Shown: positions 1 through 64,000 of the stretch, piece by piece
Position numbering within the stretch: position 1 is the stretch's first letter
How the letters are laid out: each line of letters starts with the position of its first letter
Assembly: GCA_021800275.1 (NCBI GenBank)
Contig: JAJYZB010000003.1
Span: forward strand, 680 to 64,679
Source: a bacterium
GTDB lineage: Bacteria > Vulcanimicrobiota > JABDET01
Length of the DNA stretch: 64,000 bases
Reading direction: 5' to 3'
Position numbers and translations under genes: made by a program
The notes under the pieces: generated by a model
Told to the model about the DNA's origin: nothing
The model's database searches: none
What the model saw: the letters and a program-made list of their open reading frames with translations, nothing else

Positions 1-284
1 GCGCTGGCATAAGTATGGACAGCGCATTGAGCATTCGGATAGCTGTTCTGCAGCCAGTTGACAATATTGCCCTGTGAGGACGCACCACCGCATCCTGCCA
101 AAGCACCTGCTGCCATTCCAACAGCTAAGAGACTGCCGGCGACTCTCCCTTTTTTGCCGTGAATAACTTTGTCAATAAGGGATCCATTTTTTTGAGTCTT
201 AGAAGATGGCTCTAAAACTGCCTGACTTCCATTTTCAGGCTGAAGGCGCGATAAGCGGGGTGAAGTTCCATGGTGTATTTTCAT
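1..284 (-). CDS. hypothetical protein, 5' part only (continues past window start); internal lipoprotein-like signal
   Basis: ATG at 284..282 (minus) with AGGAGG about 9 nt upstream; frame stays open to position 1; contains KKGRVAGSLLAVGMAAGALAGC, which looks like an n-region/h-region/lipobox (LAGC), so the true start may lie further downstream. Confidence 0.4.
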   Translation of the reverse strand, partial: MKIHHGTSPRLSRLQPENGSQAVLEPSSKTQKNGSLIDKVIHGKKGRVAGSLLAVGMAAGALAGCGGASSQGNIVNWLQNSYPNAQCAVHTYAS

Positions 285-323
285 TGATTTAAACCTCCTA
301 AAATATGAATAAAACCAGAATGG

Positions 324-656
324 TCAACCATTTCTCTGAACATCCATTCCGCCCATGATCCCTAACATTGCCCCTTTAGCAATTCCTTGAAGGGCAGCAT
401 TAACTACTTTTGCAGTATTGGCATCAAGAGTATCCTTATTACTGCCATCAGCTTGATTTACTGAAGAAGCGAGATCCCTTGTAAGCACATTCATTAAATC
501 TTTAGTGTACTGTCCTAAAGTGGCGCTGTCAACTCCCAGCATTTCGTTTGCAAACTGCAACTCCTGCTGAGGAAGTGTTTTCATCAAAATCTGCTCAGCA
601 TCTGCCAAAGACTGGCCTGCCTGAACCGTCGGTAAAGTAATTAGCTGTAATGCCAT
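324..656 (-). CDS. hypothetical protein
   Basis: ORF 324..707; internal ATG at 656 preceded by GGAGAG about 9 nt upstream is the more plausible start (MALQLITLPTV...); no recognisable family motif. Confidence 0.4.
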   Translation of the reverse strand: MALQLITLPTVQAGQSLADAEQILMKTLPQQELQFANEMLGVDSATLGQYTKDLMNVLTRDLASSVNQADGSNKDTLDANTAKVVNAALQGIAKGAMLGIMGGMDVQRNG

Positions 657-843
657 GATTGTATCTCTCCTTTTTATTTTTTTTGCTGCGTATTTCTCTG
701 GCAGCATTAACTAACCAGAGTATAAAAGAGAAAGAAGAGGAAGTCAATGAACAAATTGTTACCATGGGGACAAACAATTTTATTTCTGCTCTAACAAGCA
801 AGGGGAAAATCTATTTAAAATCGAAGGATTAAAAATCATAAAG

Positions 844-1314
844 TTGGATCCACATTTGATCAAAAAAAAAGCGGTTCGAATTAGGGTGGCTGGGGTTCTT
901 TCAGATCAGGGGAAAGTTCTTCTGGTTCAGCACGAAAAAAACGGACATGAATACTGGCTGCTTCCAGGAGGTGGAGTTAATTTTGGAGAGACCCTGGAGA
1001 AAGCTCTGGAACGAGAGTTTATTGAAGAAACAAGTTTGAGAGTTCAAGTTCAACGGCCCATTCTAGTTAGTGAGGTAGTTGCCCCAGATAAATCTCGCCA
1101 TGGACTTCACCTGGTTTTCATTGTGAAGCAGATTTCTGGAAAGCTGAAAGTCGTGCCAGATAAAAGGCTCCGGTCAGCCTGTTTTACGCCATGGCCAGAA
1201 ATACCCAAACTAACTTTTTTCCCCGATATTGCAAACCAGCTTTATACTCTTTATCGGAAACAATTCCCAGCGACCGTAAAATTCACTGGAAATATTTGGA
1301 TGCCAGGAACTTGA
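844..1314 (+). CDS. NUDIX family hydrolase
   Basis: Nudix box GGGVNFGETLEKALEREFIEETSL (GX5EX7REUXEEXGU pattern). The track start is a TTG, so the exact start is uncertain. Confidence 0.75.
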   Translation: MDPHLIKKKAVRIRVAGVLSDQGKVLLVQHEKNGHEYWLLPGGGVNFGETLEKALEREFIEETSLRVQVQRPILVSEVVAPDKSRHGLHLVFIVKQISGKLKVVPDKRLRSACFTPWPEIPKLTFFPDIANQLYTLYRKQFPATVKFTGNIWMPGT

Positions 1315-1363
1315 AACACGGTTTTTGCAAATGTATTTTTGCCGATACGCAAGTCATTCTCTT

Positions 1364-2569
1364 TTAAAAAGAATGACGATTACAAGCAGACGCCAGACTT
1401 CTTCTATCCATTAACTCTAATTTATGCTCTAAAACCCATCTAATAAAAGCTTCATTCATTTTTGGAATTTGAAGCAATAGCTTATCTAACTCTCGCTCTG
1501 AAGAATGGAAACAGGTGCCAATTTCGACTGTAAAATTAAAGATCCCATTGGCCTGTTCATAATCTTCTGAGGAGCCAGTGGTCGGATAAAGTCCAATAGA
1601 TTGATGAAGTTTGAAATTCGCTCCTCCAGTTTTTTTTAAGGCTCTTCCTGCTTCTAAATATTCTCTTACATTTTCTGTTTTTTCTTTTGTGTAGCCCCAT
1701 GGGTAAAGGATTTCATTCCCATAGCTGTGGTGATCAATGATGCCAATCAAATTTTTATGATCGGCTATAAAATTTTGCAGGGCTTTTATTTCAGGTTCTG
1801 AGGCTCCATAAGGACCCCTGTAGTCTTCATCTTTAGGATTGTCAGAAGCGCCCGAAACTATTTTAGCAGAAGAGGATCCTGCTGATATGCGAAATATTTC
1901 CTGGTGCTTTGGATCCCAAAAGTTTCTGTTCAAATCAACTCCAAAGCCTATGACTTTCTGCTTCTGTTCAGAATCTTTTCCAATTCCAGCATTTTGATAA
2001 ATCACAGCCCTGTTCTTTCTCCAGAAGCTGTCAATGGTTCGCGAATAATCGTATCCCTCAGGATTTACCACTGGAATAAACCAAATTTCAGTCTGTTTAA
2101 TAAATCTTGTTAACTCTAAGTTTTTCCCATACCCTTCCAACAGGTTGACTGCTGTCTGCATGGTAACTCTCCCAGTTGCCCATTCTCTGGCATGAATTAA
2201 TCCCGTAAAAAGCACAGCCGGTTTTTTTAAGGAATCCTTTGAGACGTTATCAGTAATCCTTAAGGCATATAAAGGAGTCCCATTGACTGCCTTTCCATAT
2301 TCTACCATTTTGACAAGGGAGGGGTATTTTTTTTCTAACTCACTCATTTGCCGCACATAGTCACTGTAAACTGGGTACAATGAGACACATTTCAATCTCA
2401 AATTTGACGGGATATGAACTGGTTCACTCGTTTTTTGTTCAGTACAGTCTACAGAAATCTTGTTTTTTCGCGCAGCAGATAACAAATTAGATCCGCTCTG
2501 TTTCCTAATAGGGCATTCATGGTTGTAAATCGAAAAAACAGGGTTAACACTTCCTAGCTTATCTATCAT
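1364..2569 (-). CDS. M14 family zinc carboxypeptidase (possibly a cytoplasmic peptidoglycan-peptide carboxypeptidase type)
   Basis: Zinc-binding HxxE motif LIHAREWATG and second His ligand region HSYGNEILYPWGY typical of carboxypeptidase A-like M14 enzymes; no obvious N-terminal signal peptide. Confidence 0.7.
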   Translation of the reverse strand: MIDKLGSVNPVFSIYNHECPIRKQSGSNLLSAARKNKISVDCTEQKTSEPVHIPSNLRLKCVSLYPVYSDYVRQMSELEKKYPSLVKMVEYGKAVNGTPLYALRITDNVSKDSLKKPAVLFTGLIHAREWATGRVTMQTAVNLLEGYGKNLELTRFIKQTEIWFIPVVNPEGYDYSRTIDSFWRKNRAVIYQNAGIGKDSEQKQKVIGFGVDLNRNFWDPKHQEIFRISAGSSSAKIVSGASDNPKDEDYRGPYGASEPEIKALQNFIADHKNLIGIIDHHSYGNEILYPWGYTKEKTENVREYLEAGRALKKTGGANFKLHQSIGLYPTTGSSEDYEQANGIFNFTVEIGTCFHSSERELDKLLLQIPKMNEAFIRWVLEHKLELMDRRSLASACNRHSF

Positions 2570-2686
2570 AACACAATGACTCTCCTCTAAGCTAAATTGT
2601 AAAATAATTCAAGCGGAAAAGCAATAAAAAAATTTTGCCGACTTGTAAATTTTTGCGACACCTTTTAGACAAATCTTCTGCAGCCT

Positions 2687-3802
2687 TTACAAAATCAACA
2701 TCGCATCGCCAAAACTGTAAAAACGATAGTGCAAACGAATCGCTTCTTTATAGGCATCAAGAATTTTTTCATGCCCTGCAAAAGCAGAGACCAGCATCAA
2801 AAGGGTGGATTTAGGAAGATGAAAATTGGTGATCAAGGAATCCACCTGTTTAAATTCAAACCCTGGATAAATAAATAAATTTGTAAATCCGCTCCCAGCA
2901 GAAATCTCTCCAAATGGGAAATTCTCGAGAACCCGGCAGGCAGTGGTTCCAACGGCTGCGATTCGCTTCCCTTCCTGTTTTCCCTGATTGATCTGTTCAG
3001 CAGCAGATTTAGAAATCGAATACCATTCTTTTTCCATTTGATGGTCTAGGATGTTTTCGGAATGCACAGGTCTGAATGTCCCCCATCCGATATGAAGCGT
3101 AATTTCGGAAAAGTTAACCCCTTCTGCTTTCAATTCTTCCATCAAATCTTCTGTAAAATGAAGTCCTGCTGTAGGAGCAGCCACAGAGCCCTCTTCCCGA
3201 GAATAAATCGTCTGATATTCTTCAGGAGAAGAGTTTGACTGATTAATATAAGGGGGAAGTGGAACCTCCCCAACAACAGGAAGGAGATCTCGAATGTTGT
3301 CACATCCTGAAAACTGAACAATTCTAGTTCCATTCCCATTTCGAGCGACCACTTCAGCCGATATTGGGGTCAGAGCAGCCCTTTTTTCTTCGCTTAAAGC
3401 TTGACCTCTAGAACTTATCGGCAGAGAAGAATCGGACTGAGTCTTTTCATCGCCCTTACCTTCTTCATAATAAAGCAAAATTTTCGTTCCTGTTGGAAGC
3501 CTTCTCCCTGGGCGGACAAGAGTTTCCCACAAATTTTTTTCCTTCTCATTCAGCAAAAGGAGTTCTACTCTTCCGCCTGTTTCTTTTCTGCCAAAAACCC
3601 TTGCAGGCATAACCCTCGTATTGTTTAACACCAGGAGATCTTTTGGGGAAAGATAATTTCCAATATTTCTAAAAACATCATGTTCAATACTCCCTGTCTT
3701 TCGATCCAAAATTAAAAGCCTGCAGGAATCTCTGGGTTGAACAGGGTTCTGAGCAACCAATTCAGGAGGAAGAAAATAATCATAATCCGACAGTTTTAAC
3801 AT
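2687..3802 (-). CDS. queA: S-adenosylmethionine:tRNA ribosyltransferase-isomerase
   Basis: N-terminus MLKLSDYDYFLPPELVAQNPVQPRDSCRLLILDRKTG and C-terminal FHLPKSTLLMLVSAF are typical QueA; about 25-aa low-complexity insertion (EEGKGDEKTQSDSS...) relative to canonical length. Confidence 0.85.
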   Translation of the reverse strand: MLKLSDYDYFLPPELVAQNPVQPRDSCRLLILDRKTGSIEHDVFRNIGNYLSPKDLLVLNNTRVMPARVFGRKETGGRVELLLLNEKEKNLWETLVRPGRRLPTGTKILLYYEEGKGDEKTQSDSSLPISSRGQALSEEKRAALTPISAEVVARNGNGTRIVQFSGCDNIRDLLPVVGEVPLPPYINQSNSSPEEYQTIYSREEGSVAAPTAGLHFTEDLMEELKAEGVNFSEITLHIGWGTFRPVHSENILDHQMEKEWYSISKSAAEQINQGKQEGKRIAAVGTTACRVLENFPFGEISAGSGFTNLFIYPGFEFKQVDSLITNFHLPKSTLLMLVSAFAGHEKILDAYKEAIRLHYRFYSFGDAMLIL

Positions 3803-4069
3803 GACCTGAGTTTATTTCGATTTCAAAGAGCTTGCTTCCAGAGAAAGGCTTTTCTTCCGACAAAAAAGTCAACTGATACAGGAAGTCCTGGTCTAAAAGG
3901 ACTGGTTTTATCCATCATCATATTCATGAATCAAAAATTCTTTCAAACACTGTTTACCCCTTCAAGCGGCTCATCCATGTTGAAAAAAATTCACTTGAGT
4001 CTAACCCTTTCAAAAAAGCAAAATGAAAAGGCTTAAATACGCATCTGGCGAAATCACTGGATATAGCCT

Positions 4070-5050
4070 ATGATCTTAAACATAAAAACCAGCACAAACA
4101 AAAAGGCAGAATGCGAATCCCTGGAGAGTTCTCCTCTGGCAAAAGTAGGGAACACTCCTCTTTTTAAGATTTCCAATATCCTAACCCCTATCCCTATTTT
4201 TGCTAAAGCTGAATGGTTCAATCCTGGCGGAAGTGTCAAAGACAGAGCAGCTCTGAACATGATCCTGAAAGGGGAAGAATCCGAAAAACTAAAACCAGGC
4301 AAGATCATTTTAGACGCGACCTCTGGAAACACAGGAATCGCTTATGCCTGGATCGGAGCGGCAAAAGGGTACCCTGTCAAACTCTGTGTTCCAGGCAGCA
4401 TCAGTGTTTCAAGAAAAAAGATCCTTCTCTCTTATGGGGCAGAACTCATCTTCACAAATCCTCAGGAAATGATTGATGGAGCCATACAAAAAGCAAAAGA
4501 GATTTATCATCAAAATCCTGACCTTTACTTTTATCCAGATCAGTACAGCAACTCGGCTAACTGGCAGGCGCATTATGAAACAACAGCAAAAGAAATCTGG
4601 GAACAAACCTCTGGAAAAATAACCCACTTTATCGCAGGATTAGGAACCAGTGGAACTTTCATTGGAACTGCCAGAAGGTTAAAAAAATTAAATCCTAAGA
4701 TTTGCTGCATTTCTGTTCAGCCTGACTCTAGTTTCCATGGGATGGAAGGATTAAAGAACATGGCATCTTCATTAGTCCCTTCAATTTATGATGAAAGGAT
4801 CGCAGACAAAAACTTATTTATTTCTTCAGAAAAAGCCTATTCTTGGGTTCGAGAACTGGCTAAGAAAGAAGGGCTTCTGGTTGGACCCTCTTCAGGAGGA
4901 GCTTTTGCAGCAGCAAAAGAAGTAGCAGTGGAACTGGAAAAGGAAAAATCTAATAGTGCATTAATTGTTACTGTTTTCCCTGATTCAGGGGAAAAGTATT
5001 TAGAAGAAGATTTTTGGAATGAGGAGGAAAAAAATGACTGCAGTGATTAA
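4070..5050 (+). CDS. cysteine synthase family PLP enzyme (CysM/CysK-like; candidate thiocarboxylate-dependent synthase)
   Basis: PLP-lysine motif GGSVKDRAA, glycine loop GNTGIA and overall fold-type II beta-replacement enzyme features; clustered with a JAMM protease and a ThiS-E1-rhodanese gene. Confidence 0.8.
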   Translation: MILNIKTSTNKKAECESLESSPLAKVGNTPLFKISNILTPIPIFAKAEWFNPGGSVKDRAALNMILKGEESEKLKPGKIILDATSGNTGIAYAWIGAAKGYPVKLCVPGSISVSRKKILLSYGAELIFTNPQEMIDGAIQKAKEIYHQNPDLYFYPDQYSNSANWQAHYETTAKEIWEQTSGKITHFIAGLGTSGTFIGTARRLKKLNPKICCISVQPDSSFHGMEGLKNMASSLVPSIYDERIADKNLFISSEKAYSWVRELAKKEGLLVGPSSGGAFAAAKEVAVELEKEKSNSALIVTVFPDSGEKYLEEDFWNEEEKNDCSD

Positions 5051-6347
5051 ATCCAATTTACCTGGTCCTAAGTCAAAAGAACTTCTGACAAAAAAGGAAT
5101 CATACGTTCCAGAGGCTATGGGGGCAATGGCTCCTTTCATGATCGCAAAAGGAGAAGGAGCATGGATTACAGATGTGGATGGAAACCGCTTTTTAGATTT
5201 AACAGGTGGATGGGGGTGCTTAAATGTGGGACACGCCCACCCAAAAGTTGTGAAAGCGGTTCAAGATCAGGCCTCTAAATTTCTGCATACAGATTACAGT
5301 GTTGTCAGCTATGATGTTTATGCCGAACTCGCGGAAAAATTAATCAAAGCATCCCCAGGACCCACTTCTAAAAAAACGGCTTTTTTCAACTGCGGCGCAG
5401 AAGCCGTAGAAAATGCTGTCAAAATTTCTCGCTCTTACACCAAACGAGGAGCAGTTCTTGTTTTTGAAGGGGCATTTCACGGACGAACTCTTTTAACCAT
5501 GACTATGACACATAAGGCAAAACCATATAAATATCATTATGGTCCTTTTGCTCCTGACATCTATCGAGCTCCTTATCCCAATCCTTACAGAAATCCCATG
5601 AGTTTCCGTGAACTGGAAAAAAAGATTCTGTCTCTGGTTAATGCGGATGAGTTAGCTTGTGTGGTGATTGAAGCCATTCAAGGAGAAGGTGGATTTGTGG
5701 TTCCTATGGATGACCTCCTTCCTGGACTCCGAAAATTCACAAAAGAAAATGGAATTATGCTGGTCGTAGATGAAGTACAGGCAGGAATGGGAAGAACCGG
5801 AAAATTTTTTGCCTATGAACATTGGAATATTGAACCTGATTTAGTGGTCATTGGAAAATCTCTTGCCTCAGGACTGCCTTTAAGTGGAGTGCTTGGAAAA
5901 AAGGAGATTTTAGATGCCATGCCTGACAGCTCAATTGGAGGGACTTATGTTGGAAATCCAGTCTGCTGTGCAGCAGGGATGGCAGTCATGGATGTCATTC
6001 AAGAAGAAAAACTCCTTGAAAAAGCCAGTAAGCTTGGTTCCCTTATGAAAAACCGCTTCAGCGTGATCCAGGAAAAGTGCGCTCTTGTTGGAGATGTTCG
6101 TGGAATTGGAGCCATGGTTGCCATGGAATTTGTCAAAGATCGAAAAACAAAAGAACCCGCCACAGAAGAAACAGCAAAAATAGCAAAAGAAGCTCTTGCC
6201 AACGGAGTCCTTTTAGCAAAAGCAGGAATCTATGGGAATGTCATCCGTATGTTAATCCCTCTGGTTATCAACGAGAAAGATTTAAATTTCGGTCTGGATG
6301 TGCTTCAAAAAGCGGTAGAAAAAATCACATCGCAGCATCAGGCATGA
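5034..6347 (+). CDS. class III aminotransferase, 4-aminobutyrate aminotransferase (GabT) family
   Basis: Colinear similarity to GabT (GGWGCLNVGHAHPKVV, CGAEAVENAVKI, VIEAIQGEGGF, DEVQAGMGRTGKFFA, LIPL). ATG at 5034 preceded by AGGAGG; the track start at 5019 is probably an over-extension and overlaps the end of the upstream gene. Confidence 0.8.
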   Translation: MTAVIKSNLPGPKSKELLTKKESYVPEAMGAMAPFMIAKGEGAWITDVDGNRFLDLTGGWGCLNVGHAHPKVVKAVQDQASKFLHTDYSVVSYDVYAELAEKLIKASPGPTSKKTAFFNCGAEAVENAVKISRSYTKRGAVLVFEGAFHGRTLLTMTMTHKAKPYKYHYGPFAPDIYRAPYPNPYRNPMSFRELEKKILSLVNADELACVVIEAIQGEGGFVVPMDDLLPGLRKFTKENGIMLVVDEVQAGMGRTGKFFAYEHWNIEPDLVVIGKSLASGLPLSGVLGKKEILDAMPDSSIGGTYVGNPVCCAAGMAVMDVIQEEKLLEKASKLGSLMKNRFSVIQEKCALVGDVRGIGAMVAMEFVKDRKTKEPATEETAKIAKEALANGVLLAKAGIYGNVIRMLIPLVINEKDLNFGLDVLQKAVEKITSQHQA

Positions 6348-6381
6348 AACTAAACTCAAGGAACAGAGTTAAAGAACATCC

Positions 6382-6861
6382 ATGGTGATCATGTCTCCTA
6401 AAAATCTGCAGTTGAGTCATGAAGCTGTCAGTTCCATGATTTCCCACGCTGAAACTGGATACCCTTATGAGATCTGTGGAGCTCTTTTGGGAAATGACAA
6501 AGATAAGGATCGTCTTATTGCAGAAACATTCCCTTTAGCTAATATGAAGGAGAACCAAAGAGAAACCCGATACCTCATTTCTCCTGATTCAGTTTTCCTG
6601 GCAGAAAAAGAAGCCAAACAAAAAGGGCTGGAACTTTTAGGCTTTTATCATTCACATCCTGACCATCCATCCATGCCTTCAGAGTATGATAAAGAACATG
6701 CCTTCCCCTGGTATTCTTATCTTATTTTATCTGTTGAAAAAGGAAAATTTCAGAAACTGACAGCTTGGGAACTAAAAGAAGACAGAAGCATGTTTATGCC
6801 CTGCACAATAAAAGGAAAAAATGATGGATTCGACGAAATCTTACAAAAAAGTCATGATTAA
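6382..6861 (+). CDS. JAMM/MPN+ family metalloprotease (Mec+/QbsD-like)
   Basis: Exact JAMM motif HSHPDHPSMPSEYD (HxHx7Sx2D) plus upstream Glu (YEICGALLG); lies between the cysteine-synthase gene and the ThiS-E1 fusion gene. Confidence 0.8.
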   Translation: MVIMSPKNLQLSHEAVSSMISHAETGYPYEICGALLGNDKDKDRLIAETFPLANMKENQRETRYLISPDSVFLAEKEAKQKGLELLGFYHSHPDHPSMPSEYDKEHAFPWYSYLILSVEKGKFQKLTAWELKEDRSMFMPCTIKGKNDGFDEILQKSHD

Positions 6862-6912
6862 AAAAAATTAAAACAAAACTAAACTCTGTTTGTAAAACTA
6901 AGGAGGAATTAA

Positions 6913-8370
6913 ATGGCAGTAAAAGTCTTCATCCCAACCCCCCTCCGCCCCTACACCAATCAAAAAGATGTGGTAGAAGTGGAAGGCAGAACGGTTGCAG
7001 AAGCTCTCCAAAAACTAACCGCTTCTTATCAGGATTTAAAAAAACATCTTTATACAGAGGATGGGAAGCTCAGGAGTTTTGTCAATATTTATGTCAACGA
7101 TCAGGACATCCGACATCTTAAAAAAGAAAAAACTCCATTATCAGGAGAAGAAACGGTTCATATTGTCCCTTCGATTGCTGGAGGCTCTCAAAATTCAAAT
7201 GGACATAACAGCGCTGCTCAAACCCTAGAAACCCCGCTTTCTAAAGATGAAATGCAGCGGTACTCACGCCATTTAATCATGCCTGAAGTCGGAATTGAAG
7301 GTCAAACAAAACTAAAAATGGCAAAGGTTTTGTGTATTGGAGCAGGAGGACTTGGGGCTCCTGTAAGCCTTTATTTAGCAGCAGCCGGGGTTGGAACAAT
7401 TGGACTGGTTGACTTTGATCAAGTGGATTACACGAACCTCCAAAGACAGATCCTTTACAGCACTTCAGATGTTGGAATCCCTAAACTAAAAGCAGCTGAA
7501 GAACGATTAAAAAAATTAAATTCAGAAATCCTAATTAACACGCATGAAACAAAGCTGACCTCTGAAAATGCCCTGAAACTCTTCCGTGATTATGATGTCA
7601 TTGTGGATGGAACAGATAATTTTCCCACACGGTATCTGGTCAATGATGCTTGTGTGTTAACTGGAAAGCCAAATGTGTATGGAAGCATTTTCAGATTTGA
7701 AGGTCAGGTCTCAGTTTTTGATGCTGAAAAAGGTCCCTGCTACCGCTGCCTTTATTCAGAACCTCCTCCCCCAGGACTTGTTCCATCCTGCGCAGAAGGA
7801 GGAGTTCTTGGAGTTCTGCCTGGAGTCATTGGATCTTTCCAGGCCCTCGAATCTCTAAAATTAATTTTAGGAATTGGAGAACCTCTTATTGGCAGATTAA
7901 TTTTGTTTGATGGTCTAAATTTTAAAATCCGAGAGATGAAATTGAAAAAAGATCCAAACTGTCCTATTTGCGGAAAAGAGCCAAAAATTAAAAAACTCAT
8001 TGATTATGACCAATTCTGCGGAATAAAAAAGGAGGAAGAAAAAATGGAGTATGAAATTGACATTGAATTAGAGGAATTTAAACATCTTAGAGATCAGAAA
8101 GTCGATCACATTTTAATAGATGTGAGAGAAAAATGGGAATGGGAGTTATGCTGTTTCCCTGAAGCCTTACACATTCCTCTTGGGGAACTCCAGCGCCGAA
8201 TGAATGAACTGGACAAATCTAAATTCATCATCGTTCACTGCAAATCTGGGGGAAGGAGCGCCAGAGCAGTTGAACAGATGAAAAAAGCAGGGTTCGCAAA
8301 AGTTAAAAACTTAAAAGGTGGAATCAATGGGTGGGCTGAGAAGATCGATCCATCTGTTCCCAAATATTAA
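6913..8370 (+). CDS. sulfur-carrier (MoaD/ThiS-like beta-grasp, ending GlyGly) fused to MoeB/ThiF-type E1 adenylyltransferase and a C-terminal rhodanese domain (MoeZ-like)
   Basis: N-terminal ~91 aa ends ...VHIVPSIAGG (GG terminus of sulfur carriers); E1 nucleotide-binding GAGGLGAP and zinc motifs CYRC...CPIC; rhodanese active-site loop VHCKSGGRS; AGGAGG RBS before the ATG at 6913. Confidence 0.85.
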   Translation: MAVKVFIPTPLRPYTNQKDVVEVEGRTVAEALQKLTASYQDLKKHLYTEDGKLRSFVNIYVNDQDIRHLKKEKTPLSGEETVHIVPSIAGGSQNSNGHNSAAQTLETPLSKDEMQRYSRHLIMPEVGIEGQTKLKMAKVLCIGAGGLGAPVSLYLAAAGVGTIGLVDFDQVDYTNLQRQILYSTSDVGIPKLKAAEERLKKLNSEILINTHETKLTSENALKLFRDYDVIVDGTDNFPTRYLVNDACVLTGKPNVYGSIFRFEGQVSVFDAEKGPCYRCLYSEPPPPGLVPSCAEGGVLGVLPGVIGSFQALESLKLILGIGEPLIGRLILFDGLNFKIREMKLKKDPNCPICGKEPKIKKLIDYDQFCGIKKEEEKMEYEIDIELEEFKHLRDQKVDHILIDVREKWEWELCCFPEALHIPLGELQRRMNELDKSKFIIVHCKSGGRSARAVEQMKKAGFAKVKNLKGGINGWAEKIDPSVPKY

Positions 8371-8378
8371 GATCTGAC

Positions 8379-9662
8379 TCAAAACTCCATTTTGTAAAAA
8401 ACAAGTCCTGACCAGAGTTTAGGATAAAAATCAGTGGATTTATGCGGCATTTTTTCTCCTGATTCAGCCACTTTTCTGACCTGATTCGGTTTTACAGGAT
8501 TCAAGAAAAAAGCGAGCTTATGGGGATCCTCTTTAATCTCTTTCAAAACATCTTGGGGCCATCTGATATAGTTAATCCATTCATCGCTTTTTTCAGGCTG
8601 GATCTGAAGAATACGGTTAAAAATCAAAGAGTGAAGAACAAAAACGTCCAGTTCAACTAGGACCGGAGGAATTTCAGGAAACTCTTTTTTCAAATCTACA
8701 GATGTTTTCAAATTCAAAACGAAAAAGTCATCCTTGTCTGCCAACCCAAAAGAAAAACTCTGTCTTTCAATTCCCTCCAGCGCCTCCTGCAAACTGTCAA
8801 CCTTTCTCATGTCAAAATAATCAGGAAGTCTTTCCTTCAGCAGTCTCCTCTGAATTTCATTGAGATTTTTTAAAACCCGATGCGTTGGGAGTATTTTCAG
8901 CCCTTTATTCTGCAAGCTGACAAAAGTACCCAGTCTAAAATTAAAAGGGGCTGAATCATCGCTCGAAGAGCAGAAAACAGACCGCATTTCCTGCTGGTAA
9001 AGCAGACTTGTCTCATAGCGATGATGCCCATCAGCAATCAATAAATTTTTATCTTTAAAAAAATCCACAACTTGATTCAAAACTTCAGTTTTTGACAGTT
9101 TAAAAATCGAATGGGATGTGTCTGATGGATCAGTACACAAAAAAAGCGGTTCTCCCGCGCACTTTTCTAAAAATTTTTCGAGATACCGATCTGGATCATC
9201 GTATAAGAAAAAAACATGCTCAAAGTTCGTTCTGCATGTTTTCATTAATTTAAATCTGTCCTCTTTAGGTTTAGGAAAGGTCTTTTCATGCGGAAAAACT
9301 CCTTTCCCGAAAGGTTCTAGTCTCATCAAGCCAACAAGTCCTGCTCTTTCAAACCACTGCCCATAAAGTTTAAACCTCTGACGATACAAATAAAAAGATG
9401 GCTCTTTATCCTGAACTAAAACTCCTTCCTGAATCCACTTTCTCATCATTTGATCAGCCCGGGTGTAGCGGTTTTCTTTTTCAGTGTCATCACTGAAAAC
9501 TTTCCCAAAGATCAAACGCACAAAATTATAGGGACTACTGGCACAAAAGTCGTCCTGCATCTGAAGCGATATTTGATCATAAGGAGGGGCAATAACTTTG
9601 CCCATATCTTTGATCTCTTTCGTATTATAATGATACCCCTGGAATGGAATTAAACTGACCAT
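8379..9662 (-). CDS. DUF1015 family protein
   Basis: N-terminal MVSLIPFQGYHYN...KVIAPPYDQIS matches the DUF1015 signature (PF-RYN...APPYDVIS); start moved to the internal ATG at 9662. Confidence 0.6.
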   Translation of the reverse strand: MVSLIPFQGYHYNTKEIKDMGKVIAPPYDQISLQMQDDFCASSPYNFVRLIFGKVFSDDTEKENRYTRADQMMRKWIQEGVLVQDKEPSFYLYRQRFKLYGQWFERAGLVGLMRLEPFGKGVFPHEKTFPKPKEDRFKLMKTCRTNFEHVFFLYDDPDRYLEKFLEKCAGEPLFLCTDPSDTSHSIFKLSKTEVLNQVVDFFKDKNLLIADGHHRYETSLLYQQEMRSVFCSSSDDSAPFNFRLGTFVSLQNKGLKILPTHRVLKNLNEIQRRLLKERLPDYFDMRKVDSLQEALEGIERQSFSFGLADKDDFFVLNLKTSVDLKKEFPEIPPVLVELDVFVLHSLIFNRILQIQPEKSDEWINYIRWPQDVLKEIKEDPHKLAFFLNPVKPNQVRKVAESGEKMPHKSTDFYPKLWSGLVFYKMEF

Positions 9663-9836
9663 CCTCCAGAAATTTCTCAAAAAATAAAAGGTTCCTTCAA
9701 AAGGGGAAAAGGCTTCTTGGTTAGAATAAAAAGTAGTAAGAAATGATAAAGTAGCATTTCTTGTTACGAGAGGAAGACAGACACGGGGTGTCTGCTGATC
9801 CAGACCGTAATAAGCTTCAAAAGAACAGGAGCCGCC

Positions 9837-11069
9837 ATGGTCATGAGCTTAGAGGTTCAAAAATCTCAACAGGAAATCAGAACTCTATCCCAAGACTTGG
9901 CCACTAAATTTCTGCAAGTCGTTTACAAGAAGTTTGGATTTCATCTTAATTATTCAGAATCCTCTCTCTATATCAGCGATTATCTGCTAACCCTGTTTTT
10001 TAAAGAAAAACGTTCCTCTGATCTGGCTGCCAGCATTATTGGAAGTTATCTAGGAGAAGTCATCATCCAAAATCTAGGAGGAAAATGGGATCCTTCAAAT
10101 CTTTCCGTTGTAAAAATCGGCAGAATGAAAGGAACAGCTTATCCGTTTAAACAGGCTCGCCGAAGACTTGAGAAAGGATTTGGAGAATCTTTAATCCACT
10201 GGTATTCAAGATTAAAAATGCAATTTTGCCTGAATGGCGATTTTTCATGGAACGGGAACACAACAACTGATATTTATCGCTCTTTAATAGAACAGAATTG
10301 GGATCTCAAACTTTTAAATCGCCTCTTGAATGAATTAGAAAAACCTTATGTCAGGGAAGAAGCGGCATTCATTTTAAAAGAATTAAAAAGCCCCCGCACA
10401 GCTCCTGCTCTCACTGCTGGTTTACGCAAAAAACAAACTGCGTATTTCTGCTGCATAGCGCTCCAAGGAGTTCAAGCGCCTGAATCAACTCCTGTTCTGC
10501 AGAGTTTATGCGGCAGTGATGAAGATATTCCTTTACAGGTTCAAGCTGTCCAAGCACTGGGAAATCAGGGAAATGAAAAGATTGTCTCTTTTCTCCTCGA
10601 AAAGCTCTCTGAAAAGGACGAAGTCATTGGACATTACGCCTCCCAGGCTCTTGGAAAAATAGGAGGAGAAAAAGTTCTCACCTCCCTGCTTGAAATCATA
10701 CGAAATGGAAATAACAGAAAGAAAGTGCTTGCCATATCAGCTCTGGAATTGATAGGAAATACTGAATGCGTGCCTGATTTAATTCAATGCCTCCAAAGTA
10801 CTAATGAAGAAATACGCGCTGCTGCATCCCGCGCTTTTCAGTATATTCCTGACCTGAGAGCCTCTCGTTCTCTCCTTTCTCTCCTTTCAGATCCATCCAG
10901 TCAGATTCGAATTTTAGCAGCATACGCCTTAACTTTTATGGGTGAAAAGTCCGCTGTCGAATCTTTAAAAACCCTTTTGAAAGACTCAGTAAAAAACGTG
11001 CGGGATCATGCTTCTTACTTAATACCCCTTCTTGAAGCAGGAAAAAAACCCGCTGGATACTGCTGGTAA
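9837..11069 (+). CDS. HEAT-repeat (PBS-lyase-like) protein
   Basis: Repeated about 30-aa units with the ALG..G.E.AV..LL..L.D pattern (VQALGNQGNEKIVSFLLEKL, ASQALGKIGGEKVLTSLLEII, ISALELIGNTECVPDLIQCL, AAYALTFMGEKSAVESLKTLL). Confidence 0.6.
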   Translation: MVMSLEVQKSQQEIRTLSQDLATKFLQVVYKKFGFHLNYSESSLYISDYLLTLFFKEKRSSDLAASIIGSYLGEVIIQNLGGKWDPSNLSVVKIGRMKGTAYPFKQARRRLEKGFGESLIHWYSRLKMQFCLNGDFSWNGNTTTDIYRSLIEQNWDLKLLNRLLNELEKPYVREEAAFILKELKSPRTAPALTAGLRKKQTAYFCCIALQGVQAPESTPVLQSLCGSDEDIPLQVQAVQALGNQGNEKIVSFLLEKLSEKDEVIGHYASQALGKIGGEKVLTSLLEIIRNGNNRKKVLAISALELIGNTECVPDLIQCLQSTNEEIRAAASRAFQYIPDLRASRSLLSLLSDPSSQIRILAAYALTFMGEKSAVESLKTLLKDSVKNVRDHASYLIPLLEAGKKPAGYCW

Positions 11070-11072
11070 CTG

Positions 11073-12035
11073 ATGCATATTGTCGTAACAGGAGCATCGG
11101 GTTTTATTGGATCCCATTTCTGCAAAAAACTAATTCAAGAAGGTCATCAGGTAACAGGAATTGACAATTTTTTAACTTCCTCACCTAAAAACATAGAAGA
11201 TCTTTTGGGTGAAAATTTTACTTTTATCAAATATGATGTAACCCAGTTTGTCCATGTTCCTGGCAGAGTGGATGGGATCGTCCATTTAGCCAGCCCTGCC
11301 AGCCCGGTGGATTATTTAAAACATCCAATTCATACTCTAAAAGTCGGCTCCCTGGGCACCTTTCACCTGCTCGGGTTAGCTAAAGAAAAAAAAGCGCGTT
11401 TTCTGCTTGCTTCCACCTCTGAAATTTATGGGGACCCTCTGGTTCATCCCCAAATAGAATCTTACTGGGGAAATGTGAACCCTGTTGGGGTAAGGGGAGT
11501 CTATGATGAAGCCAAAAGATTTGGAGAAGCCATGGCAATGGCTTATAAAAGAACCCATGGATTAGATATTAAGATCGTAAGGATTTTCAATACTTACGGA
11601 CCAAAGATGAGGATAAATGATGGAAGAGTCGTGACGAATTTCATCAATCAAGCGCTTCTGGGAGAAAATCTTACCATTTATGGAACAGGAAAACAAACTC
11701 GATCGTTCTGCTATGTCTCAGATTTAGTAAATGGTTTGTACAAACTTCTGCTGTCAGAGCACCAGGGCCCCATGAATCTGGGAAACCCAAACGAAATGAC
11801 TGTGATGGATCTTGCCAAAATAATCGTAAAATTGACTGAGAGCAGCAGTAAAACAGTTTTTCATCCTCTGCCAGAAGATGATCCAAAAGAAAGAAAACCC
11901 GATATTTCTTTAGCAAAATCTGTTTTAAACTGGGAGCCAGTCATTCCTTTAGAAGAAGGATTAACAAAGACCATTCCATGGATTAAAAATCAAATTCAAA
12001 ACCAGACAGATCCTCAAAAAGTTTCTGTCCAATAG
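11073..12035 (+). CDS. NAD-dependent epimerase/dehydratase, UDP-glucuronate decarboxylase (UDP-xylose synthase)-like
   Basis: Rossmann motif [11 protein letters not shown], YxxxK region (YDEAKRFGE) and length/colinearity typical of UXS/ArnA-type extended SDRs. Confidence 0.75.
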
Positions 12036-12036
12036 A

Positions 12037-12864
12037 GTGATTATCCCCTCTTCACCTGTTGAATTTCCCGTCGCAGAAATTTTAGGCGTTCCTGTCCATC
12101 AAGTAACCATGGAGCAGACGATCCATCTAATTGGGAATCTGGTTAATTCAAAAAAATCTCATTTAATCGTGACTCTTGGCACTGAAATGATCATGGCTGT
12201 CAGAAAAAAAAACGAGTTGAATGAAATCCTTCAAAGAGCTTCTCTAATTGTTCCTGACGGAGGAGGGATTATCTGGGCAGCTAAAAGATTAGGAAAACCG
12301 TTAATGAAAAAACTTGCTGGGATTGAACTGATTGAAAAAATCTGTTCAATTTCTGGAGAAAACAACTGGAATCTTTTTTTTCTAGGGGGAAGACCAGGCA
12401 TCTCTGAAAAAGCCATTCAAAAATTAAAACAAAAATTCCCCAGCATGAAAGCTGTTGGAGCTCACCATGGCTATTTTAATCAAAACGAAATCTCTTCTAT
12501 TTTAAAAAAACAAAAAATTGATATCCTTTTTGCAGGGATGGGTTTTCCGCTTCAAGAGAAATGGATCCTGGAAAATATCGAATCCTTCAAAATTCCAGTT
12601 GGAATAGGAGTTGGTGGAAGTTTAGACGTCCTGAGTGGGGTTTTAAAAAGAGCTCCTGAGTGGATGATCCGCAGTAATTTAGAATGGTTATACCGTCTTC
12701 TTCAAGAGCCCAGAAGATGGAAAAGGATGATGACCATTCCTGAGTTTATGCTTATTATTTCCTTCCTCTCTCTGACGGGTTCCAAGAAAGGACGCTCCAC
12801 TTTGAATGCAGAAAATCTTTCGGATACAGGTAGGACAGAGAGCAAACCTAAAAAAGGGGAATAA
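12037..12864 (+). CDS. WecB/TagA/CpsF family glycosyltransferase
   Basis: Family-typical LIVTLGTE...PDGGGIIWAAK, FFLGGRPG and C-terminal EW(M)YRL.QEPRR(W)KR motifs. Confidence 0.75.
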   Translation: MIIPSSPVEFPVAEILGVPVHQVTMEQTIHLIGNLVNSKKSHLIVTLGTEMIMAVRKKNELNEILQRASLIVPDGGGIIWAAKRLGKPLMKKLAGIELIEKICSISGENNWNLFFLGGRPGISEKAIQKLKQKFPSMKAVGAHHGYFNQNEISSILKKQKIDILFAGMGFPLQEKWILENIESFKIPVGIGVGGSLDVLSGVLKRAPEWMIRSNLEWLYRLLQEPRRWKRMMTIPEFMLIISFLSLTGSKKGRSTLNAENLSDTGRTESKPKKGE

Positions 12865-12871
12865 AATTCAA

Positions 12872-13843
12872 ATGAAAGCAATGATTCTGGCTGCAGGGGA
12901 AGGAACAAGGCTCAAACCTCTCACTTATCAACTTCCAAAACCACTTGTTCCAATTCTGAACAAACCCGTGATGGCTCACGTTTTGTCCTGGCTTTCAAAA
13001 AATGATATTCAAGAAATCGTTATTAACACCCATTACATGGCTGATCAAATAGAATCTTATTTTAAAGATGGAGCAAAATTCAACGTTAAGATCCAATATT
13101 CTAGAGAAGAAAAACTTCTTGGAACAGCAGGAGGGGTAAAAAAAGTTGAATCCTTATTTCAAGAAACCTTCCTTGTCATTGGAGCAGACGATTTATCTGA
13201 TGTCAACCTGAAACAATTGATAAAATCACACAAACTAACCCGAGCTGTCGCAAGCATCGGATTAAAAGAAGTCGAAAAAACCGAACATTACGGGATCGTT
13301 GTAACAGATCCCACAGGTAAAATCTTGCAGTTCCAAGAAAAGCCACAGACTGACAAAACAGCAAGCCGTACAGCGAACACAGGGATTTATGTTTTTGAAC
13401 CTGAAATTTTCAATTTTATTCCCGAAAATGAAGTGTTTGATTTTGGCCGCCAGGTATTCCCTCTTCTACTGAAAAAAAATGCCCCTTTTTATGGATTCCC
13501 TGTAGAAGGTTATTGGTGTGACATCGGGTCTCTTGAGGAGTATAAAAACAGCCACTGGAGCATTTTAAGCGGAGAATGTAAAATTGATCTGGATGCTCCT
13601 CAAATTTCACCGCGAATCTGGATCTCCGAAGGCGCAAAAATCCACCCTGAAGCAGTGCTGCGCCCCCCCTGCTATGTTGGAAAAGGAACAGTTGTCGAAA
13701 AAGGGGCTGTTCTAGATCAGTATGTGGTTGCAGGGGAAAATGCGAGGATCGGAGCAAAGAGCCATTTGAATCGGACAATCTTATGGGATGAAACCGTTAT
13801 CCCTCCCGAAAAAATTTTAGAAAATTCTGTCATTGCAGAATAA
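12872..13843 (+). CDS. sugar-1-phosphate nucleotidyltransferase (mannose-1-P guanylyl- / glucose-1-P thymidylyltransferase-like) with C-terminal left-handed beta-helix
   Basis: N-terminal MKAMILAAGEGTRLKPLT...PKPLVPI signature of NTP-transferases; C-terminal hexapeptide-like repeats; ATG at 12872 after an AAAAAGGGGA RBS (track ORF extends upstream in-frame). Confidence 0.75.
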   Translation: MKAMILAAGEGTRLKPLTYQLPKPLVPILNKPVMAHVLSWLSKNDIQEIVINTHYMADQIESYFKDGAKFNVKIQYSREEKLLGTAGGVKKVESLFQETFLVIGADDLSDVNLKQLIKSHKLTRAVASIGLKEVEKTEHYGIVVTDPTGKILQFQEKPQTDKTASRTANTGIYVFEPEIFNFIPENEVFDFGRQVFPLLLKKNAPFYGFPVEGYWCDIGSLEEYKNSHWSILSGECKIDLDAPQISPRIWISEGAKIHPEAVLRPPCYVGKGTVVEKGAVLDQYVVAGENARIGAKSHLNRTILWDETVIPPEKILENSVIAE

Positions 13844-13849
13844 AACCTG

Positions 13850-14791
13850 TCAAATATGTTCAAGTTTCCGCACAATGTGAAATCTTTCTCTCTGGTATCC
13901 CCATTTATCCATGTAAGTCTCATAACCAGGGGGAAGATTCACAACCAGATAACCTTGATTAGAGCGCTCGCAGATTTCTCTCATTTTTTCAAGAAGTCGC
14001 TGAACAAGACCTGTTTCCCAAACAGATTTCTCAAGAGAAATATCCAGAACAACACCTTGTATCTCGCCAGTTGAGGCTTCTGCTTGGTTTAAAGCCAGGA
14101 CCGCATAACAAAATTCTTCTTTTCTCGCAGCGGTTAAAATGCCAACTCTATGAAGATTCAAAAGCTGCCTTAATTCATAAACCCACTGATTCTTTAAATT
14201 TAAAATTTCATTTTGAGAATAATGCATCCATTCAGGAAATCTCAAGGGATAATTTTTCTCCAAAGGGCGTATCACCTGTTCCAAATTTTCAGTTGCCTGA
14301 TAACTGACTCTTTCTAAATTAAAAACGCCAGATTCCTCTGAGGCAAACGGTTCTTTTGAGGATTTTACCCACTGATATCCTGCCGTTTTAAACTTAGCAA
14401 AACGAAGCGCTGTTTTAAGGCTTCTACTGTTGGTGACAGTCACAGATGCGCCAAGCCACTGATAATCTACAGGTACATTTCTGCAGGCTTCATCTAAAAG
14501 AGAAGCCCAATAAAATCCCCCTCTGTATTTTTCCAGGATTCCAATTTCGATTAGAAAGGCTTGAAAAATTAAGAAAATCGGGTTTCGATCTCTTAATTCC
14601 ACAATACAGTAACCTGCAAATTCTTCTTTCTCCGCTTCCCACAAAGAAAAAGAAAAAAAAGAAGGATCAAACTGTAAAATTTTTTCCAACTGTTCAACAG
14701 CATGATGGATGGTGGATTGAAATTCGGCGTCTGAAACTGAGCGAGTTGCAGGCCTGGAAAAGGCTTGAAATTCCTCTATCATGGGTTTCAA
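13850..14791 (-). CDS. hypothetical protein (possible tandem GNAT-like fold)
   Basis: 313-aa ORF convergent with the upstream gene; two segments weakly resemble the acetyltransferase beta-strand/GxG region; no confident family call. Confidence 0.4.
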   Translation of the reverse strand: MKPMIEEFQAFSRPATRSVSDAEFQSTIHHAVEQLEKILQFDPSFFSFSLWEAEKEEFAGYCIVELRDRNPIFLIFQAFLIEIGILEKYRGGFYWASLLDEACRNVPVDYQWLGASVTVTNSRSLKTALRFAKFKTAGYQWVKSSKEPFASEESGVFNLERVSYQATENLEQVIRPLEKNYPLRFPEWMHYSQNEILNLKNQWVYELRQLLNLHRVGILTAARKEEFCYAVLALNQAEASTGEIQGVVLDISLEKSVWETGLVQRLLEKMREICERSNQGYLVVNLPPGYETYMDKWGYQRERFHIVRKLEHI

Positions 14792-14832
14792 AAAAACCCA
14801 ATCTTTTTTCTCTGTCCTTCGAACTTCGAGTC

Positions 14833-17307
14833 TTATTCTTCTTCCTCGTCTTCTTCTAGATGAGCAAGAGCTGTCACTTCATCCTCTTCATCCAGACGAA
14901 TAATTCGAACCCCCTGGGTATCCCTTCCAATTCGTGAAATTCCATTCACTAATATTCGAATGAGTTGTCCATTTTTAGTAATGACCATCACTTCATCGTC
15001 TTCATTCACGGCTTCTACTCCAATAACAAAGCCTGTTTTGTCATTCACCTTGATGTTTTTTACCCCGACTCCTCCGCGTCCTTGAACTCGATACAGCTCC
15101 AAATCGGACCTTTTTCCATAACCATTGGAAGTCACAACCAGAACCTCTTTTTTCCCTCTTAAACTATCCATTGCAACCACGCCATCATCACTTCTCAATC
15201 GAACACCTCGCACCCCTTGGGTTCGGCGGCCCGTTGGGCGAACCAGCTTTTCATCAAAACGAATAGCAAGCCCATCTCTGGTCCCCAGCAGCACTTCCTC
15301 TTCCCCATCAGTCAACTGTACCCCAATTAAACTGTCCTCTTCATCCAGCTTAATTCCCATCAACCCTGTTCTAAAAATATTCGTATATTCGGTAATGGAA
15401 GTTTTTTTCACCTGCCCATTTTTTGTCGCCATAAAAAGATAATGTTCTGTGTCAAAAGACTTTACAGGAAAAACTGAAGCAATCTTTTCTTCCTTTGGAA
15501 TTTCAAGCAAATTGACAATAGCTGTTCCTTTTGCCTGCCTTCCTGCCTCTGGAAGTTCATGCACTTTTAACCTGAAAACTCTCCCTGTTCCAGTGAAAAT
15601 CATTAAATAATCATGGGTATCAGCCACAAACATGTGTTCAATAAAGTCTTCTGTTTTTAAGCCAACTCCTTGAACTCCTTTTCCACCTCTCCTCTGACTT
15701 CTGTAAGTATCCAGAGGAATTCGCTTAATATAGCCTGAATGAGACACAGTAACTACCATGTCCTCATGGGGGAGCAGATCCTCTACCTGAAAGTCAACTG
15801 GGGTTTCATCAATAATTTGAGTTTTCCGAGAGTCCCCGAACTTCTCTTTCAATTCTAAAATCTCTTTTTTTATGACGGCTAGAATCTCGGTTGAGCTGCT
15901 TAAAATTTTCTCCAAATTCTTAATGATGATTAAAAGCTCTTTATGCTCTTCTTGAATCTTCTTTCTCTCCAAACCAGTTAATCTCTGGAGCCTCATATCT
16001 AAAATCCCAGCCGCCTGGGCTTCTGATAGTTTGAAGCGGTTCGTTAGCTTTTCCCGGGCTTCTTGCGGATCGTTGGAATTTCTAATCAAAGCGATGACTT
16101 CATCTAGATGATCTAGAGCTATCAAGAGACCTTCTAACAAATGAGCTCTTTCTTTCGCCTTTTTTAACTCAAACTGGGTCCTTCGATAAACGACTTGATA
16201 GCGGTGTTTCAAATATTCTGAAATAATCTCTTTCAACGTTAAAATTCGAGGCACTCCATCTACTAACGCCAACATGATGACCCCAAAATTAGCCTGCAGA
16301 TCCGTATGTTTAAACAGTTGGTTTAAAACAATTTGAGGAATTGCGTCAGTTCTAAGCTCAATGACAATTCTCATCCCGTGCCGATCCGATTCATCCCGAA
16401 TGTCGCTGATTCCGTTAATCTTTTTATCTCTCACCAGTTCAGCGATCGTTTCAATCAATCGGGCTTTATTGACTTGATAAGGGATTTCAGTAATCACAAT
16501 TGACTCGTGTCTCCCTTTTTTCTGTTCAAAATCGGTTTTAGCCCTCATGGTGATAGAACCTCTGCCAGTCAAAAGTGCCTGACGGATCCCTTCTCTTCCC
16601 ATAATGAGCCCGGCTGTTGGAAAATCAGGTCCAGGAATATATTTTAATAGCTCCTCCCCTTCAATATCAAGTTGAAAACGAATCTCTAATCCTGCGCCTG
16701 AAATTTTAGTTTTGTCAATCGCTGCGCAAATTCCATCCACCACTTCTCCGAGGTTATGAGGAGGCATGTTGGTAGCCATTCCAACCGCGATGCCAGAGGA
16801 ACCATTAATCAGCAAATTGGGTAATTTTGCGGGAAGAATAACCGGCTCTTCATGATTGTTGTCAAAGTTTGGTCTAAAATCAACGGTTTCTTTATCCAAA
16901 TCTTCCAATAAAGTCATTGCAATTTTAGAAAGTCGCGCTTCAGTATAACGATATGCGGCGGGTGGATCCCCATCAACAGAACCAAAATTTCCATGGCCTT
17001 CCACAAGAGGATATCGCATGGAAAAATTCTGAGCCATGCGAACCAGAGCATCATAAACCGCCATGTCTCCATGAGGATGATACTTGCCGATCACATCTCC
17101 TACAACAGTCGCGCTCTTTTTAAAAGGCTTATCAGGGGTTAACCCTAAATTGTCCATGGAGTAAAGAATGCGGCGGTGAACTGGTTTTAATCCATCTCTC
17201 ACATCTGGCAGAGCCCTGGAAACAATAACACTCATGGCGTAATCCAGGTAAGATACTTTCATTTCATCTGAAATACGAATAGGAAGAATCGTTTGAGCAA
17301 TCGTCAT
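14833..17307 (-). CDS. gyrA: DNA gyrase subunit A
   Basis: N-terminal [27 protein letters not shown], GyrA-box QRRGGKG in the C-terminal beta-pinwheel, acidic C-terminal tail EEDEEEE. Confidence 0.9.
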
Positions 17308-17322
17308 TGGAAAAACTCCTCG

Positions 17323-18558
17323 CTAAATTTTTACAACTTCTTTTCTCCCATAATGGGAATTGATGTAGTCATTCAAAATTTTAATGAACTCTTGTACAAT
17401 GCCGTTTCCTTTTAAGGTAGTGTATAGTTTGCCATCCATAAAAACAGGAGCTTTAGGTTCTTCCCCTGTTCCAGGCAGAGAAATTCCAATATGCGCATGT
17501 TTAGATTCTCCTGGACCATTCACAACGCAGCCCATGACAGCGACTTTCATTTCTTCAATCCCATGATACTCTTTTTTCCAAATCGGCATCTGGGCTTTAA
17601 GGTACTCCTGGATTTCATGCGCCATCTCTTGAAAAAAGGTGCTGGTTGTCCTCCCGCAGCCTGGACAGGCGCTGACTTGCGGATTAAAAGCGCGAATTTC
17701 TAAAGACTGCAAAATCTGCTGTCCAACTCTAACCTCTTCTGAGCGATCCCCTCCTGGAGCAGGAGTCAAACTAATCCGAATGGTATCCCCTATCCCTTCC
17801 TGCAGCAAAATCGCCAGGGCTGCTGTACTGGCAACAATTCCTTTTGTTCCCATTCCCGCCTCTGTTAAACCAAGGTGAAGAGGGTAATCGCACCTTCGTG
17901 ATAGAGATCTATAAGCATCCACTAAATCCTGAACCCCTGACAACTTTGCGCTTAAAGTAATGCGATTATGGGGAAGGCCATGTTTTTCAGCCAGATCCGC
18001 TGATCTAACAGCAGATTCAACCATGGCATCAAGAGTCACTTCCCTAGCTTCTTTAGGTTTCAAAGCTCGAGCATTTTCATCCATGAGCTGAGTCAGCAGC
18101 TCATGGTCAAGCGAACCCCAGTTCACCCCAATTCTAACAGGTTTTTCATATCGAACTGCAAGCTCGACAATTTTTAAAAAATTTTCGTCTCTTCTTTTTC
18201 CCGTACCGACATTACCCGGATTGATTCGATATTTATCCAGCAATTTCGCTGTTTCAGGGTATTCACTTAAGAGAATGTGCCCATTGTAATGGAAATCCCC
18301 AATAATAGGGACTGAATACCCCATGTCTCTCACCCTTTTTACCATTGCAGGGACGACTTGAGCGGCTTCTTTCGTGTTAACTGTAACTCGAACCAATTCC
18401 GAGCCGGCTTTTGCCAGAGCAGCAACTTGTTTGGCTGTTGCCTCTAGATCAGCAGTATCTGTATTGGTCATCGCCTGAACCCGAATTGGATTGTCTGCGC
18501 CAATCCCGATTTCCCCAATCCTAACTTCAACCGTTTTCTTTCTTTTAATACAAGCCAT
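17323..18558 (-). CDS. ispG: 4-hydroxy-3-methylbut-2-enyl diphosphate synthase (flavodoxin)
   Basis: N-terminal [30 protein letters not shown] and C-terminal Fe-S cluster motif CPGCGRT are typical IspG/GcpE. Confidence 0.85.
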
Positions 18559-18682
18559 TTTATAAGAATAATTCGCTATTTTCCGATTTTCCCCCTTTTG
18601 TTCATAAGACGTTCCCAGACGAACAGCCGTTCCATGAACATCGAATCCTGCTTTAGAATTACTTTCATTAGACTATGTTCGC

Positions 18683-19864
18683 TTATAAAGTTAAAAATCG
18701 CTCGTCTGGATCGAAAAGTCGTTTGTGTTCATTCAGGGCAAAGTGATCGGTCATTCCAACGATATAATCGCACACGACTCTTTTTAAAGATGAAGAACCA
18801 ATCCTTTTTTGAATGTGGGGAGGGAGCTGCTCAGGCACGTCAACATAAGTATTGAACAGATCATGCACAATTCTCTTTCCCTTTTCATTCATCTGAATGA
18901 CTTTATAATGACGATACAACTTCTCTTTCAAAAACAACCTCAATTCTTCATGCATTTTTCCCATTTCTTCCGAAAATTGAACCAAAGAAGTTTTCGCGTT
19001 CCGCACATCCTCAAGGGTTTTAATTTTCAATCTTTCCAGGTTTTCCGCAGTGGTTTGAATCAAATCGCCCATTTCAGCATTGATCATGGTTTTGATAGTT
19101 TCATGGATCAAGCTGCGAATGTGTCCATCTGTAAAATCATCTTTTACTTGACGGCAGCAGCGATTCCAGAGAGATACTTCCTTTAAATCCCCCAATTCAA
19201 TCATTCTGGATCTCAAGGCATCATCCAGGTCATGATTGGAATATGCAATTTCATCACTTTTATCTACGACAAGGGTTTCAAGAGTTGGAGCTTTCTCGAT
19301 TTCGTATTCTTGAATTTCTACGCAAAACGGAAGAAGTGTATGTTTAACAATTCCTTCACGAACTTCAAAGGTTAAATTTAAGCCTGGAAATTGGGGATAT
19401 CTATCTTCTAAAACTTCAACAATTCGCAGTCCCTGCAGATTGTGGTTAAACCCACCCTCCTCTTTCAACAGGTGATTCATCACCTGTTCTCCTGAGTGAC
19501 CAAACGGTGGGTGTCCAATATCATGAGCCAATGCTAGAACTTCACATAAATCTTCATTCAGCTTTAAAACACGAGCTGCGGTTCGAGCAATCTGGGCTGT
19601 TTCAAGGGAGTGGGTCAATCGTGTTCTATAATAGTCCCCTTCATGATAAATAAAAACTTGCGTTTTATATTCCAGCCTTCTGAATGCAGAGGAATGAATA
19701 ATTCGGTCTCGATCTCTCTGGAAAGCTGTGCGGTAAGAATGTTCTTTTTCAGAATACTTCCTTCCACGGCTTCTGCTGGAAAACACAGAGTATCCGGCCA
19801 GGATCTTGTTTTCATGGTCCTCCAATTCTTCGCGAAAAGCTAAACCCAACTCAGCAGGTTTCAT
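18683..19864 (-). CDS. dgt: dGTP triphosphohydrolase-like HD-domain phosphohydrolase
   Basis: HD motif region HSLETAQIAR...LAHDIGHPPFGHSGE characteristic of the dGTPase family. Confidence 0.8.
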   Translation of the reverse strand: MKPAELGLAFREELEDHENKILAGYSVFSSRSRGRKYSEKEHSYRTAFQRDRDRIIHSSAFRRLEYKTQVFIYHEGDYYRTRLTHSLETAQIARTAARVLKLNEDLCEVLALAHDIGHPPFGHSGEQVMNHLLKEEGGFNHNLQGLRIVEVLEDRYPQFPGLNLTFEVREGIVKHTLLPFCVEIQEYEIEKAPTLETLVVDKSDEIAYSNHDLDDALRSRMIELGDLKEVSLWNRCCRQVKDDFTDGHIRSLIHETIKTMINAEMGDLIQTTAENLERLKIKTLEDVRNAKTSLVQFSEEMGKMHEELRLFLKEKLYRHYKVIQMNEKGKRIVHDLFNTYVDVPEQLPPHIQKRIGSSSLKRVVCDYIVGMTDHFALNEHKRLFDPDERFLTL

Positions 19865-20979
19865 TGTATTAAAGAAGTCCTCTCATATTCAATGTTTAAC
19901 AGCAAAGCGATACAGATGAGATTAACGATCAAACTTGTTCCCGCCGAACTAATAAATGGAAGCGGTATCCCAGTAATCGGCATAATCCCAATGGTCATTC
20001 CGATATTGATAACAATGTGGACTAAAAACAGGGAAACAATACCACAGGCTAATAGTTTTCCCAGTTTATCTTCTGTTTCCAGCGCAATTTTAGTCCCGTA
20101 CCAGAGGATGGAAAAATACAGCAACAGCAAGAAAAAAGACCCTATCCATCCCAACTGCTCTGCAACCACAGTAAAAATAAAATCTGTGGCATGCTGCGGC
20201 ACAAACTGGAGAGTTGTCTGGCCGCCTTGAAAAAGTCCTTTTCCCAGCACTCTTCCAGATCCTACCGCAATTAAAGCCTGGATCAAATTCCATCCGCTTC
20301 CTGTTGGGTGTTTGAAAGGATGCAAAAATCCTAGCAGTCTTTCCCACTGATAGGGTTTCATAACTTTAAACATGCCTGCAGCACCTGCAGCAATTGTGCC
20401 TAAAAGATACAAAGGATTAACTCCTGCAAAAAATGAGATAAAAAGAAAAAGAGAAGCTAAAAGAATAGACGTTCCCATGTCAGGCTGTATTAAAACTAAA
20501 AAAAGGGGGAAAATAGTTAAAATACCCGCTTTCAAAAAAGCCATTAAACCGGATGGATTTTCCTGCTCCGAAAAAAAAACACACAAAGCAAGGATCAGGG
20601 CTAATTTAGCAACTTCAGAGGGTTCAAAACTTAAGGCTCCAATTCCAATCCATCTCTGAGAACCATAAGCAGAATGCCCTTTTAGGCGCACTGCCAGCAG
20701 GAGTAAAATAGAAATGCCATAAAAAAAATAACTCAAACGAATGGACACAGGAAATTTTTTAAACGTAAAATCCCATTTGCAAATTTTTTTATACCCCAGA
20801 ATAAAAACAACAGACGCTGACAATGAGCCCACGAAAAAAGCGAGGAGTTGTTTTCCCGCAGTCGAAAATCCAAAATCTCTATAAGTAGCTGTGTAAATCA
20901 TTAAAATTCCGAAAGCGGCTAAAAGTAGAGTTGACAGAACAATAATCCAATTTATTCGGGAGTACCAGGGTTTGTACAT
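19861..20979 (-). CDS. SEDS family peptidoglycan glycosyltransferase (RodA/FtsW)
   Basis: Polytopic membrane protein with the FtsW/RodA/SpoVE pattern (YQxERL, GSGW, PxxxTDFIF); overlaps the dgt start by 4 nt. Confidence 0.75.
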   Translation of the reverse strand: MYKPWYSRINWIIVLSTLLLAAFGILMIYTATYRDFGFSTAGKQLLAFFVGSLSASVVFILGYKKICKWDFTFKKFPVSIRLSYFFYGISILLLLAVRLKGHSAYGSQRWIGIGALSFEPSEVAKLALILALCVFFSEQENPSGLMAFLKAGILTIFPLFLVLIQPDMGTSILLASLFLFISFFAGVNPLYLLGTIAAGAAGMFKVMKPYQWERLLGFLHPFKHPTGSGWNLIQALIAVGSGRVLGKGLFQGGQTTLQFVPQHATDFIFTVVAEQLGWIGSFFLLLLYFSILWYGTKIALETEDKLGKLLACGIVSLFLVHIVINIGMTIGIMPITGIPLPFISSAGTSLIVNLICIALLLNIEYERTSLIQ

Positions 20980-20986
20980 TGAATTT

Positions 20987-22327
20987 TTATTTCTCTTTTA
21001 GAAGATCTTCGATAAAGGTTACATAAATATCTGCTTTTTGAACAGCATCATGGCGAACCAATCTTCTCTGAAAATCAAGATTTGTGGCAATTCCAGCAAT
21101 TTCAGATTCATCCAGGGCTGATCTCAATTTCCTCAAAGCTTCCTGACGGTTTTTCCCATAAACGATCAATTTTCCAATCATGCTGTCATAAAAAGGAGGG
21201 ATAGAGTCTCCTATGCGCAGATGCGAATCTATTCGAATTCCTGGACCCCCTGCCCAGTGGAGTTTAGTAATCGTGCCTGATGATGGAGCAAAAGTTTGAG
21301 GATCCTCAGCGTTAATGCGACACTCAATAGCATGACCTTGAATCACAACCTGCTCCTGTTTAAAGCCAAGCTTTTCTCCTGAAGCAATTAAAATCTGCTC
21401 TTTAACCAGATCCATTCCGGTTACCATTTCTGTTACCGGATGTTCTACCTGAATTCTGGCATTGACCTCAATCATATAAAAATTTCCATTGGGCTCCATT
21501 AAAAATTCAACTGTTCCTGCGCCTGAATACTGGACAGATTGAGCCATTCGAACTGCCATTTTCTGCATCTTTTCTCGCACGGCATGACTCACGACAGAGG
21601 AGGGAGCTTCTTCCATGACCTTCTGATGTTTTCTCTGAAGAGAGCATTCACGCTCACCGAGCGCTGCGGCATTCCCCAAGCGGTCTCCTAAAATTTGGAC
21701 CTCTATGTGCCGAGGGCGAACCAGATACTTCTCAAGATACACTCGAGAATCTCCAAAAGCAGCTTCTGCTTCACCCTGAGCTAAAGGAAGATTTTTTTCA
21801 AGTTCTTTAGCAGAGAGTGCGGTTCGCATTCCTTTCCCCCCACCCCCTGCGGCCGCCTTGATCATGACTGGAAATTCAATTTTTTTAGCTTCTTTTAATG
21901 CCTGCTCAAGGGTCTCAACCACTTTTGTGCCAGGAATAACTGGAATACCGGATTTCTGAGCAATTTCTCTTGCCCTGGCTTTATCTCCCAATTGACTCAT
22001 AGCTTCTGCCGATGGGCCGATGAAAGTTAGATTGTGACTCTGACAAATTTCCGCGAATTGAGGATTTTCCGAAAGAAACCCATACCCAGGATGTACGGCA
22101 TCAGCTCCTGAAATCAAAGCCGCGCTGACGATATTATGAGCGTTTAAATAGCTTTTAACGGCTGGCGGAGGTCCTATGCAGATAGATTGATCCGCAAGCT
22201 TCACATGCAGAGAATTTCGATCGGCTTCTGAAAAAATGGAAACCGTTGGAATTCCAAGTTCTCTACAAGCGCGAATAATGCGAACTGCGATTTCACCTCG
22301 ATTTGCGATTAAAATTTTACGAAACAT
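20987..22327 (-). CDS. accC: biotin carboxylase (acetyl-CoA carboxylase subunit)
   Basis: MFRKILIANRGEIAVRIIRACRELGI N-terminus, ATP-grasp GGGGKGMR, and colinearity with AccC throughout. Confidence 0.85.
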   Translation of the reverse strand: MFRKILIANRGEIAVRIIRACRELGIPTVSIFSEADRNSLHVKLADQSICIGPPPAVKSYLNAHNIVSAALISGADAVHPGYGFLSENPQFAEICQSHNLTFIGPSAEAMSQLGDKARAREIAQKSGIPVIPGTKVVETLEQALKEAKKIEFPVMIKAAAGGGGKGMRTALSAKELEKNLPLAQGEAEAAFGDSRVYLEKYLVRPRHIEVQILGDRLGNAAALGERECSLQRKHQKVMEEAPSSVVSHAVREKMQKMAVRMAQSVQYSGAGTVEFLMEPNGNFYMIEVNARIQVEHPVTEMVTGMDLVKEQILIASGEKLGFKQEQVVIQGHAIECRINAEDPQTFAPSSGTITKLHWAGGPGIRIDSHLRIGDSIPPFYDSMIGKLIVYGKNRQEALRKLRSALDESEIAGIATNLDFQRRLVRHDAVQKADIYVTFIEDLLKEK

Positions 22328-22747
22328 TCAAAATTCCAAAGTGAACAAAACTTTCCCGAAATCAACCATGTCTCCCTCTGCCGCATGAATTTCAAGAAGT
22401 CTGCCAGATTTTTCAATCTCAAGTGGATAAACAACGTTAATAGAAGTTATAAAACCAAGCTCTTTACCGTCTGAAATAACAGACCCGATTTCAGGCATTT
22501 TATCGGGGAAATGGAAGATTCCCACAACAGAAGATCGAATTTGAAAAGTATGGTCATCATTCTTTTTTTCATTCTCAAGTTCTAGAGACTGCTCCTGATA
22601 CGGAGAAATGGCTCCTTTTTTTCTGCGAAACTTAAACCCAAGTCCTTCTTTTTTCCAACTCAACTCAATCATATCAGAATCTTTAATTTGACTTAATAAT
22701 TCGTTTAATTCTTCTAAAAATTGCGGCATGTTCCAGGCTGAGGACAT
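22328..22747 (-). CDS. biotin carboxyl carrier protein (AccB)-like, lacking the canonical biotinyl-lysine motif
   Basis: Position (stop abuts accC start) and overall BCCP architecture; C-terminal hammerhead aligns with BCCP, but the E-A-M-K-M position reads T-S-I-N-V with no lysine. Confidence 0.6.
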   Translation of the reverse strand: MSSAWNMPQFLEELNELLSQIKDSDMIELSWKKEGLGFKFRRKKGAISPYQEQSLELENEKKNDDHTFQIRSSVVGIFHFPDKMPEIGSVISDGKELGFITSINVVYPLEIEKSGRLLEIHAAEGDMVDFGKVLFTLEF

Positions 22748-22756
22748 AAAGTTATT

Positions 22757-23365
22757 TTATCCTGAATGGAGGGTAATCCCACGATCTCTTGCCAGCTCTG
22801 AGGCTAGAGGAGTGACAATCGTTCCTTTAGGAAGAATTAAAGAGCGAATCCCTTTCTCCAGAAACTTCACCATGTCTTCATAAGTTACTACCTTCTGGAC
22901 GGCTGCTGCTTCCCTGCCAGAATCCTGTATCTCGAATTCAATGCCAAAATTTTTTGTTCTCTCAATCAGTTCAGATAGGGATTGAAAAAGAACTTTGTTC
23001 TTGTTTTTCCAAAAATTTCGCTGATCCCATTTAGGATCCGTAATCTTGACCTTGCAGCCCTCTAACAAAACCTGGCCAACAGCCTCTAAAAAAGGGGTAT
23101 TCCAAATTAAATGGGCCAATTTACTCAGGCTTGCAGCAGACAGATGAATAATTTCAATCCCATCCAATTCCTGAACTTGAAAACTCATTCCGGGTTTCCA
23201 TAAAATCCGATCCGATGGCAGACTGCCAGGAGACCAATTGGGATCATCTGAGAATAGCAAGACTTTACCCTTAAGAGAAATGGGTTCTGGCTGCATTTTA
23301 TTCAGAACCTGAAGGGTAACCTGCTCCACAAGCGAGCGAAGACGATTGGAGTCAGGAAGCTCCAT
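22757..23365 (-). CDS. hypothetical protein with C-terminal EutQ-N-terminal-like motif (putative shell-protein-binding segment)
   Basis: C-terminal VVTYEDMVKFLEKGIRSLILPKGTIVTPLASELARDRGITL resembles the ~40-aa motif at the N-terminus of EutQ-family microcompartment proteins (LITANDI...ASIITPEAREVAELLGF); 6-nt gap to the upstream BMC-H gene. Confidence 0.4.
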   Translation of the reverse strand: MELPDSNRLRSLVEQVTLQVLNKMQPEPISLKGKVLLFSDDPNWSPGSLPSDRILWKPGMSFQVQELDGIEIIHLSAASLSKLAHLIWNTPFLEAVGQVLLEGCKVKITDPKWDQRNFWKNKNKVLFQSLSELIERTKNFGIEFEIQDSGREAAAVQKVVTYEDMVKFLEKGIRSLILPKGTIVTPLASELARDRGITLHSG

Positions 23366-23371
23366 TATTTT

Positions 23372-23683
23372 TTAAGCTTTTGCCTTTTCAAGCCTTTCTT
23401 GTGGAAGACCAATGGGCAAAACTTTGTCCAGATCAGTATGGGGCCTTGGTATCACGTGAACTGCTACCAATTCCCCGATTTTCCGCGCGGCTGCCGCTCC
23501 TGCATCTGTTGCTGCTCGAACTGCTGCCACATCCCCGCGCACAATGGCTGTAACAAGTCCTCCTCCAATTTTCTCATAGGCGGCGAGTTTTACATTAGCC
23601 GCCTTGCACATGGCATCTGAAGCTTCAACCATGGCAACCAATCCTCGCGTTTCGATCATTCCTAAAGCTTCATAAGTGGTCAT
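23372..23683 (-). CDS. bacterial microcompartment shell protein, BMC-H (PduA/EutM type)
   Basis: Near-canonical BMC-H sequence [86 protein letters not shown]; ATG at 23683 with AGGAGG 5 nt upstream (track start at 23734 is a TTG extension). Confidence 0.85.
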
Positions 23684-23841
23684 TTTGTCCTCCTTTAAAT
23701 TCGGCTCTTTAAAGAACCTTACATCCTCTTTCAACCGCAGCCGCTTCAGCAGGTTGTCGTTTAAATGATAGCTATTCTCGGCATTTTCGGCAGAACTGCC
23801 TTTTCCTCCTTTATCTTTGCAGCAGGCGTTATTCCCATATT

Positions 23842-24075
23842 ATGCACATAGTCTCTTCAATTCAAGGAAAACTTGACGGCAGAAAATCTTCACTGGATTT
23901 ATTAAAAGCTTCTTTTCCAGCAGGAACTGTCACAGGAGCCCTAAAGGTTCGCGCCATGCAGATCATTCAAGAATTAGAACGCTCTCCACGCGGACCCTAT
24001 AGTGGCTGTGTGGGATACTATAATTTTTCAGGAGATCTGGATACCTGCATTACGATCCGCGCCATTGTAATGTAA
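23842..24075 (+). pseudogene. remnant of anthranilate / aminodeoxychorismate synthase component I (TrpE/PabB) C-terminal region
   Basis: 77-aa ORF ...[53 protein letters not shown] matches the conserved chorismate-binding C-terminal segment of TrpE/PabB (about 450 aa full length); no upstream in-frame continuation. Confidence 0.6.
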
Positions 24076-24223
24076 AGTAAAAAATTTGGCTTCAGGCAGG
24101 AGCATGAATTGTGGCAGATTCTACTCCAGAAATGGAATACAGGGAAACTTTAAATAAAATGGAAGGGATAAAGAAAGCTGTAAAACTGGCTGAAAATGGC
24201 TTGAAGCTTTAAAGGCTGAACTT

Positions 24224-24802
24224 ATGATTATCATGATTGACAACTATGACTCTTTCACCTACAACATTGTTCAGTATTTAGGGGAACTTGGAGGCGAAGT
24301 CCTTGTTTTTCGAAATGATGAAACAACTCCTGAGCAAATAAACCGCTTAAATCCTGAAGGGATCGTGATCTCTCCAGGACCTGGAACTCCTCTTGAAAGT
24401 GGAATCTCCAATGAAGTGATCCGAGAATTTGGAAGTCGAATCCCTGTCCTCGGAGTCTGTCTTGGACACCAGTGTATTGCTCATGTTTTTGGAGGGAAAG
24501 TGGTTGAAGCCCCTCGCCTTATGCACGGAAAATCCTCTCCTATCTATCATGACCAGAAAACAATCTATCAGGGACTCCCCAATCCTTTTGAAGCAGGGAG
24601 ATATCATTCTTTAATTGTTTCAGAGGATTCTCTCCCACCTTCTCTGGAGGTCACAGCCTTTACAAAAGAAGGAGAGATCATGGGAATAAGACACAAAGAA
24701 TTTTCCATTGAAGGAGTACAATTTCACCCTGAAAGCATTTTAACCCGAGAAGGAAAGCTGCTCCTAAAAAACTTTTTAATTTTTACAAACAACTCTCATT
24801 AA
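24224..24802 (+). CDS. glutamine amidotransferase subunit of anthranilate/aminodeoxychorismate synthase (TrpG/PabA)
   Basis: MIIMIDNYDSFTYNIVQYLGELG N-terminus; catalytic Cys in GVCLGHQ; His/Glu in VQFHPES; full length 192 aa. Confidence 0.8.
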   Translation: MIIMIDNYDSFTYNIVQYLGELGGEVLVFRNDETTPEQINRLNPEGIVISPGPGTPLESGISNEVIREFGSRIPVLGVCLGHQCIAHVFGGKVVEAPRLMHGKSSPIYHDQKTIYQGLPNPFEAGRYHSLIVSEDSLPPSLEVTAFTKEGEIMGIRHKEFSIEGVQFHPESILTREGKLLLKNFLIFTNNSH

Positions 24803-24888
24803 AACGTCAGCACGTCTCAAAACCGATGCAAAGGAAATCATATGGCTTCTTTTAAAAAATTTTTAATAAAACTTTAAAAAAAGAAAAC

Positions 24889-25209
24889 TTGAACCTGACA
24901 GAAGCTTTCCAGGCTTTTAAACTGCTCTCTCAGGACCAGGAGCTTCTTTCTTCACAAATTGCTGCATTCTTAACTGCCATCCATCTCCCCGTCGTGGTCG
25001 ATCCAAGTCATGCGGCAGGCCAGAGAGATTTAGTTCCTAGCCTGGCAAAAGGGGGAATAGCAGTAGGGGCAGATGGTTTAATCATAGAAGTTCACCCTGA
25101 ACCAGAAAGAGCTCTGTCAGATGGAGCCCAGTCCCTCACCCCACCCATGTTCAGCCAGTTAATGAAAGAACTTCACTCGGTGGCAGAAGCAGTTGGGAGA
25201 AAACTTTAG
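24889..25209 (+). pseudogene. remnant of DAHP synthase / KDO8P synthase family (C-terminal about 100 aa only)
   Basis: [51 protein letters not shown] matches the C-terminal barrel strands of type I-beta DAHP synthase (LPV.VD.SH..G.RDL....A.A.GADG...EVHP.P..ALSD..Q); the N-terminal two-thirds are absent. Confidence 0.6.
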
Positions 25210-25215
25210 CGGCTT

Positions 25216-25869
25216 TTAGGGTGCACTTTCACTGCCGGTAATGATGCCTTTTTTAATAGCGTATTTAATCAATTCAGAACGATTGTCCAATCCCAGCTTT
25301 TCCATGACGTGGGCTAAATGAGTCTGCACTGTTTTAACAGAAATAAAAAGTTTCTTAGAAATCTCGCGGGTGGAGGCTCCCTCTTTCAGAAGATCAAAAA
25401 TCTCCTGTTCTCTCGAAGTCAATAGATTTTTATCCCGAGATCGAGATTCCACCTGGAAATATTCCTGGATAAGAGTTTGAGTCATGGCTGGGGAAAGATA
25501 AGATTTGCCTTGATAAACTGTTTTAATAGCCAGAAGGAGTTCTGTGCTTGCTGTATCTTTTAAAATATAACCTGAAGCTCCATCTTCCAAAACCTTAAAA
25601 AAATACTCTTGAGAATCATGCTGGGTTAAAATTAAAACTTTAATTTCAGGAAAAAACTGTTTAATGTTTTTTGTTGCTTCCAGACCATTCATCCCAGGCA
25701 TTCCAATATCCATGAGAACCACTTCAGGATTCATTTCTTTAACCATGTCAATCGCTTGTTCCCCATTAGACGCCTCACCAACCACTTGAATCTCGGGATC
25801 CGTTTCCAAAAGCCCTTTAAGCCCCTCGCGCAAGATACGATGATCATCCGCAATCAAAACCCGTATCAT
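25216..25869 (-). CDS. response regulator, NarL/FixJ family (REC + LuxR-type HTH)
   Basis: REC domain with the phospho-acceptor region (LMDIGMPGMNG) and C-terminal LuxR HTH (LTSREQEIFDLLKEGASTREISKKLFISVKTVQTH). Confidence 0.8.
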   Translation of the reverse strand: MIRVLIADDHRILREGLKGLLETDPEIQVVGEASNGEQAIDMVKEMNPEVVLMDIGMPGMNGLEATKNIKQFFPEIKVLILTQHDSQEYFFKVLEDGASGYILKDTASTELLLAIKTVYQGKSYLSPAMTQTLIQEYFQVESRSRDKNLLTSREQEIFDLLKEGASTREISKKLFISVKTVQTHLAHVMEKLGLDNRSELIKYAIKKGIITGSESAP

Positions 25870-26948
25870 GTTAACAGAGCAACCCTTCCAGGCACTGGGA
25901 TAGAAGCCTTAATGTGGCACCCATGACCTGGTGAAGACACAACTTCAAACTTCCCCGACAAAATTTTAACTCTTTCTTGCATTCCTAAAAGACCTATATG
26001 GGCTTTATTCTCTCCGTCAAAACTAGAGTCCTCGTGCAGATTAAATCCAATACCATCATCTCTGATCTCCAGCACGAAAGAACCCTGTGTGGAATAAAAA
26101 CTCAAATTAACATGACGAGCATTTGAATGTTTAACAATATTGGAAATCGCTTCTTGAGCCAATCTAAAAAAAGTTGCTTCAATTTCAGGCGGAAGTCTTT
26201 CGTTCTCAATTTTCCAAGAGAATTTAACTTGAATCCCCTGTTTTTCAAGATGCTGCCGAGCGATCCACAATAAAGCAGCTTTTAATCCCAGATCATCCAG
26301 AACTGAAGGTCTGAGATGATAAGCGAGATTTCTCAGAGAGGCAAGAGCTGTTTCAGAAAGGTCTTTCAAGTTATCCGCTTCCTCTACCATATTCTGACGA
26401 TTTCGATCCGTTTTTGAACACACTGCGCAAGATATTTTAAGTCTCTCCAATCCTATATTAAGCATCACTAAAATCTGATTCGTTTCATCATGCAGTTCTC
26501 TGGAAATTCTCTTTCTCTCTTCTTCCTGTGCAGAGATCACTTGCCCTGCCAGCCACTGAGAATGTTTTCTCTCTTTTTCTAAGGCATCCAGCATTTGATT
26601 AAAAGCCTGCTCAAACTCCTGAATAAAATGGGTCTCTCCTTGGGTTTGTTCAGCTCTTATTTTTAAATCCCCACCAGCCACTCGATTCATAGTTTCAGTC
26701 AATTTCTCAAAGGGACGAAAAGTCACCTGAATCAGAAAATAATTTAACGTAATAAAAATGCCGCCGATCACGATGATGATTATATCTCTATAATCAATTG
26801 GGGTCTTTTCAATATACCGATTAATATGCCAGAGAAAAGCCACGACAAGCCACAAAAAAATAACAACGGCATTAATCATTAAAATTTTATGTCGGACTGT
26901 CGAAAGATGCGTTGTCTTTCCTCGACTGGCACCAGGTGGTTTAGACAT
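25866..26948 (-). CDS. sensor histidine kinase (HisKA_3 / NarX-LiaS type)
   Basis: Two N-terminal TM segments, dimerisation His box ELHDETNQIL, HATPase_c G-boxes (IRDDGIGF, GLLGMQERV); overlaps the response-regulator gene by 4 nt. Confidence 0.8.
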   Translation of the reverse strand: MSKPPGASRGKTTHLSTVRHKILMINAVVIFLWLVVAFLWHINRYIEKTPIDYRDIIIIVIGGIFITLNYFLIQVTFRPFEKLTETMNRVAGGDLKIRAEQTQGETHFIQEFEQAFNQMLDALEKERKHSQWLAGQVISAQEEERKRISRELHDETNQILVMLNIGLERLKISCAVCSKTDRNRQNMVEEADNLKDLSETALASLRNLAYHLRPSVLDDLGLKAALLWIARQHLEKQGIQVKFSWKIENERLPPEIEATFFRLAQEAISNIVKHSNARHVNLSFYSTQGSFVLEIRDDGIGFNLHEDSSFDGENKAHIGLLGMQERVKILSGKFEVVSSPGHGCHIKASIPVPGRVALLT

Positions 26949-27237
26949 CCTTTTCTCACCTCTGCCATTTTATTGGCAAAATTGAAATATGTTTCATCTC
27001 CCTCAGCGTCAACGCTCAGGTGGGAGCTACTTTAATAATACTTCCATTTCACAGGCTAGTCCTTCCAATTCGGTCTGATTTTTACTCAGACATTCTCCTA
27101 TTTTTTATCCTGCAAAAGTTTGCGACTATAACTCATGGATAAATCCTCCTGAATCGGATAGATTTTAGGAAAGAAGTTCTGGTAAAATAAAATCATAAGA
27201 AAATATTTAAAAATAATTTACTAAAGGAGATAAAATC

Positions 27238-27621
27238 ATGTTAAAAACAGAATCTTTTAAAATGACAACAGAACACCTTTGGAGTGGAGCTGCAGTTTTA
27301 ACCATTCATGGAGAAGCAGATATATTAACAACCCCTGATATAGAAAGAGAAATAGAGTGGGTGATCAGTGCTCATGTCAATAATCTTCTGATCAACCTGT
27401 CCCACGCCACATTTCTGGACTGCAACTTTTTATCGGCTTTAATCCGAAAAAAGCGAGCTGTTTCTAAACGAGGCGGAAAATTCGCTTTAATTTTTAACAA
27501 TCCTCAATTTCATAAAATCTTTTACTTAACAGGATTAAACGCAGTCTTCACCCTCTTTGAAACTCAAGAGGCTGCAGTAAATTTCCTTTTGGAAACGAGA
27601 GAACTGGCTGTTGCTGTTTAA
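27238..27621 (+). CDS. STAS-domain protein (anti-sigma factor antagonist-like)
   Basis: Size and pattern of SpoIIAA/RsbV-like STAS domains (alternating hydrophobic beta-strands, conserved region around LDCNFLSALI); RBS AAAGGAGA upstream. Confidence 0.6.
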   Translation: MLKTESFKMTTEHLWSGAAVLTIHGEADILTTPDIEREIEWVISAHVNNLLINLSHATFLDCNFLSALIRKKRAVSKRGGKFALIFNNPQFHKIFYLTGLNAVFTLFETQEAAVNFLLETRELAVAV

Positions 27622-27641
27622 AACAAAAAACGAAAAAAATT

Positions 27642-29090
27642 CTAAACTTTCTCTTTCGCCTTGCCAGGAATTCCAACTTCTGTCATCCCCGGCAGGTCTA
27701 AAATTTCGTCCAATTTCTCTTTAGGAAGAAGTCCTCTCTCCAGAATCAAATCCCGAATTCTTTTTCCTGTTTTTTGAGATTCTTTCGCGATTTCAGCGGC
27801 TTTCAAGTATCCAACATAAGGGTTAAGGGCAGTCACAATCGCCAAAGATTTCTCCGCGTAATCTTCACACTTTTCTTTATCGGCTTGAACTCCTGAAACA
27901 CACTTGTCAGAAAAAGCTTCTAGAGCGTTCCCTAAAATGGAAATGCTGGTTGGAAGCAGATAAGCTAAAAGCGGCATCATCACATTTAGTTCCAACTGAC
28001 CCGCTTGAACCGCAGAAGAAACTCCAGAATCACAGCCCACAACATAAAAGCAGACCATGTTCAACATTTCAGCTAAAACAGGATTCACTTTACCTGGCAT
28101 AATTGAACTACCAGGCTGAACAGCCGGCAGGATTAGTTCTGCCAACCCAGTGTTGGGTCCAGAGGCTAAAAGTCTGAAATCATTCGCAATGCGAATCAGA
28201 TCAAGGGCTAAATTTTTTACGCCCGATGAAATAAAAGCAAACACAGCCATAGACTGCATCGCTTCAAAATAATTTGCTGCAGGTTTAAGAGGAAAGCCTG
28301 TCTGCAGGCTCAGTTGACTCGCGACTTTTTTCCGATAAGAGGGATGGGAATTTAATCCTGTTCCAACTGCAGTGCCGCCTAATCCAATGGCATAAAGATT
28401 CTCAGAAGTTTTTGAAATTCTTTCTTTATGTCTCGTCATATTTGCGGCATAGCCAGAAAACTCTTGTCCCAGCCGAATTGGGGTCGCATCCTGGAGATGA
28501 GTTCTGCCAGATTTTATCACAGGATAAAGTTCACACGATTTTTTTAAAAAAATCTGTTCTAATTTTTCGAGTTTTAACAGAAACTCTTTGATTCCAAATA
28601 AAACAGCCAGACGAATCGCTGTGGGAATCACATCATTTGTGCTCTGTCCCATATTGACATGGTCATTTGGATTAATGAAATCGTAGTCTCCTTTTTTATG
28701 CCCTGAAAGCTCTAGAGCGCGGTTAGCAATCACTTCATTGATATTCATGTTGTGGCTGGTTCCTGCTCCTGCCTGAAAAACATCTACCACAAATTGATCC
28801 ATTAATCTCCCTGAGAGAATTTCATCACACGCTTTTACGATCGCTTCTGCTTTGTCATTAGGAAGAAGTCCTAATTCTTTATGAACTAGAGTTGCGGCTT
28901 TCTTAATTTCAACTGTTCCTCTAATAAAACCGGGATGAGCTTTCCATCCGCTGATCGGAAAATTTTCAACAGCTCTAGCAGTTTGAACCCCATAGTAGAG
29001 TTCATCGTGAAGTTCTTTTGTTCCAAGGGAATCTTTCTCTGTTCTCATAACCCTTAAGCTAGTTTCGCAAAAAGCTGATTTTCCCTCCAT
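27642..29090 (-). CDS. aspartate ammonia-lyase / class II fumarate hydratase family lyase
   Basis: Signature GSSIMPGKVNP and AGQLELNVMMP; N-terminal KDSLGTKELHDELYYGVQTARAVENF; AspA versus FumC not resolvable by eye; start codon uncertain. Confidence 0.8.
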   Translation of the reverse strand: MEGKSAFCETSLRVMRTEKDSLGTKELHDELYYGVQTARAVENFPISGWKAHPGFIRGTVEIKKAATLVHKELGLLPNDKAEAIVKACDEILSGRLMDQFVVDVFQAGAGTSHNMNINEVIANRALELSGHKKGDYDFINPNDHVNMGQSTNDVIPTAIRLAVLFGIKEFLLKLEKLEQIFLKKSCELYPVIKSGRTHLQDATPIRLGQEFSGYAANMTRHKERISKTSENLYAIGLGGTAVGTGLNSHPSYRKKVASQLSLQTGFPLKPAANYFEAMQSMAVFAFISSGVKNLALDLIRIANDFRLLASGPNTGLAELILPAVQPGSSIMPGKVNPVLAEMLNMVCFYVVGCDSGVSSAVQAGQLELNVMMPLLAYLLPTSISILGNALEAFSDKCVSGVQADKEKCEDYAEKSLAIVTALNPYVGYLKAAEIAKESQKTGKRIRDLILERGLLPKEKLDEILDLPGMTEVGIPGKAKEKV

Positions 29091-29197
29091 TCTGCGGGTT
29101 TATTTTTCCAAAACATTTTGAGTTTCCTAATAGAAATAAAGCAGACTCTCATCCAGGAGCTCATGAAATTTATTTTCAATTAATTATAAATAAACAT

Positions 29198-30241
29198 TCA
29201 AATTGTTACTCGTTTTCGCAAATAAACAAAAATAAGCCTGAAGACAGCAGCAGCAGGAATTCCTAACAAAAGTCCCCAAATTCCAAAAAGTTCTCCCCCA
29301 GCGAAAACAACCAGAAGAACCATTAAAGGAGAAATTCCTACATTTTCTCCTAAAACTTTAGGAGAAATCCAATAATCAACAGCCAGTCCAACTCCTGCTA
29401 AAACAGAAAAAACAGAGATTACAGCGGTCCAGCCCCCTGGCTGAAAAAAAGCTAAAATTGGAGCCAGAAGTCTTGGAATCCAGAATCCGATGAACGGAAT
29501 CGGATACATGATTCCTGCTGTTAGAGCGGCTAAAAGAGCATAATGGAAATGAATTCCAAAAAAATTCAAAAATAAGAGACCAGCATAACTAGCGGCAGCG
29601 ACGACCACAGATAGAAGGATATTGCCTCTAATAAACCCTCCAACCACACGTCCAACTTCTCGGGATAAATTTTCAGTGTCTTTTTTCCAATCGCCAGGAA
29701 AAATTTCAAAAAAGTAAGATTTAATATTCTCCAGATCTAAAAGAATATAGAGAGAAACCAGAATCGCTAATAGAAAAATAACAAGTGCGGAAAAAAGTTT
29801 AAAAATTCCACCCACCAGCCCGGCGGCAAAACTGGATAAAACAGGCATGATTTTTTTTGCCGATTTTACAGCTAAATGCCTCAACCTATATTGAACAATT
29901 GGAGAAACGTGAAGGCGCAGATACCAGATCCTGAGCTTTCCAAAAGAACTTTCTATACTTTTCCAATATCCAGGAGCAGAAGTTGTTAAAGATTGGATTT
30001 GAGAAGCAATCGCAGGAGCAATAGAAAGCACAATCAGGCAAAAAATGCCAACCGCAAATAGATAAGCCAGAAAAACTGAAATTCCCCAGGGAAGATTTCT
30101 TTTAAAAAAGGGAACCTTTTTTTGCGACAACCAGTAAGCCGTTGGAGCTAAAAGATAAGCTATTAAACCTGCCAGAGAAAAAATCAAAAGAGTATCCACA
30201 ATACTCCAGGCGATCCAGAGTACTGTAGCAATTAAAACCAC
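29198..30241 (-). CDS. AI-2E family transporter (UPF0118/PerM-like membrane protein)
   Basis: About 8 TM helices with the family-typical central cytoplasmic loop (...FEIFPGDWKKDTENLSREVGRVVGGFIRGN...). Confidence 0.65.
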   Translation of the reverse strand: MVLIATVLWIAWSIVDTLLIFSLAGLIAYLLAPTAYWLSQKKVPFFKRNLPWGISVFLAYLFAVGIFCLIVLSIAPAIASQIQSLTTSAPGYWKSIESSFGKLRIWYLRLHVSPIVQYRLRHLAVKSAKKIMPVLSSFAAGLVGGIFKLFSALVIFLLAILVSLYILLDLENIKSYFFEIFPGDWKKDTENLSREVGRVVGGFIRGNILLSVVVAAASYAGLLFLNFFGIHFHYALLAALTAGIMYPIPFIGFWIPRLLAPILAFFQPGGWTAVISVFSVLAGVGLAVDYWISPKVLGENVGISPLMVLLVVFAGGELFGIWGLLLGIPAAAVFRLIFVYLRKRVTI

Positions 30242-30369
30242 CCAGATTAAAAGTTTAACAGGATCGCGGGAAAGCTGAATCGTTCCTTTCTGATTTTCCT
30301 CTTTAATAAGCCCCTCCCGTCACGGGTTACGATTCCTTCTGCAGCACAGCGGATGCGCCTTAATTAAAA

Positions 30370-31842
30370 TCAATAAAAGTTAGTTTTTCTGCTGGAACCC
30401 GTATAGTCCACATAAACTGCTTTCCATTCTGTAAAAAAGTCAAGCGCTTGTTTTCCCATCTCACGCCCCCCCATTCCCGAGTTTTTCATTCCACCAAAAG
30501 GGACCTGAGCTTCTCCACCAATTGTCGCGGAATTAATATGCACCATTCCCACTTCAATCTCGTCAATAAACTCAAAAACTTTTTCTGCATCTTGAGTAAA
30601 TATCGAAGCAGACAGCCCATATTCTACTCCATTTGCCAGCTTAAGAGCATCAGATAAATTTTTAGCCGATAAAACAGAAAGGACAGGTCCAAAAACCTCT
30701 TCTTTTGCTATTCTCATGTCAGAGGTTACATGAGAAAAAACGGTAGATTCAACATAAAATCCTTTCAGATGTTTAGAGTCTTTTAAGCGGTGTCCCCCAC
30801 AAACTAATTTTCCTCCTTCGTTTTTCCCTACTTCAATATACTGCAGCACTTTTTTAAGTTGATTTTCATCTACACAGGGTCCCAGACTGTCAGACATTAG
30901 TTTCGCTTTTTCTACGATTTTCTGCGTGAATTGTTCAAGCGCAGATTCTTCTACAATCACTCTACTGGTTGCTGTACACCTCTGTCCTGTTGAGCCAAAA
31001 GCCCCAAGCGCAGCGGCTGAAGCAGCCAGATCCAAATCGGCATCATTAAGAACAATGACCGCATTCTTACCTCCCATTTCCAGTTGAATAGGCTTGCCAT
31101 GCTGCCCTGCAAGTGCCTGCAGTTTTCTTCCTGTTTCAGTTGAACCAGTAAAAGAAACTGCTTTTACTTCTGGGGCTTTAACCAACGCATCTCCTATCAC
31201 AGAACCTGAGCCAGTAATGCAGTTAACAACTCCTGCAGGAAAATCTGCTTCTCGGAACGCTTCCATCAAAAGCACTGCAGTCCAAGGAGTTAGACTGGAA
31301 GGCTTTAAAACAACTGTATTCCCACAAATCAAAGAGGCAGCCATCTTCCAGATTGGAATGCTGACAGGGAAATTCCACGGAGTAATCAATGCCACAACTC
31401 CCAATGGCTCTCTACGGGTATAAATAAAATTTTTAGGCAGCTCAGATGGGATCGTCTCTCCATAGAATCTTCTCCCTTCGCCTGCAAAAAATTCTAAAGT
31501 ATTCAGGGCTTTATTGACTTCTCCCAAAGATTCTTGAAAAGATTTGCCTTCTTCCCGAGTTAAGGCTTCTGACACTTCTTCTTTCCTTTTCTCCAAAATC
31601 TGCATAACCTTCACCAGCAGTTTTCCTCGGTTAGGAGCTGGGAGTCTTTTCCAATCATAAAAAGCTTTTTCCGCCGATTCAACGGCATTCTTCACATCTT
31701 CAAAAGAAGATTCTTGAAAATAACCAAGTATTTCTTCAGCGTTGGCAGGATTGATGTTGGGTTTTATTTTCCCACTGGTAGATGGAACCCATTTTCCTCC
31801 AATGAAATTCCCCCACGTTTTCAATTCAAGCTTAACAGACAT
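30370..31842 (-). CDS. NAD(P)-dependent aldehyde dehydrogenase
   Basis: ALDH motifs FTGSTETGRKL, LEMGGKNAVIV, catalytic Cys in GQRCTA; ATG at 31842 with AAAAGGAGA RBS (track start at 31896 is an extension). Confidence 0.85.
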   Translation of the reverse strand: MSVKLELKTWGNFIGGKWVPSTSGKIKPNINPANAEEILGYFQESSFEDVKNAVESAEKAFYDWKRLPAPNRGKLLVKVMQILEKRKEEVSEALTREEGKSFQESLGEVNKALNTLEFFAGEGRRFYGETIPSELPKNFIYTRREPLGVVALITPWNFPVSIPIWKMAASLICGNTVVLKPSSLTPWTAVLLMEAFREADFPAGVVNCITGSGSVIGDALVKAPEVKAVSFTGSTETGRKLQALAGQHGKPIQLEMGGKNAVIVLNDADLDLAASAAALGAFGSTGQRCTATSRVIVEESALEQFTQKIVEKAKLMSDSLGPCVDENQLKKVLQYIEVGKNEGGKLVCGGHRLKDSKHLKGFYVESTVFSHVTSDMRIAKEEVFGPVLSVLSAKNLSDALKLANGVEYGLSASIFTQDAEKVFEFIDEIEVGMVHINSATIGGEAQVPFGGMKNSGMGGREMGKQALDFFTEWKAVYVDYTGSSRKTNFY

Positions 31843-31910
31843 AACTGTCTCCTTTTTCAAGGTGGGATTCAATCTGTCAGCTGCAAGCCACCTCAAAAAA
31901 TCTTAATAAC

Positions 31911-33212
31911 TTACACCTTTATCTCTTTTAAAACCGAGTCGAAAATTTGAACTGCCAAATCCACATCCTCTTTTGTAATTCTGAGAGGAGGGGTAATCCG
32001 AATCACATTTCCATCCAGTCCACCTTTTCCAACAAGCAGTCCTTTGTCTTTGCAGAATTCCATGAACTGTTTAGTTTCTTTAATGGCGGGCTCTTTTGTT
32101 TTTCGATCTTTGACAAATTCTAGTCCGAGCATTAAACCCATTCCACGAATGTCACCTATTAGTTGAAACTTATCTTTTAATTCAACCAGCTTGTCTTTAA
32201 AATAGGCGCCAATTTTTGCCGCATTTTCTTTCAAACCCTCTTTTTCAATCACTTCAATACTGGCTAAAGCGCCTGTAGAACAAATTGGATTGCCTCCGAA
32301 AGTATTGAAATGCTGCCCCGGTCCCAATTTTGCGGCAATTTCAGGCTTTGTAATAAAACCACCGATCGGCAGTCCATTTCCCATGCCTTTTGCCATTGTC
32401 ATAATATCAGGGGTAATTCCCCACTGCTCAATCCCAAACCATTTGTTACCTGTTCTCCCAAACCCGGTCTGCACCTCATCTGAAATGAACAACCCGCCAT
32501 ATTTTTTCACAATCACATGCACTTCTTTAAAATACTCGGGGGGAGGAGTAATCACGCCTCCATTTCCTTGAATGGGTTCAGCAATAAAAGCGGCTATTTT
32601 ACCTGGAGTAGCGGCGCGAATCACATTTTCCACATCTTTCGCGCACTCCAGACTGCAGGATGGGTAGGTTTTTCCAAAAGGACAACGATAACAGTAAGCG
32701 CTGGAAACAAACTGGACGCCGGCAACATAAGGTCCTCCAATTCTCCAATTGTACTGCCCTGTTAAACTCATGGACATCATGCTTCTGCCATGGAATGAAT
32801 TACGAAGAGCGATAAAATCTTGAGAACCAGTGGCCATTTTGGACAAAAGGGCTGCCCCTTCATTGGCTTCTGTGCCGCTGTTTGTAATAAAAGACTGTTT
32901 TAAATCACCCGGCGTAATTTCTGCCAACTTCATGGCAAGTCTTACAATGGGTTCTGTAACATACATTGTTGTGGTATGCTGCAGGGTATCAATTTGCTCT
33001 TTAAGTCTTTTTGCTATCTCAGGATGGCAGTGACCCGCATTCACAGTCACAATACCCGCAAACATGTCCAGATATTTTTTCCCCTCTGTATCCCAAACAT
33101 ACTGCATTGAACCTTTTGCAATCACGGGCGGATTTTCATAATAATGAGAAACAGAAGGCATTAAAAATTCCTTTCGTTTTTCTAAAATTTCATTTTTTTC
33201 AAGGGTTTTCAT
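31911..33212 (-). CDS. class III aminotransferase (AGXT2 / beta-alanine-pyruvate / omega-amino acid type)
   Basis: PLP-AT class III motifs (FISDEVQTGFGRTG, TMAKGMGNGLPIGG); shares a C-terminal segment (EFVKDRKTKEPA) with the 5034..6347 paralog; 14-nt gap to the downstream aldehyde dehydrogenase. Confidence 0.8.
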   Translation of the reverse strand: MKTLEKNEILEKRKEFLMPSVSHYYENPPVIAKGSMQYVWDTEGKKYLDMFAGIVTVNAGHCHPEIAKRLKEQIDTLQHTTTMYVTEPIVRLAMKLAEITPGDLKQSFITNSGTEANEGAALLSKMATGSQDFIALRNSFHGRSMMSMSLTGQYNWRIGGPYVAGVQFVSSAYCYRCPFGKTYPSCSLECAKDVENVIRAATPGKIAAFIAEPIQGNGGVITPPPEYFKEVHVIVKKYGGLFISDEVQTGFGRTGNKWFGIEQWGITPDIMTMAKGMGNGLPIGGFITKPEIAAKLGPGQHFNTFGGNPICSTGALASIEVIEKEGLKENAAKIGAYFKDKLVELKDKFQLIGDIRGMGLMLGLEFVKDRKTKEPAIKETKQFMEFCKDKGLLVGKGGLDGNVIRITPPLRITKEDVDLAVQIFDSVLKEIKV

Positions 33213-33368
33213 GATTTCCTCCTTCTCGTTGGCTTTGCCGAAGACTGATAAACAATTTCAGAAACCATCTCATTAAAATCGGCTAGCACGGCGTATTATG
33301 CTCTTAAATTCTCTGGAAAAGATCTGTTTCCTGCGCCCAGCATAATGTCCGAGCGTAATCGCTTAGAT

Positions 33369-33391
33369 AATCGGCTCTGTGGGAGCCGATT
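33369..33391 (-). terminator. stable hairpin (9-bp stem AAUCGGCUC/GAGCCGAUU, 5-nt loop) overlapping the fliA stop codon; no U-tract
   Basis: Perfect inverted repeat read directly from the sequence at the 3' end of the flagellar operon; the missing U-run makes its role as an intrinsic terminator uncertain. Confidence 0.35.
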
Positions 33392-34136
33392 ATGACATAA
33401 AACTTCCTTCTAACAATGTCCCAATGACTTCATCGCTTCCAACATGAAGCGCATCCCGCAGTTTTCTTATAATCCTCACATGCAGCTGTGAAACACGCTG
33501 CTTAGAAATACTCATTTCAGAAGCAATCTCTTCAAAATTTTTCCCTTCAAAATAATAAAGAGTGATCAGGGTATTTTCCCGCTCAGGAAGAGTATCAATC
33601 GCATTTTTTAAAAGTTCCCTTTCTTCTTCAAATTCAAATTCTCTCACGGGCTCTTTTACATTCTTATCTTCAATTGTATCTATTAAACTTCTTTCTTCAT
33701 TTGGATCAAGGCTGGCAGGTTGATCCAGGGAGAGCAAATATTGAGTTCCTAAATCTGCGATTAACTCATAGACTTCCTGGGCAGAAATTTGAAGTTCAGA
33801 AGCCAGCTCTTCTTTAGTCCCTTCTCTGCCGTGAGCCACATGGAACTCTTCCATGGCTTTTCGAAGATCTCTGGTTTTAGTTCTTTTACGCTCAGGCATC
33901 CAATCCATAGACCTGAGTCCATTTAAAATGGCGCCGCGAATAACAGGGGTTGCATAAGTTTCAAACTTGACCCCTCTTTCAGGATCAAACTGTTCAGCAG
34001 CTTTCATTAAACCCATAACTCCATCACCCACAAGGTCGTCAAAATCAACCTGTTTTAAATTCTTTACAATCTTTGCGGCGACCTGACGGACAAGGGTAAA
34101 ATGCTTCTCAATAAGGGTATCTCGCTGTTCTTCCAT
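33390..34136 (-). CDS. fliA: flagellar RNA polymerase sigma factor (sigma-28, FliA/WhiG family)
   Basis: Sigma-70 region 2 (FDPERGVKFETYATPVIRGAILNGLR) and region 4 HTH (ISKQRVSQLHVRIIRKLR); terminal gene of a flagellar cluster. Confidence 0.8.
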   Translation of the reverse strand: MEEQRDTLIEKHFTLVRQVAAKIVKNLKQVDFDDLVGDGVMGLMKAAEQFDPERGVKFETYATPVIRGAILNGLRSMDWMPERKRTKTRDLRKAMEEFHVAHGREGTKEELASELQISAQEVYELIADLGTQYLLSLDQPASLDPNEERSLIDTIEDKNVKEPVREFEFEEERELLKNAIDTLPERENTLITLYYFEGKNFEEIASEMSISKQRVSQLHVRIIRKLRDALHVGSDEVIGTLLEGSFMS

Positions 34137-34217
34137 GGCTGAAAACTTGTTCTGCCCTCCAACTTGGAACCCCTCTCACAAACAGCAGAGATGGGTTTAA
34201 ATTTTTTTTAAGAAAAT

Positions 34218-34520
34218 CTATAGTTCTCCTTTCATCTGCTCATAAAGCATATGAGCCATACCTAGTCCTCCCTGCTGAGCCCATATTTTAGCTTTTTCCT
34301 GATCCAGCATGCTGTTCCACATGCTCCCACTGTTCCCCTGACCAAAAAGATGCGATTTAATTCCTGTCTGATCCATGGCTTTTAAAATTTGTTCTAAAAA
34401 AATCCCTTCAAAATCTTTACAAGCTTTCATCAATTGCTCGTCTTTTCGCTTTAAAGACTCAGAACCCGGGGATTTGACTGTATTCTTTTTAGCAGCAGCG
34501 CCAGAAATTGATTCAGTCAT
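34218..34520 (-). CDS. flagellar rod-binding protein (FlgJ N-terminal domain-like, no muramidase domain)
   Basis: ACKDFEGIFLEQILKAMDQTG matches the Rod_binding/FlgJ N-domain signature (A..FEA.FL..mlK.Mr). Confidence 0.6.
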   Translation of the reverse strand: MTESISGAAAKKNTVKSPGSESLKRKDEQLMKACKDFEGIFLEQILKAMDQTGIKSHLFGQGNSGSMWNSMLDQEKAKIWAQQGGLGMAHMLYEQMKGEL

Positions 34521-34523
34521 ACA

Positions 34524-34727
34524 TTACACTCCTTTCCCATTTTTTAAAGCGAACTGTTTTAACATGTTCATTTCTCCGAAAAGAGAATCTGTTTCAGCAG
34601 TTCCATCATAACCATCCACTTTTGAAGCGGGGTTTAAAGCTAAACTCGCGCGATTCTGAAGAAAATAAGAAATTTTCTTTGCGCTGTTAGCCGCTAAACT
34701 GCTTAAATTATTCCCATTCTCAGACAT
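34524..34727 (-). CDS. hypothetical small protein in flagellar operon
   Basis: 67-aa ORF tightly packed between flgG and the FlgJ-N-like gene; no recognisable motif (not an FlgM pattern). Confidence 0.3.
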   Translation of the reverse strand: MSENGNNLSSLAANSAKKISYFLQNRASLALNPASKVDGYDGTAETDSLFGEMNMLKQFALKNGKGV

Positions 34728-34740
34728 TTTTCACCTTATT

Positions 34741-35523
34741 TTACGCTGGAGTTAATTGGCTCGTAATGGAGAGCATGTTATTCGTAGCAGTCACAGCTTT
34801 GGCATTGAACTCATACGCTCTCTGAGCCATCACAATATCCATCATTTCCTGAATGATGTTCACGTTGGCTTTTTCAAGATAACCAGCTTTAACCATTCCA
34901 AAGCCATTTTCCCCTCCAGTTCCAACAATTTTTGGTCCTGAAACCGCAGTATCCATATAAACATCCCCCTGAGTCCGAAGCCCTGATGGATTTAAAAATC
35001 GAGCCAGTTGAATCTGTCCTAATTTAACTCTCTGCGTCTGATTCTTTAAATAGCCCGTAATGGTTCCATTATTTTCCACTTGAATTCCAGTCGCATCTTT
35101 AGGAATTTTAACCCCAACAAGTGGGTGTCCACCTGCTAAAAATTCCCCTTTATCATTCAGTTGAATCATGCCATCTCTCGTAAAACCTGTTTTTCCATCC
35201 GCGAGTTTAACTTCGAAAAATCCATTCCCATAAATCGCTAAATCCAATGGATTCCCTGTATGGTCATACTGCCCAGGAGTAAAAATCTTTTGAATGCTGG
35301 CAGCCCGCACTCCGGAGCCTTGTTCACTGGAAACTTGAACAGAATTTCCATAAGGGCCTACTGCTCCAGGTTCTTGAAGGGCGGTGTACATTAAATCCTG
35401 AAAATTAACCCTTCCCTTTTTGTATCCAATGGTATTTGTATTAGCCAGATTTTCAGAGATCTCATTCATATTGAGTTCTTGAGCGTACATTCCACTGGCT
35501 GCTGTATAAAGTGCTCTGAACAT
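34741..35523 (-). CDS. flgG: flagellar basal-body rod protein FlgG
   Basis: N-terminal MFRALYTAASGM rod/hook signature and C-terminal GYLEKANVNIIQEMMDIVMAQRAYE motif; ATG at 35523 with AAGGAGG RBS. Confidence 0.85.
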   Translation of the reverse strand: MFRALYTAASGMYAQELNMNEISENLANTNTIGYKKGRVNFQDLMYTALQEPGAVGPYGNSVQVSSEQGSGVRAASIQKIFTPGQYDHTGNPLDLAIYGNGFFEVKLADGKTGFTRDGMIQLNDKGEFLAGGHPLVGVKIPKDATGIQVENNGTITGYLKNQTQRVKLGQIQLARFLNPSGLRTQGDVYMDTAVSGPKIVGTGGENGFGMVKAGYLEKANVNIIQEMMDIVMAQRAYEFNAKAVTATNNMLSITSQLTPA

Positions 35524-35548
35524 AATTTTAATCCTCCTTCTCAATAAG

Positions 35549-36322
35549 TTAGAAATTCACTTGTGAAGTTTGAATCACTTGTTTTGCCATGTTGTCTTCC
35601 CCATGCAGCATTTTTGAATCAGCTTCAAAAGTTCTTAAAACTGTCAACATGGAAACCATGTCTTTAATGGCATTGACATTGGACATTTCTAAATATCCCT
35701 GCATTACTTTTGGTTTCTTTTCCGAAGGCCATGCCATCGGATTTATGGTTTTAAACCCATTAGTTCCAACCTGTTTCAAATCATTTTCATCCACCCAGGT
35801 GATCTTCAGTTTATCCACGGGTTTCCCGCTGACTGAAACCGTTCCATCCTGATTAACTTTAAAAGTTCCCCCTTTAATCTGGATGGGACCATGCTGCCCC
35901 AGAACCAATCCCCCATCCTGGGTAGCTAAAAAACCCTGTCCATTTACAGTAAAGCTTCCATCTCTTGTGTACTGCACACCTGTCGGGGTCTCAATAGTAA
36001 AAAATCCTTTTCCATCCAGAGCTAGATCAAAAGGCTGTCTGGTATGTTTCAACTGTCCTTGAGAAAACTGGGTAACACTTTTCATTAAAAGATGAACTCT
36101 TCCACTTAACTGCCCGCCAACCGGCACAAATCCTGCCTGGACCCCTTCTCCTCCATGAGCCATTGCAGTAGCATAAGCATCGCTAAAGCTGGAAAGCTGC
36201 AGATCATCCTGGTTAAATCCAGGAGTATTGGCATTTGCCAGATTATTGGAGAGAATGTTCTGCATTGCCTTCATGGCAATCATTCCCTGGGTGGCTTCTT
36301 CCATCCCTTTATAGAAAAACAT
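35549..36322 (-). CDS. flgF: flagellar basal-body rod protein (FlgF-like)
   Basis: N-terminal rod-protein heptads (MKAMQNILSNNLANANTPGF) and C-terminal GYLEMSNVNAIKDMVSMLTVLRTFE motif; immediately upstream of flgG. Confidence 0.7.
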   Translation of the reverse strand: MFFYKGMEEATQGMIAMKAMQNILSNNLANANTPGFNQDDLQLSSFSDAYATAMAHGGEGVQAGFVPVGGQLSGRVHLLMKSVTQFSQGQLKHTRQPFDLALDGKGFFTIETPTGVQYTRDGSFTVNGQGFLATQDGGLVLGQHGPIQIKGGTFKVNQDGTVSVSGKPVDKLKITWVDENDLKQVGTNGFKTINPMAWPSEKKPKVMQGYLEMSNVNAIKDMVSMLTVLRTFEADSKMLHGEDNMAKQVIQTSQVNF

Positions 36323-36606
36323 TATTTAACACCTCCGTTTTTTGTTTTCCATGATTCATCCAGACGATGAGCAAACCACAAAACTTCACTAACGAGATCG
36401 TATAATTCAGGCGGAATCTCAGCTTTACAGTTGAGAACAGCCATGCTGCTGACCAGAGATGGGTTTTCTTGGACAGGAATCTGATGGGCTTTTGCCAGTT
36501 CCATAATAGCTTCAGCCCTTTCTCCCTGACCTGAAGCTAAAATTTTAGGGGCTTTTTGTTCCCGAGGATCATATTGAATCGCAATGGCTGTTTTAGGCTC
36601 TTTCAT
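36322..36606 (-). CDS. FlhB C-terminal domain-like protein (EscU/YscU/FlhB autocleavage domain paralog)
   Basis: 94-aa protein matching the C-terminal domain of FlhB (PKILASGQGERAEAIMELAKAHQIPVQENPSLV...LYDLVSEVLWF). Confidence 0.65.
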   Translation of the reverse strand: MKEPKTAIAIQYDPREQKAPKILASGQGERAEAIMELAKAHQIPVQENPSLVSSMAVLNCKAEIPPELYDLVSEVLWFAHRLDESWKTKNGGVK

Positions 36607-36608
36607 AA

Positions 36609-37997
36609 TTATGCGCTCACACTCACTTTTTCAAGTTCCTCCCATTCTACTTCATGGGAAGGCCAAAAATCTTTCATTTGGGTTGAAACTCGCATGTATG
36701 AAACAGAATAATTCAGCTTTTCTAGAGATTCTTTAAGCCACTTTAAATGAGACTCTGCAAATGACTTTAAATGCTCTTCAACATAAAATTTTATATTAAC
36801 CGATCTTTTCAATATTTTAACTTCGCAGCCAATCTTCCCGAGATGGGGGGTTGTCATGGAAAATTCCAGTTTTGTTCTGTCGAGGTTCACTATTTTTTTG
36901 CCTGCTTGATTCTTTTCATACTGAATTTTCAGCTGCGCTGTCCCATTTCCAGCCAGAAAATAAACCGGAATCTGAAGATAAAGGAAACTTCCATTCCGAT
37001 TATCAGCATTGATAAGATGTTCTCCATTGAAAAAAGTCCCTAACTGAACCAGAAGGTCTGAAAGCTGCTGATTTTTACCATTTTGGCCGGCTTTTGCCAG
37101 TTCCCCAGTCAACTCTTGGAGAAGAGGCTGAAGAGAAGCTGCCGATTCTTTTTCTTTAATGCCCGCAAGAGCAACCAGATTGTCTAACCGATTTTTATTT
37201 TTCTGCTTCGTTTCTTTCTGAGGCTCCAGGAGATATTCAGCCAGAATCCCTGGGAGATAAGATAAAAGCTGACTGATTCTGCCATCTGCCCCTGGCATCT
37301 GGGCAAAACTCTGGAGCTGAGAAAGATAGCTTCCCAACTCAGGTTTTGTCTGGAAAAAATTTGAAAGAGTTTGAAGGTTTTCCTGGGTCGTTGGAAGTCC
37401 TGCATTTTGCAGAAAACTGAACGCTTGCATTGAACTTTTATCAGGATTTCCTCCTAACAAGCTCAAAATCGTGAATACATTCTCTTTTGTAACCGAAAGA
37501 CCAAACTTCATCATAACGCTCACAAGGTTTGCCGTTGTATCATTCACGGGAATTTTTAAAGAATTCAGTTGGGCAATCACATCTTCAAAACTCATAGGTT
37601 GAAATGCTAAAGAACGATTCAAAGTAAGGAGTTTTAAGGTCAGCATCTGGCCATTCAGAGCCAGCAGTTCCATTTGAAGCAGATCGCCAGGATTTAAAGG
37701 AAGAGTAGATTCTGCTAAAACCGTTTGACCTGAAACATTAACCAAAAATTTACCGCCTTGAGTCTGCTGCAGAACCTGACCATTGACCTGCTGCCCAATC
37801 TGAAGAGGCTGGCCTGGAGTTCCAGATTGAACTCCCTGGGGCTGAGACATAGGAGCTGAGGCTTGAGAGGCAGCTGTTGAAACCGTATTAAAAGCGCCAA
37901 TCCAGTTCTCAGCGGCTATAAATTGATTAGCCTCTGCCAGATTTACAACCGAAGAAAGCGAATTTAAGCTGCTCATCTCCTCTATATTATAGAGCAA
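36609..37997 (-). CDS. putative flagellar hook-length control protein (FliK-like), Gln/Pro-rich
   Basis: Position at the head of the flagellar operon; Q-rich low-complexity segment plus a segment resembling the Flg_hook domain (GQVLQQTQGGKFLVNVSGQTVLAESTLPLNPGDLLQMELL); weak. Confidence 0.4.
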   Translation of the reverse strand: MLYNIEEMSSLNSLSSVVNLAEANQFIAAENWIGAFNTVSTAASQASAPMSQPQGVQSGTPGQPLQIGQQVNGQVLQQTQGGKFLVNVSGQTVLAESTLPLNPGDLLQMELLALNGQMLTLKLLTLNRSLAFQPMSFEDVIAQLNSLKIPVNDTTANLVSVMMKFGLSVTKENVFTILSLLGGNPDKSSMQAFSFLQNAGLPTTQENLQTLSNFFQTKPELGSYLSQLQSFAQMPGADGRISQLLSYLPGILAEYLLEPQKETKQKNKNRLDNLVALAGIKEKESAASLQPLLQELTGELAKAGQNGKNQQLSDLLVQLGTFFNGEHLINADNRNGSFLYLQIPVYFLAGNGTAQLKIQYEKNQAGKKIVNLDRTKLEFSMTTPHLGKIGCEVKILKRSVNIKFYVEEHLKSFAESHLKWLKESLEKLNYSVSYMRVSTQMKDFWPSHEVEWEELEKVSVSA

Positions 37998-38209
37998 GCA
38001 GTTTAAAAGATTATAAACAGAATGTTAACAAATTGTAAACATTCGAACTTTTTTATGGAATTTTAGCGCAAGTACAGTGCTGCCATAAAACATTTTTGGA
38101 GGAAATCCGATGAGGCTCAATAAAATCATATATAATATGAGCTGCTGCATCTCACATCAAAGGCAGAGGATTAAAAATATGCGCACAAGCATTTCTTCAA
38201 TCTTTTAAC

Positions 38210-39211
38210 TTGAAAGTTCTAAACCTGCTTCCTGAAAGCATAGGTGACTTTCTATTGGTTTCTCCCAGTTTAAATTCTGTGGAACAACATTTTAAAAATG
38301 AAGAAATCATCTGGTGGATTCCTGAATCCCTTTCTGAAGTTTCTAAATTGATCTCCTCAAAAGCAGTGAAAAAATTCTTTTCCTTTGAGAAAAATGGAAC
38401 TTTCAAAAATAAAGAAATTTTTAAAAGCTTAAAATCCAGCAGTCGAACTATTGATATCACCCTATGCTTTCCCCCAGCCGTGAAATATTATCGATTAGCG
38501 CGCAAAATAGGAACCCGAATAAGAGCGGGATACAGCCATGAAGACATGCTGATTTCCAGAGTAGTCAGCAAAATTTATTTAACCCATCACTGGATCTGTC
38601 CTTCCAACTCGAAAATCCATGAACTAGAAGCTTATGGACAAATATTAACTCTCTTGAAAATCCCCTTTATCCCCTCATTTCCTGAGCTGACCCTTTCAGA
38701 GAACTCTTTCGTCTGGTCTAAAAACTGGCTTCAAAAAGCCTCTCAGTCTTCCTCACCCAAAATTATCTCTGTTCATTTAGGATCACGATGGGTTGAAAAT
38801 CCTCTTATTCATCTCCGTCAATTCTTGAAAAACCACGCTGATTTCTTCCTCCTCATTCTATTCTCCCAGCAGGAAGAGAAAAAAGCAAGGGGCTGGATCA
38901 CTGAATTCGAAAGATTTTCTGAAACTGGAATGAAAAAAATCTTGATTCCTGGAGTTATTTCTCTTGAACAGTACGCCGCTTTTTTAAAATTGAGCCAGAT
39001 GTTAATAGCAGTGGATGGAGGACCTGTTCATCTGGCTTCCGCTTTAAAAACACCTATCCTTGTTTTTTACCCTGACGATCAATTTGAATTCAGAGCTGCG
39101 AAATGGCATCCCTGGGGGACCTCTTATAAAGCTGCCCCTCTTACAAAAAAAGAGATAAACTCTCTTTCAAAAACGGTTCAAGAGTTTGCTTTCCTATCTG
39201 AAACCACCTAA
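38210..39211 (+). CDS. glycosyltransferase family 9 (ADP-heptose:LPS heptosyltransferase-like)
   Basis: N-terminal MKVLNLLPESIGDFLLVSPSL (GT9 KIL.I...GD.L..P. pattern) and C-terminal VDGGPVHLASALKTPILVFY (ND.G.MHLAAA.G.P). Confidence 0.65.
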   Translation: MKVLNLLPESIGDFLLVSPSLNSVEQHFKNEEIIWWIPESLSEVSKLISSKAVKKFFSFEKNGTFKNKEIFKSLKSSSRTIDITLCFPPAVKYYRLARKIGTRIRAGYSHEDMLISRVVSKIYLTHHWICPSNSKIHELEAYGQILTLLKIPFIPSFPELTLSENSFVWSKNWLQKASQSSSPKIISVHLGSRWVENPLIHLRQFLKNHADFFLLILFSQQEEKKARGWITEFERFSETGMKKILIPGVISLEQYAAFLKLSQMLIAVDGGPVHLASALKTPILVFYPDDQFEFRAAKWHPWGTSYKAAPLTKKEINSLSKTVQEFAFLSETT

Positions 39212-39224
39212 ACTTCTCTATTCA

Positions 39225-39360
39225 TGGGGATCTGCGGGCATCCTAGAGAAGCCTTCCGCAAACAAGCCCGCACAGCCTAACTAATAGGCATAGTCTAACC
39301 AGTAGGATCAGGTGCTGCTTCAGCGCCACCCTTCAGCAAATCCGGTGAACTTTCATGAGT
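39225..39360. ncRNA. GC-rich island (about 55% GC in a ~38% GC genome) with several potential stems; candidate structured RNA of unassigned class
   Basis: Composition stands out from the flanks; stems such as UGCGGGC...GCCCGCA (39238-39244 / 39265-39271) and CCUA...UAGG; partial weak resemblances to SRP-RNA and TPP elements were not convincing. Confidence 0.2.
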
Positions 39361-39436
39361 AACTCGAACAAAATTTATCCTTAATTTTTAAAGTGATTAG
39401 GAGGCTGTATTCAGTTTTCGTCTAAAAGTTATACGA

Positions 39437-42070
39437 GTGCCCTTAACACCAGAAGAAAAACTCCCAAAAAGGAAAGAAAATTTAAGAACCACAACCCAGA
39501 ACCTTAAAGGGGAGAAATTTTTTATTGTTATCAATGAAGAAACAGAAGTTTTCTATCAATTAAGAGAAATCGAGTTTGAAATCTTCTCTAATCTAGACGG
39601 AGAAACCTCGCTCGAAAAAATTAAAGAAAAAATCGAAACCCTTCATCCTAACCTTGAACTTCCACTAGAGTACTTAACTGCCTTTATTCAAGATTTGCAA
39701 AAAAAAGGGCTTTTGGAAGGGGAACAATGGGTTTCTAGAAAGCAGAACAAAATAAACAGAGGGAGCCTGTTTTATCTCAGGTTTCCTCTGTTAAATCCCG
39801 AAAAAATGTTGAAAAAAACGCTCCCGATTGTGTCTCCACTTTTTGAGCCTATCTCTGTTTATACCGGCACTTTCTTAATTTTTTTCCTTTTTGTTTTTTT
39901 GTTTCTACAGCAGCATTCTCTTATATCAGAAATGAGTATTCTGCTCCACGGATGGGGTATTCTACTCTTTTATTTCTCTTTTTTAATCGTGGCTTTTGTG
40001 CATGAGATGGGCCATGCTTTAACCTGCTCATATTACAGCGGAAAAGTGAAAGAAATGGGGTTCATGCTGATTTACTTTGAACCCGCTTTTTACACCAATG
40101 TTTCAGACGCTTATCTTTTCCCCGACAAAAAGCACAGAATGTATGTTGGGCTTGCAGGACTATATTTCCAGTTTGTTTTCGCTTTTTTTGTCGCTCTCAT
40201 CTGGTATTTTTCAATTCCAGGGAGCTTTGTTTCTCTTTTCTGTGTTTCTATTTTAAGCATTTGCAGTTTTACAGCCCTCTGGAATTTAAACCCCTTAATT
40301 AAGCTGGATGGGTATTATGTTTTAAATGATTTTTTAGAAGTGGTCAATTTAAGATCTCGATCTTTCCAGCATTTTAACCTTTTAATTCAAGGAAAAATTC
40401 TAGGTCTGAAAGAATCGGCAGAAGAATTAAAAAAAATTCCTCGACGATTGGATAAAATCTACTTCTGGTACGGAGTTCTAGGAGTTGGATTCACGTCTTT
40501 AACTCTGTTATTTATTCTCGTTTTTCTGTTTCAATTTGCAGCCAGATCTCTGGCAGGACTTGGAGTTCTGCTCGTTCTTGGAGGCGCTGGATTCGGAATC
40601 TGGAAGTGGTATAAAAAGGCTTTATCAGGATGGACGCAAGTGGTTCAAAAGATCAAAGAAGATATGGATGTCAAGATGAAATTAAAGTCAAAAGCTCAAA
40701 AGCTTGGAACAGGGGTTCTTATTCTCTTCGTCTTAGGACTCATCCCAACAAGAGCTGAAGTGGCGGGACCCTGTACCGTTGAACCCTCTGTGAAAAGAGC
40801 TGTAACTCCACTTGAATCTGGAATCATCGTAAAAATATTTCAAAAAAACGGAGGACTCATCAAAAAGGGAGAGATTTTTGCAGAACTCGATGATTTTCCC
40901 CTAAAACAAAAGCTTGCCAGTTTAATCATTGAAAAAAGGATAGATAAAAATCGTCTCTCTTATTTAAAAGCAGTATATGGTTCTCATTTAACCGACGCAG
41001 ATGAAACCTTATATCAAGCTGAACTGGCATCAAAAGCTCATTCTCTTCTTTCAAAAGAAACGCTGCTTGAATCTAAACATTCTTTAGAAGAATCAAAAGA
41101 ACAGTATCTAAAATCGAAAACCATTTATGACCACTTAAAAAAAGATTGGGCAAAATATCAAAAAGGTACTCTGCCAAACTCAGCAGCTGAAATTGAACAG
41201 GAAATAAAATCGGCTCAAGCTCGACTAAAATTAGCGAGAAGCACTTGGGAAACATACTCCAGACTGGCAAAAACAAAACTGATCTCCTCTCGAAAATTAT
41301 TGAAAGAGGAAAGCCTCTTTCAGGAAGATAAAAACCGAGTCATAAGGCTTCAAAAGCAGTTTGACCTGGTTAAAAGAGACTTCGTTCAGAATTATCAGAT
41401 CGCTTACGAGCAAAAACAAGCCTCTTTAAAAGCCTATCAAGCTGAACTGGAATCATACCGAAAAACTCGAAAAAAAATCCTTGAAATTGAACCTGAACAG
41501 CTCCAAAAGAATCTGAAATTCATGCAAAAAAATTTTTATTACGCTAAAGGGGAATCCGCTGAAATTAAAGTGATCGAAAACAAACAATCCTATATTGAAG
41601 CCCAAATAAAAGAAATTTTAAAAAAAATAAAGAGAACCAAGGTCATCAGTCCTATCACAGGAGTTCTGATCACCCCACATCTTAAAGAATGGGAAGGTAA
41701 AATGGTGAGAAAGGGAGAGCCATTTGCCTGGGTTTACCAACCCGGAAAAAACGTCTTTGACATCCAAGTCAATCAAATGGACATTTTAGAAATCCCTAAA
41801 TGGAATCCAAGGGGGAATGATGTTTCTATCAGACTTCTAGCTCTTCCAGGGAAATTGTTTTCTGGAAAAGTCAGCAGGATTGTGCCTCAAAGTATAAAGA
41901 AGCATGAAAGGAATTACACAGTAGAGGTAAAGACAGAGGACCCTCACCATATCCTTCTTCCAGGAATGGTAGGGACAGCTAAAATTTATGGACGCTATCG
42001 TCCACTATTATGGCAGTGGATTCGAATCCCTGTAGAATATCTTTACTGGAAACTCTGGAGCCTTTTTTGA
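39437..42070 (+). CDS. tri-domain membrane protein: N-terminal PqqD-like RRE (RiPP recognition element), M50/site-2-protease-like polytopic metalloprotease (HExxH), C-terminal HlyD-type periplasmic adaptor
   Basis: RRE-like FFIVINEETEVFYQLREIEFEIFSNLDGETSLEKIKEKIETLHPN...LTAFIQDLQKKGLL; HExxH FVHEMGHAL within a multi-TM region; MFP lipoyl hairpin GPCTVEP...RAVTPLESGIIVKIFQKNGGLIKKGEIFAELDD, long coiled coil, beta-barrel VISPITGVLITP. The start is a GTG 33 nt after an AGGAGG, so it is uncertain. Confidence 0.6.
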   Translation: MPLTPEEKLPKRKENLRTTTQNLKGEKFFIVINEETEVFYQLREIEFEIFSNLDGETSLEKIKEKIETLHPNLELPLEYLTAFIQDLQKKGLLEGEQWVSRKQNKINRGSLFYLRFPLLNPEKMLKKTLPIVSPLFEPISVYTGTFLIFFLFVFLFLQQHSLISEMSILLHGWGILLFYFSFLIVAFVHEMGHALTCSYYSGKVKEMGFMLIYFEPAFYTNVSDAYLFPDKKHRMYVGLAGLYFQFVFAFFVALIWYFSIPGSFVSLFCVSILSICSFTALWNLNPLIKLDGYYVLNDFLEVVNLRSRSFQHFNLLIQGKILGLKESAEELKKIPRRLDKIYFWYGVLGVGFTSLTLLFILVFLFQFAARSLAGLGVLLVLGGAGFGIWKWYKKALSGWTQVVQKIKEDMDVKMKLKSKAQKLGTGVLILFVLGLIPTRAEVAGPCTVEPSVKRAVTPLESGIIVKIFQKNGGLIKKGEIFAELDDFPLKQKLASLIIEKRIDKNRLSYLKAVYGSHLTDADETLYQAELASKAHSLLSKETLLESKHSLEESKEQYLKSKTIYDHLKKDWAKYQKGTLPNSAAEIEQEIKSAQARLKLARSTWETYSRLAKTKLISSRKLLKEESLFQEDKNRVIRLQKQFDLVKRDFVQNYQIAYEQKQASLKAYQAELESYRKTRKKILEIEPEQLQKNLKFMQKNFYYAKGESAEIKVIENKQSYIEAQIKEILKKIKRTKVISPITGVLITPHLKEWEGKMVRKGEPFAWVYQPGKNVFDIQVNQMDILEIPKWNPRGNDVSIRLLALPGKLFSGKVSRIVPQSIKKHERNYTVEVKTEDPHHILLPGMVGTAKIYGRYRPLLWQWIRIPVEYLYWKLWSLF

Positions 42071-42111
42071 TAAAATAAATAAAATGATAGGCAGAGGAGG
42101 CAGCAGCAGAA

Positions 42112-42564
42112 ATGCTTTTTAAGGCAGTGACAGTAGAAACAGACGACAAAAATCTGCTGAACCAAGTTTTTAAACTTCGACACACCGTATTTGTGAATGA
42201 ACAAGGGGTTCCACCAGAACTGGAGAGGGATGAATTTGACAAATCCGCCTATCATGCCGCTGTGATTCAGAATGGAGAAGTCATCGCAGCAGGAAGATTG
42301 GTAATTAAAGGGGTTTCAGGAAAGATCGGGAGAATGGCTGTCAAAAAAGAATGGAGAGGAAAAGGGATTGGCTCTCTAATCTTGCAGAAACTTCTGCAAA
42401 TCGGAAAAGAAAAAAAAATAACCTGCTTCTATCTCCATGCTCAGCTGCAAGCAGTCCCTTTTTACCGCAAACACGGCTTTGCTCCTGTTGGCGAAATTTT
42501 CGAAGAAGCAGGGATCCTTCACCAGGAAATGACGCTGGAACCCATGATACTTCGGCAGCATTAA
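42112..42564 (+). CDS. GNAT family N-acetyltransferase
   Basis: Acetyl-CoA binding motif A (MAVKKEWRGKGIGSLIL) and motif B (YLHAQLQAVPFYRKHGF); GAGGAGG RBS. Confidence 0.75.
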   Translation: MLFKAVTVETDDKNLLNQVFKLRHTVFVNEQGVPPELERDEFDKSAYHAAVIQNGEVIAAGRLVIKGVSGKIGRMAVKKEWRGKGIGSLILQKLLQIGKEKKITCFYLHAQLQAVPFYRKHGFAPVGEIFEEAGILHQEMTLEPMILRQH

Positions 42565-42816
42565 AACTGCCAGCAGTATTATTATGGAAGGATGCTGCAG
42601 AGAAACCTGCATCTCCTCCGATCCCGGATCTATCAAGTTCGCACAGTCAAGCCAATGCCCTAATTGACAGGTTGCAGCAACAGGAACTCACTAAAGCTCA
42701 ACGAATTATAAAACACAAAAATCAATGAGCGGCAAATAAAAAACTGACTTATACAAGAGCAGATTTTTTGAGTAAAATTCCACATTCAGCAGAAGAATAA
42801 ATCCACAGGAGGCTTA

Positions 42817-44781
42817 TTGATGGAGATTAAGCCAGGAGATATTATCCAGAGATCTTTTCGCATCGTTAATCTCCTGGATGACTATTTATTTTTCCAGACC
42901 TACCAGATTGCTGACGTCAGCAGAAATATAAAAGAGTCCAATACAGGTTTACTGATGTTAACCATTAAACCTGAATTAATGCTCCCTGCTTTTTGGAAAG
43001 AAACCAGTTGGTGGCTGTCTTCTTCTGATTACCCCTTTCCTTCTGTTTTAAAGCACTGGGAAGAAGAAGAAACTATTTTTATTGTTTTAAAACAATCCGT
43101 TCAGGCTTCTTTCTTGAACATCATCGAATCAGGGGACATTCCAAGGGGCTACATCCCGCGAATCATCCCTCAGCTCATTAAAATTTTTTCTTCCCTTTCT
43201 TCAGTTGGAGCAAGCCTTCCAGATTACTATTCACTTTCCAGAAGAATCACATATGCATCTCAAGGAGAGGTCCGTCTGCTGCCTGTTATCCTGTATCAAA
43301 CTTATTTTAAGCAGACAAATATTCCCGATCCAATTATTCCCAATGACAGTGCATTTCCTCCCCAATATTACATTCAAAAATTAGCGGCGTTTATTCATAT
43401 TCTTTTAACAAATAAGTTCCCCCATAATGATGCAGAACTGCTGTCAGGCGATTTATTATTGGAACCCCCTATCGAAAAACTCCTGCAGCCTGCTCTTAAA
43501 GGAAAAATCGCAACATTTGAAGAGTTTGAAAAGCAAATCCCTTTGAGCTTGAAGGGGGAAGAAAAAATTTACCCTGTCTCTCTTCCTGATGCAGATACAC
43601 CGCCTGAAGCCGTGAAAAAACCTTCAAAACAATCCTGGACAGCGTTCCTAAAATCAGGGAAAACACAATTTAAAAAAATACACTCTCTCATCAAAGAAAA
43701 AATGAATGAATCATCTCGTGTTCAGCCTGCTAAAAAAATCAGAACTGATCAGCTTTTGGTTTTCACTCGACAGCTATTTTTTCTTTTAAAAAATGGCATT
43801 CCAATAAGGACCGGTCTGGACGCGATACAAAATACGCAAACTGATAAAAGAATTCGAAAAACCGTCATGGAAATAGAAAAAAAATTAGAAGAAGGCCTCC
43901 CCTTATCTGAGGCGATCATCAAATGCGGCACCACGTTCCCTCTTTCATACACAGCTTTAATTCAGACAGGAGAAGCAGGAGGATTTCTGCCCGAAGTTTT
44001 AGAGAGAATTTCGATCTTTCTCGAAAAAGAATTGCGAGTGAAGCGTGAGCTAAAATCTGTTATGATTTACCCTGCAGTCATGCTTGTTACTTCTTGTCTA
44101 ATCACCTTAGCCATCGTTTTATGGGTTTTCCCTGAGATCTTTTCGATGTTCAATGGGTTCAAAATGAAACTTCCCATTGAAACGAAAATAATGATAGCCT
44201 TTGTGGCAGTTATTACCAGCCCGTACTCATGGATAGCAATTTTCCTGCTGATCACCATTTTTATCATTACTTTCCCCATGTACAGCAAGAATGAGGAATT
44301 CCAGTCCCATCTTGACCAAATTAAGCTGCACCTTCCAACGATTGGAAAATTTTATGTGAAATTAGTGGTCACCGATTTCTGCAAAAATTTTGCAACCCTT
44401 TATTCCAGCGGAATTCCCACGCTGTCATGTTTAAAAATTTTAGCGGCTACCGCTGAAAATAAAATGGTGTCTAAAGAAATTTACGATATCATCGCTTCCC
44501 TTGTCTCAGGAGAGTCTCTTGCCGGGGCATTTAAGGAAACTAAAATTTTCCCCCGTCTGCTTGGAGACATGGTGGCAGTTGGGGAGGAAAGCGGGGAATT
44601 GGCAAAAACCTTAAATAAACTGGCGGATTATTTTGATGCGATGCTTGAAGATGGCTTCGAAAAAATTGGAACTTTTTTTGAAATATTCTCCATTCTATTT
44701 TTAGGAGGACTTGTCGGAGTTTTTGCTGTTTCCATCTTTATTCCCCTTTACCAGATGATCGGAAACCTCGGAAAAAAATGA
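42817..44781 (+). CDS. GspF/PilC-family platform protein (two T2SSF repeats) with an about 300-aa N-terminal cytoplasmic domain of unknown family
   Basis: C-terminal about 350 aa contain two T2SSF units (LVFTRQLFFLLKNGIPIRTGLDAI...; FCKNFATLYSSGIPTLSCLKILAATAENK...VAVGEESGELAKTLNKLADYF) with 3 TM segments; residues 1-300 have no recognisable motif; AGGAGG RBS. Confidence 0.65.
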   Translation: MMEIKPGDIIQRSFRIVNLLDDYLFFQTYQIADVSRNIKESNTGLLMLTIKPELMLPAFWKETSWWLSSSDYPFPSVLKHWEEEETIFIVLKQSVQASFLNIIESGDIPRGYIPRIIPQLIKIFSSLSSVGASLPDYYSLSRRITYASQGEVRLLPVILYQTYFKQTNIPDPIIPNDSAFPPQYYIQKLAAFIHILLTNKFPHNDAELLSGDLLLEPPIEKLLQPALKGKIATFEEFEKQIPLSLKGEEKIYPVSLPDADTPPEAVKKPSKQSWTAFLKSGKTQFKKIHSLIKEKMNESSRVQPAKKIRTDQLLVFTRQLFFLLKNGIPIRTGLDAIQNTQTDKRIRKTVMEIEKKLEEGLPLSEAIIKCGTTFPLSYTALIQTGEAGGFLPEVLERISIFLEKELRVKRELKSVMIYPAVMLVTSCLITLAIVLWVFPEIFSMFNGFKMKLPIETKIMIAFVAVITSPYSWIAIFLLITIFIITFPMYSKNEEFQSHLDQIKLHLPTIGKFYVKLVVTDFCKNFATLYSSGIPTLSCLKILAATAENKMVSKEIYDIIASLVSGESLAGAFKETKIFPRLLGDMVAVGEESGELAKTLNKLADYFDAMLEDGFEKIGTFFEIFSILFLGGLVGVFAVSIFIPLYQMIGNLGKK

Positions 44782-44833
44782 AGTGGAACTTTAAAATCTT
44801 ATCCGCTCTCTCCTTAACTCTGTTCAGTTTATC

Positions 44834-47209
44834 TTACTCCCGAATCTTGGCGGCAAAGTGAATCTTTAACTTCTCTCTAATCTGTTCATGAACCCGATTG
44901 ACCTCTTCATCAGTCAGCGTTCTTTCCGCAGAACGATAAATAATGGAAAAAGCGATTGATTTCTTTCCATGAGGAACCTGAGAACCCTGATAAAGATCGA
45001 AAATTTTTGCGTCTTCTATCAGCCCTTCGCCATTTTCTTTGATGAGCTTCAAAATTTCTCCTGATAGGACTTTTTCATCCAGAATCATGGAAATGTCTCT
45101 TCTGGATTCCGGATATAAAGGAAGGGGCTTAAAAACAGGAGGATCTTGTTCCAATTTCTGAAGTTTATCCAGGGATAGTTCCAGAATAAAAATGAGCTGT
45201 GAAATGTCCAGAGAATCCAAGATCTGTGGATGGAGTTCTCCAATAAAACCCACTTGCTTTTGGTGGATCAAAATTTCTGCGGACCGATAAGGATGAAAAA
45301 TTTTTTCTTCAAGATTCTTTAACTCAAACGTTTCTGGGATATGAAGCCAATTCCAGAGCTGCTCCAGCATTCCTTTCAATAAGAGAAAAGAAGAGGGCTT
45401 TCCCCATGAAACATCTCCAGTCAGAGCTAAACACAAATGGCGATACTCCTGAATTGATGCATTTTTTTGGAAAACTTTCCCGAGTTCAAAAAAAGAGAGA
45501 TTTTTATTTTTCATATTTAAATTTTTTCGAATGGCAAGGATCACTCCTGGATATAAATAAGGACGTAGGGCTTTTCTATCTTCTGTTAAAGGATTTTGGA
45601 TTAAAATGAGATTTTTCTCCATAAATTTTTTATAGTATTCCGGATCTCCGAGGGAATAACCCAGAGATTCCATCAATCCAAGACGGGTTAAAAAGTCTCG
45701 AAGCTTGTCCTCAAAAAATTCATCGAAATCCATGACGCCGGGCGTAGTTTTTCCTTCGGGAAGGGAAGATGGAATTTGATCATATCCATAATGTCGAGCA
45801 ATCTCTTCAGCCACATCAATTTCTTCATGGATATCTAACCTTAAAGGAGGAGTCTGAATAAAAAGAGGCTCTTTCTTCAGAACTTGAAATCCCAACCCCG
45901 ACAAAATTCTTATGGCATGACTTCTTTCCAGATGGTCAATTCCAAGCGTCTTTCGTACTCGACTGAAACGGATCGCTATTTCTCTGGGTTTAGGGAAAAC
46001 TTTATAAGTATCTTCTCCCCCCTCATAAACCTGGAATCCGTATTTCTGGAAAAGCCAGCATGCCCTCCGGCTCCCCCAATCTGCTGCCGCTGGATCAAGC
46101 CCTTTTTCAAATCTCCGCGAACTGTCTGTTCGAATTCCCAGTCTCACAGAAGTTCTTCTAATAGTTCCTGAATCAAAGTGCGCGGATTCTAATAGAATTT
46201 CTTTAGTGCTGTCTTGAACTTCGCTCTCTTTGCCCCCAATAATTCCAGCCAGTGCGATGGATTTGCCAGAATCTGAAATCACTAGATCCGACTCCTGCAA
46301 AACATATTCTTTTTCATCAATTCCTTTAAAAATCTCCCCTTTAGACGCTTTTTTAACCTCTATTTTCTTTCCCTGAATGAAAGAATAGTCAAACGCATGG
46401 AGAGGCTGTCCTAATTCTAAAAGAACATAATTTGTGATATCCACAATCAAGTTGATAGGTCTGATTCCTGCTGAAAACAAACGAACAGCCATCGAAATAG
46501 GGGAAGGATGAATTTTAATCCCTGAAATAAATCGCGCGGTATATCGGGAACAAGCTTGATAATCCTGAACAGAAATTGAAATTTTATTGTCTAAACTTTT
46601 TTGTTTTTCAGAAAACAATTCTGGAATTTTCATAGAGATTCCATAAAGGGTTGCAATTTCGCGCGCAATTCCAAAGATGCTTAAATAATCAGGGCGGTTG
46701 GCAAAAGGTTCTAAAACGAGTACAGCTTGATTGAGGCCGAGTGGCTCAGAGAGATCCATTCCAGGGATGAAATCCGAATCTAAAATCATAACTCCTGACT
46801 GCTGTTCAGGAGGAAGAAACTCCTTAATTCCTAATGCCAGTTCATCAGCAGAACACATCATCCCATAAGAAGGCAGCCCTCTCAGTTTGGCCTCCTGGAT
46901 TCTTTTTCCGCCTGCCAGAACAGCCCCGATTTTAGCGACTGGAATGGTATCGCCTTTTTTCACATTAGGAGCCCCAGTAATGATCTGGACTTTCTCTTTC
47001 CCCAAATCCACCTGAGCAATTCGTAGTTTATCCGCATTGGGATGCTGCTCCATCTCAAGAATTTTCCCCGCAAAAACATTTTTTATTCCCGGACCTGAAT
47101 ATTCGATTTTTTCCACAGGAACACCGATTTTCTGCAGTTTTTCAGCAAGAGCCTGCGGGGCTTCAGGGATATCCACAAAATCTTTCAACCAGGAAATAGG
47201 GGCGCGCAT
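44834..47209 (-). CDS. pheT: phenylalanine--tRNA ligase beta subunit
   Basis: 791 aa; N-terminal tRNA-binding domain MRAPISWLKDFVDI..., B3/4 and B5 regions, C-terminal FDVAV-like anticodon-binding domain; immediately downstream of pheS. Confidence 0.85.
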   Translation of the reverse strand: MRAPISWLKDFVDIPEAPQALAEKLQKIGVPVEKIEYSGPGIKNVFAGKILEMEQHPNADKLRIAQVDLGKEKVQIITGAPNVKKGDTIPVAKIGAVLAGGKRIQEAKLRGLPSYGMMCSADELALGIKEFLPPEQQSGVMILDSDFIPGMDLSEPLGLNQAVLVLEPFANRPDYLSIFGIAREIATLYGISMKIPELFSEKQKSLDNKISISVQDYQACSRYTARFISGIKIHPSPISMAVRLFSAGIRPINLIVDITNYVLLELGQPLHAFDYSFIQGKKIEVKKASKGEIFKGIDEKEYVLQESDLVISDSGKSIALAGIIGGKESEVQDSTKEILLESAHFDSGTIRRTSVRLGIRTDSSRRFEKGLDPAAADWGSRRACWLFQKYGFQVYEGGEDTYKVFPKPREIAIRFSRVRKTLGIDHLERSHAIRILSGLGFQVLKKEPLFIQTPPLRLDIHEEIDVAEEIARHYGYDQIPSSLPEGKTTPGVMDFDEFFEDKLRDFLTRLGLMESLGYSLGDPEYYKKFMEKNLILIQNPLTEDRKALRPYLYPGVILAIRKNLNMKNKNLSFFELGKVFQKNASIQEYRHLCLALTGDVSWGKPSSFLLLKGMLEQLWNWLHIPETFELKNLEEKIFHPYRSAEILIHQKQVGFIGELHPQILDSLDISQLIFILELSLDKLQKLEQDPPVFKPLPLYPESRRDISMILDEKVLSGEILKLIKENGEGLIEDAKIFDLYQGSQVPHGKKSIAFSIIYRSAERTLTDEEVNRVHEQIREKLKIHFAAKIRE

Positions 47210-47229
47210 ATCATTCCTCAGAAACCAAA

Positions 47230-48327
47230 TTAAAACTGCTCCAAAAATTTTTGATCGCTCTCATAAAAAAGACGAATATCATCAATCCTAAACTTCAGCA
47301 TGGCAATCCTCTCAATCCCTAATCCAAAAGCAAACCCGGTGTATTCAGAAGGGATATTCACCACCCTTAAAACAAAAGGATGGATCATTCCCGCCCCTAA
47401 AATTTCGAGCCATTTTGTCCCTCCGCAGATTCGACACGACTCAGAAAGAACAAGCCCACTTTCTACAGAGGAAGAATTTGGGGAAGAGGGCTGCTGATCC
47501 TCTGATGAGTTTTTCCCGCAGTTGAAACAGTCAATGTAAACCTCCACACTGGGTTCTGTGAATGGAAAATAACTGGGAACTAATTTCACTTTCCGTTCAG
47601 GTCCAAAAATCGCTTTTGCAAAAGCGGATAAGGTCCCCTTCAGATGAGCCATTGAAACCCCTTGATCCACCATAAAACCTTCTACCTGATGAAATTGAAA
47701 ACAGTGGGTTGAATCAACTGCATCCCGACGAAAACACTTCCCTCCTGAAATGACTCTTAAAGGAGGTTTTCTTTTTTCCATGACCCGAATCTGAACAGGA
47801 GATGTGTGGGTTCTTAAAAGGGTTTTTTCCCCCAGATACAAAGAATCCCACATATCTCTTGCCGGGTGATCTGGCGGAATATTTAAAGCCTCAAAATTAT
47901 AGTAATCACTCTCCACTTCAGGTCCTTGAACAAATTCGAATCCTAAACCCGAAAAAATAGACTTGACCTCTCTTAGAACTCTTGTTAATGGGTGAAGTCT
48001 GCCTGTTGGAACAGGTTCTCCAGGAAGAGTTAAATCCAGCCATTCTTTCTCTAATCTTTCTGAGAGTGCAGATTGTTTTAAAGATAAAAGCCGTTCATCC
48101 AAGAGCTTCTGGACTGCGGCTTTAATTTCATTGGCTTTTTTCCCGACATGCGGCCTTTCTTCTTCTGATAATTCTGATAAACCTCGAAGAACCTGGGTCA
48201 ATTTACCTTTTTTCCCAAGAATTTCATGCTGCAAATCTTCCAAAGACTTTATATCTGCAGTTTGAGAAATTTTTGAGGATGCCTCTTCCAGCAGGGAATC
48301 CAGTTTATCCACCACAGCATTAACCAT
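47230..48327 (-). CDS. pheS: phenylalanine--tRNA ligase alpha subunit
   Basis: Class II aaRS motifs (HPARDMWDS, FRRDAVDSTH, GFAFGLGIERIAMLKF); zinc-ribbon insertion (CFNCGK...CRICGG) split by an S/P-rich stretch; start moved to the ATG at 48327, which has GAGGAA at proper spacing. Confidence 0.85.
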   Translation of the reverse strand: MVNAVVDKLDSLLEEASSKISQTADIKSLEDLQHEILGKKGKLTQVLRGLSELSEEERPHVGKKANEIKAAVQKLLDERLLSLKQSALSERLEKEWLDLTLPGEPVPTGRLHPLTRVLREVKSIFSGLGFEFVQGPEVESDYYNFEALNIPPDHPARDMWDSLYLGEKTLLRTHTSPVQIRVMEKRKPPLRVISGGKCFRRDAVDSTHCFQFHQVEGFMVDQGVSMAHLKGTLSAFAKAIFGPERKVKLVPSYFPFTEPSVEVYIDCFNCGKNSSEDQQPSSPNSSSVESGLVLSESCRICGGTKWLEILGAGMIHPFVLRVVNIPSEYTGFAFGLGIERIAMLKFRIDDIRLFYESDQKFLEQF

Positions 48328-48343
48328 GGTTTCAACCATTCCT

Positions 48344-48375
48344 CAAAAAAAAGAAAAAACCCTGCCAAAGCAGGG
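48344..48375 (-). promoter_or_regulatory. terminator-like hairpin (GCCCUGC-UUUG-GCAGGG... on minus strand) followed by a UUUUUUCUUUUUUUU tract, immediately upstream of the pheS RBS: candidate leader attenuator
   Basis: 6-bp GC stem (48360-48375) plus 15-nt U-rich run (48344-48359) read on the minus strand; the U-tract ends at the GAGGAA RBS of pheS. Confidence 0.4.
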
Positions 48376-48454
48376 CATTCAAATATTACAGATCAAGACA
48401 TAACAGGTAAAAGCCAAGCAGACTAGAATCATAGATTTAGATAGAAATCAAATA

Positions 48455-48685
48455 ATGGAACAGGTTATTACACTCCATATTGAAAAATTGCCTGAAGGGG
48501 TTTATCTGGCTACTTCCGATGAACTTCAAGGCCTTGTAGCTCAAGGACGTACTATTTGGGAAACATTGGAAATTGCTAGAGATGTTGCTCGTAAACTGAT
48601 GGAAGAGCAGAATAGCCAAAAGATACACCCCACCTTAAAAATAGTTGAAAATCGCTTTGATTATCCTCTAGTACTCGAAACTTAA
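48455..48685 (+). CDS. hicB: HicB family antitoxin
   Basis: TLHIEKLPEGVYLATSDELQGLVAQGRTIWETLEIARDVARKLME matches the HicB/UPF0150 RNase-H-like fold signature; 2-nt gap to hicA. Confidence 0.65.
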   Translation: MEQVITLHIEKLPEGVYLATSDELQGLVAQGRTIWETLEIARDVARKLMEEQNSQKIHPTLKIVENRFDYPLVLET

Positions 48686-48687
48686 AG

Positions 48688-48912
48688 GTGGGAAGACTAT
48701 CAGGATTTCATTACAGCGATATTATTAAACGCCTGCGAAAGTTAGGGTTTTCTTTCAGAAGACAGGCGGCTGGAAGTCATGAGATTTGGCACAGCATATC
48801 AAGTGGGCGCTATACCACTATTCCACACCATCCTGGAGAAATGCCAGAAGGGACACTGCGAGCCATTTTAAAACAAGCTGGCATTGACGCAGAAAAATTT
48901 TTAAAAGCTTGA
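48688..48912 (+). CDS. hicA: HicA family mRNA interferase toxin
   Basis: IIKRLRKLGFSFRRQAAGSHEIWHSISSGRYTTIPHHPGEMPEGTLRAILKQAGI matches the HicA/YcfA pattern (GSH...H....V.H.....GTL..ILKQAG). Confidence 0.7.
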   Translation: MGRLSGFHYSDIIKRLRKLGFSFRRQAAGSHEIWHSISSGRYTTIPHHPGEMPEGTLRAILKQAGIDAEKFLKA

Positions 48913-49207
48913 GAAGTCCTCAAAGAAAAAACCCTGCCTTTATCTTACGCGTTCAGTTTTCTATAGATTATATAAGCGAGGGGTGAACCTGTCGTTGAAA
49001 AAATCTGCCAAAACAGTTTTCCCATGTTCAACCTCCAATTCCTACCATACCCAAGAATAGTATAGCACACTTGTCAAGCCCTAAGCAATGGATCTAATTA
49101 TCGCAAAAATTGGCTGATTTATACGAATTTCGACAAATTTAACGACATTCTCGTAATTAACTCTGACTGGCTCAATAGATCTCTAAAAATCGCTGCTGGA
49201 TGGCGAA

Positions 49208-50380
49208 CTATTTTGTCTCTAACCCATGCAGAAGTTCGCTCATTTTCGTTTGGAGGACTACATTAAATTTTCCCCCTTGTATGTTGGCGGGAACAATCCC
49301 ATCTCCAATTTCAACGATCGCTTTCCATCTTCCATGGATGCGAGCTTTGTCCGTAGTGTCTTCCTCAAACCGTTCGACAGTTTCGGCAAGCCGCTCCATC
49401 GTGGGATTTTCCCCAAGATAATCAGCAGGATAACATGAAAGCTGCACGGCAAGATAAATGTCAGCCAGGTCATCCCAACAAGCTTTTGTTTCTTCTTCAC
49501 TCAAGTTCTCGTCCAGCATCTTTTCTAAAATGGCATGACGGAGAGCATTCACATTTTCCATAAGGAGAGCGTGATGTTTTCCATTTAACCATTTTGATTC
49601 AACTCTTCCTAAAAGTAAATCAGTGAGTAATTGTATGCGTTCAGTCATGCTGCCGCTTTTCACTTCGTTAAAATATTCAAGCTCTTTTAAAGCCAGCAGT
49701 GCTTCTCCAACTTTAATGACTCGCTCTTTTAAAGGAAGTTCCCTGTGCCGCCAAAAAAATTTTTGCTCAATTTCATCTAAAACAGTGTTAAGAGAGGCTG
49801 TAACATCATCAAGAAGTTTATACCGTATGGCAGTAGGATGAACGATGACTGGGGACAGGGAGCGCTTTACCCGTTCTTTATCTGCCATTTTTACCATCAG
49901 TGAAATTCCTTCCATGAATGGATGAAGAAGATCATTCGATCGGGTTATGTGTCCTTCGGGGAAGATAACAAGTGGACGTTCCCCCGCAATCATTATCTCT
50001 ACAGCCGTTTTCACAGCTAGACGATCCACTCCTTCCCTGTAAACGCTGAAAGCGCCAAAGGAACGCAGAATCAATTCCTTAATCCTGCCCTGCATGAACA
50101 GATGCCAGCTTGCCATGTAGTAAAAAGGGAAGCCGATTTTTTTACTGAGGAGTCCCATGACTGGAGGATCAGAAGGGCGGCAGTGATTTGGAGCAAGCAC
50201 AATGCCGGATCCTGATGAAATAGATCGCCGCAGATTGTCCAAACCCTTAAATTCAACGGAAACAACTCCGTCCTCTCTCTTCAGGTAAGCTGAGATAAAG
50301 AAATTTATAATTTTAGGTAAAATTTTTCCGTTAAATGGGGGAAAAAAACAATATGGTTTATTTAAAACAATATTTTGCAT
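49208..50380 (-). CDS. lysophospholipid acyltransferase family protein (PlsC-like)
   Basis: Acyltransferase motif I NHCRPSD and motif III IFPEGHITR; about 150-aa C-terminal extension. Confidence 0.6.
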   Translation of the reverse strand: MQNIVLNKPYCFFPPFNGKILPKIINFFISAYLKREDGVVSVEFKGLDNLRRSISSGSGIVLAPNHCRPSDPPVMGLLSKKIGFPFYYMASWHLFMQGRIKELILRSFGAFSVYREGVDRLAVKTAVEIMIAGERPLVIFPEGHITRSNDLLHPFMEGISLMVKMADKERVKRSLSPVIVHPTAIRYKLLDDVTASLNTVLDEIEQKFFWRHRELPLKERVIKVGEALLALKELEYFNEVKSGSMTERIQLLTDLLLGRVESKWLNGKHHALLMENVNALRHAILEKMLDENLSEEETKACWDDLADIYLAVQLSCYPADYLGENPTMERLAETVERFEEDTTDKARIHGRWKAIVEIGDGIVPANIQGGKFNVVLQTKMSELLHGLETK

Positions 50381-50530
50381 TTAAAAAAAATATTTTCTCT
50401 GAGGAAAGCTAAATGCCTACCAAATTAAGGATAAAATCTCAAAATAAAAGATTCATTTCAACAAAAGTTGCAAAAAATTTACAATTAACCCAGAGATTTG
50501 ACCGATCTTTCAGCCTGAAATGAGAGATTT

Positions 50531-51064
50531 TTGAGAAGACGTCATGAAATTTTGTACATGAAAGCCAACTATCTTTATCATGTGGATGCCAGAAACATGA
50601 AAATCTTGATGCAGGCAGCTCAAGGACCAGAGTCCTGGATATTCCCTGTTTTCCCTGTGAGTTTGCACAACGTGCAGTACAACTACTACTTGCTGCTGAT
50701 TCGCAAAATCACTCGAAATGCTCACAGCGGAGAATATAAAATAGAAGCCTATCTGGATCAACAACGTGTAAAACATAGAGTTTACTGGAAAAAAGGAAAT
50801 CTGTATGACGTCTCTTTATTCCCAAACAACAGCAGAGTTATCACTGAAAGTTCCTTTATATGGAATGATGAACAGTCGGACTTAAGACAGATCTCATATA
50901 TCCTGAATATGGATGGGGAGATTCAAATTTGTGAAAATCGTTCTGATATGCAAAAAGTGACAGTTTTCAAGCGAGAAAACGCATCACAGATTAAATTCTT
51001 CTCAAAAAGAATCTTTGATTTCATTCTAAAGAAACAGATCCATGTCCCTCTGATACCGGTGTAA
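50531..51064 (+). CDS. hypothetical protein
   Basis: 177-aa ORF with no recognised motif; start uncertain (several in-frame Met). Confidence 0.3.
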   Translation: MRRRHEILYMKANYLYHVDARNMKILMQAAQGPESWIFPVFPVSLHNVQYNYYLLLIRKITRNAHSGEYKIEAYLDQQRVKHRVYWKKGNLYDVSLFPNNSRVITESSFIWNDEQSDLRQISYILNMDGEIQICENRSDMQKVTVFKRENASQIKFFSKRIFDFILKKQIHVPLIPV

Positions 51065-51112
51065 AAGACCATCCATGAAAAAGTCAGTGGATAAAAGTTC
51101 AGAAGCATTTTT

Positions 51113-52018
51113 TTACCCGACAGAAGCGTATTCCTGGTAAAGCTGCGTAATACTGTCGGTAAAAGAACGATGCACAGGGTTCCATCCAATTTTTGAAGCT
51201 CTTTTTGTGGAGACCACCTGATCAAGAGCCAGGGCATCTGCAAAAAGCCCCATGTTCTGTTTTGCTTTATCCAAAGGCATTGACTGCACTTCTCCTTTTT
51301 TCCCTGCAGTCAGGCTGGCGCTTTCCGCCATGTCAAGCACCCTGGTGGGAGTTCCATCCACCCCATGAAAAATCCCAGAAGATCTACTTTTTGCGATTAA
51401 ATAATATAATTTTGCCAAATCATCACGGTGCACTAAGCTCCAGCGATTCTTACCCTCTCCCACATAAGCCGCTCTGCCATCTTTCAAAGCAGAAGAAAAA
51501 AATCCAGAACAGATTCCACCAGAGCCGCCGTAAACAATTCCAGGTCTTATAACAGCAGTGGTCAGGTGCCTTTCATTTTCAGATAAAACTCTTTTTTCGA
51601 CCTCCACCCTCCATTTCACAATTTCTGCAGGGTGATCGACAGGAGCTGATTCATCCACAAGAGAATCTCCTGTGTTTCCTAAAACCCATACCCCTGAAGT
51701 ATAAATAAAGGAAAGGGGATGATGGGCGGATTTCGCAGAAGTCAGCAGGGTTTCTACAGCCTTCTTGTCAATCAGCGAACTCTCGGGGCTGGTTTCGCTG
51801 CCTGCATGAATAATTACATCGTGTTCTGAGGCAACCTGAGAAAAAGCTTCTGGATTTTTTAAATCTCCAAAATGCGGCTCTGCTCCTCTCTGTTTCAAAT
51901 TTTTTTCTTTTTCTCTACTTCTTGTTAAAACAGTTACCTGTTCTCCATTTTTCATGAAAACTTCAAGAATTGCGCTTCCAATATATCCTGTTCCACCAGT
52001 AAGAAAAACTTTCATCAT
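51113..52018 (-). CDS. NAD(P)-binding atypical SDR (epimerase/dehydratase / NmrA-like)
   Basis: Rossmann motif MKVFLTGGTGYIGSAIL and overall extended-SDR layout. Confidence 0.65.
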   Translation of the reverse strand: MMKVFLTGGTGYIGSAILEVFMKNGEQVTVLTRSREKEKNLKQRGAEPHFGDLKNPEAFSQVASEHDVIIHAGSETSPESSLIDKKAVETLLTSAKSAHHPLSFIYTSGVWVLGNTGDSLVDESAPVDHPAEIVKWRVEVEKRVLSENERHLTTAVIRPGIVYGGSGGICSGFFSSALKDGRAAYVGEGKNRWSLVHRDDLAKLYYLIAKSRSSGIFHGVDGTPTRVLDMAESASLTAGKKGEVQSMPLDKAKQNMGLFADALALDQVVSTKRASKIGWNPVHRSFTDSITQLYQEYASVG

Positions 52019-52380
52019 GCTCCTCCTCTTTTTAATTCTTTTGGCAGGCTCTCAATTTTGCTGGCAAGAATAAAATCGTTTTCCGACAATCCCCCAATTG
52101 CATGGGTAGATAAAACAACAGTCAATTTTCTATAATTTGTTAGATGCAGATCCGGATGATGCCCTTCTTTTTCCGCCAATTCAGCAATGCTCCGAATCAA
52201 CTGAACTGCAGCAGAAAAGTTTTTCATTAAAAAAAATTTGGAAATCTGCTTAGAATCAGCATCCAGTTCCCAGCCTTGCATATCGGCTAAGTACGATTCA
52301 GCCTGACTTTTAGTTAAAGGGGGAACTCCGCCTTCACAAGGTTTACAGGACTTCTGCTGAAATTCTTGCATACTGCTCAT
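52015..52380 (-). CDS. pterin-4-alpha-carbinolamine dehydratase (PhhB/PCD)
   Basis: PCD signature EGHHPDLHLTNYRKLTVVLSTH and PhhB-like N-terminus with CxxC (SCKPCEGGVPPLT); 4-nt overlap with the upstream SDR gene. Confidence 0.75.
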   Translation of the reverse strand: MSSMQEFQQKSCKPCEGGVPPLTKSQAESYLADMQGWELDADSKQISKFFLMKNFSAAVQLIRSIAELAEKEGHHPDLHLTNYRKLTVVLSTHAIGGLSENDFILASKIESLPKELKRGGA

Positions 52381-52545
52381 ATATTTTCAATCCAATCAAG
52401 TCAATCCCAAAGTTAAGTGGTTTCTTATCCAGTCAGTAATAGTTTTTAAATTCATGATTTTTCTCCTTTCGTTTCAAACATGTTAATTTTGTAGAAAATA
52501 GAATTTCTCTGCAGAGGAAAAGGCAACTACCATAAAGGAGAAACT

Positions 52546-52977
52546 TTGGCAGAGCTTGAAGAAAAGATCCAGGATACCTACTGCTTGCAAGCCGCGAATG
52601 AAGAAGATATGAAGAAGCAGAACGAAATACAGAAACTTTTGCAAAAAGGAAGAGAGGACCCCAATATTGCAGCAGTTTTACTTTACGGGAGCAGAGCCCG
52701 ATCTGAAGAAACACCCTTTTCTGATGTGGATGTTTGTCTCATATCACGCAAAAAACCTTCAATTCAAGAAAAATTAAAGTACTTAGAATACGATCTTGAT
52801 CTCCATTTTTTCCGTGATCTTCCTCTTTATATCAGAAAAAGAGTCATTCAGGAAGGAAAAATTTTACTTTCCAAAGATGACCCATTCCTTTATGATCTGG
52901 CATACCGCACAATCAGAGACTTCGAAGATTTTAAACCCTATTACTACCAATATTTGAAGGCAGTAGAAAGTGCTTGA
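52546..52977 (+). CDS. minimal nucleotidyltransferase (MNT) antitoxin-like protein
   Basis: Pol-beta NTase motif LLYGSRARSEETPFSDVDVCL (GS...DxD). Confidence 0.65.
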   Translation: MAELEEKIQDTYCLQAANEEDMKKQNEIQKLLQKGREDPNIAAVLLYGSRARSEETPFSDVDVCLISRKKPSIQEKLKYLEYDLDLHFFRDLPLYIRKRVIQEGKILLSKDDPFLYDLAYRTIRDFEDFKPYYYQYLKAVESA

Positions 52978-53392
52978 TAAAGAGCGGATTTTAAACAGAA
53001 TCTCCATTCTTGAAAAACATTTGAAAGAGCTGCAAGAGATCATCCCAAAGAGTTACCAAAATTATCAAGAAATCAAAACAAAAAGATCATGTGAAAGACT
53101 ACTGCAGATCTCTATAGAATGTGTCATGGAAATCTGTAGTTTAATGGTCGCTGGACTTAAGCTAGGGCTGCCTGGAGAAGAAGATGATCTGATTCAAAAA
53201 TTAATAAATTCAGGTATTTTTTCTGATTCACTAGGAGCAGTTCTGAAAAAAATGAAAGGATTCCGCAACAGGCTGGTTCATGAATATGAAAAAACGGATG
53301 ATCGTCTGGTTTATGAAATTTTAAAACGAAATTACAATGATTTTGAAAAATTTAAAAATTCAATCAAAAAAGCTCTTTCTTCGCGAAAATAA
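52970..53392 (+). CDS. HEPN-domain (HepT/DUF86) toxin-like protein
   Basis: HEPN Rx4-6H motif RNRLVHEY near the C-terminus; 8-nt overlap with the upstream MNT gene. Confidence 0.65.
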   Translation: MLDKERILNRISILEKHLKELQEIIPKSYQNYQEIKTKRSCERLLQISIECVMEICSLMVAGLKLGLPGEEDDLIQKLINSGIFSDSLGAVLKKMKGFRNRLVHEYEKTDDRLVYEILKRNYNDFEKFKNSIKKALSSRK

Positions 53393-54509
53393 AAAGATTT
53401 GGCGATTGCGAATAGAACCTTAATTGTTCTCTTGAAAAGAGTGCGGATAAGCTTTTTTTACTATCCTTATCCACTGATTAAACCCCTGGTTCCCTTCAAA
53501 AAACTACTGCTGGCTTCCGCTGTGGATATTGGGATCATGAAACTGTCTTGGATTTTGCGTTTCAAGCAGCAAAAGCCATCAGCTATTTCGAGGACGCTGA
53601 ACGTGAACCAATGCCGCGGCTGCTGAAACCAATCTCCTGGGAAAAAATACGCTCTCACTTTGAAAATTTAAGTTCTGAAATCACTGCTGAGCTGCTGAAA
53701 TAAAAAAAACTATCTCGAGTATAATCTTTGCTCCGATCTTGCCCATGGCAGCAATCCTGCTGAAAGGGATTCCACTCCCTTCATTTTCACCTCTGAATGC
53801 TGTTTTTTTCCTTGAATTCCCTTTTATTTTATGGTATGATATGGGAAATGGTTTCAAAAAAGTTGAAAGTTTTTTTTAAAAAACGACTATCCGCCGCTTT
53901 TGACACGGTAAAACTATTTATGAAGCCCTTAAAACCCGTTTCCCGGACCCGTGAACTTTTCCCGAAAAAAAACTTGAAACTGCAGCGCTGCCAAACATCT
54001 TTCCTGAGTGTGTCAGACATCAGTTTATTAATCGAGGCTTTCTCACAGGCCATTTTGAAAGGAAAGTTTGCGCCTGGGCGAACCCTGAACAATCTCATTC
54101 TGTGATTGAGAACCTTGTGAGTGCGGCTTCCCTGGCTGGAAAGAGTGCATTTCAAAGTCTGAAGATGTCACTTTTCCCAATGAATATGGGAGGGAGAACT
54201 CAGTGAAAAAAGAATTATCACACAGTAGCAAAAAGTTATAAAAAGGTTCAAGGCAGTGACAAAAACATCGCATAATAAAAAACAAAATTTTAACTTAGAA
54301 GAAGAATGGGATTCTATTCTGAAAGAATTCGGTTCAAATTCTCCTCGATTCCGCAGATACAATAAAAAACAGCAAGAAAGTTGGTTTGCCTCACAACTTT
54401 TGTTGACTGTCATTGCAAAATCAAAACATGAACCATTAAAATCTGACCTGGAGAATCTTTACCTCGATTTCAAGAAACAAAGACTGAGCAGCTAGCCTAT
54501 TTTAAGTCA

Positions 54510-54947
54510 TCAAGATAATTGAATTTTTCGGGGAAAATCACTGTCTCCTATTTTATGAGTCAGCTTCCCATCGCTGCCAGTAACCGCATACTTTTCCCCT
54601 TTTTGTCTTTGCGCTTTTATCCATTTGGGGAAATAATTGCTTTCAGTGGAAATGACAGTAGAGAATTCTTGATAATTTAGACAGCAAACGCCATTATTGT
54701 TACAAACCAGCAAAATAAAAACTTCTTTGAACCCATTTTGAACTTTTTTGATTTCCTCTATGTGTGCTTCAGTGAAAGTAAATATCCACGGTGAAATTCT
54801 TTTTTGAGAATACTTAATATATATTGGTATTCTTTCGTCAATAATGTAAGAAGAATTGTTGGTTTCAATTTTCTCAAATCTACTTGCCTTTTCCCCTATC
54901 ATTCTTGAAAAGACCACTCCGTGAAAAAAATCAATATCAGCAATCAC
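54510..54947 (-). CDS. hypothetical protein co-operonic with Z1-domain NTPase (possible effector/nuclease partner)
   Basis: 145-aa ORF overlapping the Z1 gene stop by 4 nt; Cys-containing segment FILLVCNNNGVCCLNYQEF; no confident fold assignment. Confidence 0.35.
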   Translation of the reverse strand: MIADIDFFHGVVFSRMIGEKASRFEKIETNNSSYIIDERIPIYIKYSQKRISPWIFTFTEAHIEEIKKVQNGFKEVFILLVCNNNGVCCLNYQEFSTVISTESNYFPKWIKAQRQKGEKYAVTGSDGKLTHKIGDSDFPRKIQLS

Positions 54948-56812
54948 GGTCTATTTCTTCCCAAATTTTTTAAAAAATTGGTCCCACTGATTCCTAGGAA
55001 TTTATAGAAAATTCTAGCTTTCCTTTGGGCATTGTAGAACACTTTGATATGGTGAATTGCATGAGGGAACTTGCCTTTCTCGAGGTCTGCATCACCAATG
55101 AATCCTCTTCTTCTTGAGATGTTATCTTGATTTGCATCCGTATATCCACTAATACACGTGGGTTTATGGATAGCAATGGAATGGTTTCCATCAGGACTGT
55201 CCTGAGAGATAAAGTTTATTATATGCAACGGCAGCACGCCATCTCCAAGTTCATTTCTTAAACTTGAGAGCCTTTCCAATGGTGGAAGATCTCTTGAAAA
55301 ATTTGTTTCAATTTCTTGTGTAAGGACAAAGATTTCACAGCTTATTTCTCCGCTGCTCATTTGCACAGTAGTTCTATCAATGCTTGCGGCTGCGACTGAC
55401 CTTATTCGCCTATCTTCTATCCAGACTGGTGGATTACCGTTTTTCGCGGACTCAAGTGCTAGCCTATGAAAAACAAAACAACGATGCCAATCTGCGTATA
55501 ATTGCTCAGGAATTGTAAGCTCGAAATATTTAAGATAATGGCGTCTTAAGCCAAACATTCTGGCTCTTTGTATATAAGTATCCTGCTGCATCCTGGTTCT
55601 AACTGTTCTAGTAAAAAACATTGAAAGCAGGTTAACAAAAGTCACACCGCGGGAAATAATATTTCCTCCAATAGCTATAGTAAAAAGAGTTTTTGGATTT
55701 GAGGCTTTGTCTAAATTAGCCTGGTCTCTTTTACTATTTATAACAAGGACAGCACTTCTATTTATGTTATTCAAGATGTAACTTGTGATGTTATTTGCAG
55801 TGGTTGCATCATACTTTTTATTTGCTAAATCATATATTTGCCTTACATAGGATTCATACTTCCTGTTACTCGTATCTTTTAGGATATTAATCGCGTTAAC
55901 TATAACATTATGATCTCTTGAATGATCTACAGTCTTACTACTTGTATGTATAAGCATGGAATATGCTTTTTCTTTTTCGATATTTTCATTCTGATTAAGA
56001 TAAGCGACGTTAATCAAAAAACGGAATAGGGCTTCTATTAGAAATTTGGGCTCATCAGAATGTGCTGGTAAAAACTTAAGTTGATATTTTAGACTGTCAA
56101 TGCTAAGGTCAGATGGAAAGAAGTCATTATATCCAACATAATCTCTATGAGGCAGAAATTTAACCCATCTGTCATTAGCGTTTTCAAATGTGTTATTAAG
56201 ATCTAATCTCGCTGGAGTAGCGGTAACACCTATATACTTCTTTCCTTTTTCAAACAATTTCCCAATCAAACGGTTGATTTCAGTTTTATCTCCTCTATTA
56301 ATCCTGCCATTGGGACTTGCATAATCAGCCTCATCATCTATTATTATTTTATCAAATTCCCCGATTTTTCTAATTAACTTTCTTAAATCAGAAGCGTTTT
56401 TCTTGCAGAAAATAACCCAATTAGAATCCTTGATTTGATAAATTTCATCCAAAATTTCTGTATAATTTTTAGGATCAGGATCAATGCCCGCTTCTGAAAA
56501 ACGACGCAAATTTTGTTCTAAAAGTCCAACGTTATCGTTAAGTAAAATAACAATAATTTTATTCCCCTTATCCAATAGTTTGGCGGTTAACGCAATCATC
56601 ATTTCTGTTTTGCCACTTTGTGGATCACCATAAATAATGAAAGAATCTGCACCATTATCTAAATTTCTCTCGGCATCACTGACAGTTCCCTCAATAGAAA
56701 CTGTATCCTTCTCGCTCCTTTTAATACGATCAATCTGCCTTTGGTACTGAACGAATCTCTCTTTTCTATCTATAAATCTATTGATATCAAAAGTCATTCT
56801 GGTTTTCCCCAA
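54944..56812 (-). CDS. Z1-domain P-loop NTPase (SF2 helicase-like; defence-island type)
   Basis: Walker A GDPQSGKTEMM, Walker B IIIDDEAD, TAT motif GVTATPAR, and motif VI-like IAIGGNIISRGVTF...RMFGLR arranged as in Z1 domain proteins. Confidence 0.6.
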   Translation of the reverse strand: MGKTRMTFDINRFIDRKERFVQYQRQIDRIKRSEKDTVSIEGTVSDAERNLDNGADSFIIYGDPQSGKTEMMIALTAKLLDKGNKIIVILLNDNVGLLEQNLRRFSEAGIDPDPKNYTEILDEIYQIKDSNWVIFCKKNASDLRKLIRKIGEFDKIIIDDEADYASPNGRINRGDKTEINRLIGKLFEKGKKYIGVTATPARLDLNNTFENANDRWVKFLPHRDYVGYNDFFPSDLSIDSLKYQLKFLPAHSDEPKFLIEALFRFLINVAYLNQNENIEKEKAYSMLIHTSSKTVDHSRDHNVIVNAINILKDTSNRKYESYVRQIYDLANKKYDATTANNITSYILNNINRSAVLVINSKRDQANLDKASNPKTLFTIAIGGNIISRGVTFVNLLSMFFTRTVRTRMQQDTYIQRARMFGLRRHYLKYFELTIPEQLYADWHRCFVFHRLALESAKNGNPPVWIEDRRIRSVAAASIDRTTVQMSSGEISCEIFVLTQEIETNFSRDLPPLERLSSLRNELGDGVLPLHIINFISQDSPDGNHSIAIHKPTCISGYTDANQDNISRRRGFIGDADLEKGKFPHAIHHIKVFYNAQRKARIFYKFLGISGTNFLKNLGRNRP

Positions 56813-57022
56813 CTGTGTCTTCTACGCTACGGAATTTTTAGTTAAAATTACTTTTCCGGGCTGTGCTGGGATTTCCCTTTTGCGTTTTAAAGAAACACAC
56901 GAGTAAGATCAACTTAAAATGCTTGTGCCTTCACGAAACGCGGGAGAAAGCAAGGCGCAGACTATTCGCTGCTATCGTTTATTAGTAAATATCAGTTCAA
57001 ATCATTTAATGCTAATGTCTGT

Positions 57023-57739
57023 TTACTTCTTTCCATTTACAATCCGCTTTAAATCGCCAATGAACTTGTCAAACATTTTCACCCTATCGCTCTCTTCTAC
57101 GATCTGTTCGCTCATGACATAGCCGCCATCAGTGTCAAGTTCCACAATCGCCCTTCCTTTTTTTGCAGGGAACTTTTTAGTCAGGGTGCTGTCCTCATCT
57201 GGAGTTATAAAAAAGACTTTAATATGTTTTGTTACTTCATCTGAGCCAAGTTTGATTTTCCAATAACCTGTTTGAGCGATTCTTTCTCTCAGGGTTACTT
57301 TACTCGAAATAACGGCAACAGGGGTGCATGAATGTGGATCATAAATAACCAGATCTACATCAGGTAGATGATGGCCGAAAGAACCATAATCTACAAGAAG
57401 TGCTCTTTTCACAAGATTTAATTCTCGTGAAAGATGACTGTTTGTGGTTCTTTCTAATGCATTCCCTTCAACAATTTTAAGTCCTAAATTTTCGACTTCA
57501 TCTCTAATGATATGCAGAACAAGTTTTTCTAGATTTTTGCCTTTAAAAGCTCTCCAGGATTGTTCATGATCAGGAATCCTTCCTTCTGCTTTTGCTCGCG
57601 CTGCTGTTGTGCTATTCGCAAAGTCTTTCTTGTGAATCTCTTTTGCTTCTATTAAAAGAGAAGTGATGTGTCTGTAAGTTTCTTCTCCGTGCTTTCGCTT
57701 TTTATCCTGATACAGGGCCAGTAAATCATCAAACTTCAT
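57023..57739 (-). CDS. putative restriction endonuclease (PD-(D/E)xK-like)
   Basis: Gene overlaps the upstream MTase stop by 4 nt; candidate catalytic segment HLPDVDLVIYDP...VAVISSKVTLRE; weak. Confidence 0.4.
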   Translation of the reverse strand: MKFDDLLALYQDKKRKHGEETYRHITSLLIEAKEIHKKDFANSTTAARAKAEGRIPDHEQSWRAFKGKNLEKLVLHIIRDEVENLGLKIVEGNALERTTNSHLSRELNLVKRALLVDYGSFGHHLPDVDLVIYDPHSCTPVAVISSKVTLRERIAQTGYWKIKLGSDEVTKHIKVFFITPDEDSTLTKKFPAKKGRAIVELDTDGGYVMSEQIVEESDRVKMFDKFIGDLKRIVNGKK

Positions 57740-58989
57740 TGTATGTCTTGATGATTCTCTGACGAATTGGTTTCTTTCTCTGAATCTTTTTCTCTAGAGT
57801 ACTGGGTCCAATTAACTTTTGTTCTGGTAGAAGACAATTTGTTTTCAGAAACCTTCCTCATCAAAAAAAGGTGTTTGAAACCCCTTAAATAAAAGTTAAA
57901 TCTGATGGCTCTGTTATGCCACATTCCTGTATTAGATGTCTGATTCCGTCTGGTCACGCAGATCATGTCAACTGTTTCAAAATACTTACACAATCTCTGA
58001 TAAATGAGAAATCCAACAGGTGTAAATTTCTTTTTAACCCACTGATCTCCAATAAGCCAGCCTAACACTTTATCAGGTTTTAAAATCCGATGACATTCTT
58101 TCATTACTTTTTCAAGCTCATCATAAAACTCTTCAGACTCAGCCGAAATCTTGCCGATATTCCCTGGATGAGAATTATAAGCGATATTATCTCCATACGG
58201 AGAATCAATAAAAATCATATCCACACTGTTATCCTCTAAGGGGATTTTTCTCGCATCATTCTGGATGACATCAGATCTTGGAGGGGCTATATCATAAGCC
58301 ACACATTTTCGATTTTCTTCTCGGCAAACATCCAGGGTTGTGCCGCTCCCAGCCATAGGATCAACAACCAGATCTCCTGGCTCCGTGTATCTTTTTATCA
58401 TGTTATAAATAATAAAAGCAGGAGTAACTCCTGCATAACGGTTGTTCCCTTTAGGAGTTTTGCCATAACTCTGCCTTGGAAAATCCCACAATGTTGTAGA
58501 TTCAAGGGTGGGCTTGTCATCAGCAGATTTCTGAAGGTTTTTTAATTTTTTGGGTATAACAAGTTGAACATTGAGAGGATTTGAACCATTACTGCTTCCG
58601 TTTTCAAAACACTCAATCAGGATGCCTGCCAATTCGCTGCTGAGTGGCTCCCTCCAATCAATGCCCAATTGATTTAAAATTTTCCCAGAAGTCTTACCCA
58701 CTGTCGTTTTATTGGTTTTTTCAATTTTTACCTGATAGGGATACTTTCCACCCCAGGCTTCTGGAACAAGATCCTTTTTTCCATCAGATTCTGCTTTAAA
58801 TGGACCATAAAAAATATCTGAATCCAGGTTGAGCAAAAATAACCTGTCCCCCTTTTTCACCTGCAGAGCTTTTTCAGCATACAATTTATTTGTGGAGAAA
58901 AGCATTCTGTCAAAGCACTCTTGTTCAGTTTTGTTTGTGCAAGCGAAAATGTATCCCATGACTTCTGCGACTGTTTGTGCTTGACTCAT
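57736..58989 (-). CDS. DNA amino-methyltransferase (N6-adenine or N4-cytosine) with N-terminal DCD/EVE-like PUA-type reader domain
   Basis: MTase motif I VVDPMAGSGTTLDV and motif IV MIFIDSPYGD; N-terminal 90 aa GYIFACTNKTEQECFDRMLF...DRLFLLNLDSDIFYGPFKAESDGKKDLVPEAWGGKYPYQVKIE match the DCD domain consensus (GxIFxCxxxTxxEC...LF...LFL....L.G.F.A.SDG...AW...FPAQV). Confidence 0.65.
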   Translation of the reverse strand: MSQAQTVAEVMGYIFACTNKTEQECFDRMLFSTNKLYAEKALQVKKGDRLFLLNLDSDIFYGPFKAESDGKKDLVPEAWGGKYPYQVKIEKTNKTTVGKTSGKILNQLGIDWREPLSSELAGILIECFENGSSNGSNPLNVQLVIPKKLKNLQKSADDKPTLESTTLWDFPRQSYGKTPKGNNRYAGVTPAFIIYNMIKRYTEPGDLVVDPMAGSGTTLDVCREENRKCVAYDIAPPRSDVIQNDARKIPLEDNSVDMIFIDSPYGDNIAYNSHPGNIGKISAESEEFYDELEKVMKECHRILKPDKVLGWLIGDQWVKKKFTPVGFLIYQRLCKYFETVDMICVTRRNQTSNTGMWHNRAIRFNFYLRGFKHLFLMRKVSENKLSSTRTKVNWTQYSREKDSEKETNSSENHQDIQ

Positions 58990-59381
58990 TTTACATTCTC
59001 CTCCTGATGACTCTAACGGTACTCTGGTATTCCTGACACTTTAATTTTTTAGGGACAAAATCTCTCGGCTATGTGCTCATCCTGCAAAATCTTTTACTCT
59101 CAACACGATTCCTCCTTGTGGATTTCCTAAAATCACTCCACTGTGTTGGCAATTTTTGGGCGATTATATTTTTCATAGTGAATCCCAAATTGTCAGTGTT
59201 TCTTTTTGAAGTCTCAGGCGTCCGCCGACAAACTTTACGTAAGGGAGAATGTGTCCATTCTTGTCTTCTATATAAGCTGGAGTGAGAGAAGGCTCCTCAA
59301 AAGCCTCTCCAATGCCCATACTCTCTGCATTTGTCCAAAACCCACTCCAGTTGCAGTGTTCCAAAATCTCATAATTTTCTT

Positions 59382-60689
59382 TCAGTTTTTCAATCTTCCC
59401 AGGAGAGATGCTCTCTCCCTAGACAGCACAATCAGATGCTCTGTTTTCATTCGGTTGTCAGAAATTCCAGTGGCGGGATTAGTTTTGTATAAAAACATGG
59501 AACGGGAAACAATGGTGTCAACCAGAGTGATTTCATGTTTCCAGCCCAAAGAAGTGAAATGCTCGCGGAAAATCTGGCTCATTGGAATGGCATTTCCTCT
59601 GACATTGGCAGGTCCCACAAAAAGCAGCAGATATTTTCTAATTTTTTCCTGGAGAGAATTCAAAATTCCAAAGACACCGTAAAAATACCGCTTAAACATT
59701 TTTTGCAGATGAGCCTCATCAATTCCATTTAAACATTCATCATACGTTGGAGAATGAATCTGGACAACGGGCACATCCCTATAAGGAATCTCTTTTTTCC
59801 CCAAATCCTTGATGAATTCTTCAGAATATCCCATCCAGAAAAGATCCATTTTGGTGGAACGAATATACTCTTGCGCTTGCAGATAAGGAGGAGACGTGAT
59901 GAGAATGTCAGACTCTTTCTCAGGGCTGGCTGCCAGCCCATCAACTGCTGATTGAATGACGCAGTCAACAGGTTGAGGATTTAAACTCTGATATTCTTTC
60001 AATTTCAATAAAATACTTAAATAGCCATTCCAGATCATTTTGTAAAAAATATTTTTCCAATCTTTCTCCAGCAGGGTTTCTATCCGTTTATCTGCCATTG
60101 GGGACCGAGACAATTTTAATCGTTTCTCGTCATTAAAAGAAAAATAATGGGTAGTCTTTAAAAGAGGAATAAGCAGCAGATTCTTAAGTCTCTGATCTTT
60201 CAACTGATGAAAATAGCCCCAGGCTTTTGAGAGCAGATCCAGACACTCTTCTGGATGCCAATAATTTAATGATCCCCAGTCAGGAACATAAGGTTTTGAA
60301 TTTTCCACCGCTTTTTTTAAATCAATCTTTTCTTCTTCTTGAGGGCTCATGACAGCAGCTGAATGGAAAAATTTTAAGAGAGGGTTTAAATCCCAGAGTT
60401 CATAAGGATTTCCGTAAATTCTTGAGACAATCCCGGTGGTTCCATATCCTGCAAATGGATCCATAATCCTCATTCCAGAAACCCCATACGTCTTCAAAGC
60501 ATAAGCAATAACTTGAGGTATGAATTTTGCGGGATACCTGTACAATCCGAAGGTAGCATAACTGGTAGAAGGAATCTCTGGGGAGAGGCTTCTAAAAAGG
60601 ACAGGAACTTCTTTAAAAGCAGGGTTCTCTAATAAAATCTCCTTTTGAGCAGGCTGCTGGGAAAAAGCCATTTGCGCTACTTTCATCAT
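59382..60689 (-). CDS. DNA methyltransferase (alpha-class amino-MTase; SPPY motif suggests N4-cytosine or N6-adenine)
   Basis: Motif I IMDPFAGYGTTGIV and motif IV ILITSPPYLQAQEY separated by a long putative TRD. Confidence 0.65.
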   Translation of the reverse strand: MMKVAQMAFSQQPAQKEILLENPAFKEVPVLFRSLSPEIPSTSYATFGLYRYPAKFIPQVIAYALKTYGVSGMRIMDPFAGYGTTGIVSRIYGNPYELWDLNPLLKFFHSAAVMSPQEEEKIDLKKAVENSKPYVPDWGSLNYWHPEECLDLLSKAWGYFHQLKDQRLKNLLLIPLLKTTHYFSFNDEKRLKLSRSPMADKRIETLLEKDWKNIFYKMIWNGYLSILLKLKEYQSLNPQPVDCVIQSAVDGLAASPEKESDILITSPPYLQAQEYIRSTKMDLFWMGYSEEFIKDLGKKEIPYRDVPVVQIHSPTYDECLNGIDEAHLQKMFKRYFYGVFGILNSLQEKIRKYLLLFVGPANVRGNAIPMSQIFREHFTSLGWKHEITLVDTIVSRSMFLYKTNPATGISDNRMKTEHLIVLSRERASLLGRLKN

Positions 60690-60861
60690 GGTTTAGATCA
60701 CCTCCTTGTGGATATTTGGAAACAGCCCTCCAGCCATGCCTGCGGGAAACCGCAGGCATGGACTTTTACGCTGCCTCTCAACGGAGAAACAATCCAATCT
60801 GACCCCTGCTGTGAGGCGGCGCCCCTTGAACCCTCTATTCAACTAATGTCTCTGCAGAACC

Positions 60862-61098
60862 TCACTCTGGAGGGCTGATCGTCTGCAGAGCTTCTTCAAA
60901 GGTCTGCTTCCATTCATTCAGCCGATCCGGGAAGATCAAAATTCGAGAGTTTGCCCAGTTCCCATCCGCGATTCGAGATTCGCTTAGAACCAGGTACTGA
61001 CTCCCGTTTTTTTCGGAGACCCGAACATCAATAAAATAGTTTCGGCTTTTCCCTCCCGAAATTCGTCGGGTGAAAAGCACTTTCCCATTTTCTGCCAT
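60862..61098 (-). CDS. DUF3276 family (bacterial PUR-alpha-like) nucleic-acid-binding protein
   Basis: FTRRISGGKSRNYFIDVRVSEKNGSQYLVLSESR...RILIFPDRLNEWKQTFEEAL matches the DUF3276 repeat pattern. Confidence 0.5.
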   Translation of the reverse strand: MAENGKVLFTRRISGGKSRNYFIDVRVSEKNGSQYLVLSESRIADGNWANSRILIFPDRLNEWKQTFEEALQTISPPE

Positions 61099-61269
61099 GA
61101 TTTTTCCTCCTTTCTTTCTGAAATACGCTTGCAGCTGTCAGAAGGGTGAGCAGAATGTCCATCCCCCTTCTGCAGCCAGAAGCAATTCATATTCTACAGC
61201 ATCCCCTGCAAAAAAGTGTCAAAAATGGGTATAAAGATAAACATCTAAAAAAATAAAATCCCTTGTCCA

Positions 61270-62304
61270 ATGAGAAAAAAAGAAGAATTTTTAAGATTTT
61301 TTTCGATGGCTTTAAGCGCTCTGCTTTCCGCAGGAGTCCCACTTTTAAAAAGCCTTCAGATTCTGGCAGCTCAGCAGGAAAGCGCAGCGTTTAAAAAAAC
61401 GCTGGAAGGGGTGGCAGAAAAAATCTCCCATGGAGAATCCCTGTCCAGAAGCATGGAACAGTATCCTTCCTATTTTCCTGGATTAATCACAGGACTTATC
61501 CTGATAGGAGAAAAAACAGGAACTCTTCCTCAAAATTTACAAAAAATAGCGAAAATCTGCGAAAAAAACCTGACACTGAAACTGAAAATGATTTCCGCTC
61601 TCACCTATCCTTTAATTTTATTTGGATTAACCATCCTTGGAACCATTTTATTAATAAAAGTTTTTGTCCCCCAGTTTGTTCCTGTTTTTGCGCAGAATCA
61701 AGGAGCCCTTCCATACCCGACCAGATTTCTGCTTTTTATTTCAAATCTTTTCTCTTCCTCTTTTTTCTGGATTTTTCTGCTCCTGCTGCTGGCATTTTCT
61801 ATTTTTCTGTACTCTTTGATTCAAGATTACAAAATTAATTTAGGCGCGATCCTGCTGTTTCTGCCTTTCATTCGAGAAATTGTTAAAAAAGGAACAGCCT
61901 GTCAAATAACCAGCACTCTATCTATCGCTTATTCTGCTGGTCTTCCTCTTTCAAAAGCTCTTGAACTGACAGCAGACATTCTAGATCATCCAACCTTTCA
62001 GGAGCTGATTCAGAACGCTCGATTGACTTTAATCAGAGGAGAAAAGCTTTCAAGCTTCTTTCTTGAAAATTCAAATTTGATCCCTTCTTATTTAGGACAC
62101 ATGATGGCTGCTGCTGAACAAACAGGAAGAGTGGATATTCTGATGACAAAGTGCACTAAAATTTTAGAAGAAGATCTCAGCTATCTTATGGACCAATTTT
62201 CCGCTCTTCTAGAACCTGGAATTTTAATTTTTATGGGTGGAATTGTAACTTTTATTATGCTGGCTGTTTTTCTCCCCATGTATGGGATACTTCATTCCAT
62301 CTAA
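61270..62304 (+). CDS. GspF/PilC/TadC-family secretion-system platform protein (compact, two T2SSF repeats)
   Basis: T2SSF repeat signatures (LSALLSAGVPLLKSLQILA...; STLSIAYSAGLPLSKALELTADIL...MMAAAEQTGRVD) with 3 TM segments. Confidence 0.6.
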   Translation: MRKKEEFLRFFSMALSALLSAGVPLLKSLQILAAQQESAAFKKTLEGVAEKISHGESLSRSMEQYPSYFPGLITGLILIGEKTGTLPQNLQKIAKICEKNLTLKLKMISALTYPLILFGLTILGTILLIKVFVPQFVPVFAQNQGALPYPTRFLLFISNLFSSSFFWIFLLLLLAFSIFLYSLIQDYKINLGAILLFLPFIREIVKKGTACQITSTLSIAYSAGLPLSKALELTADILDHPTFQELIQNARLTLIRGEKLSSFFLENSNLIPSYLGHMMAAAEQTGRVDILMTKCTKILEEDLSYLMDQFSALLEPGILIFMGGIVTFIMLAVFLPMYGILHSI

Positions 62305-62372
62305 AGAAAACTCATTCGTAAAAATACAACAAATAAAAGGGGAACTGCTGTTTTTTTTGAAACTGTTTCTGC

Positions 62373-64000
62373 ATGAAAAACTTACCTCTATTCCCAGAAG
62401 AGCCTCCAATTCCTGGAGCAGCACGAATTCCAGGAGCGATTTATAATCCAGGAAAGGGCTACTCTTTTACTGTTTGGGCTCCTTTTCTTGAAAAGGTGCA
62501 GGTTCACATTATTTCACCTGCCAATTCTTTTTACCCTATGCAGAAAGATGATTCAGGGTATTTTCACCTTTTTCTTGAAGACGCAAAACCAGGTTGGCTC
62601 TATCAATTTGCGCTAAACCGTGAAAAAGAGTACCCTGATCCCGCTTCTCGCTTGCAGCCTGAAGGGGTTCACGGACCCTCTCAAATTATTGATTTTAATT
62701 TCGAGTGGAAAGATAAAACCTGGAGAGGAATCCCTCTTGAAGATTACATTCTTTATGAACTTCATGTCGGAACCTTCAGCAGAGAGGGAACTTTTGAAGC
62801 CATTATTCCAAAACTCAAATACCTGAAAGATCTTGGGATTTCAGCCATTGAACTGATGCCAATTGCCCAGTTTCCAGGAGGAAGGAATTGGGGATATGAT
62901 GGGGTTTATCCTTATGCTGCTCAAAATACTTATGGAGGAGTTAAGGGATTAAAAAAACTGGTGAATGCCTGCCATCAAGCAGGATTAGCTGTCATTCTGG
63001 ATGTGGTTTACAATCATCTGGGACCCGAGGGAAATTACCTAGCTAATTTTGCTCCTTATTTTACCGATCATTATAAAACTCCCTGGGGGAAAGCGATCAA
63101 TTTTGATGGAGCTTACAGTGATGAAGTCCGTTATTATTTTATTCAAAATGCCCTTTACTGGATTAGGGACTGCCATTTAGATGGATTAAGATTGGATGCT
63201 CTTCATTCCATTGTAGATACGACAGCAAAACCATTTCTGGAAGAACTGGCTTCTGCTGTTCATGCAGAAGCTGAAAAACTAAACCGAAAAATTTATCTTT
63301 GGGCTGAAACCAGTTTAAATGATCCGAGATTAATTCTCCCAGTGGATAAAGGAGGATTTAATTTAGATGCGCAGTGGAATGATGATTTTCACCACTCCCT
63401 TCATACTTCTCTCACCCTAGAAAAAAACGGTTATTATGCTGATTTCCAAGGGATCCAAGACCTCGCAAAAGCTTTTCATCAAGGATATGTTTACACTGGG
63501 GAATATTCCCGTTTCAGGAAAAGGAAACATGGAAGATCCAGCAAACATATTCCCTTTAAAAAGTTTGTCGTTTTTTCTCAGAACCATGATCAGATAGGAA
63601 ACAGAATTTTAGGAGAGCGGCTGTCTCATCTGGTTCCATTTGAAAAACTAAAGTTAGCGGCTGCACTTGTTCTTCTTTCTCCTTTTATTCCTCTTTTCTT
63701 CATGGGGGAAGAATATGGAGAAACCGCTCCTTTTCAGTATTTTATCAGTCACCAGGATCCTGACTTAGTCCAGGCAGTAAGAAAGGGGAGAAAAGCTGAA
63801 TTCTCCTCATTTTCTTTTAAAGGAGAATTTCCAGATCCACAGCATGAAGAAACATTTCTAAAATGCAAATTGCATTTTGAACTTGCGGAAAAAGACAATC
63901 ATGCTGCACTCCTCAACTTTTACCGAAAAATGATACGCTTTAGAACAGAACATCTTCCTCTTAAAAAATTCCAAAAAACCGCCCAGAAAGTTTTCCTGCT
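62373..64000 (+). CDS. malto-oligosyltrehalose trehalohydrolase-like GH13 enzyme (TreZ-like), 5' part; continues past window end
   Basis: ATG at 62373; N-terminal CBM48-like region and GH13 catalytic motifs (DVVYNH, GLRLDALH, EYGETAPFQYF) in frame to the window edge. Confidence 0.75.
   Translation, partial: MKNLPLFPEEPPIPGAARIPGAIYNPGKGYSFTVWAPFLEKVQVHIISPANSFYPMQKDDSGYFHLFLEDAKPGWLYQFALNREKEYPDPASRLQPEGVHGPSQIIDFNFEWKDKTWRGIPLEDYILYELHVGTFSREGTFEAIIPKLKYLKDLGISAIELMPIAQFPGGRNWGYDGVYPYAAQNTYGGVKGLKKLVNACHQAGLAVILDVVYNHLGPEGNYLANFAPYFTDHYKTPWGKAINFDGAYSDEVRYYFIQNALYWIRDCHLDGLRLDALHSIVDTTAKPFLEELASAVHAEAEKLNRKIYLWAETSLNDPRLILPVDKGGFNLDAQWNDDFHHSLHTSLTLEKNGYYADFQGIQDLAKAFHQGYVYTGEYSRFRKRKHGRSSKHIPFKKFVVFSQNHDQIGNRILGERLSHLVPFEKLKLAAALVLLSPFIPLFFMGEEYGETAPFQYFISHQDPDLVQAVRKGRKAEFSSFSFKGEFPDPQHEETFLKCKLHFELAEKDNHAALLNFYRKMIRFRTEHLPLKKFQKTAQKVFL

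Follow-up and report, generated by a model that had tools for sequence, protein, structure and literature searches.

A bacterial microcompartment hexamer gene and a candidate linker gene head a biotin carboxylase array, apart from a second locus of pentamers and SPU-type enzymes

Introduction

Why should the gene for a hexameric shell protein of a bacterial microcompartment (BMC-H) head an array that continues into a biotin carboxylase gene, with no other BMC gene nearby? The window studied here, a 64-kb stretch of bacterial DNA taken at its full length, poses this question, and by the rule of the BMC catalogue, under which a main locus requires BMC-H plus the pentamer BMC-P (PMC8217296), it holds no main locus. 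The earlier note on this DNA had offered a degraded remnant, a shell protein recruited to another role or a satellite of a locus elsewhere as explanations. We propose, at a probability of about 0.7, that BMC-H and the adjacent gene product X form the hexamer/linker half of a split metabolosome of the SPU (sugar-phosphate utilisation) type (Axen 2014; Sutter 2021, PMC8217296), with vertices and enzymes encoded elsewhere in the genome. This reading is preferred to a remnant because relatives of X occur in contiguous BMC loci, because a second locus holds SPU enzymes but no BMC-H within +/-10 kb, and because X and two of these enzymes have an N-terminal helix in common.

Results

The BMC-H gene and the array that it heads

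The features of the window on which the argument turns are as follows.

23776..23815, minus strand: conserved 40-nt block upstream of BMC-H, aligned with 9540..9659 of the related contig L007
23689..23695, minus strand: ribosome-binding site AAGGAGG, read from the sequence, 5 nt ahead of the ATG at 23683
23372..23683, minus strand: BMC-H hexamer shell protein of EutM/PduA type, 103 aa (PF00936 and NCBIfam EutM)
22757..23365, minus strand: X, a 202-aa BMC-associated protein and proposed shell-cargo linker (TIGR02536/PduM/EutQ similarity)
22328..22747, minus strand: BCCP-like protein, 139 aa, lacking the biotinyl-lysine (TIGR00531 BCCP similarity)
20987..22327, minus strand: accC, biotin carboxylase (BC), 446 aa (TIGR00514, 644.6 bits, cutoff 626.5)
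19861..20979, minus strand: rodA, SEDS family, 372 aa (PF01098 at 5.9e-80)
18683..19864, minus strand: dgt, dGTPase-like HD phosphohydrolase, 393 aa (PF01966 and PF13286)

Judged by its sequence, the product of 23372..23683 is a canonical BMC-H, predicted to assemble as a facet-tiling hexamer, which bears out the earlier description of it as near-canonical. PF00936 matches as a single domain over residues 6-81 of 103 (2e-29; 101.8 bits, cutoff 24.5), the NCBIfam EutM model is passed with 148.8 bits (cutoff 133), and over 89 residues the protein shares 78% identity with E. coli EutM, three elements being identical in the alignment: the edge lysine of DAMxK, the pore loop GGG and the tiling motif IPRPH. 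Identity is 87-94% to the BMC-H of four related cassettes and 79-84% to those of the contiguous BMC loci L017 and L018. The AAGGAGG at 23689..23695 places the start at the ATG at 23683, so that the 120-aa ORF from the TTG at 23734 is an over-extension.

Upstream, the conserved 40-nt block falls, in the sister genome L007, within the final codons of a gene at 8526..9635; a radical-SAM (CofH/Mqn-like) gene precedes BMC-H there, and the block is either the leftover 3' end of that gene or a conserved leader. Directly upstream of the BMC-H region the window holds pieces of genes: the tail of trpE, part of a DAHP synthase gene and perhaps the tail of an mqn gene. The promoter/terminator scan stayed at background level and was uninformative, Rfam and ARAGORN scans of the window returned no RNA family and no tRNA, and no regulatory k-mers common to the regions upstream of BMC-H and of BMC-P were found.

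Downstream, the tight packing that the earlier note had described is present throughout, with gaps of 6 nt (BMC-H to X), 9 nt (X to BCCP-like), 0 nt (BCCP-like to accC) and 7 nt (accC to rodA) and a 4-nt overlap between rodA and dgt; BMC-H and X are probably co-transcribed with the BCCP-like gene, accC, rodA and dgt. Five lineages of 40-61% GC have retained the order BMC-H/X/BCCP-like/accC(/rodA), with different flanks each time, tight or overlapping gaps within the cassette and accC about 70% identical, and the most distant of these lineages (40% vs 61% GC) have a tetranucleotide correlation of r=0.09. RodA holds the same position in L007 and L014, while dgt follows it in L007 and is absent there in L014. 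Such persistence of order exceeds the expectation from random adjacency and could reflect a functional tie. Identical copies were assembled independently from six samples.

The absence of other BMC genes nearby, also noted earlier, extends to the whole window: tblastn across the 64 kb turned up neither another BMC-H nor another BCCP, and no EutN/CcmL, and a Pfam survey of the other ORFs found no further BMC gene or BCCP and no PF03319. Aldehyde dehydrogenases near the cassette (window 30370..31896, L007 4066..5496, L014 540..2009) were rejected as BMC signature enzymes. The three fall into as many non-acylating classes, none with a match of the EutE/PduP type, and their closeness is thus taken as coincidence.

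X combines a EutQ-like module with a cargo-type helix

Three modules are recognised in X: an amphipathic helix at the N-terminus, an alpha/beta domain in the middle and, at the C-terminus, a module resembling EutQ H1/H2. The AF2 model (pLDDT 79.9) has a helix at 6-23 and domains at 35-145 and 151-201. The earlier note had held that the protein ends in a segment like the EutQ N-terminus and had called for its alignment against EutQ and PduM. That alignment exists: residues 157-202 match residues 2-48 of E. coli EutQ by BLASTP (E=0.002, 27% identity, 64% positives) and, as a family profile, by hhalign (probability 81%, E=1.2e-5), and X matches the PduM C-terminus at 1e-3. The matches to TIGR02536 'eut_hyp' (7e-14; 51.9 bits, below the cutoff of 152.6) and to PduM (TIGR04493, 18.7 bits, below the cutoff of 50) are stronger than that to the EutQ N-terminus. 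X is related to the TIGR02536 and PduM families and, by curated thresholds, a member of neither. X has no Pfam match at E<=0.1 and no NCBIfam EutQ match, the alignable part of EutQ is confined to 2-48, with no counterpart in X of its C-terminal cupin (acetate kinase) domain, and a sequence search of solved structures gave only noise (E>=0.58). The central domain bears a weak resemblance to HFCD flavoproteins, as does the N-terminal helix to EutQ 79-100, the H4 region that binds cargo.

In EutQ itself, contact with the EutM/EutL shell is made by helices H1/H2 and contact with cargo peptides by H3/H4 (PMC12487888), and it is because of this published shell-binding role that the EutQ-like module in X may be mechanistically meaningful. 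X belongs to a BMC-associated superfamily, as shown by its TIGR02536, PduM and EutQ matches and by its more distant homologues (P0006, P0007), which lie between BMC-H and BMC-P in L017 and L018. X is 41-74% identical across the five lineages, and the window copies of BMC-H and X are free of frameshifts; a profile search of genome contigs with the X alignment reached one GTDB species representative only.

X, the aldehyde dehydrogenase (AldDH) and the DeoC aldolase of the second locus described below have in common an N-terminal helix like an encapsulation peptide, the motif being LRSLVEQVTLQVL (X), LNKIIEEVVAKVS (AldDH) and LEKLVDEITKEVL (DeoC). Among the remaining ORF N-termini of the window, L007 and L023, none matched a pattern made from the three motifs, this pattern having been designed after the three sequences were seen, and the AldDH and DeoC ORFs of L020 (GTG starts) lying outside the scan. 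The accC product and the BCCP-like protein do not carry the motif.

A BCCP homologue without the biotinyl-lysine precedes accC

The BCCP-like protein scores 41.7 bits on TIGR00531 BCCP (1.6e-10, below the cutoff of 115.2) and 20.0 bits on PF00364, under the gathering score of 22.1. Where E. coli AccB has AMKM, the aligned residues are SINV in both the window and L007, AVNV in L013 and AIQV in L014, so the biotinyl-lysine is lost in all four full-length copies adjoining X, a feature that the earlier note had not mentioned. In a pattern scan of the metagenome collection this lysine-less type was seen only beside X, and a metagenome scan with the BCCP-like alignment added a single locus, of the P0005 type. 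The protein is thus a BCCP homologue without the biotinylation motif. In that respect it is like the BADC proteins of plants, which are BCCP homologues that carry no biotin and associate with BC (PMC12706156); our search of the literature on bacterial lysine-less BCCPs found plant BADC work only. The accC product has the full three-domain architecture (PF00289, PF02786 and PF02785) and shares 52% identity with E. coli AccC along its full length, and is apparently intact, catalytically too. No carboxyltransferase gene was found near accC in the 64-kb window.

Pentamers and SPU enzymes lie in a second locus

L017 has the contiguous order BMC-H/X/BMC-P/AldDH/Zn-ribbon/RpiB with a distant X homologue, and L018 is likewise contiguous; in neither does the BMC-H/X module go with carboxylase genes. 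A BMC-P search seeded from L017 led to P0072 and P0070, whose loci read BMC-P/AldDH/RpiB/BMC-P/BMC-P/DeoC and hold three PF03319 genes. The AldDH is of the acylating kind (NF011927, 650 bits, cutoff 403), DeoC (L020 12791..13714; TIGR00126, 295.6 bits) has an N-terminal extension of 88 aa, and RpiB (L020 11777..12229) passes the RpiB model cutoffs. The second locus showed neither a PTAC nor an alcohol dehydrogenase that could recycle cofactors, and in L020-L025 (six contigs, two species) the +/-10 kb around the BMC-P genes contain no PF00936 gene. By comparison with L017 and L018 the fission point looks to be exactly between X and the first BMC-P.

In a sister MAG both halves are in one genome, the BMC-H (MCL4512702.1), X (MCL4512703.1) and accC (MCL4512705.1) belonging to the same NCBI accession series as the AldDH (MCL4512909.1) and BMC-P (MCL4512910.1). 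Samples 3300039716 and ERZ27237177 contain both the window cassette and the second locus; in tetranucleotide composition the window correlates with L020 at 0.991, compared with 0.982-0.986 when thirds of the window are set against one another, and the two loci match in how far they diverge from the sister genome (68-91% for the cassette, 77-85% for the second locus). We infer that the window genome also encodes the L020 locus, on the basis of sample co-occurrence, composition and matched divergence and not of one assembly.

Discussion

A split metabolosome and its assembly

In the arrangement that we propose, BMC-H hexamers would tile the facets, and X would dock to them through its C-terminal EutQ H1/H2-like module while its N-terminal amphipathic helix pairs with the encapsulation-peptide helices of AldDH and DeoC, thereby tying cargo to the shell. 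The other half would contribute the BMC-P triplet, the acylating aldehyde dehydrogenase, RpiB and the DeoC aldolase, the three BMC-P closing the vertices. [quoted passage not shown] With the first BMC-P split off from X, the BMC-H/X pair would have come to head the BCCP-like/accC/rodA/dgt array, where its adjacency to carboxylase genes would by default be inherited operon packing with no physical role in carboxylation, and where the array position may provide constitutive hexamer expression.

The operon could alternatively be a functional unit in which BMC-H and X are coupled to the carboxylase genes, which we consider unlikely. The biotin-less BCCP homologue might bind BC in the manner of BADC and tether the carboxylase to the microcompartment surface, or might throttle acetyl-CoA carboxylase (ACC) in step with SPU acetyl-CoA output; that a BADC-like protein couples BC to an acetyl-CoA-producing microcompartment by such tethering to BMC-H/X or gating of ACC seems rather improbable. 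Coupling would account for a gene order kept with tight gaps across five lineages of differing GC and flanks, for the missing biotinyl-lysine in 4/4 full-length proteins beside X and the confinement of this type to X neighbourhoods in the metagenome pattern scan; it is also in keeping with an accC that looks catalytically intact, with acetyl-CoA being both the end product of the SPU pathway and the ACC substrate (PMC8217296), and with the association of non-biotinylated BADC proteins with BC (PMC12706156). However, rodA and dgt, unlinked to carboxylation, occupy the same tight array, thus tight packing in this lineage does not imply common function, and vertical inheritance of an old junction is expected to give the same pattern. 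The helix motif is missing from the accC and BCCP-like products, a carboxyltransferase gene is missing nearby, and in L017/L018 the BMC-H/X module goes with BMC-P and AldDH and not with carboxylase genes. The earlier note had remarked that BMCs have not been described in linkage to biotin-dependent carboxylase subunits, and our literature search, in which no BMC–biotin carboxylase link was found, bears this out.

The window pair might also be a redundant satellite that tunes the shell composition of a complete main locus elsewhere with its own BMC-H and perhaps BMC-T, for which the odds are similarly poor. Shell-gene-only satellite loci are common, with tuning of shell permeability proposed as a general function (PMC8217296), SPU subtypes often include a BMC-T (PMC8217296) and none was located here, and the inspection around the BMC-P locus covered +/-10 kb. 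Of the three earlier suggestions, a satellite of a BMC locus elsewhere comes closest, in that both the source samples and the sister MAG contain a second locus. With no PF00936 gene in 20 kb of that BMC-P/enzyme locus (six contigs, two species), however, the window pair does not duplicate the shell genes of a complete locus. Because contiguous relatives place BMC-H/X directly ahead of the matching BMC-P/AldDH genes, the BMC-H and X of the window are better read as the missing piece than as an extra copy, and X bears the helix motif of the cargo enzymes. The shell protein may also have been recruited to another role, as the earlier note suggested. Decay of a lost metabolosome to a remnant with no present function, likewise suggested earlier, is very improbable: the upstream fragments (trpE, DAHP synthase, possibly mqn) and the want of a BMC partner within 64 kb would fit it, but the BMC-H and X ORFs are intact, with a strong BMC-H ribosome-binding site, no frameshifts in the window copies and conservation across five lineages (BMC-H 87-94%, X 41-74%), identical copies come from six independently assembled samples, and an intact partner locus exists.

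Relation to known systems

The split metabolosome that we favour resembles the SPU type, whose signature is pfam01791, pfam02502 and AldDh with a BMC-P triplet (PMC8217296), in its DeoC-type aldolase, RpiB, acylating pfam00171 AldDH, BMC-P triplet and EutM-like BMC-H, and in N-terminal extensions on DeoC and AldDH that resemble encapsulation peptides. It differs in that the sole BMC-H seen heads the accB-like/accC/rodA array outside the enzyme/pentamer locus, so that neither half unites BMC-H and BMC-P as a main locus does; in that no BMC-T was found in the window or within +/-10 kb of the second locus; and in that the hexamer is accompanied by a TIGR02536-like protein with a cargo-type helix. 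Scattered shell genes, a BMC-P triplet and candidate-phylum hosts recall FRAG BMCs and fission-type satellites (Sutter 2021), whereas here the enzymes are recognisable as the SPU set and the break point can be placed exactly. Like the EutQ linker (PMC12487888; PMC4827028), X is encoded directly after a EutM-like gene and has, in its C-terminal 46 residues, a likeness to EutQ 2-48 (H1/H2, EutM/EutL-binding); unlike EutQ it has no cupin/acetate-kinase domain, and its module order is permuted, the H1/H2-like part being C-terminal. The BCCP-like protein shares with plant BADC (PMC12706156) the lack of the biotinyl-lysine and is encoded beside BC, its expected partner, but it is bacterial and, beyond the shared BCCP ancestry, probably of independent origin.

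If the carboxylase coupling were true, it would tie a metabolosome to the committed step of fatty-acid synthesis for the first time and provide the first BADC analogue from a prokaryote, and a BCCP-like protein acting as plant BADC does would extend that regulatory principle to bacteria. Under the split reading, one BMC-H and one linker with a cargo-type helix and a EutQ-like module would make up a natural minimal module, separable from vertices and cargo and useful for understanding or engineering shell-cargo coupling. An 'orphan' shell gene can then be the essential hexamer of a compartment with its other parts at a distance, and BMC surveys demanding BMC-H and BMC-P in one locus would miss or misclassify such organisms. 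Fragmented BMC loci occur in related organisms as well: in L027 a BMC-P triplet stands alone.

Gene array and shell hexamer

Six minus-strand genes are arranged head to tail in the window, running from a hexamer shell protein (BMC-H) to a dGTPase-like gene:

23372..23683 (-), BMC-H, 103 aa, first of the array
22757..23365 (-), unnamed protein X, 202 aa, 6-nt gap after BMC-H
22328..22747 (-), BCCP-like protein, 139 aa, 9-nt gap after X
20987..22327 (-), accC, 446 aa, 0-nt gap after the BCCP-like gene
19861..20979 (-), rodA, 372 aa, 7-nt gap after accC
18683..19864 (-), HD-domain dGTPase-like gene, 393 aa, 4-nt overlap with rodA

BMC-H matches PF00936 (2e-29), passes the NCBIfam EutM equivalog (148.8 bits, cutoff 133) and has 78% identity with E. 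coli EutM, with which it shares the tiling lysine, GGG pore loop and IPRPH motif. The genuine start codon is the ATG at 23683, preceded by an AAGGAGG site; the TTG start that carries the ORF to 23734 was rejected as an over-extension. The window accC exceeds the cutoff of the accC equivalog model and shares 52% identity with E. coli AccC along its full length. The remaining window genes are housekeeping, flagellar and pilus/secretion-type (T2SS-F). Since neither a second BMC domain nor EutN/CcmL was found within the 64-kb window (nor a second BCCP or a carboxyltransferase), the domain matches and window survey bear out the earlier note, which had described a lone BMC-H and a EutQ-motif gene heading an accB-like/accC array with no other BMC genes nearby.

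Protein X and its cassette

X has no Pfam match and lies near the NCBIfam model TIGR02536, an uncharacterised family of eut operons, at 7e-14, well under the curated cutoff; its final ~50 residues weakly match the PduM C-terminus (NCBIfam). The resemblance of its C-terminus to the EutQ N-terminal motif, also proposed in the earlier note, held when the alignment was run: residues 157-202 align with E. coli EutQ residues 2-48 (BLASTP E=0.002; hhalign of the X family profile, probability 81%, E=1.2e-5), a segment corresponding to helices H1/H2. In EutQ, H1/H2 bind the EutM/EutL shell and H3/H4 bind cargo encapsulation peptides (2025 study, PMC12487888), and EutQ-EutM binding was reported in an earlier pull-down study (PMC4827028). 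The X N-terminus aligns weakly with EutQ 79-119, the cargo-binding H4 region (E=0.03). An AF2 model built from 17 homologues (pLDDT 79.9) places an N-terminal helix at 6-23, a central α/β domain at 35-145 and a small C-terminal α/β domain at 151-201. Foldseek found no significant PDB match to X, the central domain showing local similarities only, to HFCD flavoproteins.

In a full HMMER pass over 1.84 billion representative proteins X proved rare, yielding three clusters of close relatives and some two dozen weak matches; those of the weak matches that were scanned all hit TIGR02536 under its cutoff. Every close cluster lies inside the same cassette.

Cassettes compared with the window (cluster, loci, identity of X, gene order)
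P0002, L007-L011, 74%, BMC-H/X/BCCP-like/accC/rodA/dgt
P0003, L012, 52%, BMC-H tail, X, start of the BCCP-like gene
P0004, L013 (GC 61%), 44%, BMC-H/X/BCCP-like/accC
P0005, L014-L016 and L026, 42%, BMC-H/X/BCCP-like/accC/rodA

Among cassette lineages BMC-H is 87-94% and X 41-74% identical, and the window accC is about 70% identical to that of L013 or L014. The flanks are never alike between the window (trp/aro gene fragments upstream; ispG, gyrA downstream), L007 (menaquinone (futalosine) genes; thrC) and L014 (HTH regulator and tRNA-Leu; hemB). The tRNA-Leu, at L014 2884..2969, stands directly upstream of the P0005-type BMC-H, a boundary unlike those of the window and L007.

A second locus with vertex proteins and enzymes

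Outside the cassettes, the nearest homologues of X (P0006 and P0007, at about 30% identity) lie in contiguous BMC loci, ordered BMC-H/X/BMC-P/AldDH/Zn-ribbon/RpiB in L017 and BMC-H/X/BMC-P in L018, with BMC-H 79-84% identical to that of the window. These gene orders indicate that BMC-H/X is an ordinary BMC module, normally followed directly by the pentamer vertex protein (BMC-P) and aldehyde dehydrogenase (AldDH). A search with the L017 BMC-P returned >2000 matches, of which P0072 and P0070, near the top, had the right source profile. Their loci read BMC-P/AldDH(489 aa)/RpiB/BMC-P/BMC-P/DeoC, and no BMC-H was found near them in 20 kb on six contigs. The AldDH is an acylating enzyme of EutE/PduP type (NF011927, 650 bits, cutoff 403), DeoC scores 295 bits with TIGR00126 and carries an 88-residue N-terminal extension, and RpiB is above its cutoffs. 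In the published catalogue DeoC (pfam01791), RpiB (pfam02502), AldDh and a BMC-P triplet define the sugar-phosphate utilisation (SPU) type, for which catabolism of deoxyribose phosphate from DNA debris is proposed (PMC8217296).

The N-termini of X (...LRSLVEQVTLQVLNK), AldDH (...LNKIIEEVVAKVSQK) and DeoC (...LEKLVDEITKEVLNS) all follow one amphipathic pattern, which is characteristic of encapsulation peptides. Among the ORF N-termini of the window, L007 and L023 (the sister genome's cassette and BMC-P locus) no further protein matched it; the scan left out the AldDH and DeoC ORFs of L020, the BMC-P locus assigned to the window's organism (GTG starts), and shows specificity only, because the pattern was devised after seeing the three sequences. 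The helix is missing from the X proteins of L017 and L018. In DeoC (L020 12791..13714; also L023 12775..13731) the stretch that separates the encapsulation-peptide-like helix from the aldolase domain contains a conserved cysteine cluster, CEALTGECNACGHC, at residues ~43-57, which could be a metal or Fe-S site.

In the sister organism both BMC halves are in one genome: X (MCL4512703), BMC-H (MCL4512702), accC (MCL4512705), BMC-P (MCL4512910) and AldDH (MCL4512909) belong to a single accession series of one MAG. For the window and the P0072 locus, we infer a common genome from shared samples (JGI 3300039716 and ERZ27237177), a tetranucleotide correlation with L020 of 0.991, as high as between window thirds, GC (0.40 against 0.41) and similar divergence from the sister genome (cassette proteins 68-91%, second-locus proteins 77-85% identical). 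The samples hold two cassette types and two BMC-P-locus types, so that with one pair tied by accession the other follows by elimination. NCBI names for near-identical proteins of the lineage conflict ('Candidatus Eremiobacteraeota bacterium' against 'Firmicutes/Bacillota bacterium').

In L020 the BMC-P/enzyme locus is followed (14800..18708) by recO, mreC, a small membrane protein and a PBP2-type transpeptidase. The usual neighbours of rodA are mreC/PBP2-type rod-shape genes, and the window rodA (19861..20979) sits after accC, so the rod-shape genes are divided between the two BMC halves. This division, absent in the sister genome (L023), may be the trace of a single ancestral rearrangement.

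A probable split metabolosome

We consider BMC-H and X to make up one half of a split SPU-type metabolosome, supplying its hexamer and its shell-cargo linker, at a probability of about 0.7, the window's genome link being indirect and the view covering the window and the loci described here. The break in the locus would fall precisely at the junction of X with the first BMC-P; X would most likely dock on hexamers via its EutQ-H1/H2-like C-terminal module, its N-terminal peptide most likely joining cargo by helix-helix contacts. That BMC-H/X is a redundant satellite of a complete BMC locus elsewhere is improbable, though the view around the BMC-P locus spans only +/-10 kb, and a decaying remnant is far less credible still, given ORFs that are intact and conserved and a partner locus that is intact. 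Of the options raised in the earlier note, the satellite is borne out in part, BMC-H/X being most likely a satellite-like yet essential piece, the hexamer half of a split locus, and neither spare nor relic. BMC gene sets in pieces have been described before, as FRAG types and fission satellites (Sutter 2021, PMC8217296), with shell genes spread across several sites. A bare BMC-P triplet (L027 8001..8872, JGI 3300038743), with no BMC-H or enzyme nearby, occurs in a related organism, and such fragmentation seems common in the clade. On this reading the hexamer/linker module of a split SPU-type BMC is carried in a housekeeping operon. The reading accounts for most of the orphan-shell puzzle, but not for the conserved association with carboxylase genes and the Lys-less BCCP.

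A biotin-less BCCP homologue beside accC

The BCCP-like protein retains the BCCP N-terminal region and C-terminal fold signature, under all curated cutoffs. The biotinyl-lysine is lost directly upstream of an intact accC in four of four lineages, the counterparts of AMKM in E. coli AccB being:

window 22328..22747 (-), SINV
L007 10609..11034, SINV
L013 1182..1601, AVNV
L014 3958..4407, AIQV

The window and L007 proteins have no hairpin lysines and are therefore unable to carry biotin. Because the neighbouring accC looks fully functional, a biotinylated partner is implied at another site; if ACC is active, a canonical BCCP must exist elsewhere. The closest known analogues are the plant BADC proteins, BCCP homologues that carry no biotin and bind biotin carboxylase (PMC12706156), and the BCCP-like protein may be their bacterial analogue; we found no bacterial counterpart of BADC or Lys-less BCCP in the literature. 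Because this protein accompanies BMC-H/X throughout the sampled cassettes and acetyl-CoA is the end product of the SPU pathway, it is conceivable that the compartment is functionally linked to acetyl-CoA carboxylase. We nevertheless regard such a link as improbable, since rodA and dgt are equally tightly packed yet functionally unrelated, accC and the BCCP-like protein lack the cargo helix, and the contiguous relatives L017 and L018 have no carboxylase genes.

Other features of the window

Four large ORFs have no Pfam match at E<=1e-8:

36609..37997 (-), 462 aa
38210..39211 (+), 333 aa
39437..42070 (+), 877 aa
59382..60689 (-), 435 aa

At 6382..8370 (+) a JAB/MPN deubiquitinase-like gene precedes a ThiS-ThiF-rhodanese fusion (485 aa), a pair suggestive of a compact module of the ubiquitin-like sulfur-carrier or conjugation type.

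Immediately upstream of BMC-H, 23842..25209 (+) contains:

(+), chorismate-binding enzyme (trpE/pabB type), last 77 aa only
(+), glutamine amidotransferase (trpG/pabA type), 192 aa, full length
(+), DAHP synthase piece, 106 aa, C-terminal

The same fragments recur in the independently assembled contigs L001-L003, so an assembly error can be dismissed, and the region has the look of a rearrangement scar. Also upstream of BMC-H, a 40-nt block (23776..23815) is nearly identical to the end codons of the radical-SAM CofH/Mqn-like gene found ahead of BMC-H in the sister genome (L007, about 9598..9640). The block is what remains of such a gene or else a conserved operon leader.

Follow-up and report, generated by a model that had tools for sequence, protein, structure and literature searches.

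A 64-kb stretch of bacterial DNA (64,000 nucleotides, the whole of what was analysed and hereafter the window) raises the question of whether a single membrane protein could recognise a ribosomal peptide, cut it and pass it across the cell envelope. An earlier note had proposed as much for an 877-aa protein, to which it joined two downstream genes as partners in one module. The three open reading frames are present at 39437-42070 (877 aa), 42112-42564 (150 aa) and 42817-44781 (654 aa), with the coordinates and lengths given there. Within the 877-aa protein, a cytoplasmic RRE/PqqD-like domain is followed by a site-2 (M50) protease, the transmembrane helix TM7 and an EmrA/HlyD-type periplasmic adaptor. 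Profiles back this tri-domain assignment, as do a high-confidence AlphaFold (AF2) model of the full protein (pLDDT 91.5) and its structural similarity to 3B4R and TbiB1. The three parts are encoded as follows.

39476..39721, plus strand: RRE/PqqD-like winged-helix domain, cytoplasmic, residues ~14-95 (AF2, Foldseek)
39773..40606, plus strand: site-2/M50 intramembrane zinc protease with ~6 TM helices, residues ~113-390 (motifs, NCBIfam, Foldseek)
40712..42070, plus strand: TM7 anchor and EmrA/HlyD-type periplasmic adaptor (Pfam, NCBIfam, profile search, TM prediction)

In the AF2 model, DSSP assigns strands to residues 16-23, 26-33 and 38-43 and helices to residues 44-51, 59-69 and 77-89 (pLDDT 90-98), so that the N-terminal region folds as a beta3-alpha3 domain, with the three-stranded sheet and three helices of a winged helix. 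Foldseek matched it to TbiB1 with bound leader (5V1U/5V1V), the lasso B1 protein 6JX3, CteB and TglHI; TbiB1 and lasso B1 aligned at a target TM of 0.66-0.73 over ~90 aa with an rmsd of 2.9-3.9 A. The best structural matches are thus discrete lasso RREs (TbiB1, FusE-type B1), which stand alone and hand the leader over to the cysteine protease B2, whereas the RRE of the 877-aa protein is fused to a membrane metalloprotease. NCBIfam daptide_HExxH, a model of RRE plus protease, covers residues 26-394 (model positions 15-371 of 379; E=3.6e-58). Pfam PqqD (PF05402) gave no match to the 877-aa protein at E<=0.1; it is recorded on several homologues of the main family described below, e.g. P0039-P0041, P0064 and P0086. 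The daptide_HExxH alignment and the AF2/Foldseek comparison bear out the N-terminal RRE, although Pfam PqqD gives no score.

Two motifs mark the protease domain. H189, E190 and H193 of the HExxH motif (residues 189-193, FVHEMGHAL) do not vary across 25 or across 92 homologues, and N283, P286, D291 and G292 of NxxPxxxxDG (residues 283-292), which supplies the third zinc ligand, are invariant in the 25 homologues and in the alignment of the window's subclade. Around six predicted TM segments precede the anchor helix, and the two motifs are placed where TM2 and TM4 end on the cytoplasmic side. The top Foldseek match of the protease fold is 3B4R (probability 1.0, E=0.01). Pfam M50 (PF02163) falls marginally below its cutoff (26.9 bits vs 27.2) with a partial match to residues 178-259, but precomputed PF02163 matches are present on many homologues; NCBIfam YydH/LiaK matches residues 130-312 (E=6e-17). 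The invariant motifs and the fold match confirm that the HExxH region is of M50 type, and profiles together with AF2/Foldseek thereby find both the RRE and the M50 fold on which the earlier note had staked its reading.

The anchor helix TM7 spans residues 426-444 and the adaptor residues 445-877, with lipoyl halves, a ~245-aa helical hairpin and a beta-barrel. Because the number of TM segments before the adaptor is odd, the adaptor lies in the periplasm. Pfam HlyD_3 scores above its cutoff (27.3 bits vs 22.2), HlyD_D23 covers residues 691-845, Biotin_lipoyl_2 covers 461-485, and the RND_mfp and type_I_hlyD models also match. EmrA (4TKO) is matched at 1.5e-5 from the single sequence and at 1.9e-29 from a family profile, which also matches HlyD (8DCK/7SGR), MacA and LipC, so the C-terminal adaptor claimed earlier stands on both HlyD_3 and the profile. 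The HlyD, EmrA, MacA and CvaA adaptors of tripartite exporters are built in the same way, with a lipoyl domain, long helical hairpin and beta-barrel behind a single TM anchor. Unlike these, the present adaptor is joined covalently to a protease and is not partnered with an ABC, MFS or RND pump. No inner-membrane pump, energy source or outer-membrane (TolC-like) factor is linked to it within the 64-kb window or appears among the genes that recur nearby at 162 main-family loci, and the annotated ORFs of the window include no ABC exporter, secretion ATPase or prepilin gene, in agreement with the earlier observation on transporters and ATPases.

The architecture had been called unusual and without match to a characterised system. 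Neither description holds. We collected 301 protein clusters of the tri-domain family at E<=1e-5 and confirmed at least 553 tri-domain loci in a genome scan and at least 552 in a metagenome scan; more than 550 species-level genomes encode the fusion, and the HlyD-fused branch spans Acidobacteriota, Gemmatimonadota, Zixibacteria, Planctomycetota, Verrucomicrobiota and other phyla. The first ~400 aa are homologous throughout the family to the daptide leader peptidase MpaP/DapP, an RRE-fused intramembrane site-2 protease of daptide biosynthesis (NCBIfam NF041824) whose peptidase role was assigned rather than reconstituted (bioRxiv 10.1101/2023.03.08.531785). Like MpaP/DapP, the 877-aa protein has an N-terminal RRE followed by an M50 protease, alignable across the whole 379-position model; unlike it, the protein carries a ~430-aa C-terminal HlyD/EmrA adaptor and scores below the family cutoff. 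The family to which it belongs is thus large and widespread and seems unstudied; our literature search found no paper on the HlyD-fused form of an RRE-M50 protease.

Typical members of this main family sit just downstream of one to nine tandem, same-strand genes for peptides of 40-90 aa whose leaders carry the motif (V/I)EELE(E/Q)RIAP ("ELEERIAP"), close to the daptide leader ELExMEAP; tandem copies were seen directly in two loci (L006 and L008). A leader regex matched in 44 of 89 loci. A leader HMM matched in 44 of the 90 main-family loci with adequate flanks, yielding 96 peptides, every one of them on the strand of the tri-domain gene and 80 of them upstream (median distance 712 nt); by the same HMM, about half of these loci have no detectable cis peptide. 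The near-identical leader and the tandem copies beside the protease gene recall daptides. However, the peptide cores are Gly/Asn/Pro-rich rather than hydrophobic with a C-terminal Thr, and the window's locus lacks DapB/C/D/M and an ABC transporter; the hosts of the HlyD-fused family belong to diderm-type phyla, those of daptides to Actinomycetota and Bacillota. Many main-family members are also accompanied by sigma54-type regulators. Homology to the daptide peptidase and the leader-bearing peptide genes beside about half of the main family support a probable role in leader recognition and cleavage.

The window's copy lies in a divergent subclade (38-71% identity) with conserved partners other than those of the main family. 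In the window, the neighbours of the tri-domain gene are a GT9 gene, a GNAT gene, a GspF-like gene, pheST and flagellar genes, of which two matter for the subclade.

38210..39211, plus strand: GT9-like (heptosyltransferase-family) glycosyltransferase, 333 aa (Pfam Glyco_transf_9), conserved upstream partner
42112..42564, plus strand: small (150 aa) ElaA/YjcF-type GNAT acetyltransferase (Pfam), 41 nt past the tri-domain stop codon

The GT9-like gene, which the earlier note did not mention, is co-directional with the tri-domain gene and is its best-conserved neighbour. By its fold region it appears to be a GT9 family member: Pfam Glyco_transf_9 (PF01075) scores 30.2 bits (cutoff 22) over residues 243-317 only, heptosyltransferase equivalog models fall far under their cutoffs (TIGR02193, 44 vs 185), and PDB sequence matches are weak (E>=0.019), the best being LPS heptosyltransferases. 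Orthologues with 41-59% identity immediately precede the tri-domain gene in five of six relatives' loci (L003, L004, L005, L009 and L170), and three of them (L004, L005, L170) extend over its start codon; none was found in 162 main-family loci. The GNAT (Acetyltransf_10, E=1.4e-18, 67.5 bits vs cutoff 23.6) is of a generic type, with SACOL1063 (5JQ4), YjcF (1Q2Y) and ElaA as PDB relatives. Its orthologues (55-65% identity) follow immediately downstream in the closest members, three of the six loci (L003, L004, L005), and are absent from L009, L170 and L171; those of L004 and L005 touch or overlap the tri-domain stop codon. Unlike these translationally coupled, overlapping or abutting genes, the outer flanks differ among subclade loci; pheT comes immediately after the GNAT in the 71%-identical relative. 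Two LanB-like genes on one side and two FAD oxidases on the other, a RiPP-type cluster, flank P0009, the most divergent member.

No leader-type peptide was found in the 64-kb window or within 10 kb on either side in the six relatives' loci, where the best HMM score was 9.5 bits vs 30-38 in positive controls; regex and HMM thus agree with the earlier statement that the window holds no obvious precursor gene. Two mini-ORFs suggested as precursors, one within a GC-rich island and one at 42593-42676, are not conserved and gain no support. The island itself had been regarded as anomalous.

39225..39360, no strand: moderately GC-rich stretch in the 225-nt intergenic gap between the GT9 and tri-domain genes (base composition)

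Its GC content is 52.9% vs 40.2+-5%. Although this ranks among the highest 0.8% of windows, the 64 kb contain 13 more stretches that equal or exceed it. It has no Rfam match and no sigma54-like site, cannot be aligned with the corresponding gap of the 71%-identical relative, and its RNA fold is not significant (z-scores -1.5 and +0.7); no function was found for it. We infer that the substrate of the window's copy is encoded elsewhere in the genome; to judge by the gene linkage of GT9 and GNAT, it may be glycosylated and/or N-acetylated. A missing nearby precursor and the GT9/GNAT partners also set this locus apart from daptide loci.

On balance, we favour the reading that the 877-aa protein is an inner-membrane protein that recognises, cuts and hands over ribosomal peptides, with the window's own substrate encoded elsewhere. 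The leader would be bound in the cytoplasm by the RRE and then removed by the protease domain at the inner face of the membrane. The core peptide would leave either by way of the protease domain, as has been proposed for EpeP, or via an unlinked pump. The oligomerised adaptor would then conduct it through the periplasm to an outer-membrane channel whose gene lies elsewhere. Of the recognition, cleavage and export in one polypeptide that had been proposed at the outset, the first two are supported, and export is a step that we purely infer. RiPP maturation has precedents for M50 proteases: EpeP is proposed both to cleave and to export, and TglG and TmoG, further examples, are carboxypeptidases on scaffold peptides (PMC10885120). 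The epipeptide protease EpeP/YydH and the pearlin proteases TglG/TmoG resemble the 877-aa protein as membrane-embedded M50 metalloproteases for ribosomal peptide maturation, but lack the RRE and adaptor fusion. Peptidase-containing ABC transporters such as colicin V CvaAB-TolC, which couple leader recognition, cleavage and envelope-spanning export in one membrane machine (PMC8277102), offer a functional analogy and no more: they use a C39 cysteine protease, a GG-type leader and ATP, whereas the 877-aa family has an unrelated M50 zinc protease, an ELEERIAP-type leader and no evident energy module.

Site-2 proteases classically cut membrane-anchored regulators, and the subclade may instead have been re-purposed for the cell envelope or glycoconjugates, the GT9 being an LPS-core-type heptosyltransferase, the protease-adaptor acting in envelope biogenesis or regulated intramembrane proteolysis of a membrane protein, and the RRE serving as a generic protein-binding module. 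The GT9 family is indeed best known for LPS heptosyltransferases, which are the best, if weak, matches, yet the gene scores far under every heptosyltransferase equivalog cutoff. That no subclade locus has a cis precursor, and that GT9 is never found beside the peptide-linked main family, would fit an envelope function; but a cis peptide goes undetected in about half of main-family loci too, and P0009 lies within a LanB-type cluster. Also in favour of an envelope function, three relatives adjoin a T2SS-like pseudopilin operon, the T2SSF orthologue of which lies 16.5 kb downstream in the window. Against a generic binding module, ten RRE residues (F47, I49, F50, L53, D54, G55, T57, L87, L92 and L93) are invariant in the subclade, in which the RRE is as conserved as the remaining protein, and the conserved positions are common to the peptide-linked main family. 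Nor is an anti-sigma or sigma gene coupled to the protease, the FliA gene at 33390-34136 being part of a divergent flagellar operon. We regard an envelope role as rather unlikely.

A bolder version of the recognise-cut-and-hand-over reading would make the family a self-contained cleave-and-export machine of diderms for a large undescribed class of ELEERIAP-leader peptides with no dedicated ABC transporter, and the window's GT9/GNAT subclade a branch for a glycosylated and/or N-acetylated peptide supplied in trans, a new glyco-RiPP pathway using a GT9-family enzyme. We offer it as speculation that is unlikely to hold in full.

The earlier note's own version, in which the tri-domain protein, the GNAT and an N-extended GspF form one novel peptide maturation and export machine with a T2SS-like platform replacing the ABC transporter, turns on the following genes.

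42817..44781, plus strand: pseudokinase-GspF fusion, with a kinase-like fold at residues ~1-250, a linker and a 2xT2SSF platform at residues ~316-650
61270..62304, plus strand: second T2SSF gene of ordinary length, 344 aa (Pfam T2SSF x2)

The GNAT and the complete platform are as described: the C-terminal half of the 654-aa protein resembles GspF/PilC, with two T2SSF domains (PF00482, E=1.7e-51) and three TM segments (420-438, 470-488, 626-644), and GspF TIGR02120 scores 258.7 vs a cutoff of 424. Its N-extension, previously said to have no recognisable family, has no Pfam match, but its model (pLDDT 77.6) draws more than 1800 Foldseek kinase matches, including the Rv3910 pseudokinase. In 11 aligned sequences of the pseudokinase-GspF family, HRD and DFG motifs are absent and GxGxxG occurs once, off position; the predicted domain is thus, like the kinase-homology domain of Rv3910 (MviN), a kinase fold that lacks catalytic motifs, a pseudokinase. 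Unlike ordinary GspF/PilC, the protein is a rare fusion: a search of 1.84e9 representatives gave only 11 clusters of relatives. Ten of these were scanned, and 8 proved to be full 2xT2SSF fusions, 609-706 aa in length. To secretion and pilus biology it is a minor curiosity in its own right.

The co-directional genes, the window's lack of another transporter and the recurrence of T2SSF-family genes near the tri-domain gene in L005, L009 and L170 would all suit a shared machine. Those T2SSF genes, however, lie on the opposite strand in pseudopilin operons and are orthologous to 61270-62304 instead, whose identity is 50% to the L005 gene, 38% to that of L170 and 30% to that of L009, against only 26% to the 654-aa protein; in each case the pseudopilin/TPR operon adjoins the tri-domain gene. 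The 654-aa gene is missing from the 71%-identical relative and every other one (L003-L005, L009, L170), its own relatives adjoin DUF7305 or pseudopilin genes and not M50-HlyD genes, 252 nt separate it from the GNAT, and the 64-kb window holds no GspE ATPase, pseudopilin gene or prepilin motif. The pseudokinase-GspF gene is a species-specific neighbour and not a member of a conserved module, and, because the trio is not co-conserved, a shared export machine with a T2SS-like platform is largely refuted and very improbable.

Least credible of all is a degenerate daptide or epipeptide cluster with an MpaP/DapP- or YydH/EpeP-type protease, since, although daptide_HExxH and YydH/LiaK are the best NCBIfam matches, scores fall far under the curated cutoffs (197.5 vs 300 for NF041824; 62 vs 225), regex and leader HMM find no ELExMEAP or C-terminal-Thr precursors in the window or subclade loci, no DapB/C/D/M gene, radical-SAM epimerase or ABC transporter is adjacent, the window's class-III aminotransferases lie 6-33 kb away in housekeeping contexts, and described daptide clusters come from Actinomycetota and Bacillota and have no HlyD fusion.

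Daptides of Gram-positive bacteria brought RRE-fused intramembrane proteases to notice only recently, and the branch fused to a HlyD adaptor is much larger than the group recognised in this way. The tandem precursor genes and regulators of many of its members, with no linked pump gene, point to an unexplored family of secreted peptides. Linked to a GT9 glycosyltransferase and a GNAT, the window's copy is a further variant; with its substrate gene out of view, it makes a weaker experimental entry point than the main-family loci. For the family as a whole, the fusion of protease and adaptor may represent a new way of coupling leader removal to transit of the envelope.

The three open reading frames (ORFs) that the earlier note had joined into a peptide maturation and export module were found on the + strand at the positions it gave, and a GT9-like gene lies directly upstream of them. 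The resulting four-gene block reads:

38210-39211, + strand, GT9-like ORF of 333 aa, directly upstream of the tri-domain gene and co-directional with it
39437-42070, + strand, tri-domain ORF of 877 aa with a GTG start
42112-42564, + strand, GNAT ORF of 150 aa
42817-44781, + strand, ORF of 654 aa for a predicted pseudokinase-GspF protein

The block is flanked by a divergent flagellar operon (fliK, flhB-like, flgF, flgG, fliA) and by convergent pheST. The closest named matches of the organism's GyrA, from Armatimonadota and Bacillota MAGs, are 62% identical, and the organism belongs to an uncultured, deep-branching lineage. The contig of a relative (locus L005) encodes Omp85/POTRA and OmpH, which is compatible with a diderm envelope, a setting that suits a periplasmic adaptor. 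Elsewhere in the window we observed a 485-aa ORF (6913-8370) with ThiS, ThiF and rhodanese domains, a fusion of sulfur carrier and activating enzyme; a bacterial microcompartment shell protein (BMC domain, 23372-23734) adjoining two small unassigned ORFs, with aldehyde dehydrogenase and class-III aminotransferase genes 7-9 kb away; and adjacent small ORFs of 76 and 74 aa (48455-48912) that by eye resemble a HicB/HicA-type antitoxin/toxin pair. A restriction-modification-like block (54944-60689) is syntenic with genes of locus L003 that carry Z1/ResIII, RE_BsaWI and N6_N4_Mtase domains, and includes a 435-aa ORF (59382-60689) with no Pfam match.

The earlier note had divided the 877-aa protein into a leader-binding RRE, an M50 protease and an HlyD adaptor, and all three parts are borne out by profiles, invariant motifs, structure prediction and structural comparison. 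In Pfam, HlyD_3 scored above its cutoff, HlyD_D23 and Peptidase_M50 just under theirs (M50, 26.9 vs 27.2 bits), and PqqD gave no match. Among NCBIfam models, NF041824, 'daptide biosynthesis intramembrane metalloprotease', aligned residues 26-394 with positions 15-371 of its 379 (E=3.6e-58, 197.5 bits vs a cutoff of 300), the YydH/LiaK epipeptide protease model matched residues 130-312 (6e-17), and several adaptor models matched the C-terminal half. The family profile matched EmrA (1.9e-29), the HlyD adaptor of the HlyB/D complex, MacA and LipC. Alignments of 25 and 92 homologues showed H189, E190 and H193 of the HExxH motif, together with P286, D291 and G292, to be invariant, and several positions within the N-terminal 95 residues to be conserved; N283 of the NxxPxxxxDG motif is invariant among the 25 and kept in at least 90% of the 92. 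A hydropathy scan revealed ~7 TM segments, a topology that would put the N-terminus and K/R-rich loops in the cytoplasm and residues 445-877 in the periplasm. The AlphaFold2 model of residues 1-450, computed from the 92-sequence alignment (pLDDT 91.5, pTM 0.84), begins with three strands and three helices. Its top Foldseek matches in the PDB were the M. jannaschii site-2 protease 3B4R and a group of leader-binding RRE proteins, namely TbiB1 (5V1U/5V1V, a structure with bound leader), lasso B1 (6JX3), CteB and TglHI, with target TM ~0.7 and rmsd ~3 A for the RRE matches. The outcome that the earlier note had named as refuting its own reading, a protein with neither an RRE nor an M50 fold, therefore did not arise.

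The architecture, described in that note as unusual, proved to be common. A first homology search with the tri-domain protein recovered 301 clusters (E<=1e-5), almost all between 680 and 950 aa long (mostly 730-880), whose precomputed Pfam annotations combine adaptor domains with M50 and/or PqqD, and whose source names include 'putative peptide zinc metalloprotease', 'PqqD family peptide modification chaperone' and 'efflux RND transporter periplasmic adaptor subunit'. At least 550 tri-domain loci were confirmed in species-representative genomes and at least 550 in metagenomes, from Acidobacteriota, Gemmatimonadota, Zixibacteria, Ignavibacteria, Planctomycetota, Verrucomicrobiota, Armatimonadota, Bdellovibrionota, Burkholderiales and other groups. 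A search for literature on a fusion of PqqD/RRE, M50/intramembrane protease and HlyD, or on the LEERIAP motif, found nothing relevant, much of the subscription literature lying outside that search.

At two loci of the main family, L006 and L008, the tri-domain gene comes after arrays of 38-69-aa ORFs whose translations have a common leader, (V/I)EELE(E/Q)RIAP(D/S/G), followed by Gly/Asn/Pro/Ser-rich or very short tails. An HMM built from 134 leader segments and applied to main-family loci flanked on each side by at least 1.5 kb of sequence detected one or more peptide genes in 44 of 90 loci. All 96 peptides in these loci are encoded on the strand of the tri-domain gene, 80 of them upstream of it, at a median distance of 712 nt. 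Tandem genes for ELEERIAP-leader peptides of 40-90 aa occur at many loci, including:

L006, 6900-7920
L008, 775-1650 and 7094-7778
L014, 583-2840
L097, 8971-9870

Some cores are near-identical across phyla, for example GNPGNNNPPLNNTNNPGNEGTGGQVSTG in loci of Acidobacteriota, Burkholderiales, Gemmatimonadales and Planctomycetota. The peptides belong to no NCBIfam family and gave just a 13-bit match to Amm_Lyn_leader. The protease that defines the daptide class has an RRE joined to the N-terminus of an intramembrane site-2 protease, and daptide precursors carry the leader motif ELExMEAP (bioRxiv 10.1101/2023.03.08.531785); both the enzyme and the ELEERIAP leader of the main family are strikingly similar to these. 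The window locus itself was rejected as a daptide system, because its NF041824 score is below the cutoff and the tailoring genes are missing. Genes that recur beside main-family tri-domain genes encode a sigma54-dependent response regulator (at 37 loci), a second, HlyD-like adaptor with a GAF domain (at 19), a protein of 326 aa that matches nothing in Pfam (at 17) and a protein with a metallo-beta-lactamase fold (at 11); examples are found at:

L006, 10439-12019
L028, 3707-5569
L062, 6150-7118

In the window, sigma54 promoter matches were at chance level, with none in the gap between the GT9 and tri-domain genes. No ABC exporter or TolC gene recurs among the main-family neighbours. The M50 protease EpeP is thought both to cleave and to export its peptide, according to a review of RiPP leader proteases (PMC10885120), and this presumed dual role offers a precedent for a pump-less route.

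The window protein falls into a subclade with P0002-P0009, which are 38-71% identical to it; the main family mostly shows 24-31% identity over the full length. The matches listed in the genome and metagenome scans were all main-family, with no further subclade locus among them. The six subclade loci of relatives are arranged as follows (identity to the window protein in brackets):

L003 (71%), GT9 upstream; GNAT, then pheT downstream, and no GspF
L004 (47%), overlapping GT9 upstream; GNAT abutting the stop codon downstream
L005 (50%), overlapping GT9 upstream; overlapping GNAT downstream
L009 (40%), GT9 upstream; beta-propeller protein downstream
L170 (40%), overlapping GT9 upstream; 75-aa ORF on the opposite strand, then a convergent pseudopilin operon downstream
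L171 (38%), LanB-like dehydratase-family gene upstream; second LanB-like gene and two FAD oxidases nearby

By tblastn, GT9 orthologues (41-59% identity) are present in five relatives' loci and in 0 of 162 main-family loci, and GNAT orthologues in three relatives' loci. The outer flanks of the subclade loci differ from one another, which argues that the linkage of GT9 and tri-domain genes, with or without GNAT, is more than simple synteny. The GT9-like protein passes the Pfam cutoff solely over residues 243-317 and is far under the heptosyltransferase equivalog cutoffs; the GNAT is of the small ElaA/YjcF/SACOL1063 type. In RiPP pathways GNATs carry out N-terminal acetylation after leader removal (microviridin, goadsporin), and GT9-family enzymes are known from protein glycosylation (TibC/Aah); the roles of both proteins in the window module are putative. 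L003 has a 94-aa ORF (1116-1400) in the GT9/tri-domain gap, with a weak DUF6922 match (E=2e-4), which is absent from the window. At L171, P0009, the most divergent subclade member, has genes for two LanB-like (Lant_dehydr_N) proteins of ~840 aa and for two FAD_binding_4 oxidases in its flanks (367-2877, 6234-8774, 8762-11937). These surroundings look like a RiPP-type cluster, in which a precursor was looked for and not identified.

No precursor emerged for the window's tri-domain gene: neither a six-frame regex nor the leader HMM found an ELEERIAP-type precursor in the window, the best HMM score there and in subclade loci being 9.5 bits vs 30-38 bits in positive controls, and no small ORF family is common to the subclade loci. 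About half of the main-family loci likewise have no detectable cis peptide and the RRE is strongly conserved in the subclade, which makes a trans-encoded substrate plausible, if unproven.

The proposed trio of tri-domain, GNAT and N-extended GspF genes did not survive neighbourhood comparison, as L003 has no GspF and, by tblastn of the subclade loci, the N-extension is found solely in the window's own species. The 654-aa protein has a complete 2xT2SSF platform after ~300 aa without a Pfam match. A word-indexed homology search with this extension gave no relatives. Exhaustive HMMER against 1.84 billion representative proteins gave only 11 related clusters, whose identity is 23-40% and in most cases 25-30%. 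Of ten scanned relatives, eight have the full 2xT2SSF fusion (609-706 aa), the others being a truncated 410-aa form and a 199-aa protein with the N-domain only; adjoining genes encode DUF7305 or pseudopilin. In its AlphaFold2 model (pLDDT 77.6) the N-domain adopts a protein-kinase fold, for which Foldseek gave over 1800 kinase matches, among them the Rv3910 pseudokinase. The glycine-rich loop (bar one off-position match), HRD and DFG are kept in no member of the N-domain family, which points to the N-terminal ~250 aa (42817-43566) as a predicted pseudokinase domain. The window holds a second T2SSF gene:

61270-62304, ordinary, lone T2SSF gene of 344 aa; neither a pseudopilin nor an ATPase gene adjoins it, and a GH13-like glycosidase comes next

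This second gene is the true orthologue of the T2SSF in RR-BTAD/pseudopilin/TPR operons that neighbour the tri-domain gene in L005, L170 and L009, indicating loose regional synteny in the lineage, not a functional trio. The GspF link should be dropped from the model.

The GC island (39225-39360) has 52.9% GC vs a window mean of 40.2+-5%, which ranks it in the top 0.8%, with GC just as high or higher in 13 further stretches. It was rejected as a small RNA: Rfam gave no match in the whole window at gathering thresholds or in 39100-39500 in E-value mode, no tRNAs were found, and it folds no better than shuffles on either strand. It is not conserved in L003. The two mini-ORFs were rejected as precursors, being likewise not conserved in L003 (71%), and the subclade loci share no small-ORF family. 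Island and mini-ORFs, neither of them supported as functional parts, should also be dropped.

Of the earlier note, the observation itself is thus confirmed and the peptide-maturation/export reading is right in part; its GspF link, GC island and mini-ORFs fall away. No substrate is in view for the window's GT9/GNAT-linked copy. On the best reading, the 877-aa protein is an intramembrane peptidase that is guided by the leader and joined to an export adaptor, for which we infer the export mechanism and the energy source; it would represent a new form of the daptide leader peptidase MpaP/DapP, set apart by its HlyD fusion, in a GT9/GNAT-linked subclade.

Follow-up and report, generated by a model that had tools for sequence, protein, structure and literature searches.

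Introduction

In prokaryotes, the DCD domain is often fused to a methyltransferase, and the gene for the fusion is usually followed by a gene for a PD-(D/E)xK nuclease (Bell, Wolf and Koonin 2020, BMC Biol 18:159, PMC7641849). These authors called the DCD rare in prokaryotes, left the nuclease family unnamed, reported no experiments, and proposed that the DCD recognises another modification. The locus analysed here shares with their pairs a DCD at the N-terminus of a Rossmann-fold methyltransferase, a PD-(D/E)xK gene behind it, and, for its family, a bias towards archaea and thermophilic bacteria. It is thus a further case of the architecture published in 2020, and therefore confirms a published prediction rather than representing a new kind of system. 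It differs from the earlier description in that the nuclease is placed in the BsaWI/CCGG family, that the family is large rather than rare (3089 matches, 347 species genomes), and that, once redundancy is removed, about 60% of the related loci inspected here carry no nuclease. New here are the CCGG-family nuclease, a methylase core that is complete apart from the DCD, the mobility of the two genes, and nuclease-less loci in which the DCD is conserved.

In known defence enzymes, EVE, YTH, and SRA readers are mostly found on nucleases that attack modified DNA. VcaM4I (EVE-HNH) and the other Type IV EVE/YTH/SRA-nuclease fusions resemble the present pair in reader fold and defence context. Their reader, however, steers a nuclease to modified DNA, whereas the reader of the present pair shares a polypeptide with the protective methylase of a classical, modification-blocked system; the logic is therefore reversed with respect to the Type IV fusions. 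In UHRF1 (SRA), a PUA-like fold flips the methylated base of the parental strand and is coupled to DNMT1, which acts on the daughter strand. The likeness to UHRF1-DNMT1 concerns the proposed action only and is an analogy, not membership, as different and separate proteins are involved there instead of a fusion, and C5-cytosine instead of exocyclic amino methylation. Stand-alone circularly permuted methylases of ~245 aa (Fusobacterium vincentii L088:3995-4729; PADLOC PDLC03376) have the same core and motif order but neither the DCD nor the linker. The F. vincentii enzyme also differs in its motif IV (HPPY, here DSPY) and in its partner, a DpnII-like nuclease ORF as judged by eye.

Gene organization

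The features of the pair in the window, i.e., the whole 64-kb stretch of DNA that was analysed, are as follows.

57736..58989, minus strand: DCD-methyltransferase fusion gene, 417 aa (ORF, PF10539, and PF01555)
57023..57739, minus strand: gene for a predicted BsaWI-family (CCGG-family) PD-(D/E)xK restriction endonuclease, 238 aa (PF18643)
57736..57739, minus strand: ATGA overlap of methylase stop and nuclease start (read from the sequence)
58998..59005, minus strand: Shine-Dalgarno-like AGGAGGAG, 8 nt 5' of the methylase ATG
58597..58959, minus strand: DCD domain of the EVE/YTH-like PUA type, residues 11-131 (Pfam match: 11-94)
58531..58596, minus strand: linker, ~residues 132-152, variable and of low confidence (homologue alignment, pLDDT <50)
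57853..58530, minus strand: amino-methyltransferase core, residues 153-379 (PF01555, 2zie, PADLOC, Fusobacterium homologue)
58336..58362, minus strand: AdoMet-binding motif I, D210-P-M-A-G-S-G-T-T218 (aligned to solved methylases)
58195..58206, minus strand: catalytic motif IV, D262-S-P-Y265 (aligned to SPPY of 2zie)

The two minus-strand ORFs of 417 and 238 aa and their 4-nt overlap, which an earlier note on this DNA had described, are both seen in the sequence. The overlap, CAATGAAG, contains the methylase TGA and the nuclease ATG, an arrangement indicative of translational coupling. The Shine-Dalgarno-like element 8 nt upstream supports a start at M1 and hence the long methylase ORF, whereas the public gene call P0001 (389 aa) begins at M29 and loses the first DCD strand. 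This strain encodes another methylase, of 435 aa and with an SPPY motif, directly upstream of the pair. Promoter and terminator scans gave counts no higher than background, neither Rfam families nor tRNA genes were found in the window, and no repeats bounding an island were found when looked for.

The DCD domain

The earlier note had assigned the N-terminus of the methylase to a DCD-like domain based on three peptides, GYIFACTNKTEQEC, LFLLNLDSDIFYGPFKAESDG, and YPYQVKIE, all of which are found in the translation. The assignment stands: PF10539 (Dev_Cell_Death) matches residues 11-94 well above the curated Pfam cut-off of 27.8 (E=1.1e-18, 67.6 bits, profile 1-87 of 126), and the DCD signature motifs FxC(T/S)xxTxxEC, LFL.N....L.G.F.A, and (F/Y)P.QV are present as IFACTNKTEQEC, LFLLNLDSDIFYGPFKA, and YPYQV. 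All 76 of the 76 diverse DCD relatives retrieved in a domain-only search also match PF10539. Across diverse DCD proteins, C17, F51, L52, N54, G62, A66, P84, and Q86 vary little or not at all, and among 47 homologues C17, T18, E22, E24, C25, D48, L52, N54, G62, F64, A66, A78, W79, G81, Y83, and Q86 are invariant. The aromatic and polar positions F64, W79, Y83, N54, D48, and Q86 are common to eukaryotic DCD domains.

An AlphaFold model of the domain (pLDDT ~80-90) comprises strands and helices in the order E12-17, H19-28, E30-33, H35-42, E49-54, E59-66, and E85-89. Its top Foldseek matches are YTH domains with m6A (4u8t, 4rcm, YTHDF2), PH1033, MJECL36, and the EVE-HNH enzyme VcaM4I (top E ~4e-6 to 3e-4, TM ~0.6; 54 matches at E<=1e-3). 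The DCD profile likewise matches EVE/UPF0310 proteins in the PDB (MJECL36, E=2.5e-5; PH1033, E=0.02), and model and profile together bear out the proposed relation to the EVE/YTH fold. Of the two Pfam families named in the earlier note, only PF10539 matched; EVE (PF01878) was absent among the Pfam matches of the methylase at E<=1, and the kinship to the EVE family proper thus appears at the profile level only. Taken together, sequence and model indicate that the N-terminal domain is a genuine DCD with a predicted PUA-like, EVE/YTH-type fold. In the literature, we found no binding or methylation experiment for any DCD domain.

The methyltransferase core

PF01555 (N6_N4_Mtase) matches residues 153-379 of the methylase (E=1.3e-26, 94.4 bits, cut-off 26.7) as two stretches in swapped order, and the motif order X-I...IV is circularly permuted relative to beta-class enzymes. 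Against PDB chain 2zie, residues 165-250 align to 195-282 and residues 245-320 to 28-104. The PDB DNA methylases that match the core are TTHA0409, N4CMT, CcrM, RsrI, and PvuII, and the PADLOC Type II MTase models match up to 1e-23. Motif I (DPMAGSGTT, residues 210-218), which is invariant or nearly so among homologues, aligns to DPFAG(S/T)GTT of TTHA0409 and N4-cytosine methyltransferase structures. In motif IV, D262, P264, and Y265 are invariant among homologues, and homologue P0003 reads DPPY. An Asp at the start of motif IV is typical of N6-adenine enzymes. The product would be m6A or m4C, with the motif IV Asp pointing to N6-adenine; such a motif would fit the YTH-like m6A pocket, without proving the base.

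The core is complete on its own: the PADLOC MTase_II profile, 249 positions long, aligns through its positions 4-249 with methylase residues 150-379, and the stand-alone 244-aa Fusobacterium methylase, which has no DCD, aligns end to end with residues 153-379. As judged from these alignments, the DCD is an add-on joined through a flexible linker. The linker differs in length and sequence among homologues and has a pLDDT <50, and the full-length structure prediction (pTM 0.52) does not fix the placement of the DCD relative to the catalytic domain. Segments 160-188 and 347-369 of the core are invariant, yet have low pLDDT, and are probably the core's own DNA-contact loops. The DCD as the target-recognition domain of the enzyme was rejected as the primary reading, as stand-alone enzymes match the core over its full length.

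A related proposal is that the DCD reads no modification at all. It would then clamp nucleic acids in general, mediate dimerisation, or act as an additional target-recognition element, and so increase the affinity or specificity of the enzyme for the unmodified site. Classical PUA domains indeed have unmodified RNA as ligand, the full-length model is structurally most similar to enzymes of the Trm11 type, with an N-terminal nucleic-acid-binding THUMP before the same linear methyltransferase topology, and orphan methylases retain the DCD. The nearest folds, however, belong to the branch that binds modified bases (YTH, EVE, VcaM4I) and not to classical PUA domains, the conserved aromatic and polar residues are those shared with eukaryotic DCD domains, and stand-alone homologues with a complete catalytic core do without the DCD. 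We consider a reader of modified bases the better description and the clamp rather improbable.

The restriction endonuclease

BsaWI is a Type IIP/IIF restriction enzyme of the CCGG family, to which NgoMIV, Cfr10I, Bse634I, SgrAI, and AgeI also belong. It cuts W/CCGGW; its R169-D170-R171 reads CCGG, its K85 reads the outer A:T, and D175 is the second acidic residue, one of four catalytic residues. The 238-aa ORF, previously described as a putative PD-(D/E)xK nuclease, belongs to the BsaWI family by both Pfam and profile comparison. PF18643 (RE_BsaWI) matches over its full length (profile 2-105 of 105, E=2.9e-31, 108 bits, cut-off 26.2), and homologues are named 'BsaWI family type II restriction enzyme' by NCBI. 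In the PDB, a direct phmmer search with the nuclease gave nothing relevant; BsaWI (4zsf) is the best match of a 16-sequence nuclease profile, and the direct sequence similarity is very weak (profile E=0.18). E71, D127 (preceded by P126), and K147 align to E92, D145, and K165 of BsaWI, and the contiguous R151-E152-R153 to R169-D170-R171; E71, P126-D127, K147, and R151-E152-R153 are invariant in 16 homologues. D175 and K85 of BsaWI, however, are not conserved and are replaced by T157 and A64, and therefore flanking-base specificity, and possibly active-site geometry, would differ from those of BsaWI. The nuclease is a member of the BsaWI family, but probably not a BsaWI isoschizomer.

Word counts in the window and 78 related loci pointed to no specific avoided site. 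None of the NCCGGN palindromes is absent from the 64-kb window, where the O/E of CCGG is ~0.58 and that of GGCC lower still (0.24-0.33). CCGG O/E is 0.56 in 32 nuclease-bearing loci plus the window and 1.30 in 46 orphan loci, two groups that differ in taxonomy, and GGCC O/E is also lower in nuclease-bearing loci (0.46 versus 0.94 in orphan loci). A TCCGGA signal in the pooled loci disappears under an order-3 model.

Distribution and genomic context

The methylase has 3089 database homologues, and the family is present in 347 species genomes, with a taxonomic bias towards archaea and thermophilic bacteria. All of the best 120 of the 3089 homologues share the fusion of DCD and methyltransferase. 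The reader-methylase fusion is therefore real, as the earlier note had claimed, but not unusual as the note had supposed: it is common for the DCD, both in these homologues and according to PMC7641849.

The nuclease gene lies directly downstream of the methylase gene in 38 of 84 related loci, across phyla and in bacteria as well as archaea. The adjacent, co-oriented nuclease that is kept as a partner identifies the locus as a restriction-modification pair, not an orphan methylase. Among 69 non-redundant related loci, 28 carry the nuclease and 41 (~60%, mostly Nitrososphaera) do not. DCD identity is 61.6% in the 41 nuclease-less and 58.8% in the 28 paired loci, with 13.8 and 13.4, respectively, of 14 invariant DCD residues kept. 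Because the DCD is equally conserved in loci that lack the nuclease, its function seems to be tied to methylation and not to the nuclease.

The family has a patchy distribution with high identity (55-83%) between phyla and domains, which argues for a mobile restriction-modification gene and not for a housekeeping RNA enzyme. Sequence and context indicate that the pair is a self-contained, horizontally mobile two-gene module. In a plasmid collection, we found only distant methylase cores without a DCD and no homologue of the nuclease; one of these methylase cores served as DCD-less control.

The distribution also bears on whether the fusion is an RNA methyltransferase (e.g., m2G, Trm11/RlmL-like) that binds RNA through a PUA-type domain and is encoded next to a nuclease gene by coincidence. 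The top Foldseek match of the full model is the Trm11 m2G10 tRNA methyltransferase (E=5e-9), Pfam UPF0020 (RMKL-like) matches residues 240-272 with 24.2 bits (cut-off 22.3), NCBIfam Trm14 models match weakly and far under their cut-offs, and the nuclease is missing in many family members. By sequence, however, the methylase matches DNA N6/N4 methylases in Pfam, PADLOC, and the PDB, the nuclease recurs directly downstream in the loci counted above, the two genes overlap in the window, and the spread is that of a mobile gene. On sequence family and conserved nuclease partner we rejected the RNA methyltransferase, which is very improbable.

The neighbourhood of the pair is likewise informative for the cross-talk proposed by Bell, Wolf and Koonin, in which the DCD would recognise a different, pre-existing mark from another host or phage system and the fused methylase would add a supplementary methyl group, blocking the partner nuclease on DNA modified in this way. 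This model was put forward in the only paper describing the architecture (PMC7641849). DCD relatives elsewhere are joined to helicases and to nucleases (FokI cleavage domain, NYN), which would suit a domain that senses modified bases in general, and this strain has the second methylase directly upstream. However, that methylase is missing from the closest relatives, which have the same methylase-nuclease pair, and when 26 loci of unrelated genomes were compared, no neighbour of the pair was recurrent, nor did a second modification gene recur, so that the pair must work in hosts with arbitrary methylomes. The DCD is also intact in orphan copies. Such cross-talk seems rather improbable.

A subset of homologues has an extra, separate N-terminal HTH domain (PF12728/MerR), and the DCD is therefore unlikely to be a transcriptional controller. 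The same HTH domain, which probably serves regulation, speaks against the DCD as a regulatory sensor of RNA or of free modified nucleotides, such as methylated mononucleotides released by DNA degradation, that would switch activity or expression of the methylase. The flexible linker would permit autoinhibition, and for a different defence system a PUA-family domain was recently reported to bind m6-dAMP (PMC12871103). Nothing at this locus directly supports a sensor, and we regard it as highly unlikely.

Proposed mechanism

We are highly confident that the locus encodes a CCGG-family restriction-modification pair with a genuine DCD/PUA-like domain. From family membership, the PD-(D/E)xK endonuclease is expected to cut an unmethylated CCGG-containing site, and the coupled amino-methyltransferase (N6-adenine or N4-cytosine) to shield the same site in host DNA. 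The YTH/EVE-type fold normally accommodates a flipped-out modified base. The DCD could thus dock on a base that is already methylated, the simplest target being the mark that the enzyme itself had placed on what is now the parental strand of a freshly replicated, hemimethylated site. Once docked, it would tether the catalytic domain to host DNA, favouring maintenance over de novo methylation, and accidental protection of unmethylated invading DNA would therefore be rarer.

As a whole, a mobile Type II restriction-modification module with a DCD that docks on a methylated base is our best explanation, at a probability that we put just short of even. That the DCD reads the methyl mark of its own enzyme is a tentative proposal, somewhat less probable than the whole. 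More doubtful still is that, by reading the mark of its own domain, the enzyme is a self-templating 'maintenance' methyltransferase, by analogy a one-polypeptide prokaryotic counterpart of UHRF1-DNMT1. Two base flips by a single polypeptide within one 4-6 bp site may clash sterically, which argues against the own-mark model. The DCD most likely serves as an accessory reader through which the methylase is targeted, perhaps to hemimethylated DNA that bears the enzyme's own mark.

Implications

Among prokaryotic domains, the DCD of this family is the one most closely related to the DCD of plants. Because the sequences are close (Pfam E=1e-18), the ligand of this DCD would be a first biochemical handle on the plant cell-death DCD, and a binding study of the small domain would serve two fields. 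The two-gene system is simple and experimentally tractable, and the family is abundant, with thousands of sequences that include many from ammonia-oxidising archaea, where it survives without the nuclease. With a reader on the protective methylase, the methylase may tell host from foreign DNA by pre-existing marks and, if so, would less often protect an invading phage by accident. If the DCD reads the enzyme's own mark, this would account for the survival of the fusion in Nitrososphaera archaea, where it would be an orphan epigenetic writer-reader.

Gene pair and predicted nuclease

The two open reading frames lie where the earlier note had placed them and are on the minus strand, as read from the sequence of the window:

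57736-58989, minus strand, DCD-methylase ORF, 417 aa
57023-57739, minus strand, nuclease ORF, 238 aa
AGGAGGAG box, minus strand, 8 nt before the methylase ATG

The TGA of the methylase and the ATG of the nuclease overlap by four bases within ACAATGAAGTTT. A public JGI gene call (P0001, identical protein, 389 aa) begins at M29, the region concerned being 58905-58989 (minus strand), and this start leaves DCD without its first beta-strand and helix. As the AGGAGGAG box precedes M1 and residues 12-28 are conserved in homologues, the longer ORF is the correct one.

The 238-aa ORF matches the whole 105-position profile of PF18643 (RE_BsaWI; Pfam, E=2.9e-31), which speaks against the refuting case named in the earlier note, namely that this ORF is not a nuclease; NCBI names its homologues 'BsaWI family type II restriction enzyme'. 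In the PDB, a 16-sequence nuclease profile finds BsaWI (4zsf) first, as a weak match (E=0.18). Residues E71, P126-D127, K147, and R151-E152-R153, all invariant across the nuclease family, align with E92, D145, K165, and R169-D170-R171 of BsaWI, of which the first three are active-site residues and the last is the contiguous R-(D/E)-R motif reading CCGG (PMC4652773). D175 and K85 (outer base pair) of BsaWI are replaced by T157 and A64. We conclude that the protein is a predicted CCGG-family nuclease with flanking specificity unlike that of BsaWI. What is shown here, or follows straight from family membership, is a putative CCGG-family Type II restriction-modification (R-M) system with translationally coupled genes.

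GGCC is strongly depleted in the whole window (38 observed vs 116-161 expected), which suggests GGCC-specific restriction, past or present, in this lineage. Depletion of CCGG is smaller (54 observed vs 92-94 expected). Word avoidance pointed to no recognition site for the R-M pair.

Genomic neighbourhood

Further features of the window are:

59382-60689, minus strand, second methyltransferase-like ORF, 435 aa (DPFAGYGTT ... SPPY; PADLOC MTase_II, E=1.4e-24; Pfam weak)
52546-53392, plus strand, toxin-antitoxin pair of MNT-type nucleotidyltransferase (143 aa) and HepT-like RNase (140 aa), genes overlapping
53400-54500, both strands, ~1.1-kb stretch between the HepT gene and a 145-aa ORF, with short overlapping ORFs only
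60862-61098, minus strand, 78-aa ORF, sub-threshold match to DUF3276 (E=2.7e-4; PUR-alpha-like)

The 435-aa ORF lies directly upstream of the DCD-methylase, is also present in the related locus L085 and is absent from the closest relatives (L001-L005). As it has no adjoining nuclease gene, it resembles a solitary methylase that was inserted specifically in this strain. The MNT/HepT pair, also present in L085-L087 and not in L001-L004, marks together with the second methyltransferase-like ORF a small defence island of variable content, flanked by conserved housekeeping genes. Between this island and a T2SS-F gene sits the 78-aa ORF, 89% conserved in relatives and probably encoding a housekeeping nucleic-acid-binding protein. 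Rfam and tRNA scans of 53400-54500 gave no match, and differing small genes are called at the equivalent stretch of related contigs.

DCD domain and methylase core

The DCD/EVE-like character that the earlier note had ascribed to the N-terminus holds: residues 11-94 match PF10539 (Dev_Cell_Death; Pfam, E=1.1e-18, 67.6 bits vs a 27.8-bit cut-off), and the related folds are YTH/EVE-like. A Foldseek search of the PDB gave 54 matches at E<=1e-3, with m6A-bound YTH domains (MRB1 4u8t, Pho92 4rcm, YTHDF2), PH1033 and MJECL36 (EVE/UPF0310 proteins), and VcaM4I, a modification-dependent nuclease of EVE-HNH type, at the top. The domain is a sister of EVE/YTH and falls outside EVE proper, because a profile from 28 diverse DCD sequences finds MJECL36 (E=2.5e-5) and PH1033 (E=0.02) while the EVE model of Pfam gives no report for the protein. 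Among 1.8 billion cluster representatives, 1195 relatives of the domain alone were found. All 76 relatives scanned by Pfam (each of at least 190 aa) match PF10539; three of them carry the same methylase, and other fusion partners are CCCH zinc fingers, NYN RNase, FokI cleavage domain, and helicase.

The methylase match to PF01555 (N6_N4_Mtase; Pfam, E=1.3e-26) is split into two pieces in swapped order. Since the C-terminal AdoMet half and the N-terminal SPPY half of the beta-class structure 2zie align in exchanged order (residues 165-250 and 245-320, respectively), the core has its motifs in the order X-I...IV and is circularly permuted with respect to the beta class. Motif I reads DPMAGSGTT and motif IV D-S-P-Y (DPPY in one homologue), with D262, P264, and Y265 invariant among homologues. 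This linear motif order also explains why Trm11-type enzymes rank first for the full-length model (Foldseek); that the DCD-methylase is an RNA methyltransferase is very improbable. A 244-aa Fusobacterium ORF (E=4e-26) and the 249-position PADLOC Type II methylase profile both match residues 153-379 end to end, which shows the core to be complete and DCD and linker (residues 1-152) to be an addition. The full-length model (pTM only 0.52) is confident in its DCD and Rossmann parts and of low confidence in the linker and in segments 160-188 and 347-369; being invariant yet disordered in the model, these segments are read as putative DNA-contact loops.

Distribution and proposed role

A search with the full-length DCD-methylase returned 3089 matches, the best 120 of which all combine PF10539 and PF01555 at 63-83% identity. 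A subset of these 120 has an extra N-terminal HTH of MerR/excisionase type. In this subfamily (homologues P0007, P0011, P0012, P0016, and others) the HTH spans ~80 aa (PF12728 HTH_17/MerR-type), the proteins are annotated 'excisionase family DNA binding protein', and the HTH presumably serves autoregulation of the R-M operon. Relatives occur in 347 genomes of the GTDB species set, the best 80 being mainly Nitrososphaera and other Thermoproteota, Bathyarchaeia, Thermodesulfovibrio, and a few other bacteria. A BsaWI-like gene lies directly downstream of the methylase in 38 of 84 loci (tblastn); most Nitrososphaera loci lack a nuclease, and their neighbouring genes are unrelated. Among 69 non-redundant loci, the 41 orphans (without adjoining nuclease) retain DCD no less fully than the 28 paired copies, with DCD identities of 61.6% vs 58.8% and 13.8 vs 13.4 of 14 invariant DCD residues kept. 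The orphan loci (L010-L062, from Nitrososphaera and related archaea) have varied genomic contexts, with the match at ~8001-9130 in most.

We infer that DCD assists the methylase as an accessory reader of modified bases: its nearest folds are base-flipping readers, and the core does not need it. A clamp or recognition module that reads no modification is unlikely, and a nucleotide-sensing regulatory domain very improbable. Conservation of DCD where the nuclease is lost argues that the reader serves methylation itself. As no partner gene recurs with the module in the unrelated hosts where it works, the simplest available ligand would be the product of its own methylase; the cross-talk model that Bell et al. 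proposed is considered unlikely. Reader folds, dispensability, orphan conservation, and lack of a recurrent partner together lead us to favour, tentatively and at less than even odds, the possibility that DCD recognizes hemimethylated sites (the earlier note had suggested hemi-modified DNA as a target), which would bias the methylase to maintenance methylation.

The fusion had been called unusual, a view overtaken by Bell, Wolf and Koonin (BMC Biol 2020, PMC7641849), who recognized the DCD of prokaryotes as a PUA domain resembling EVE and reported it often fused to a methyltransferase, mostly with a PD-(D/E)xK nuclease following; later literature naming DCD merely cites that work, and our literature search for experiments on its ligand found none. 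The underlying observation is confirmed and its interpretation supported, and the locus is a further member of the family described in 2020. What this analysis adds is that the nuclease is assigned to the CCGG family, that the methylase core is complete, that the two genes form a module, and that orphan copies are numerous in ammonia-oxidising archaea, where the orphan DCD-methylase may be a widespread epigenetic writer-reader.
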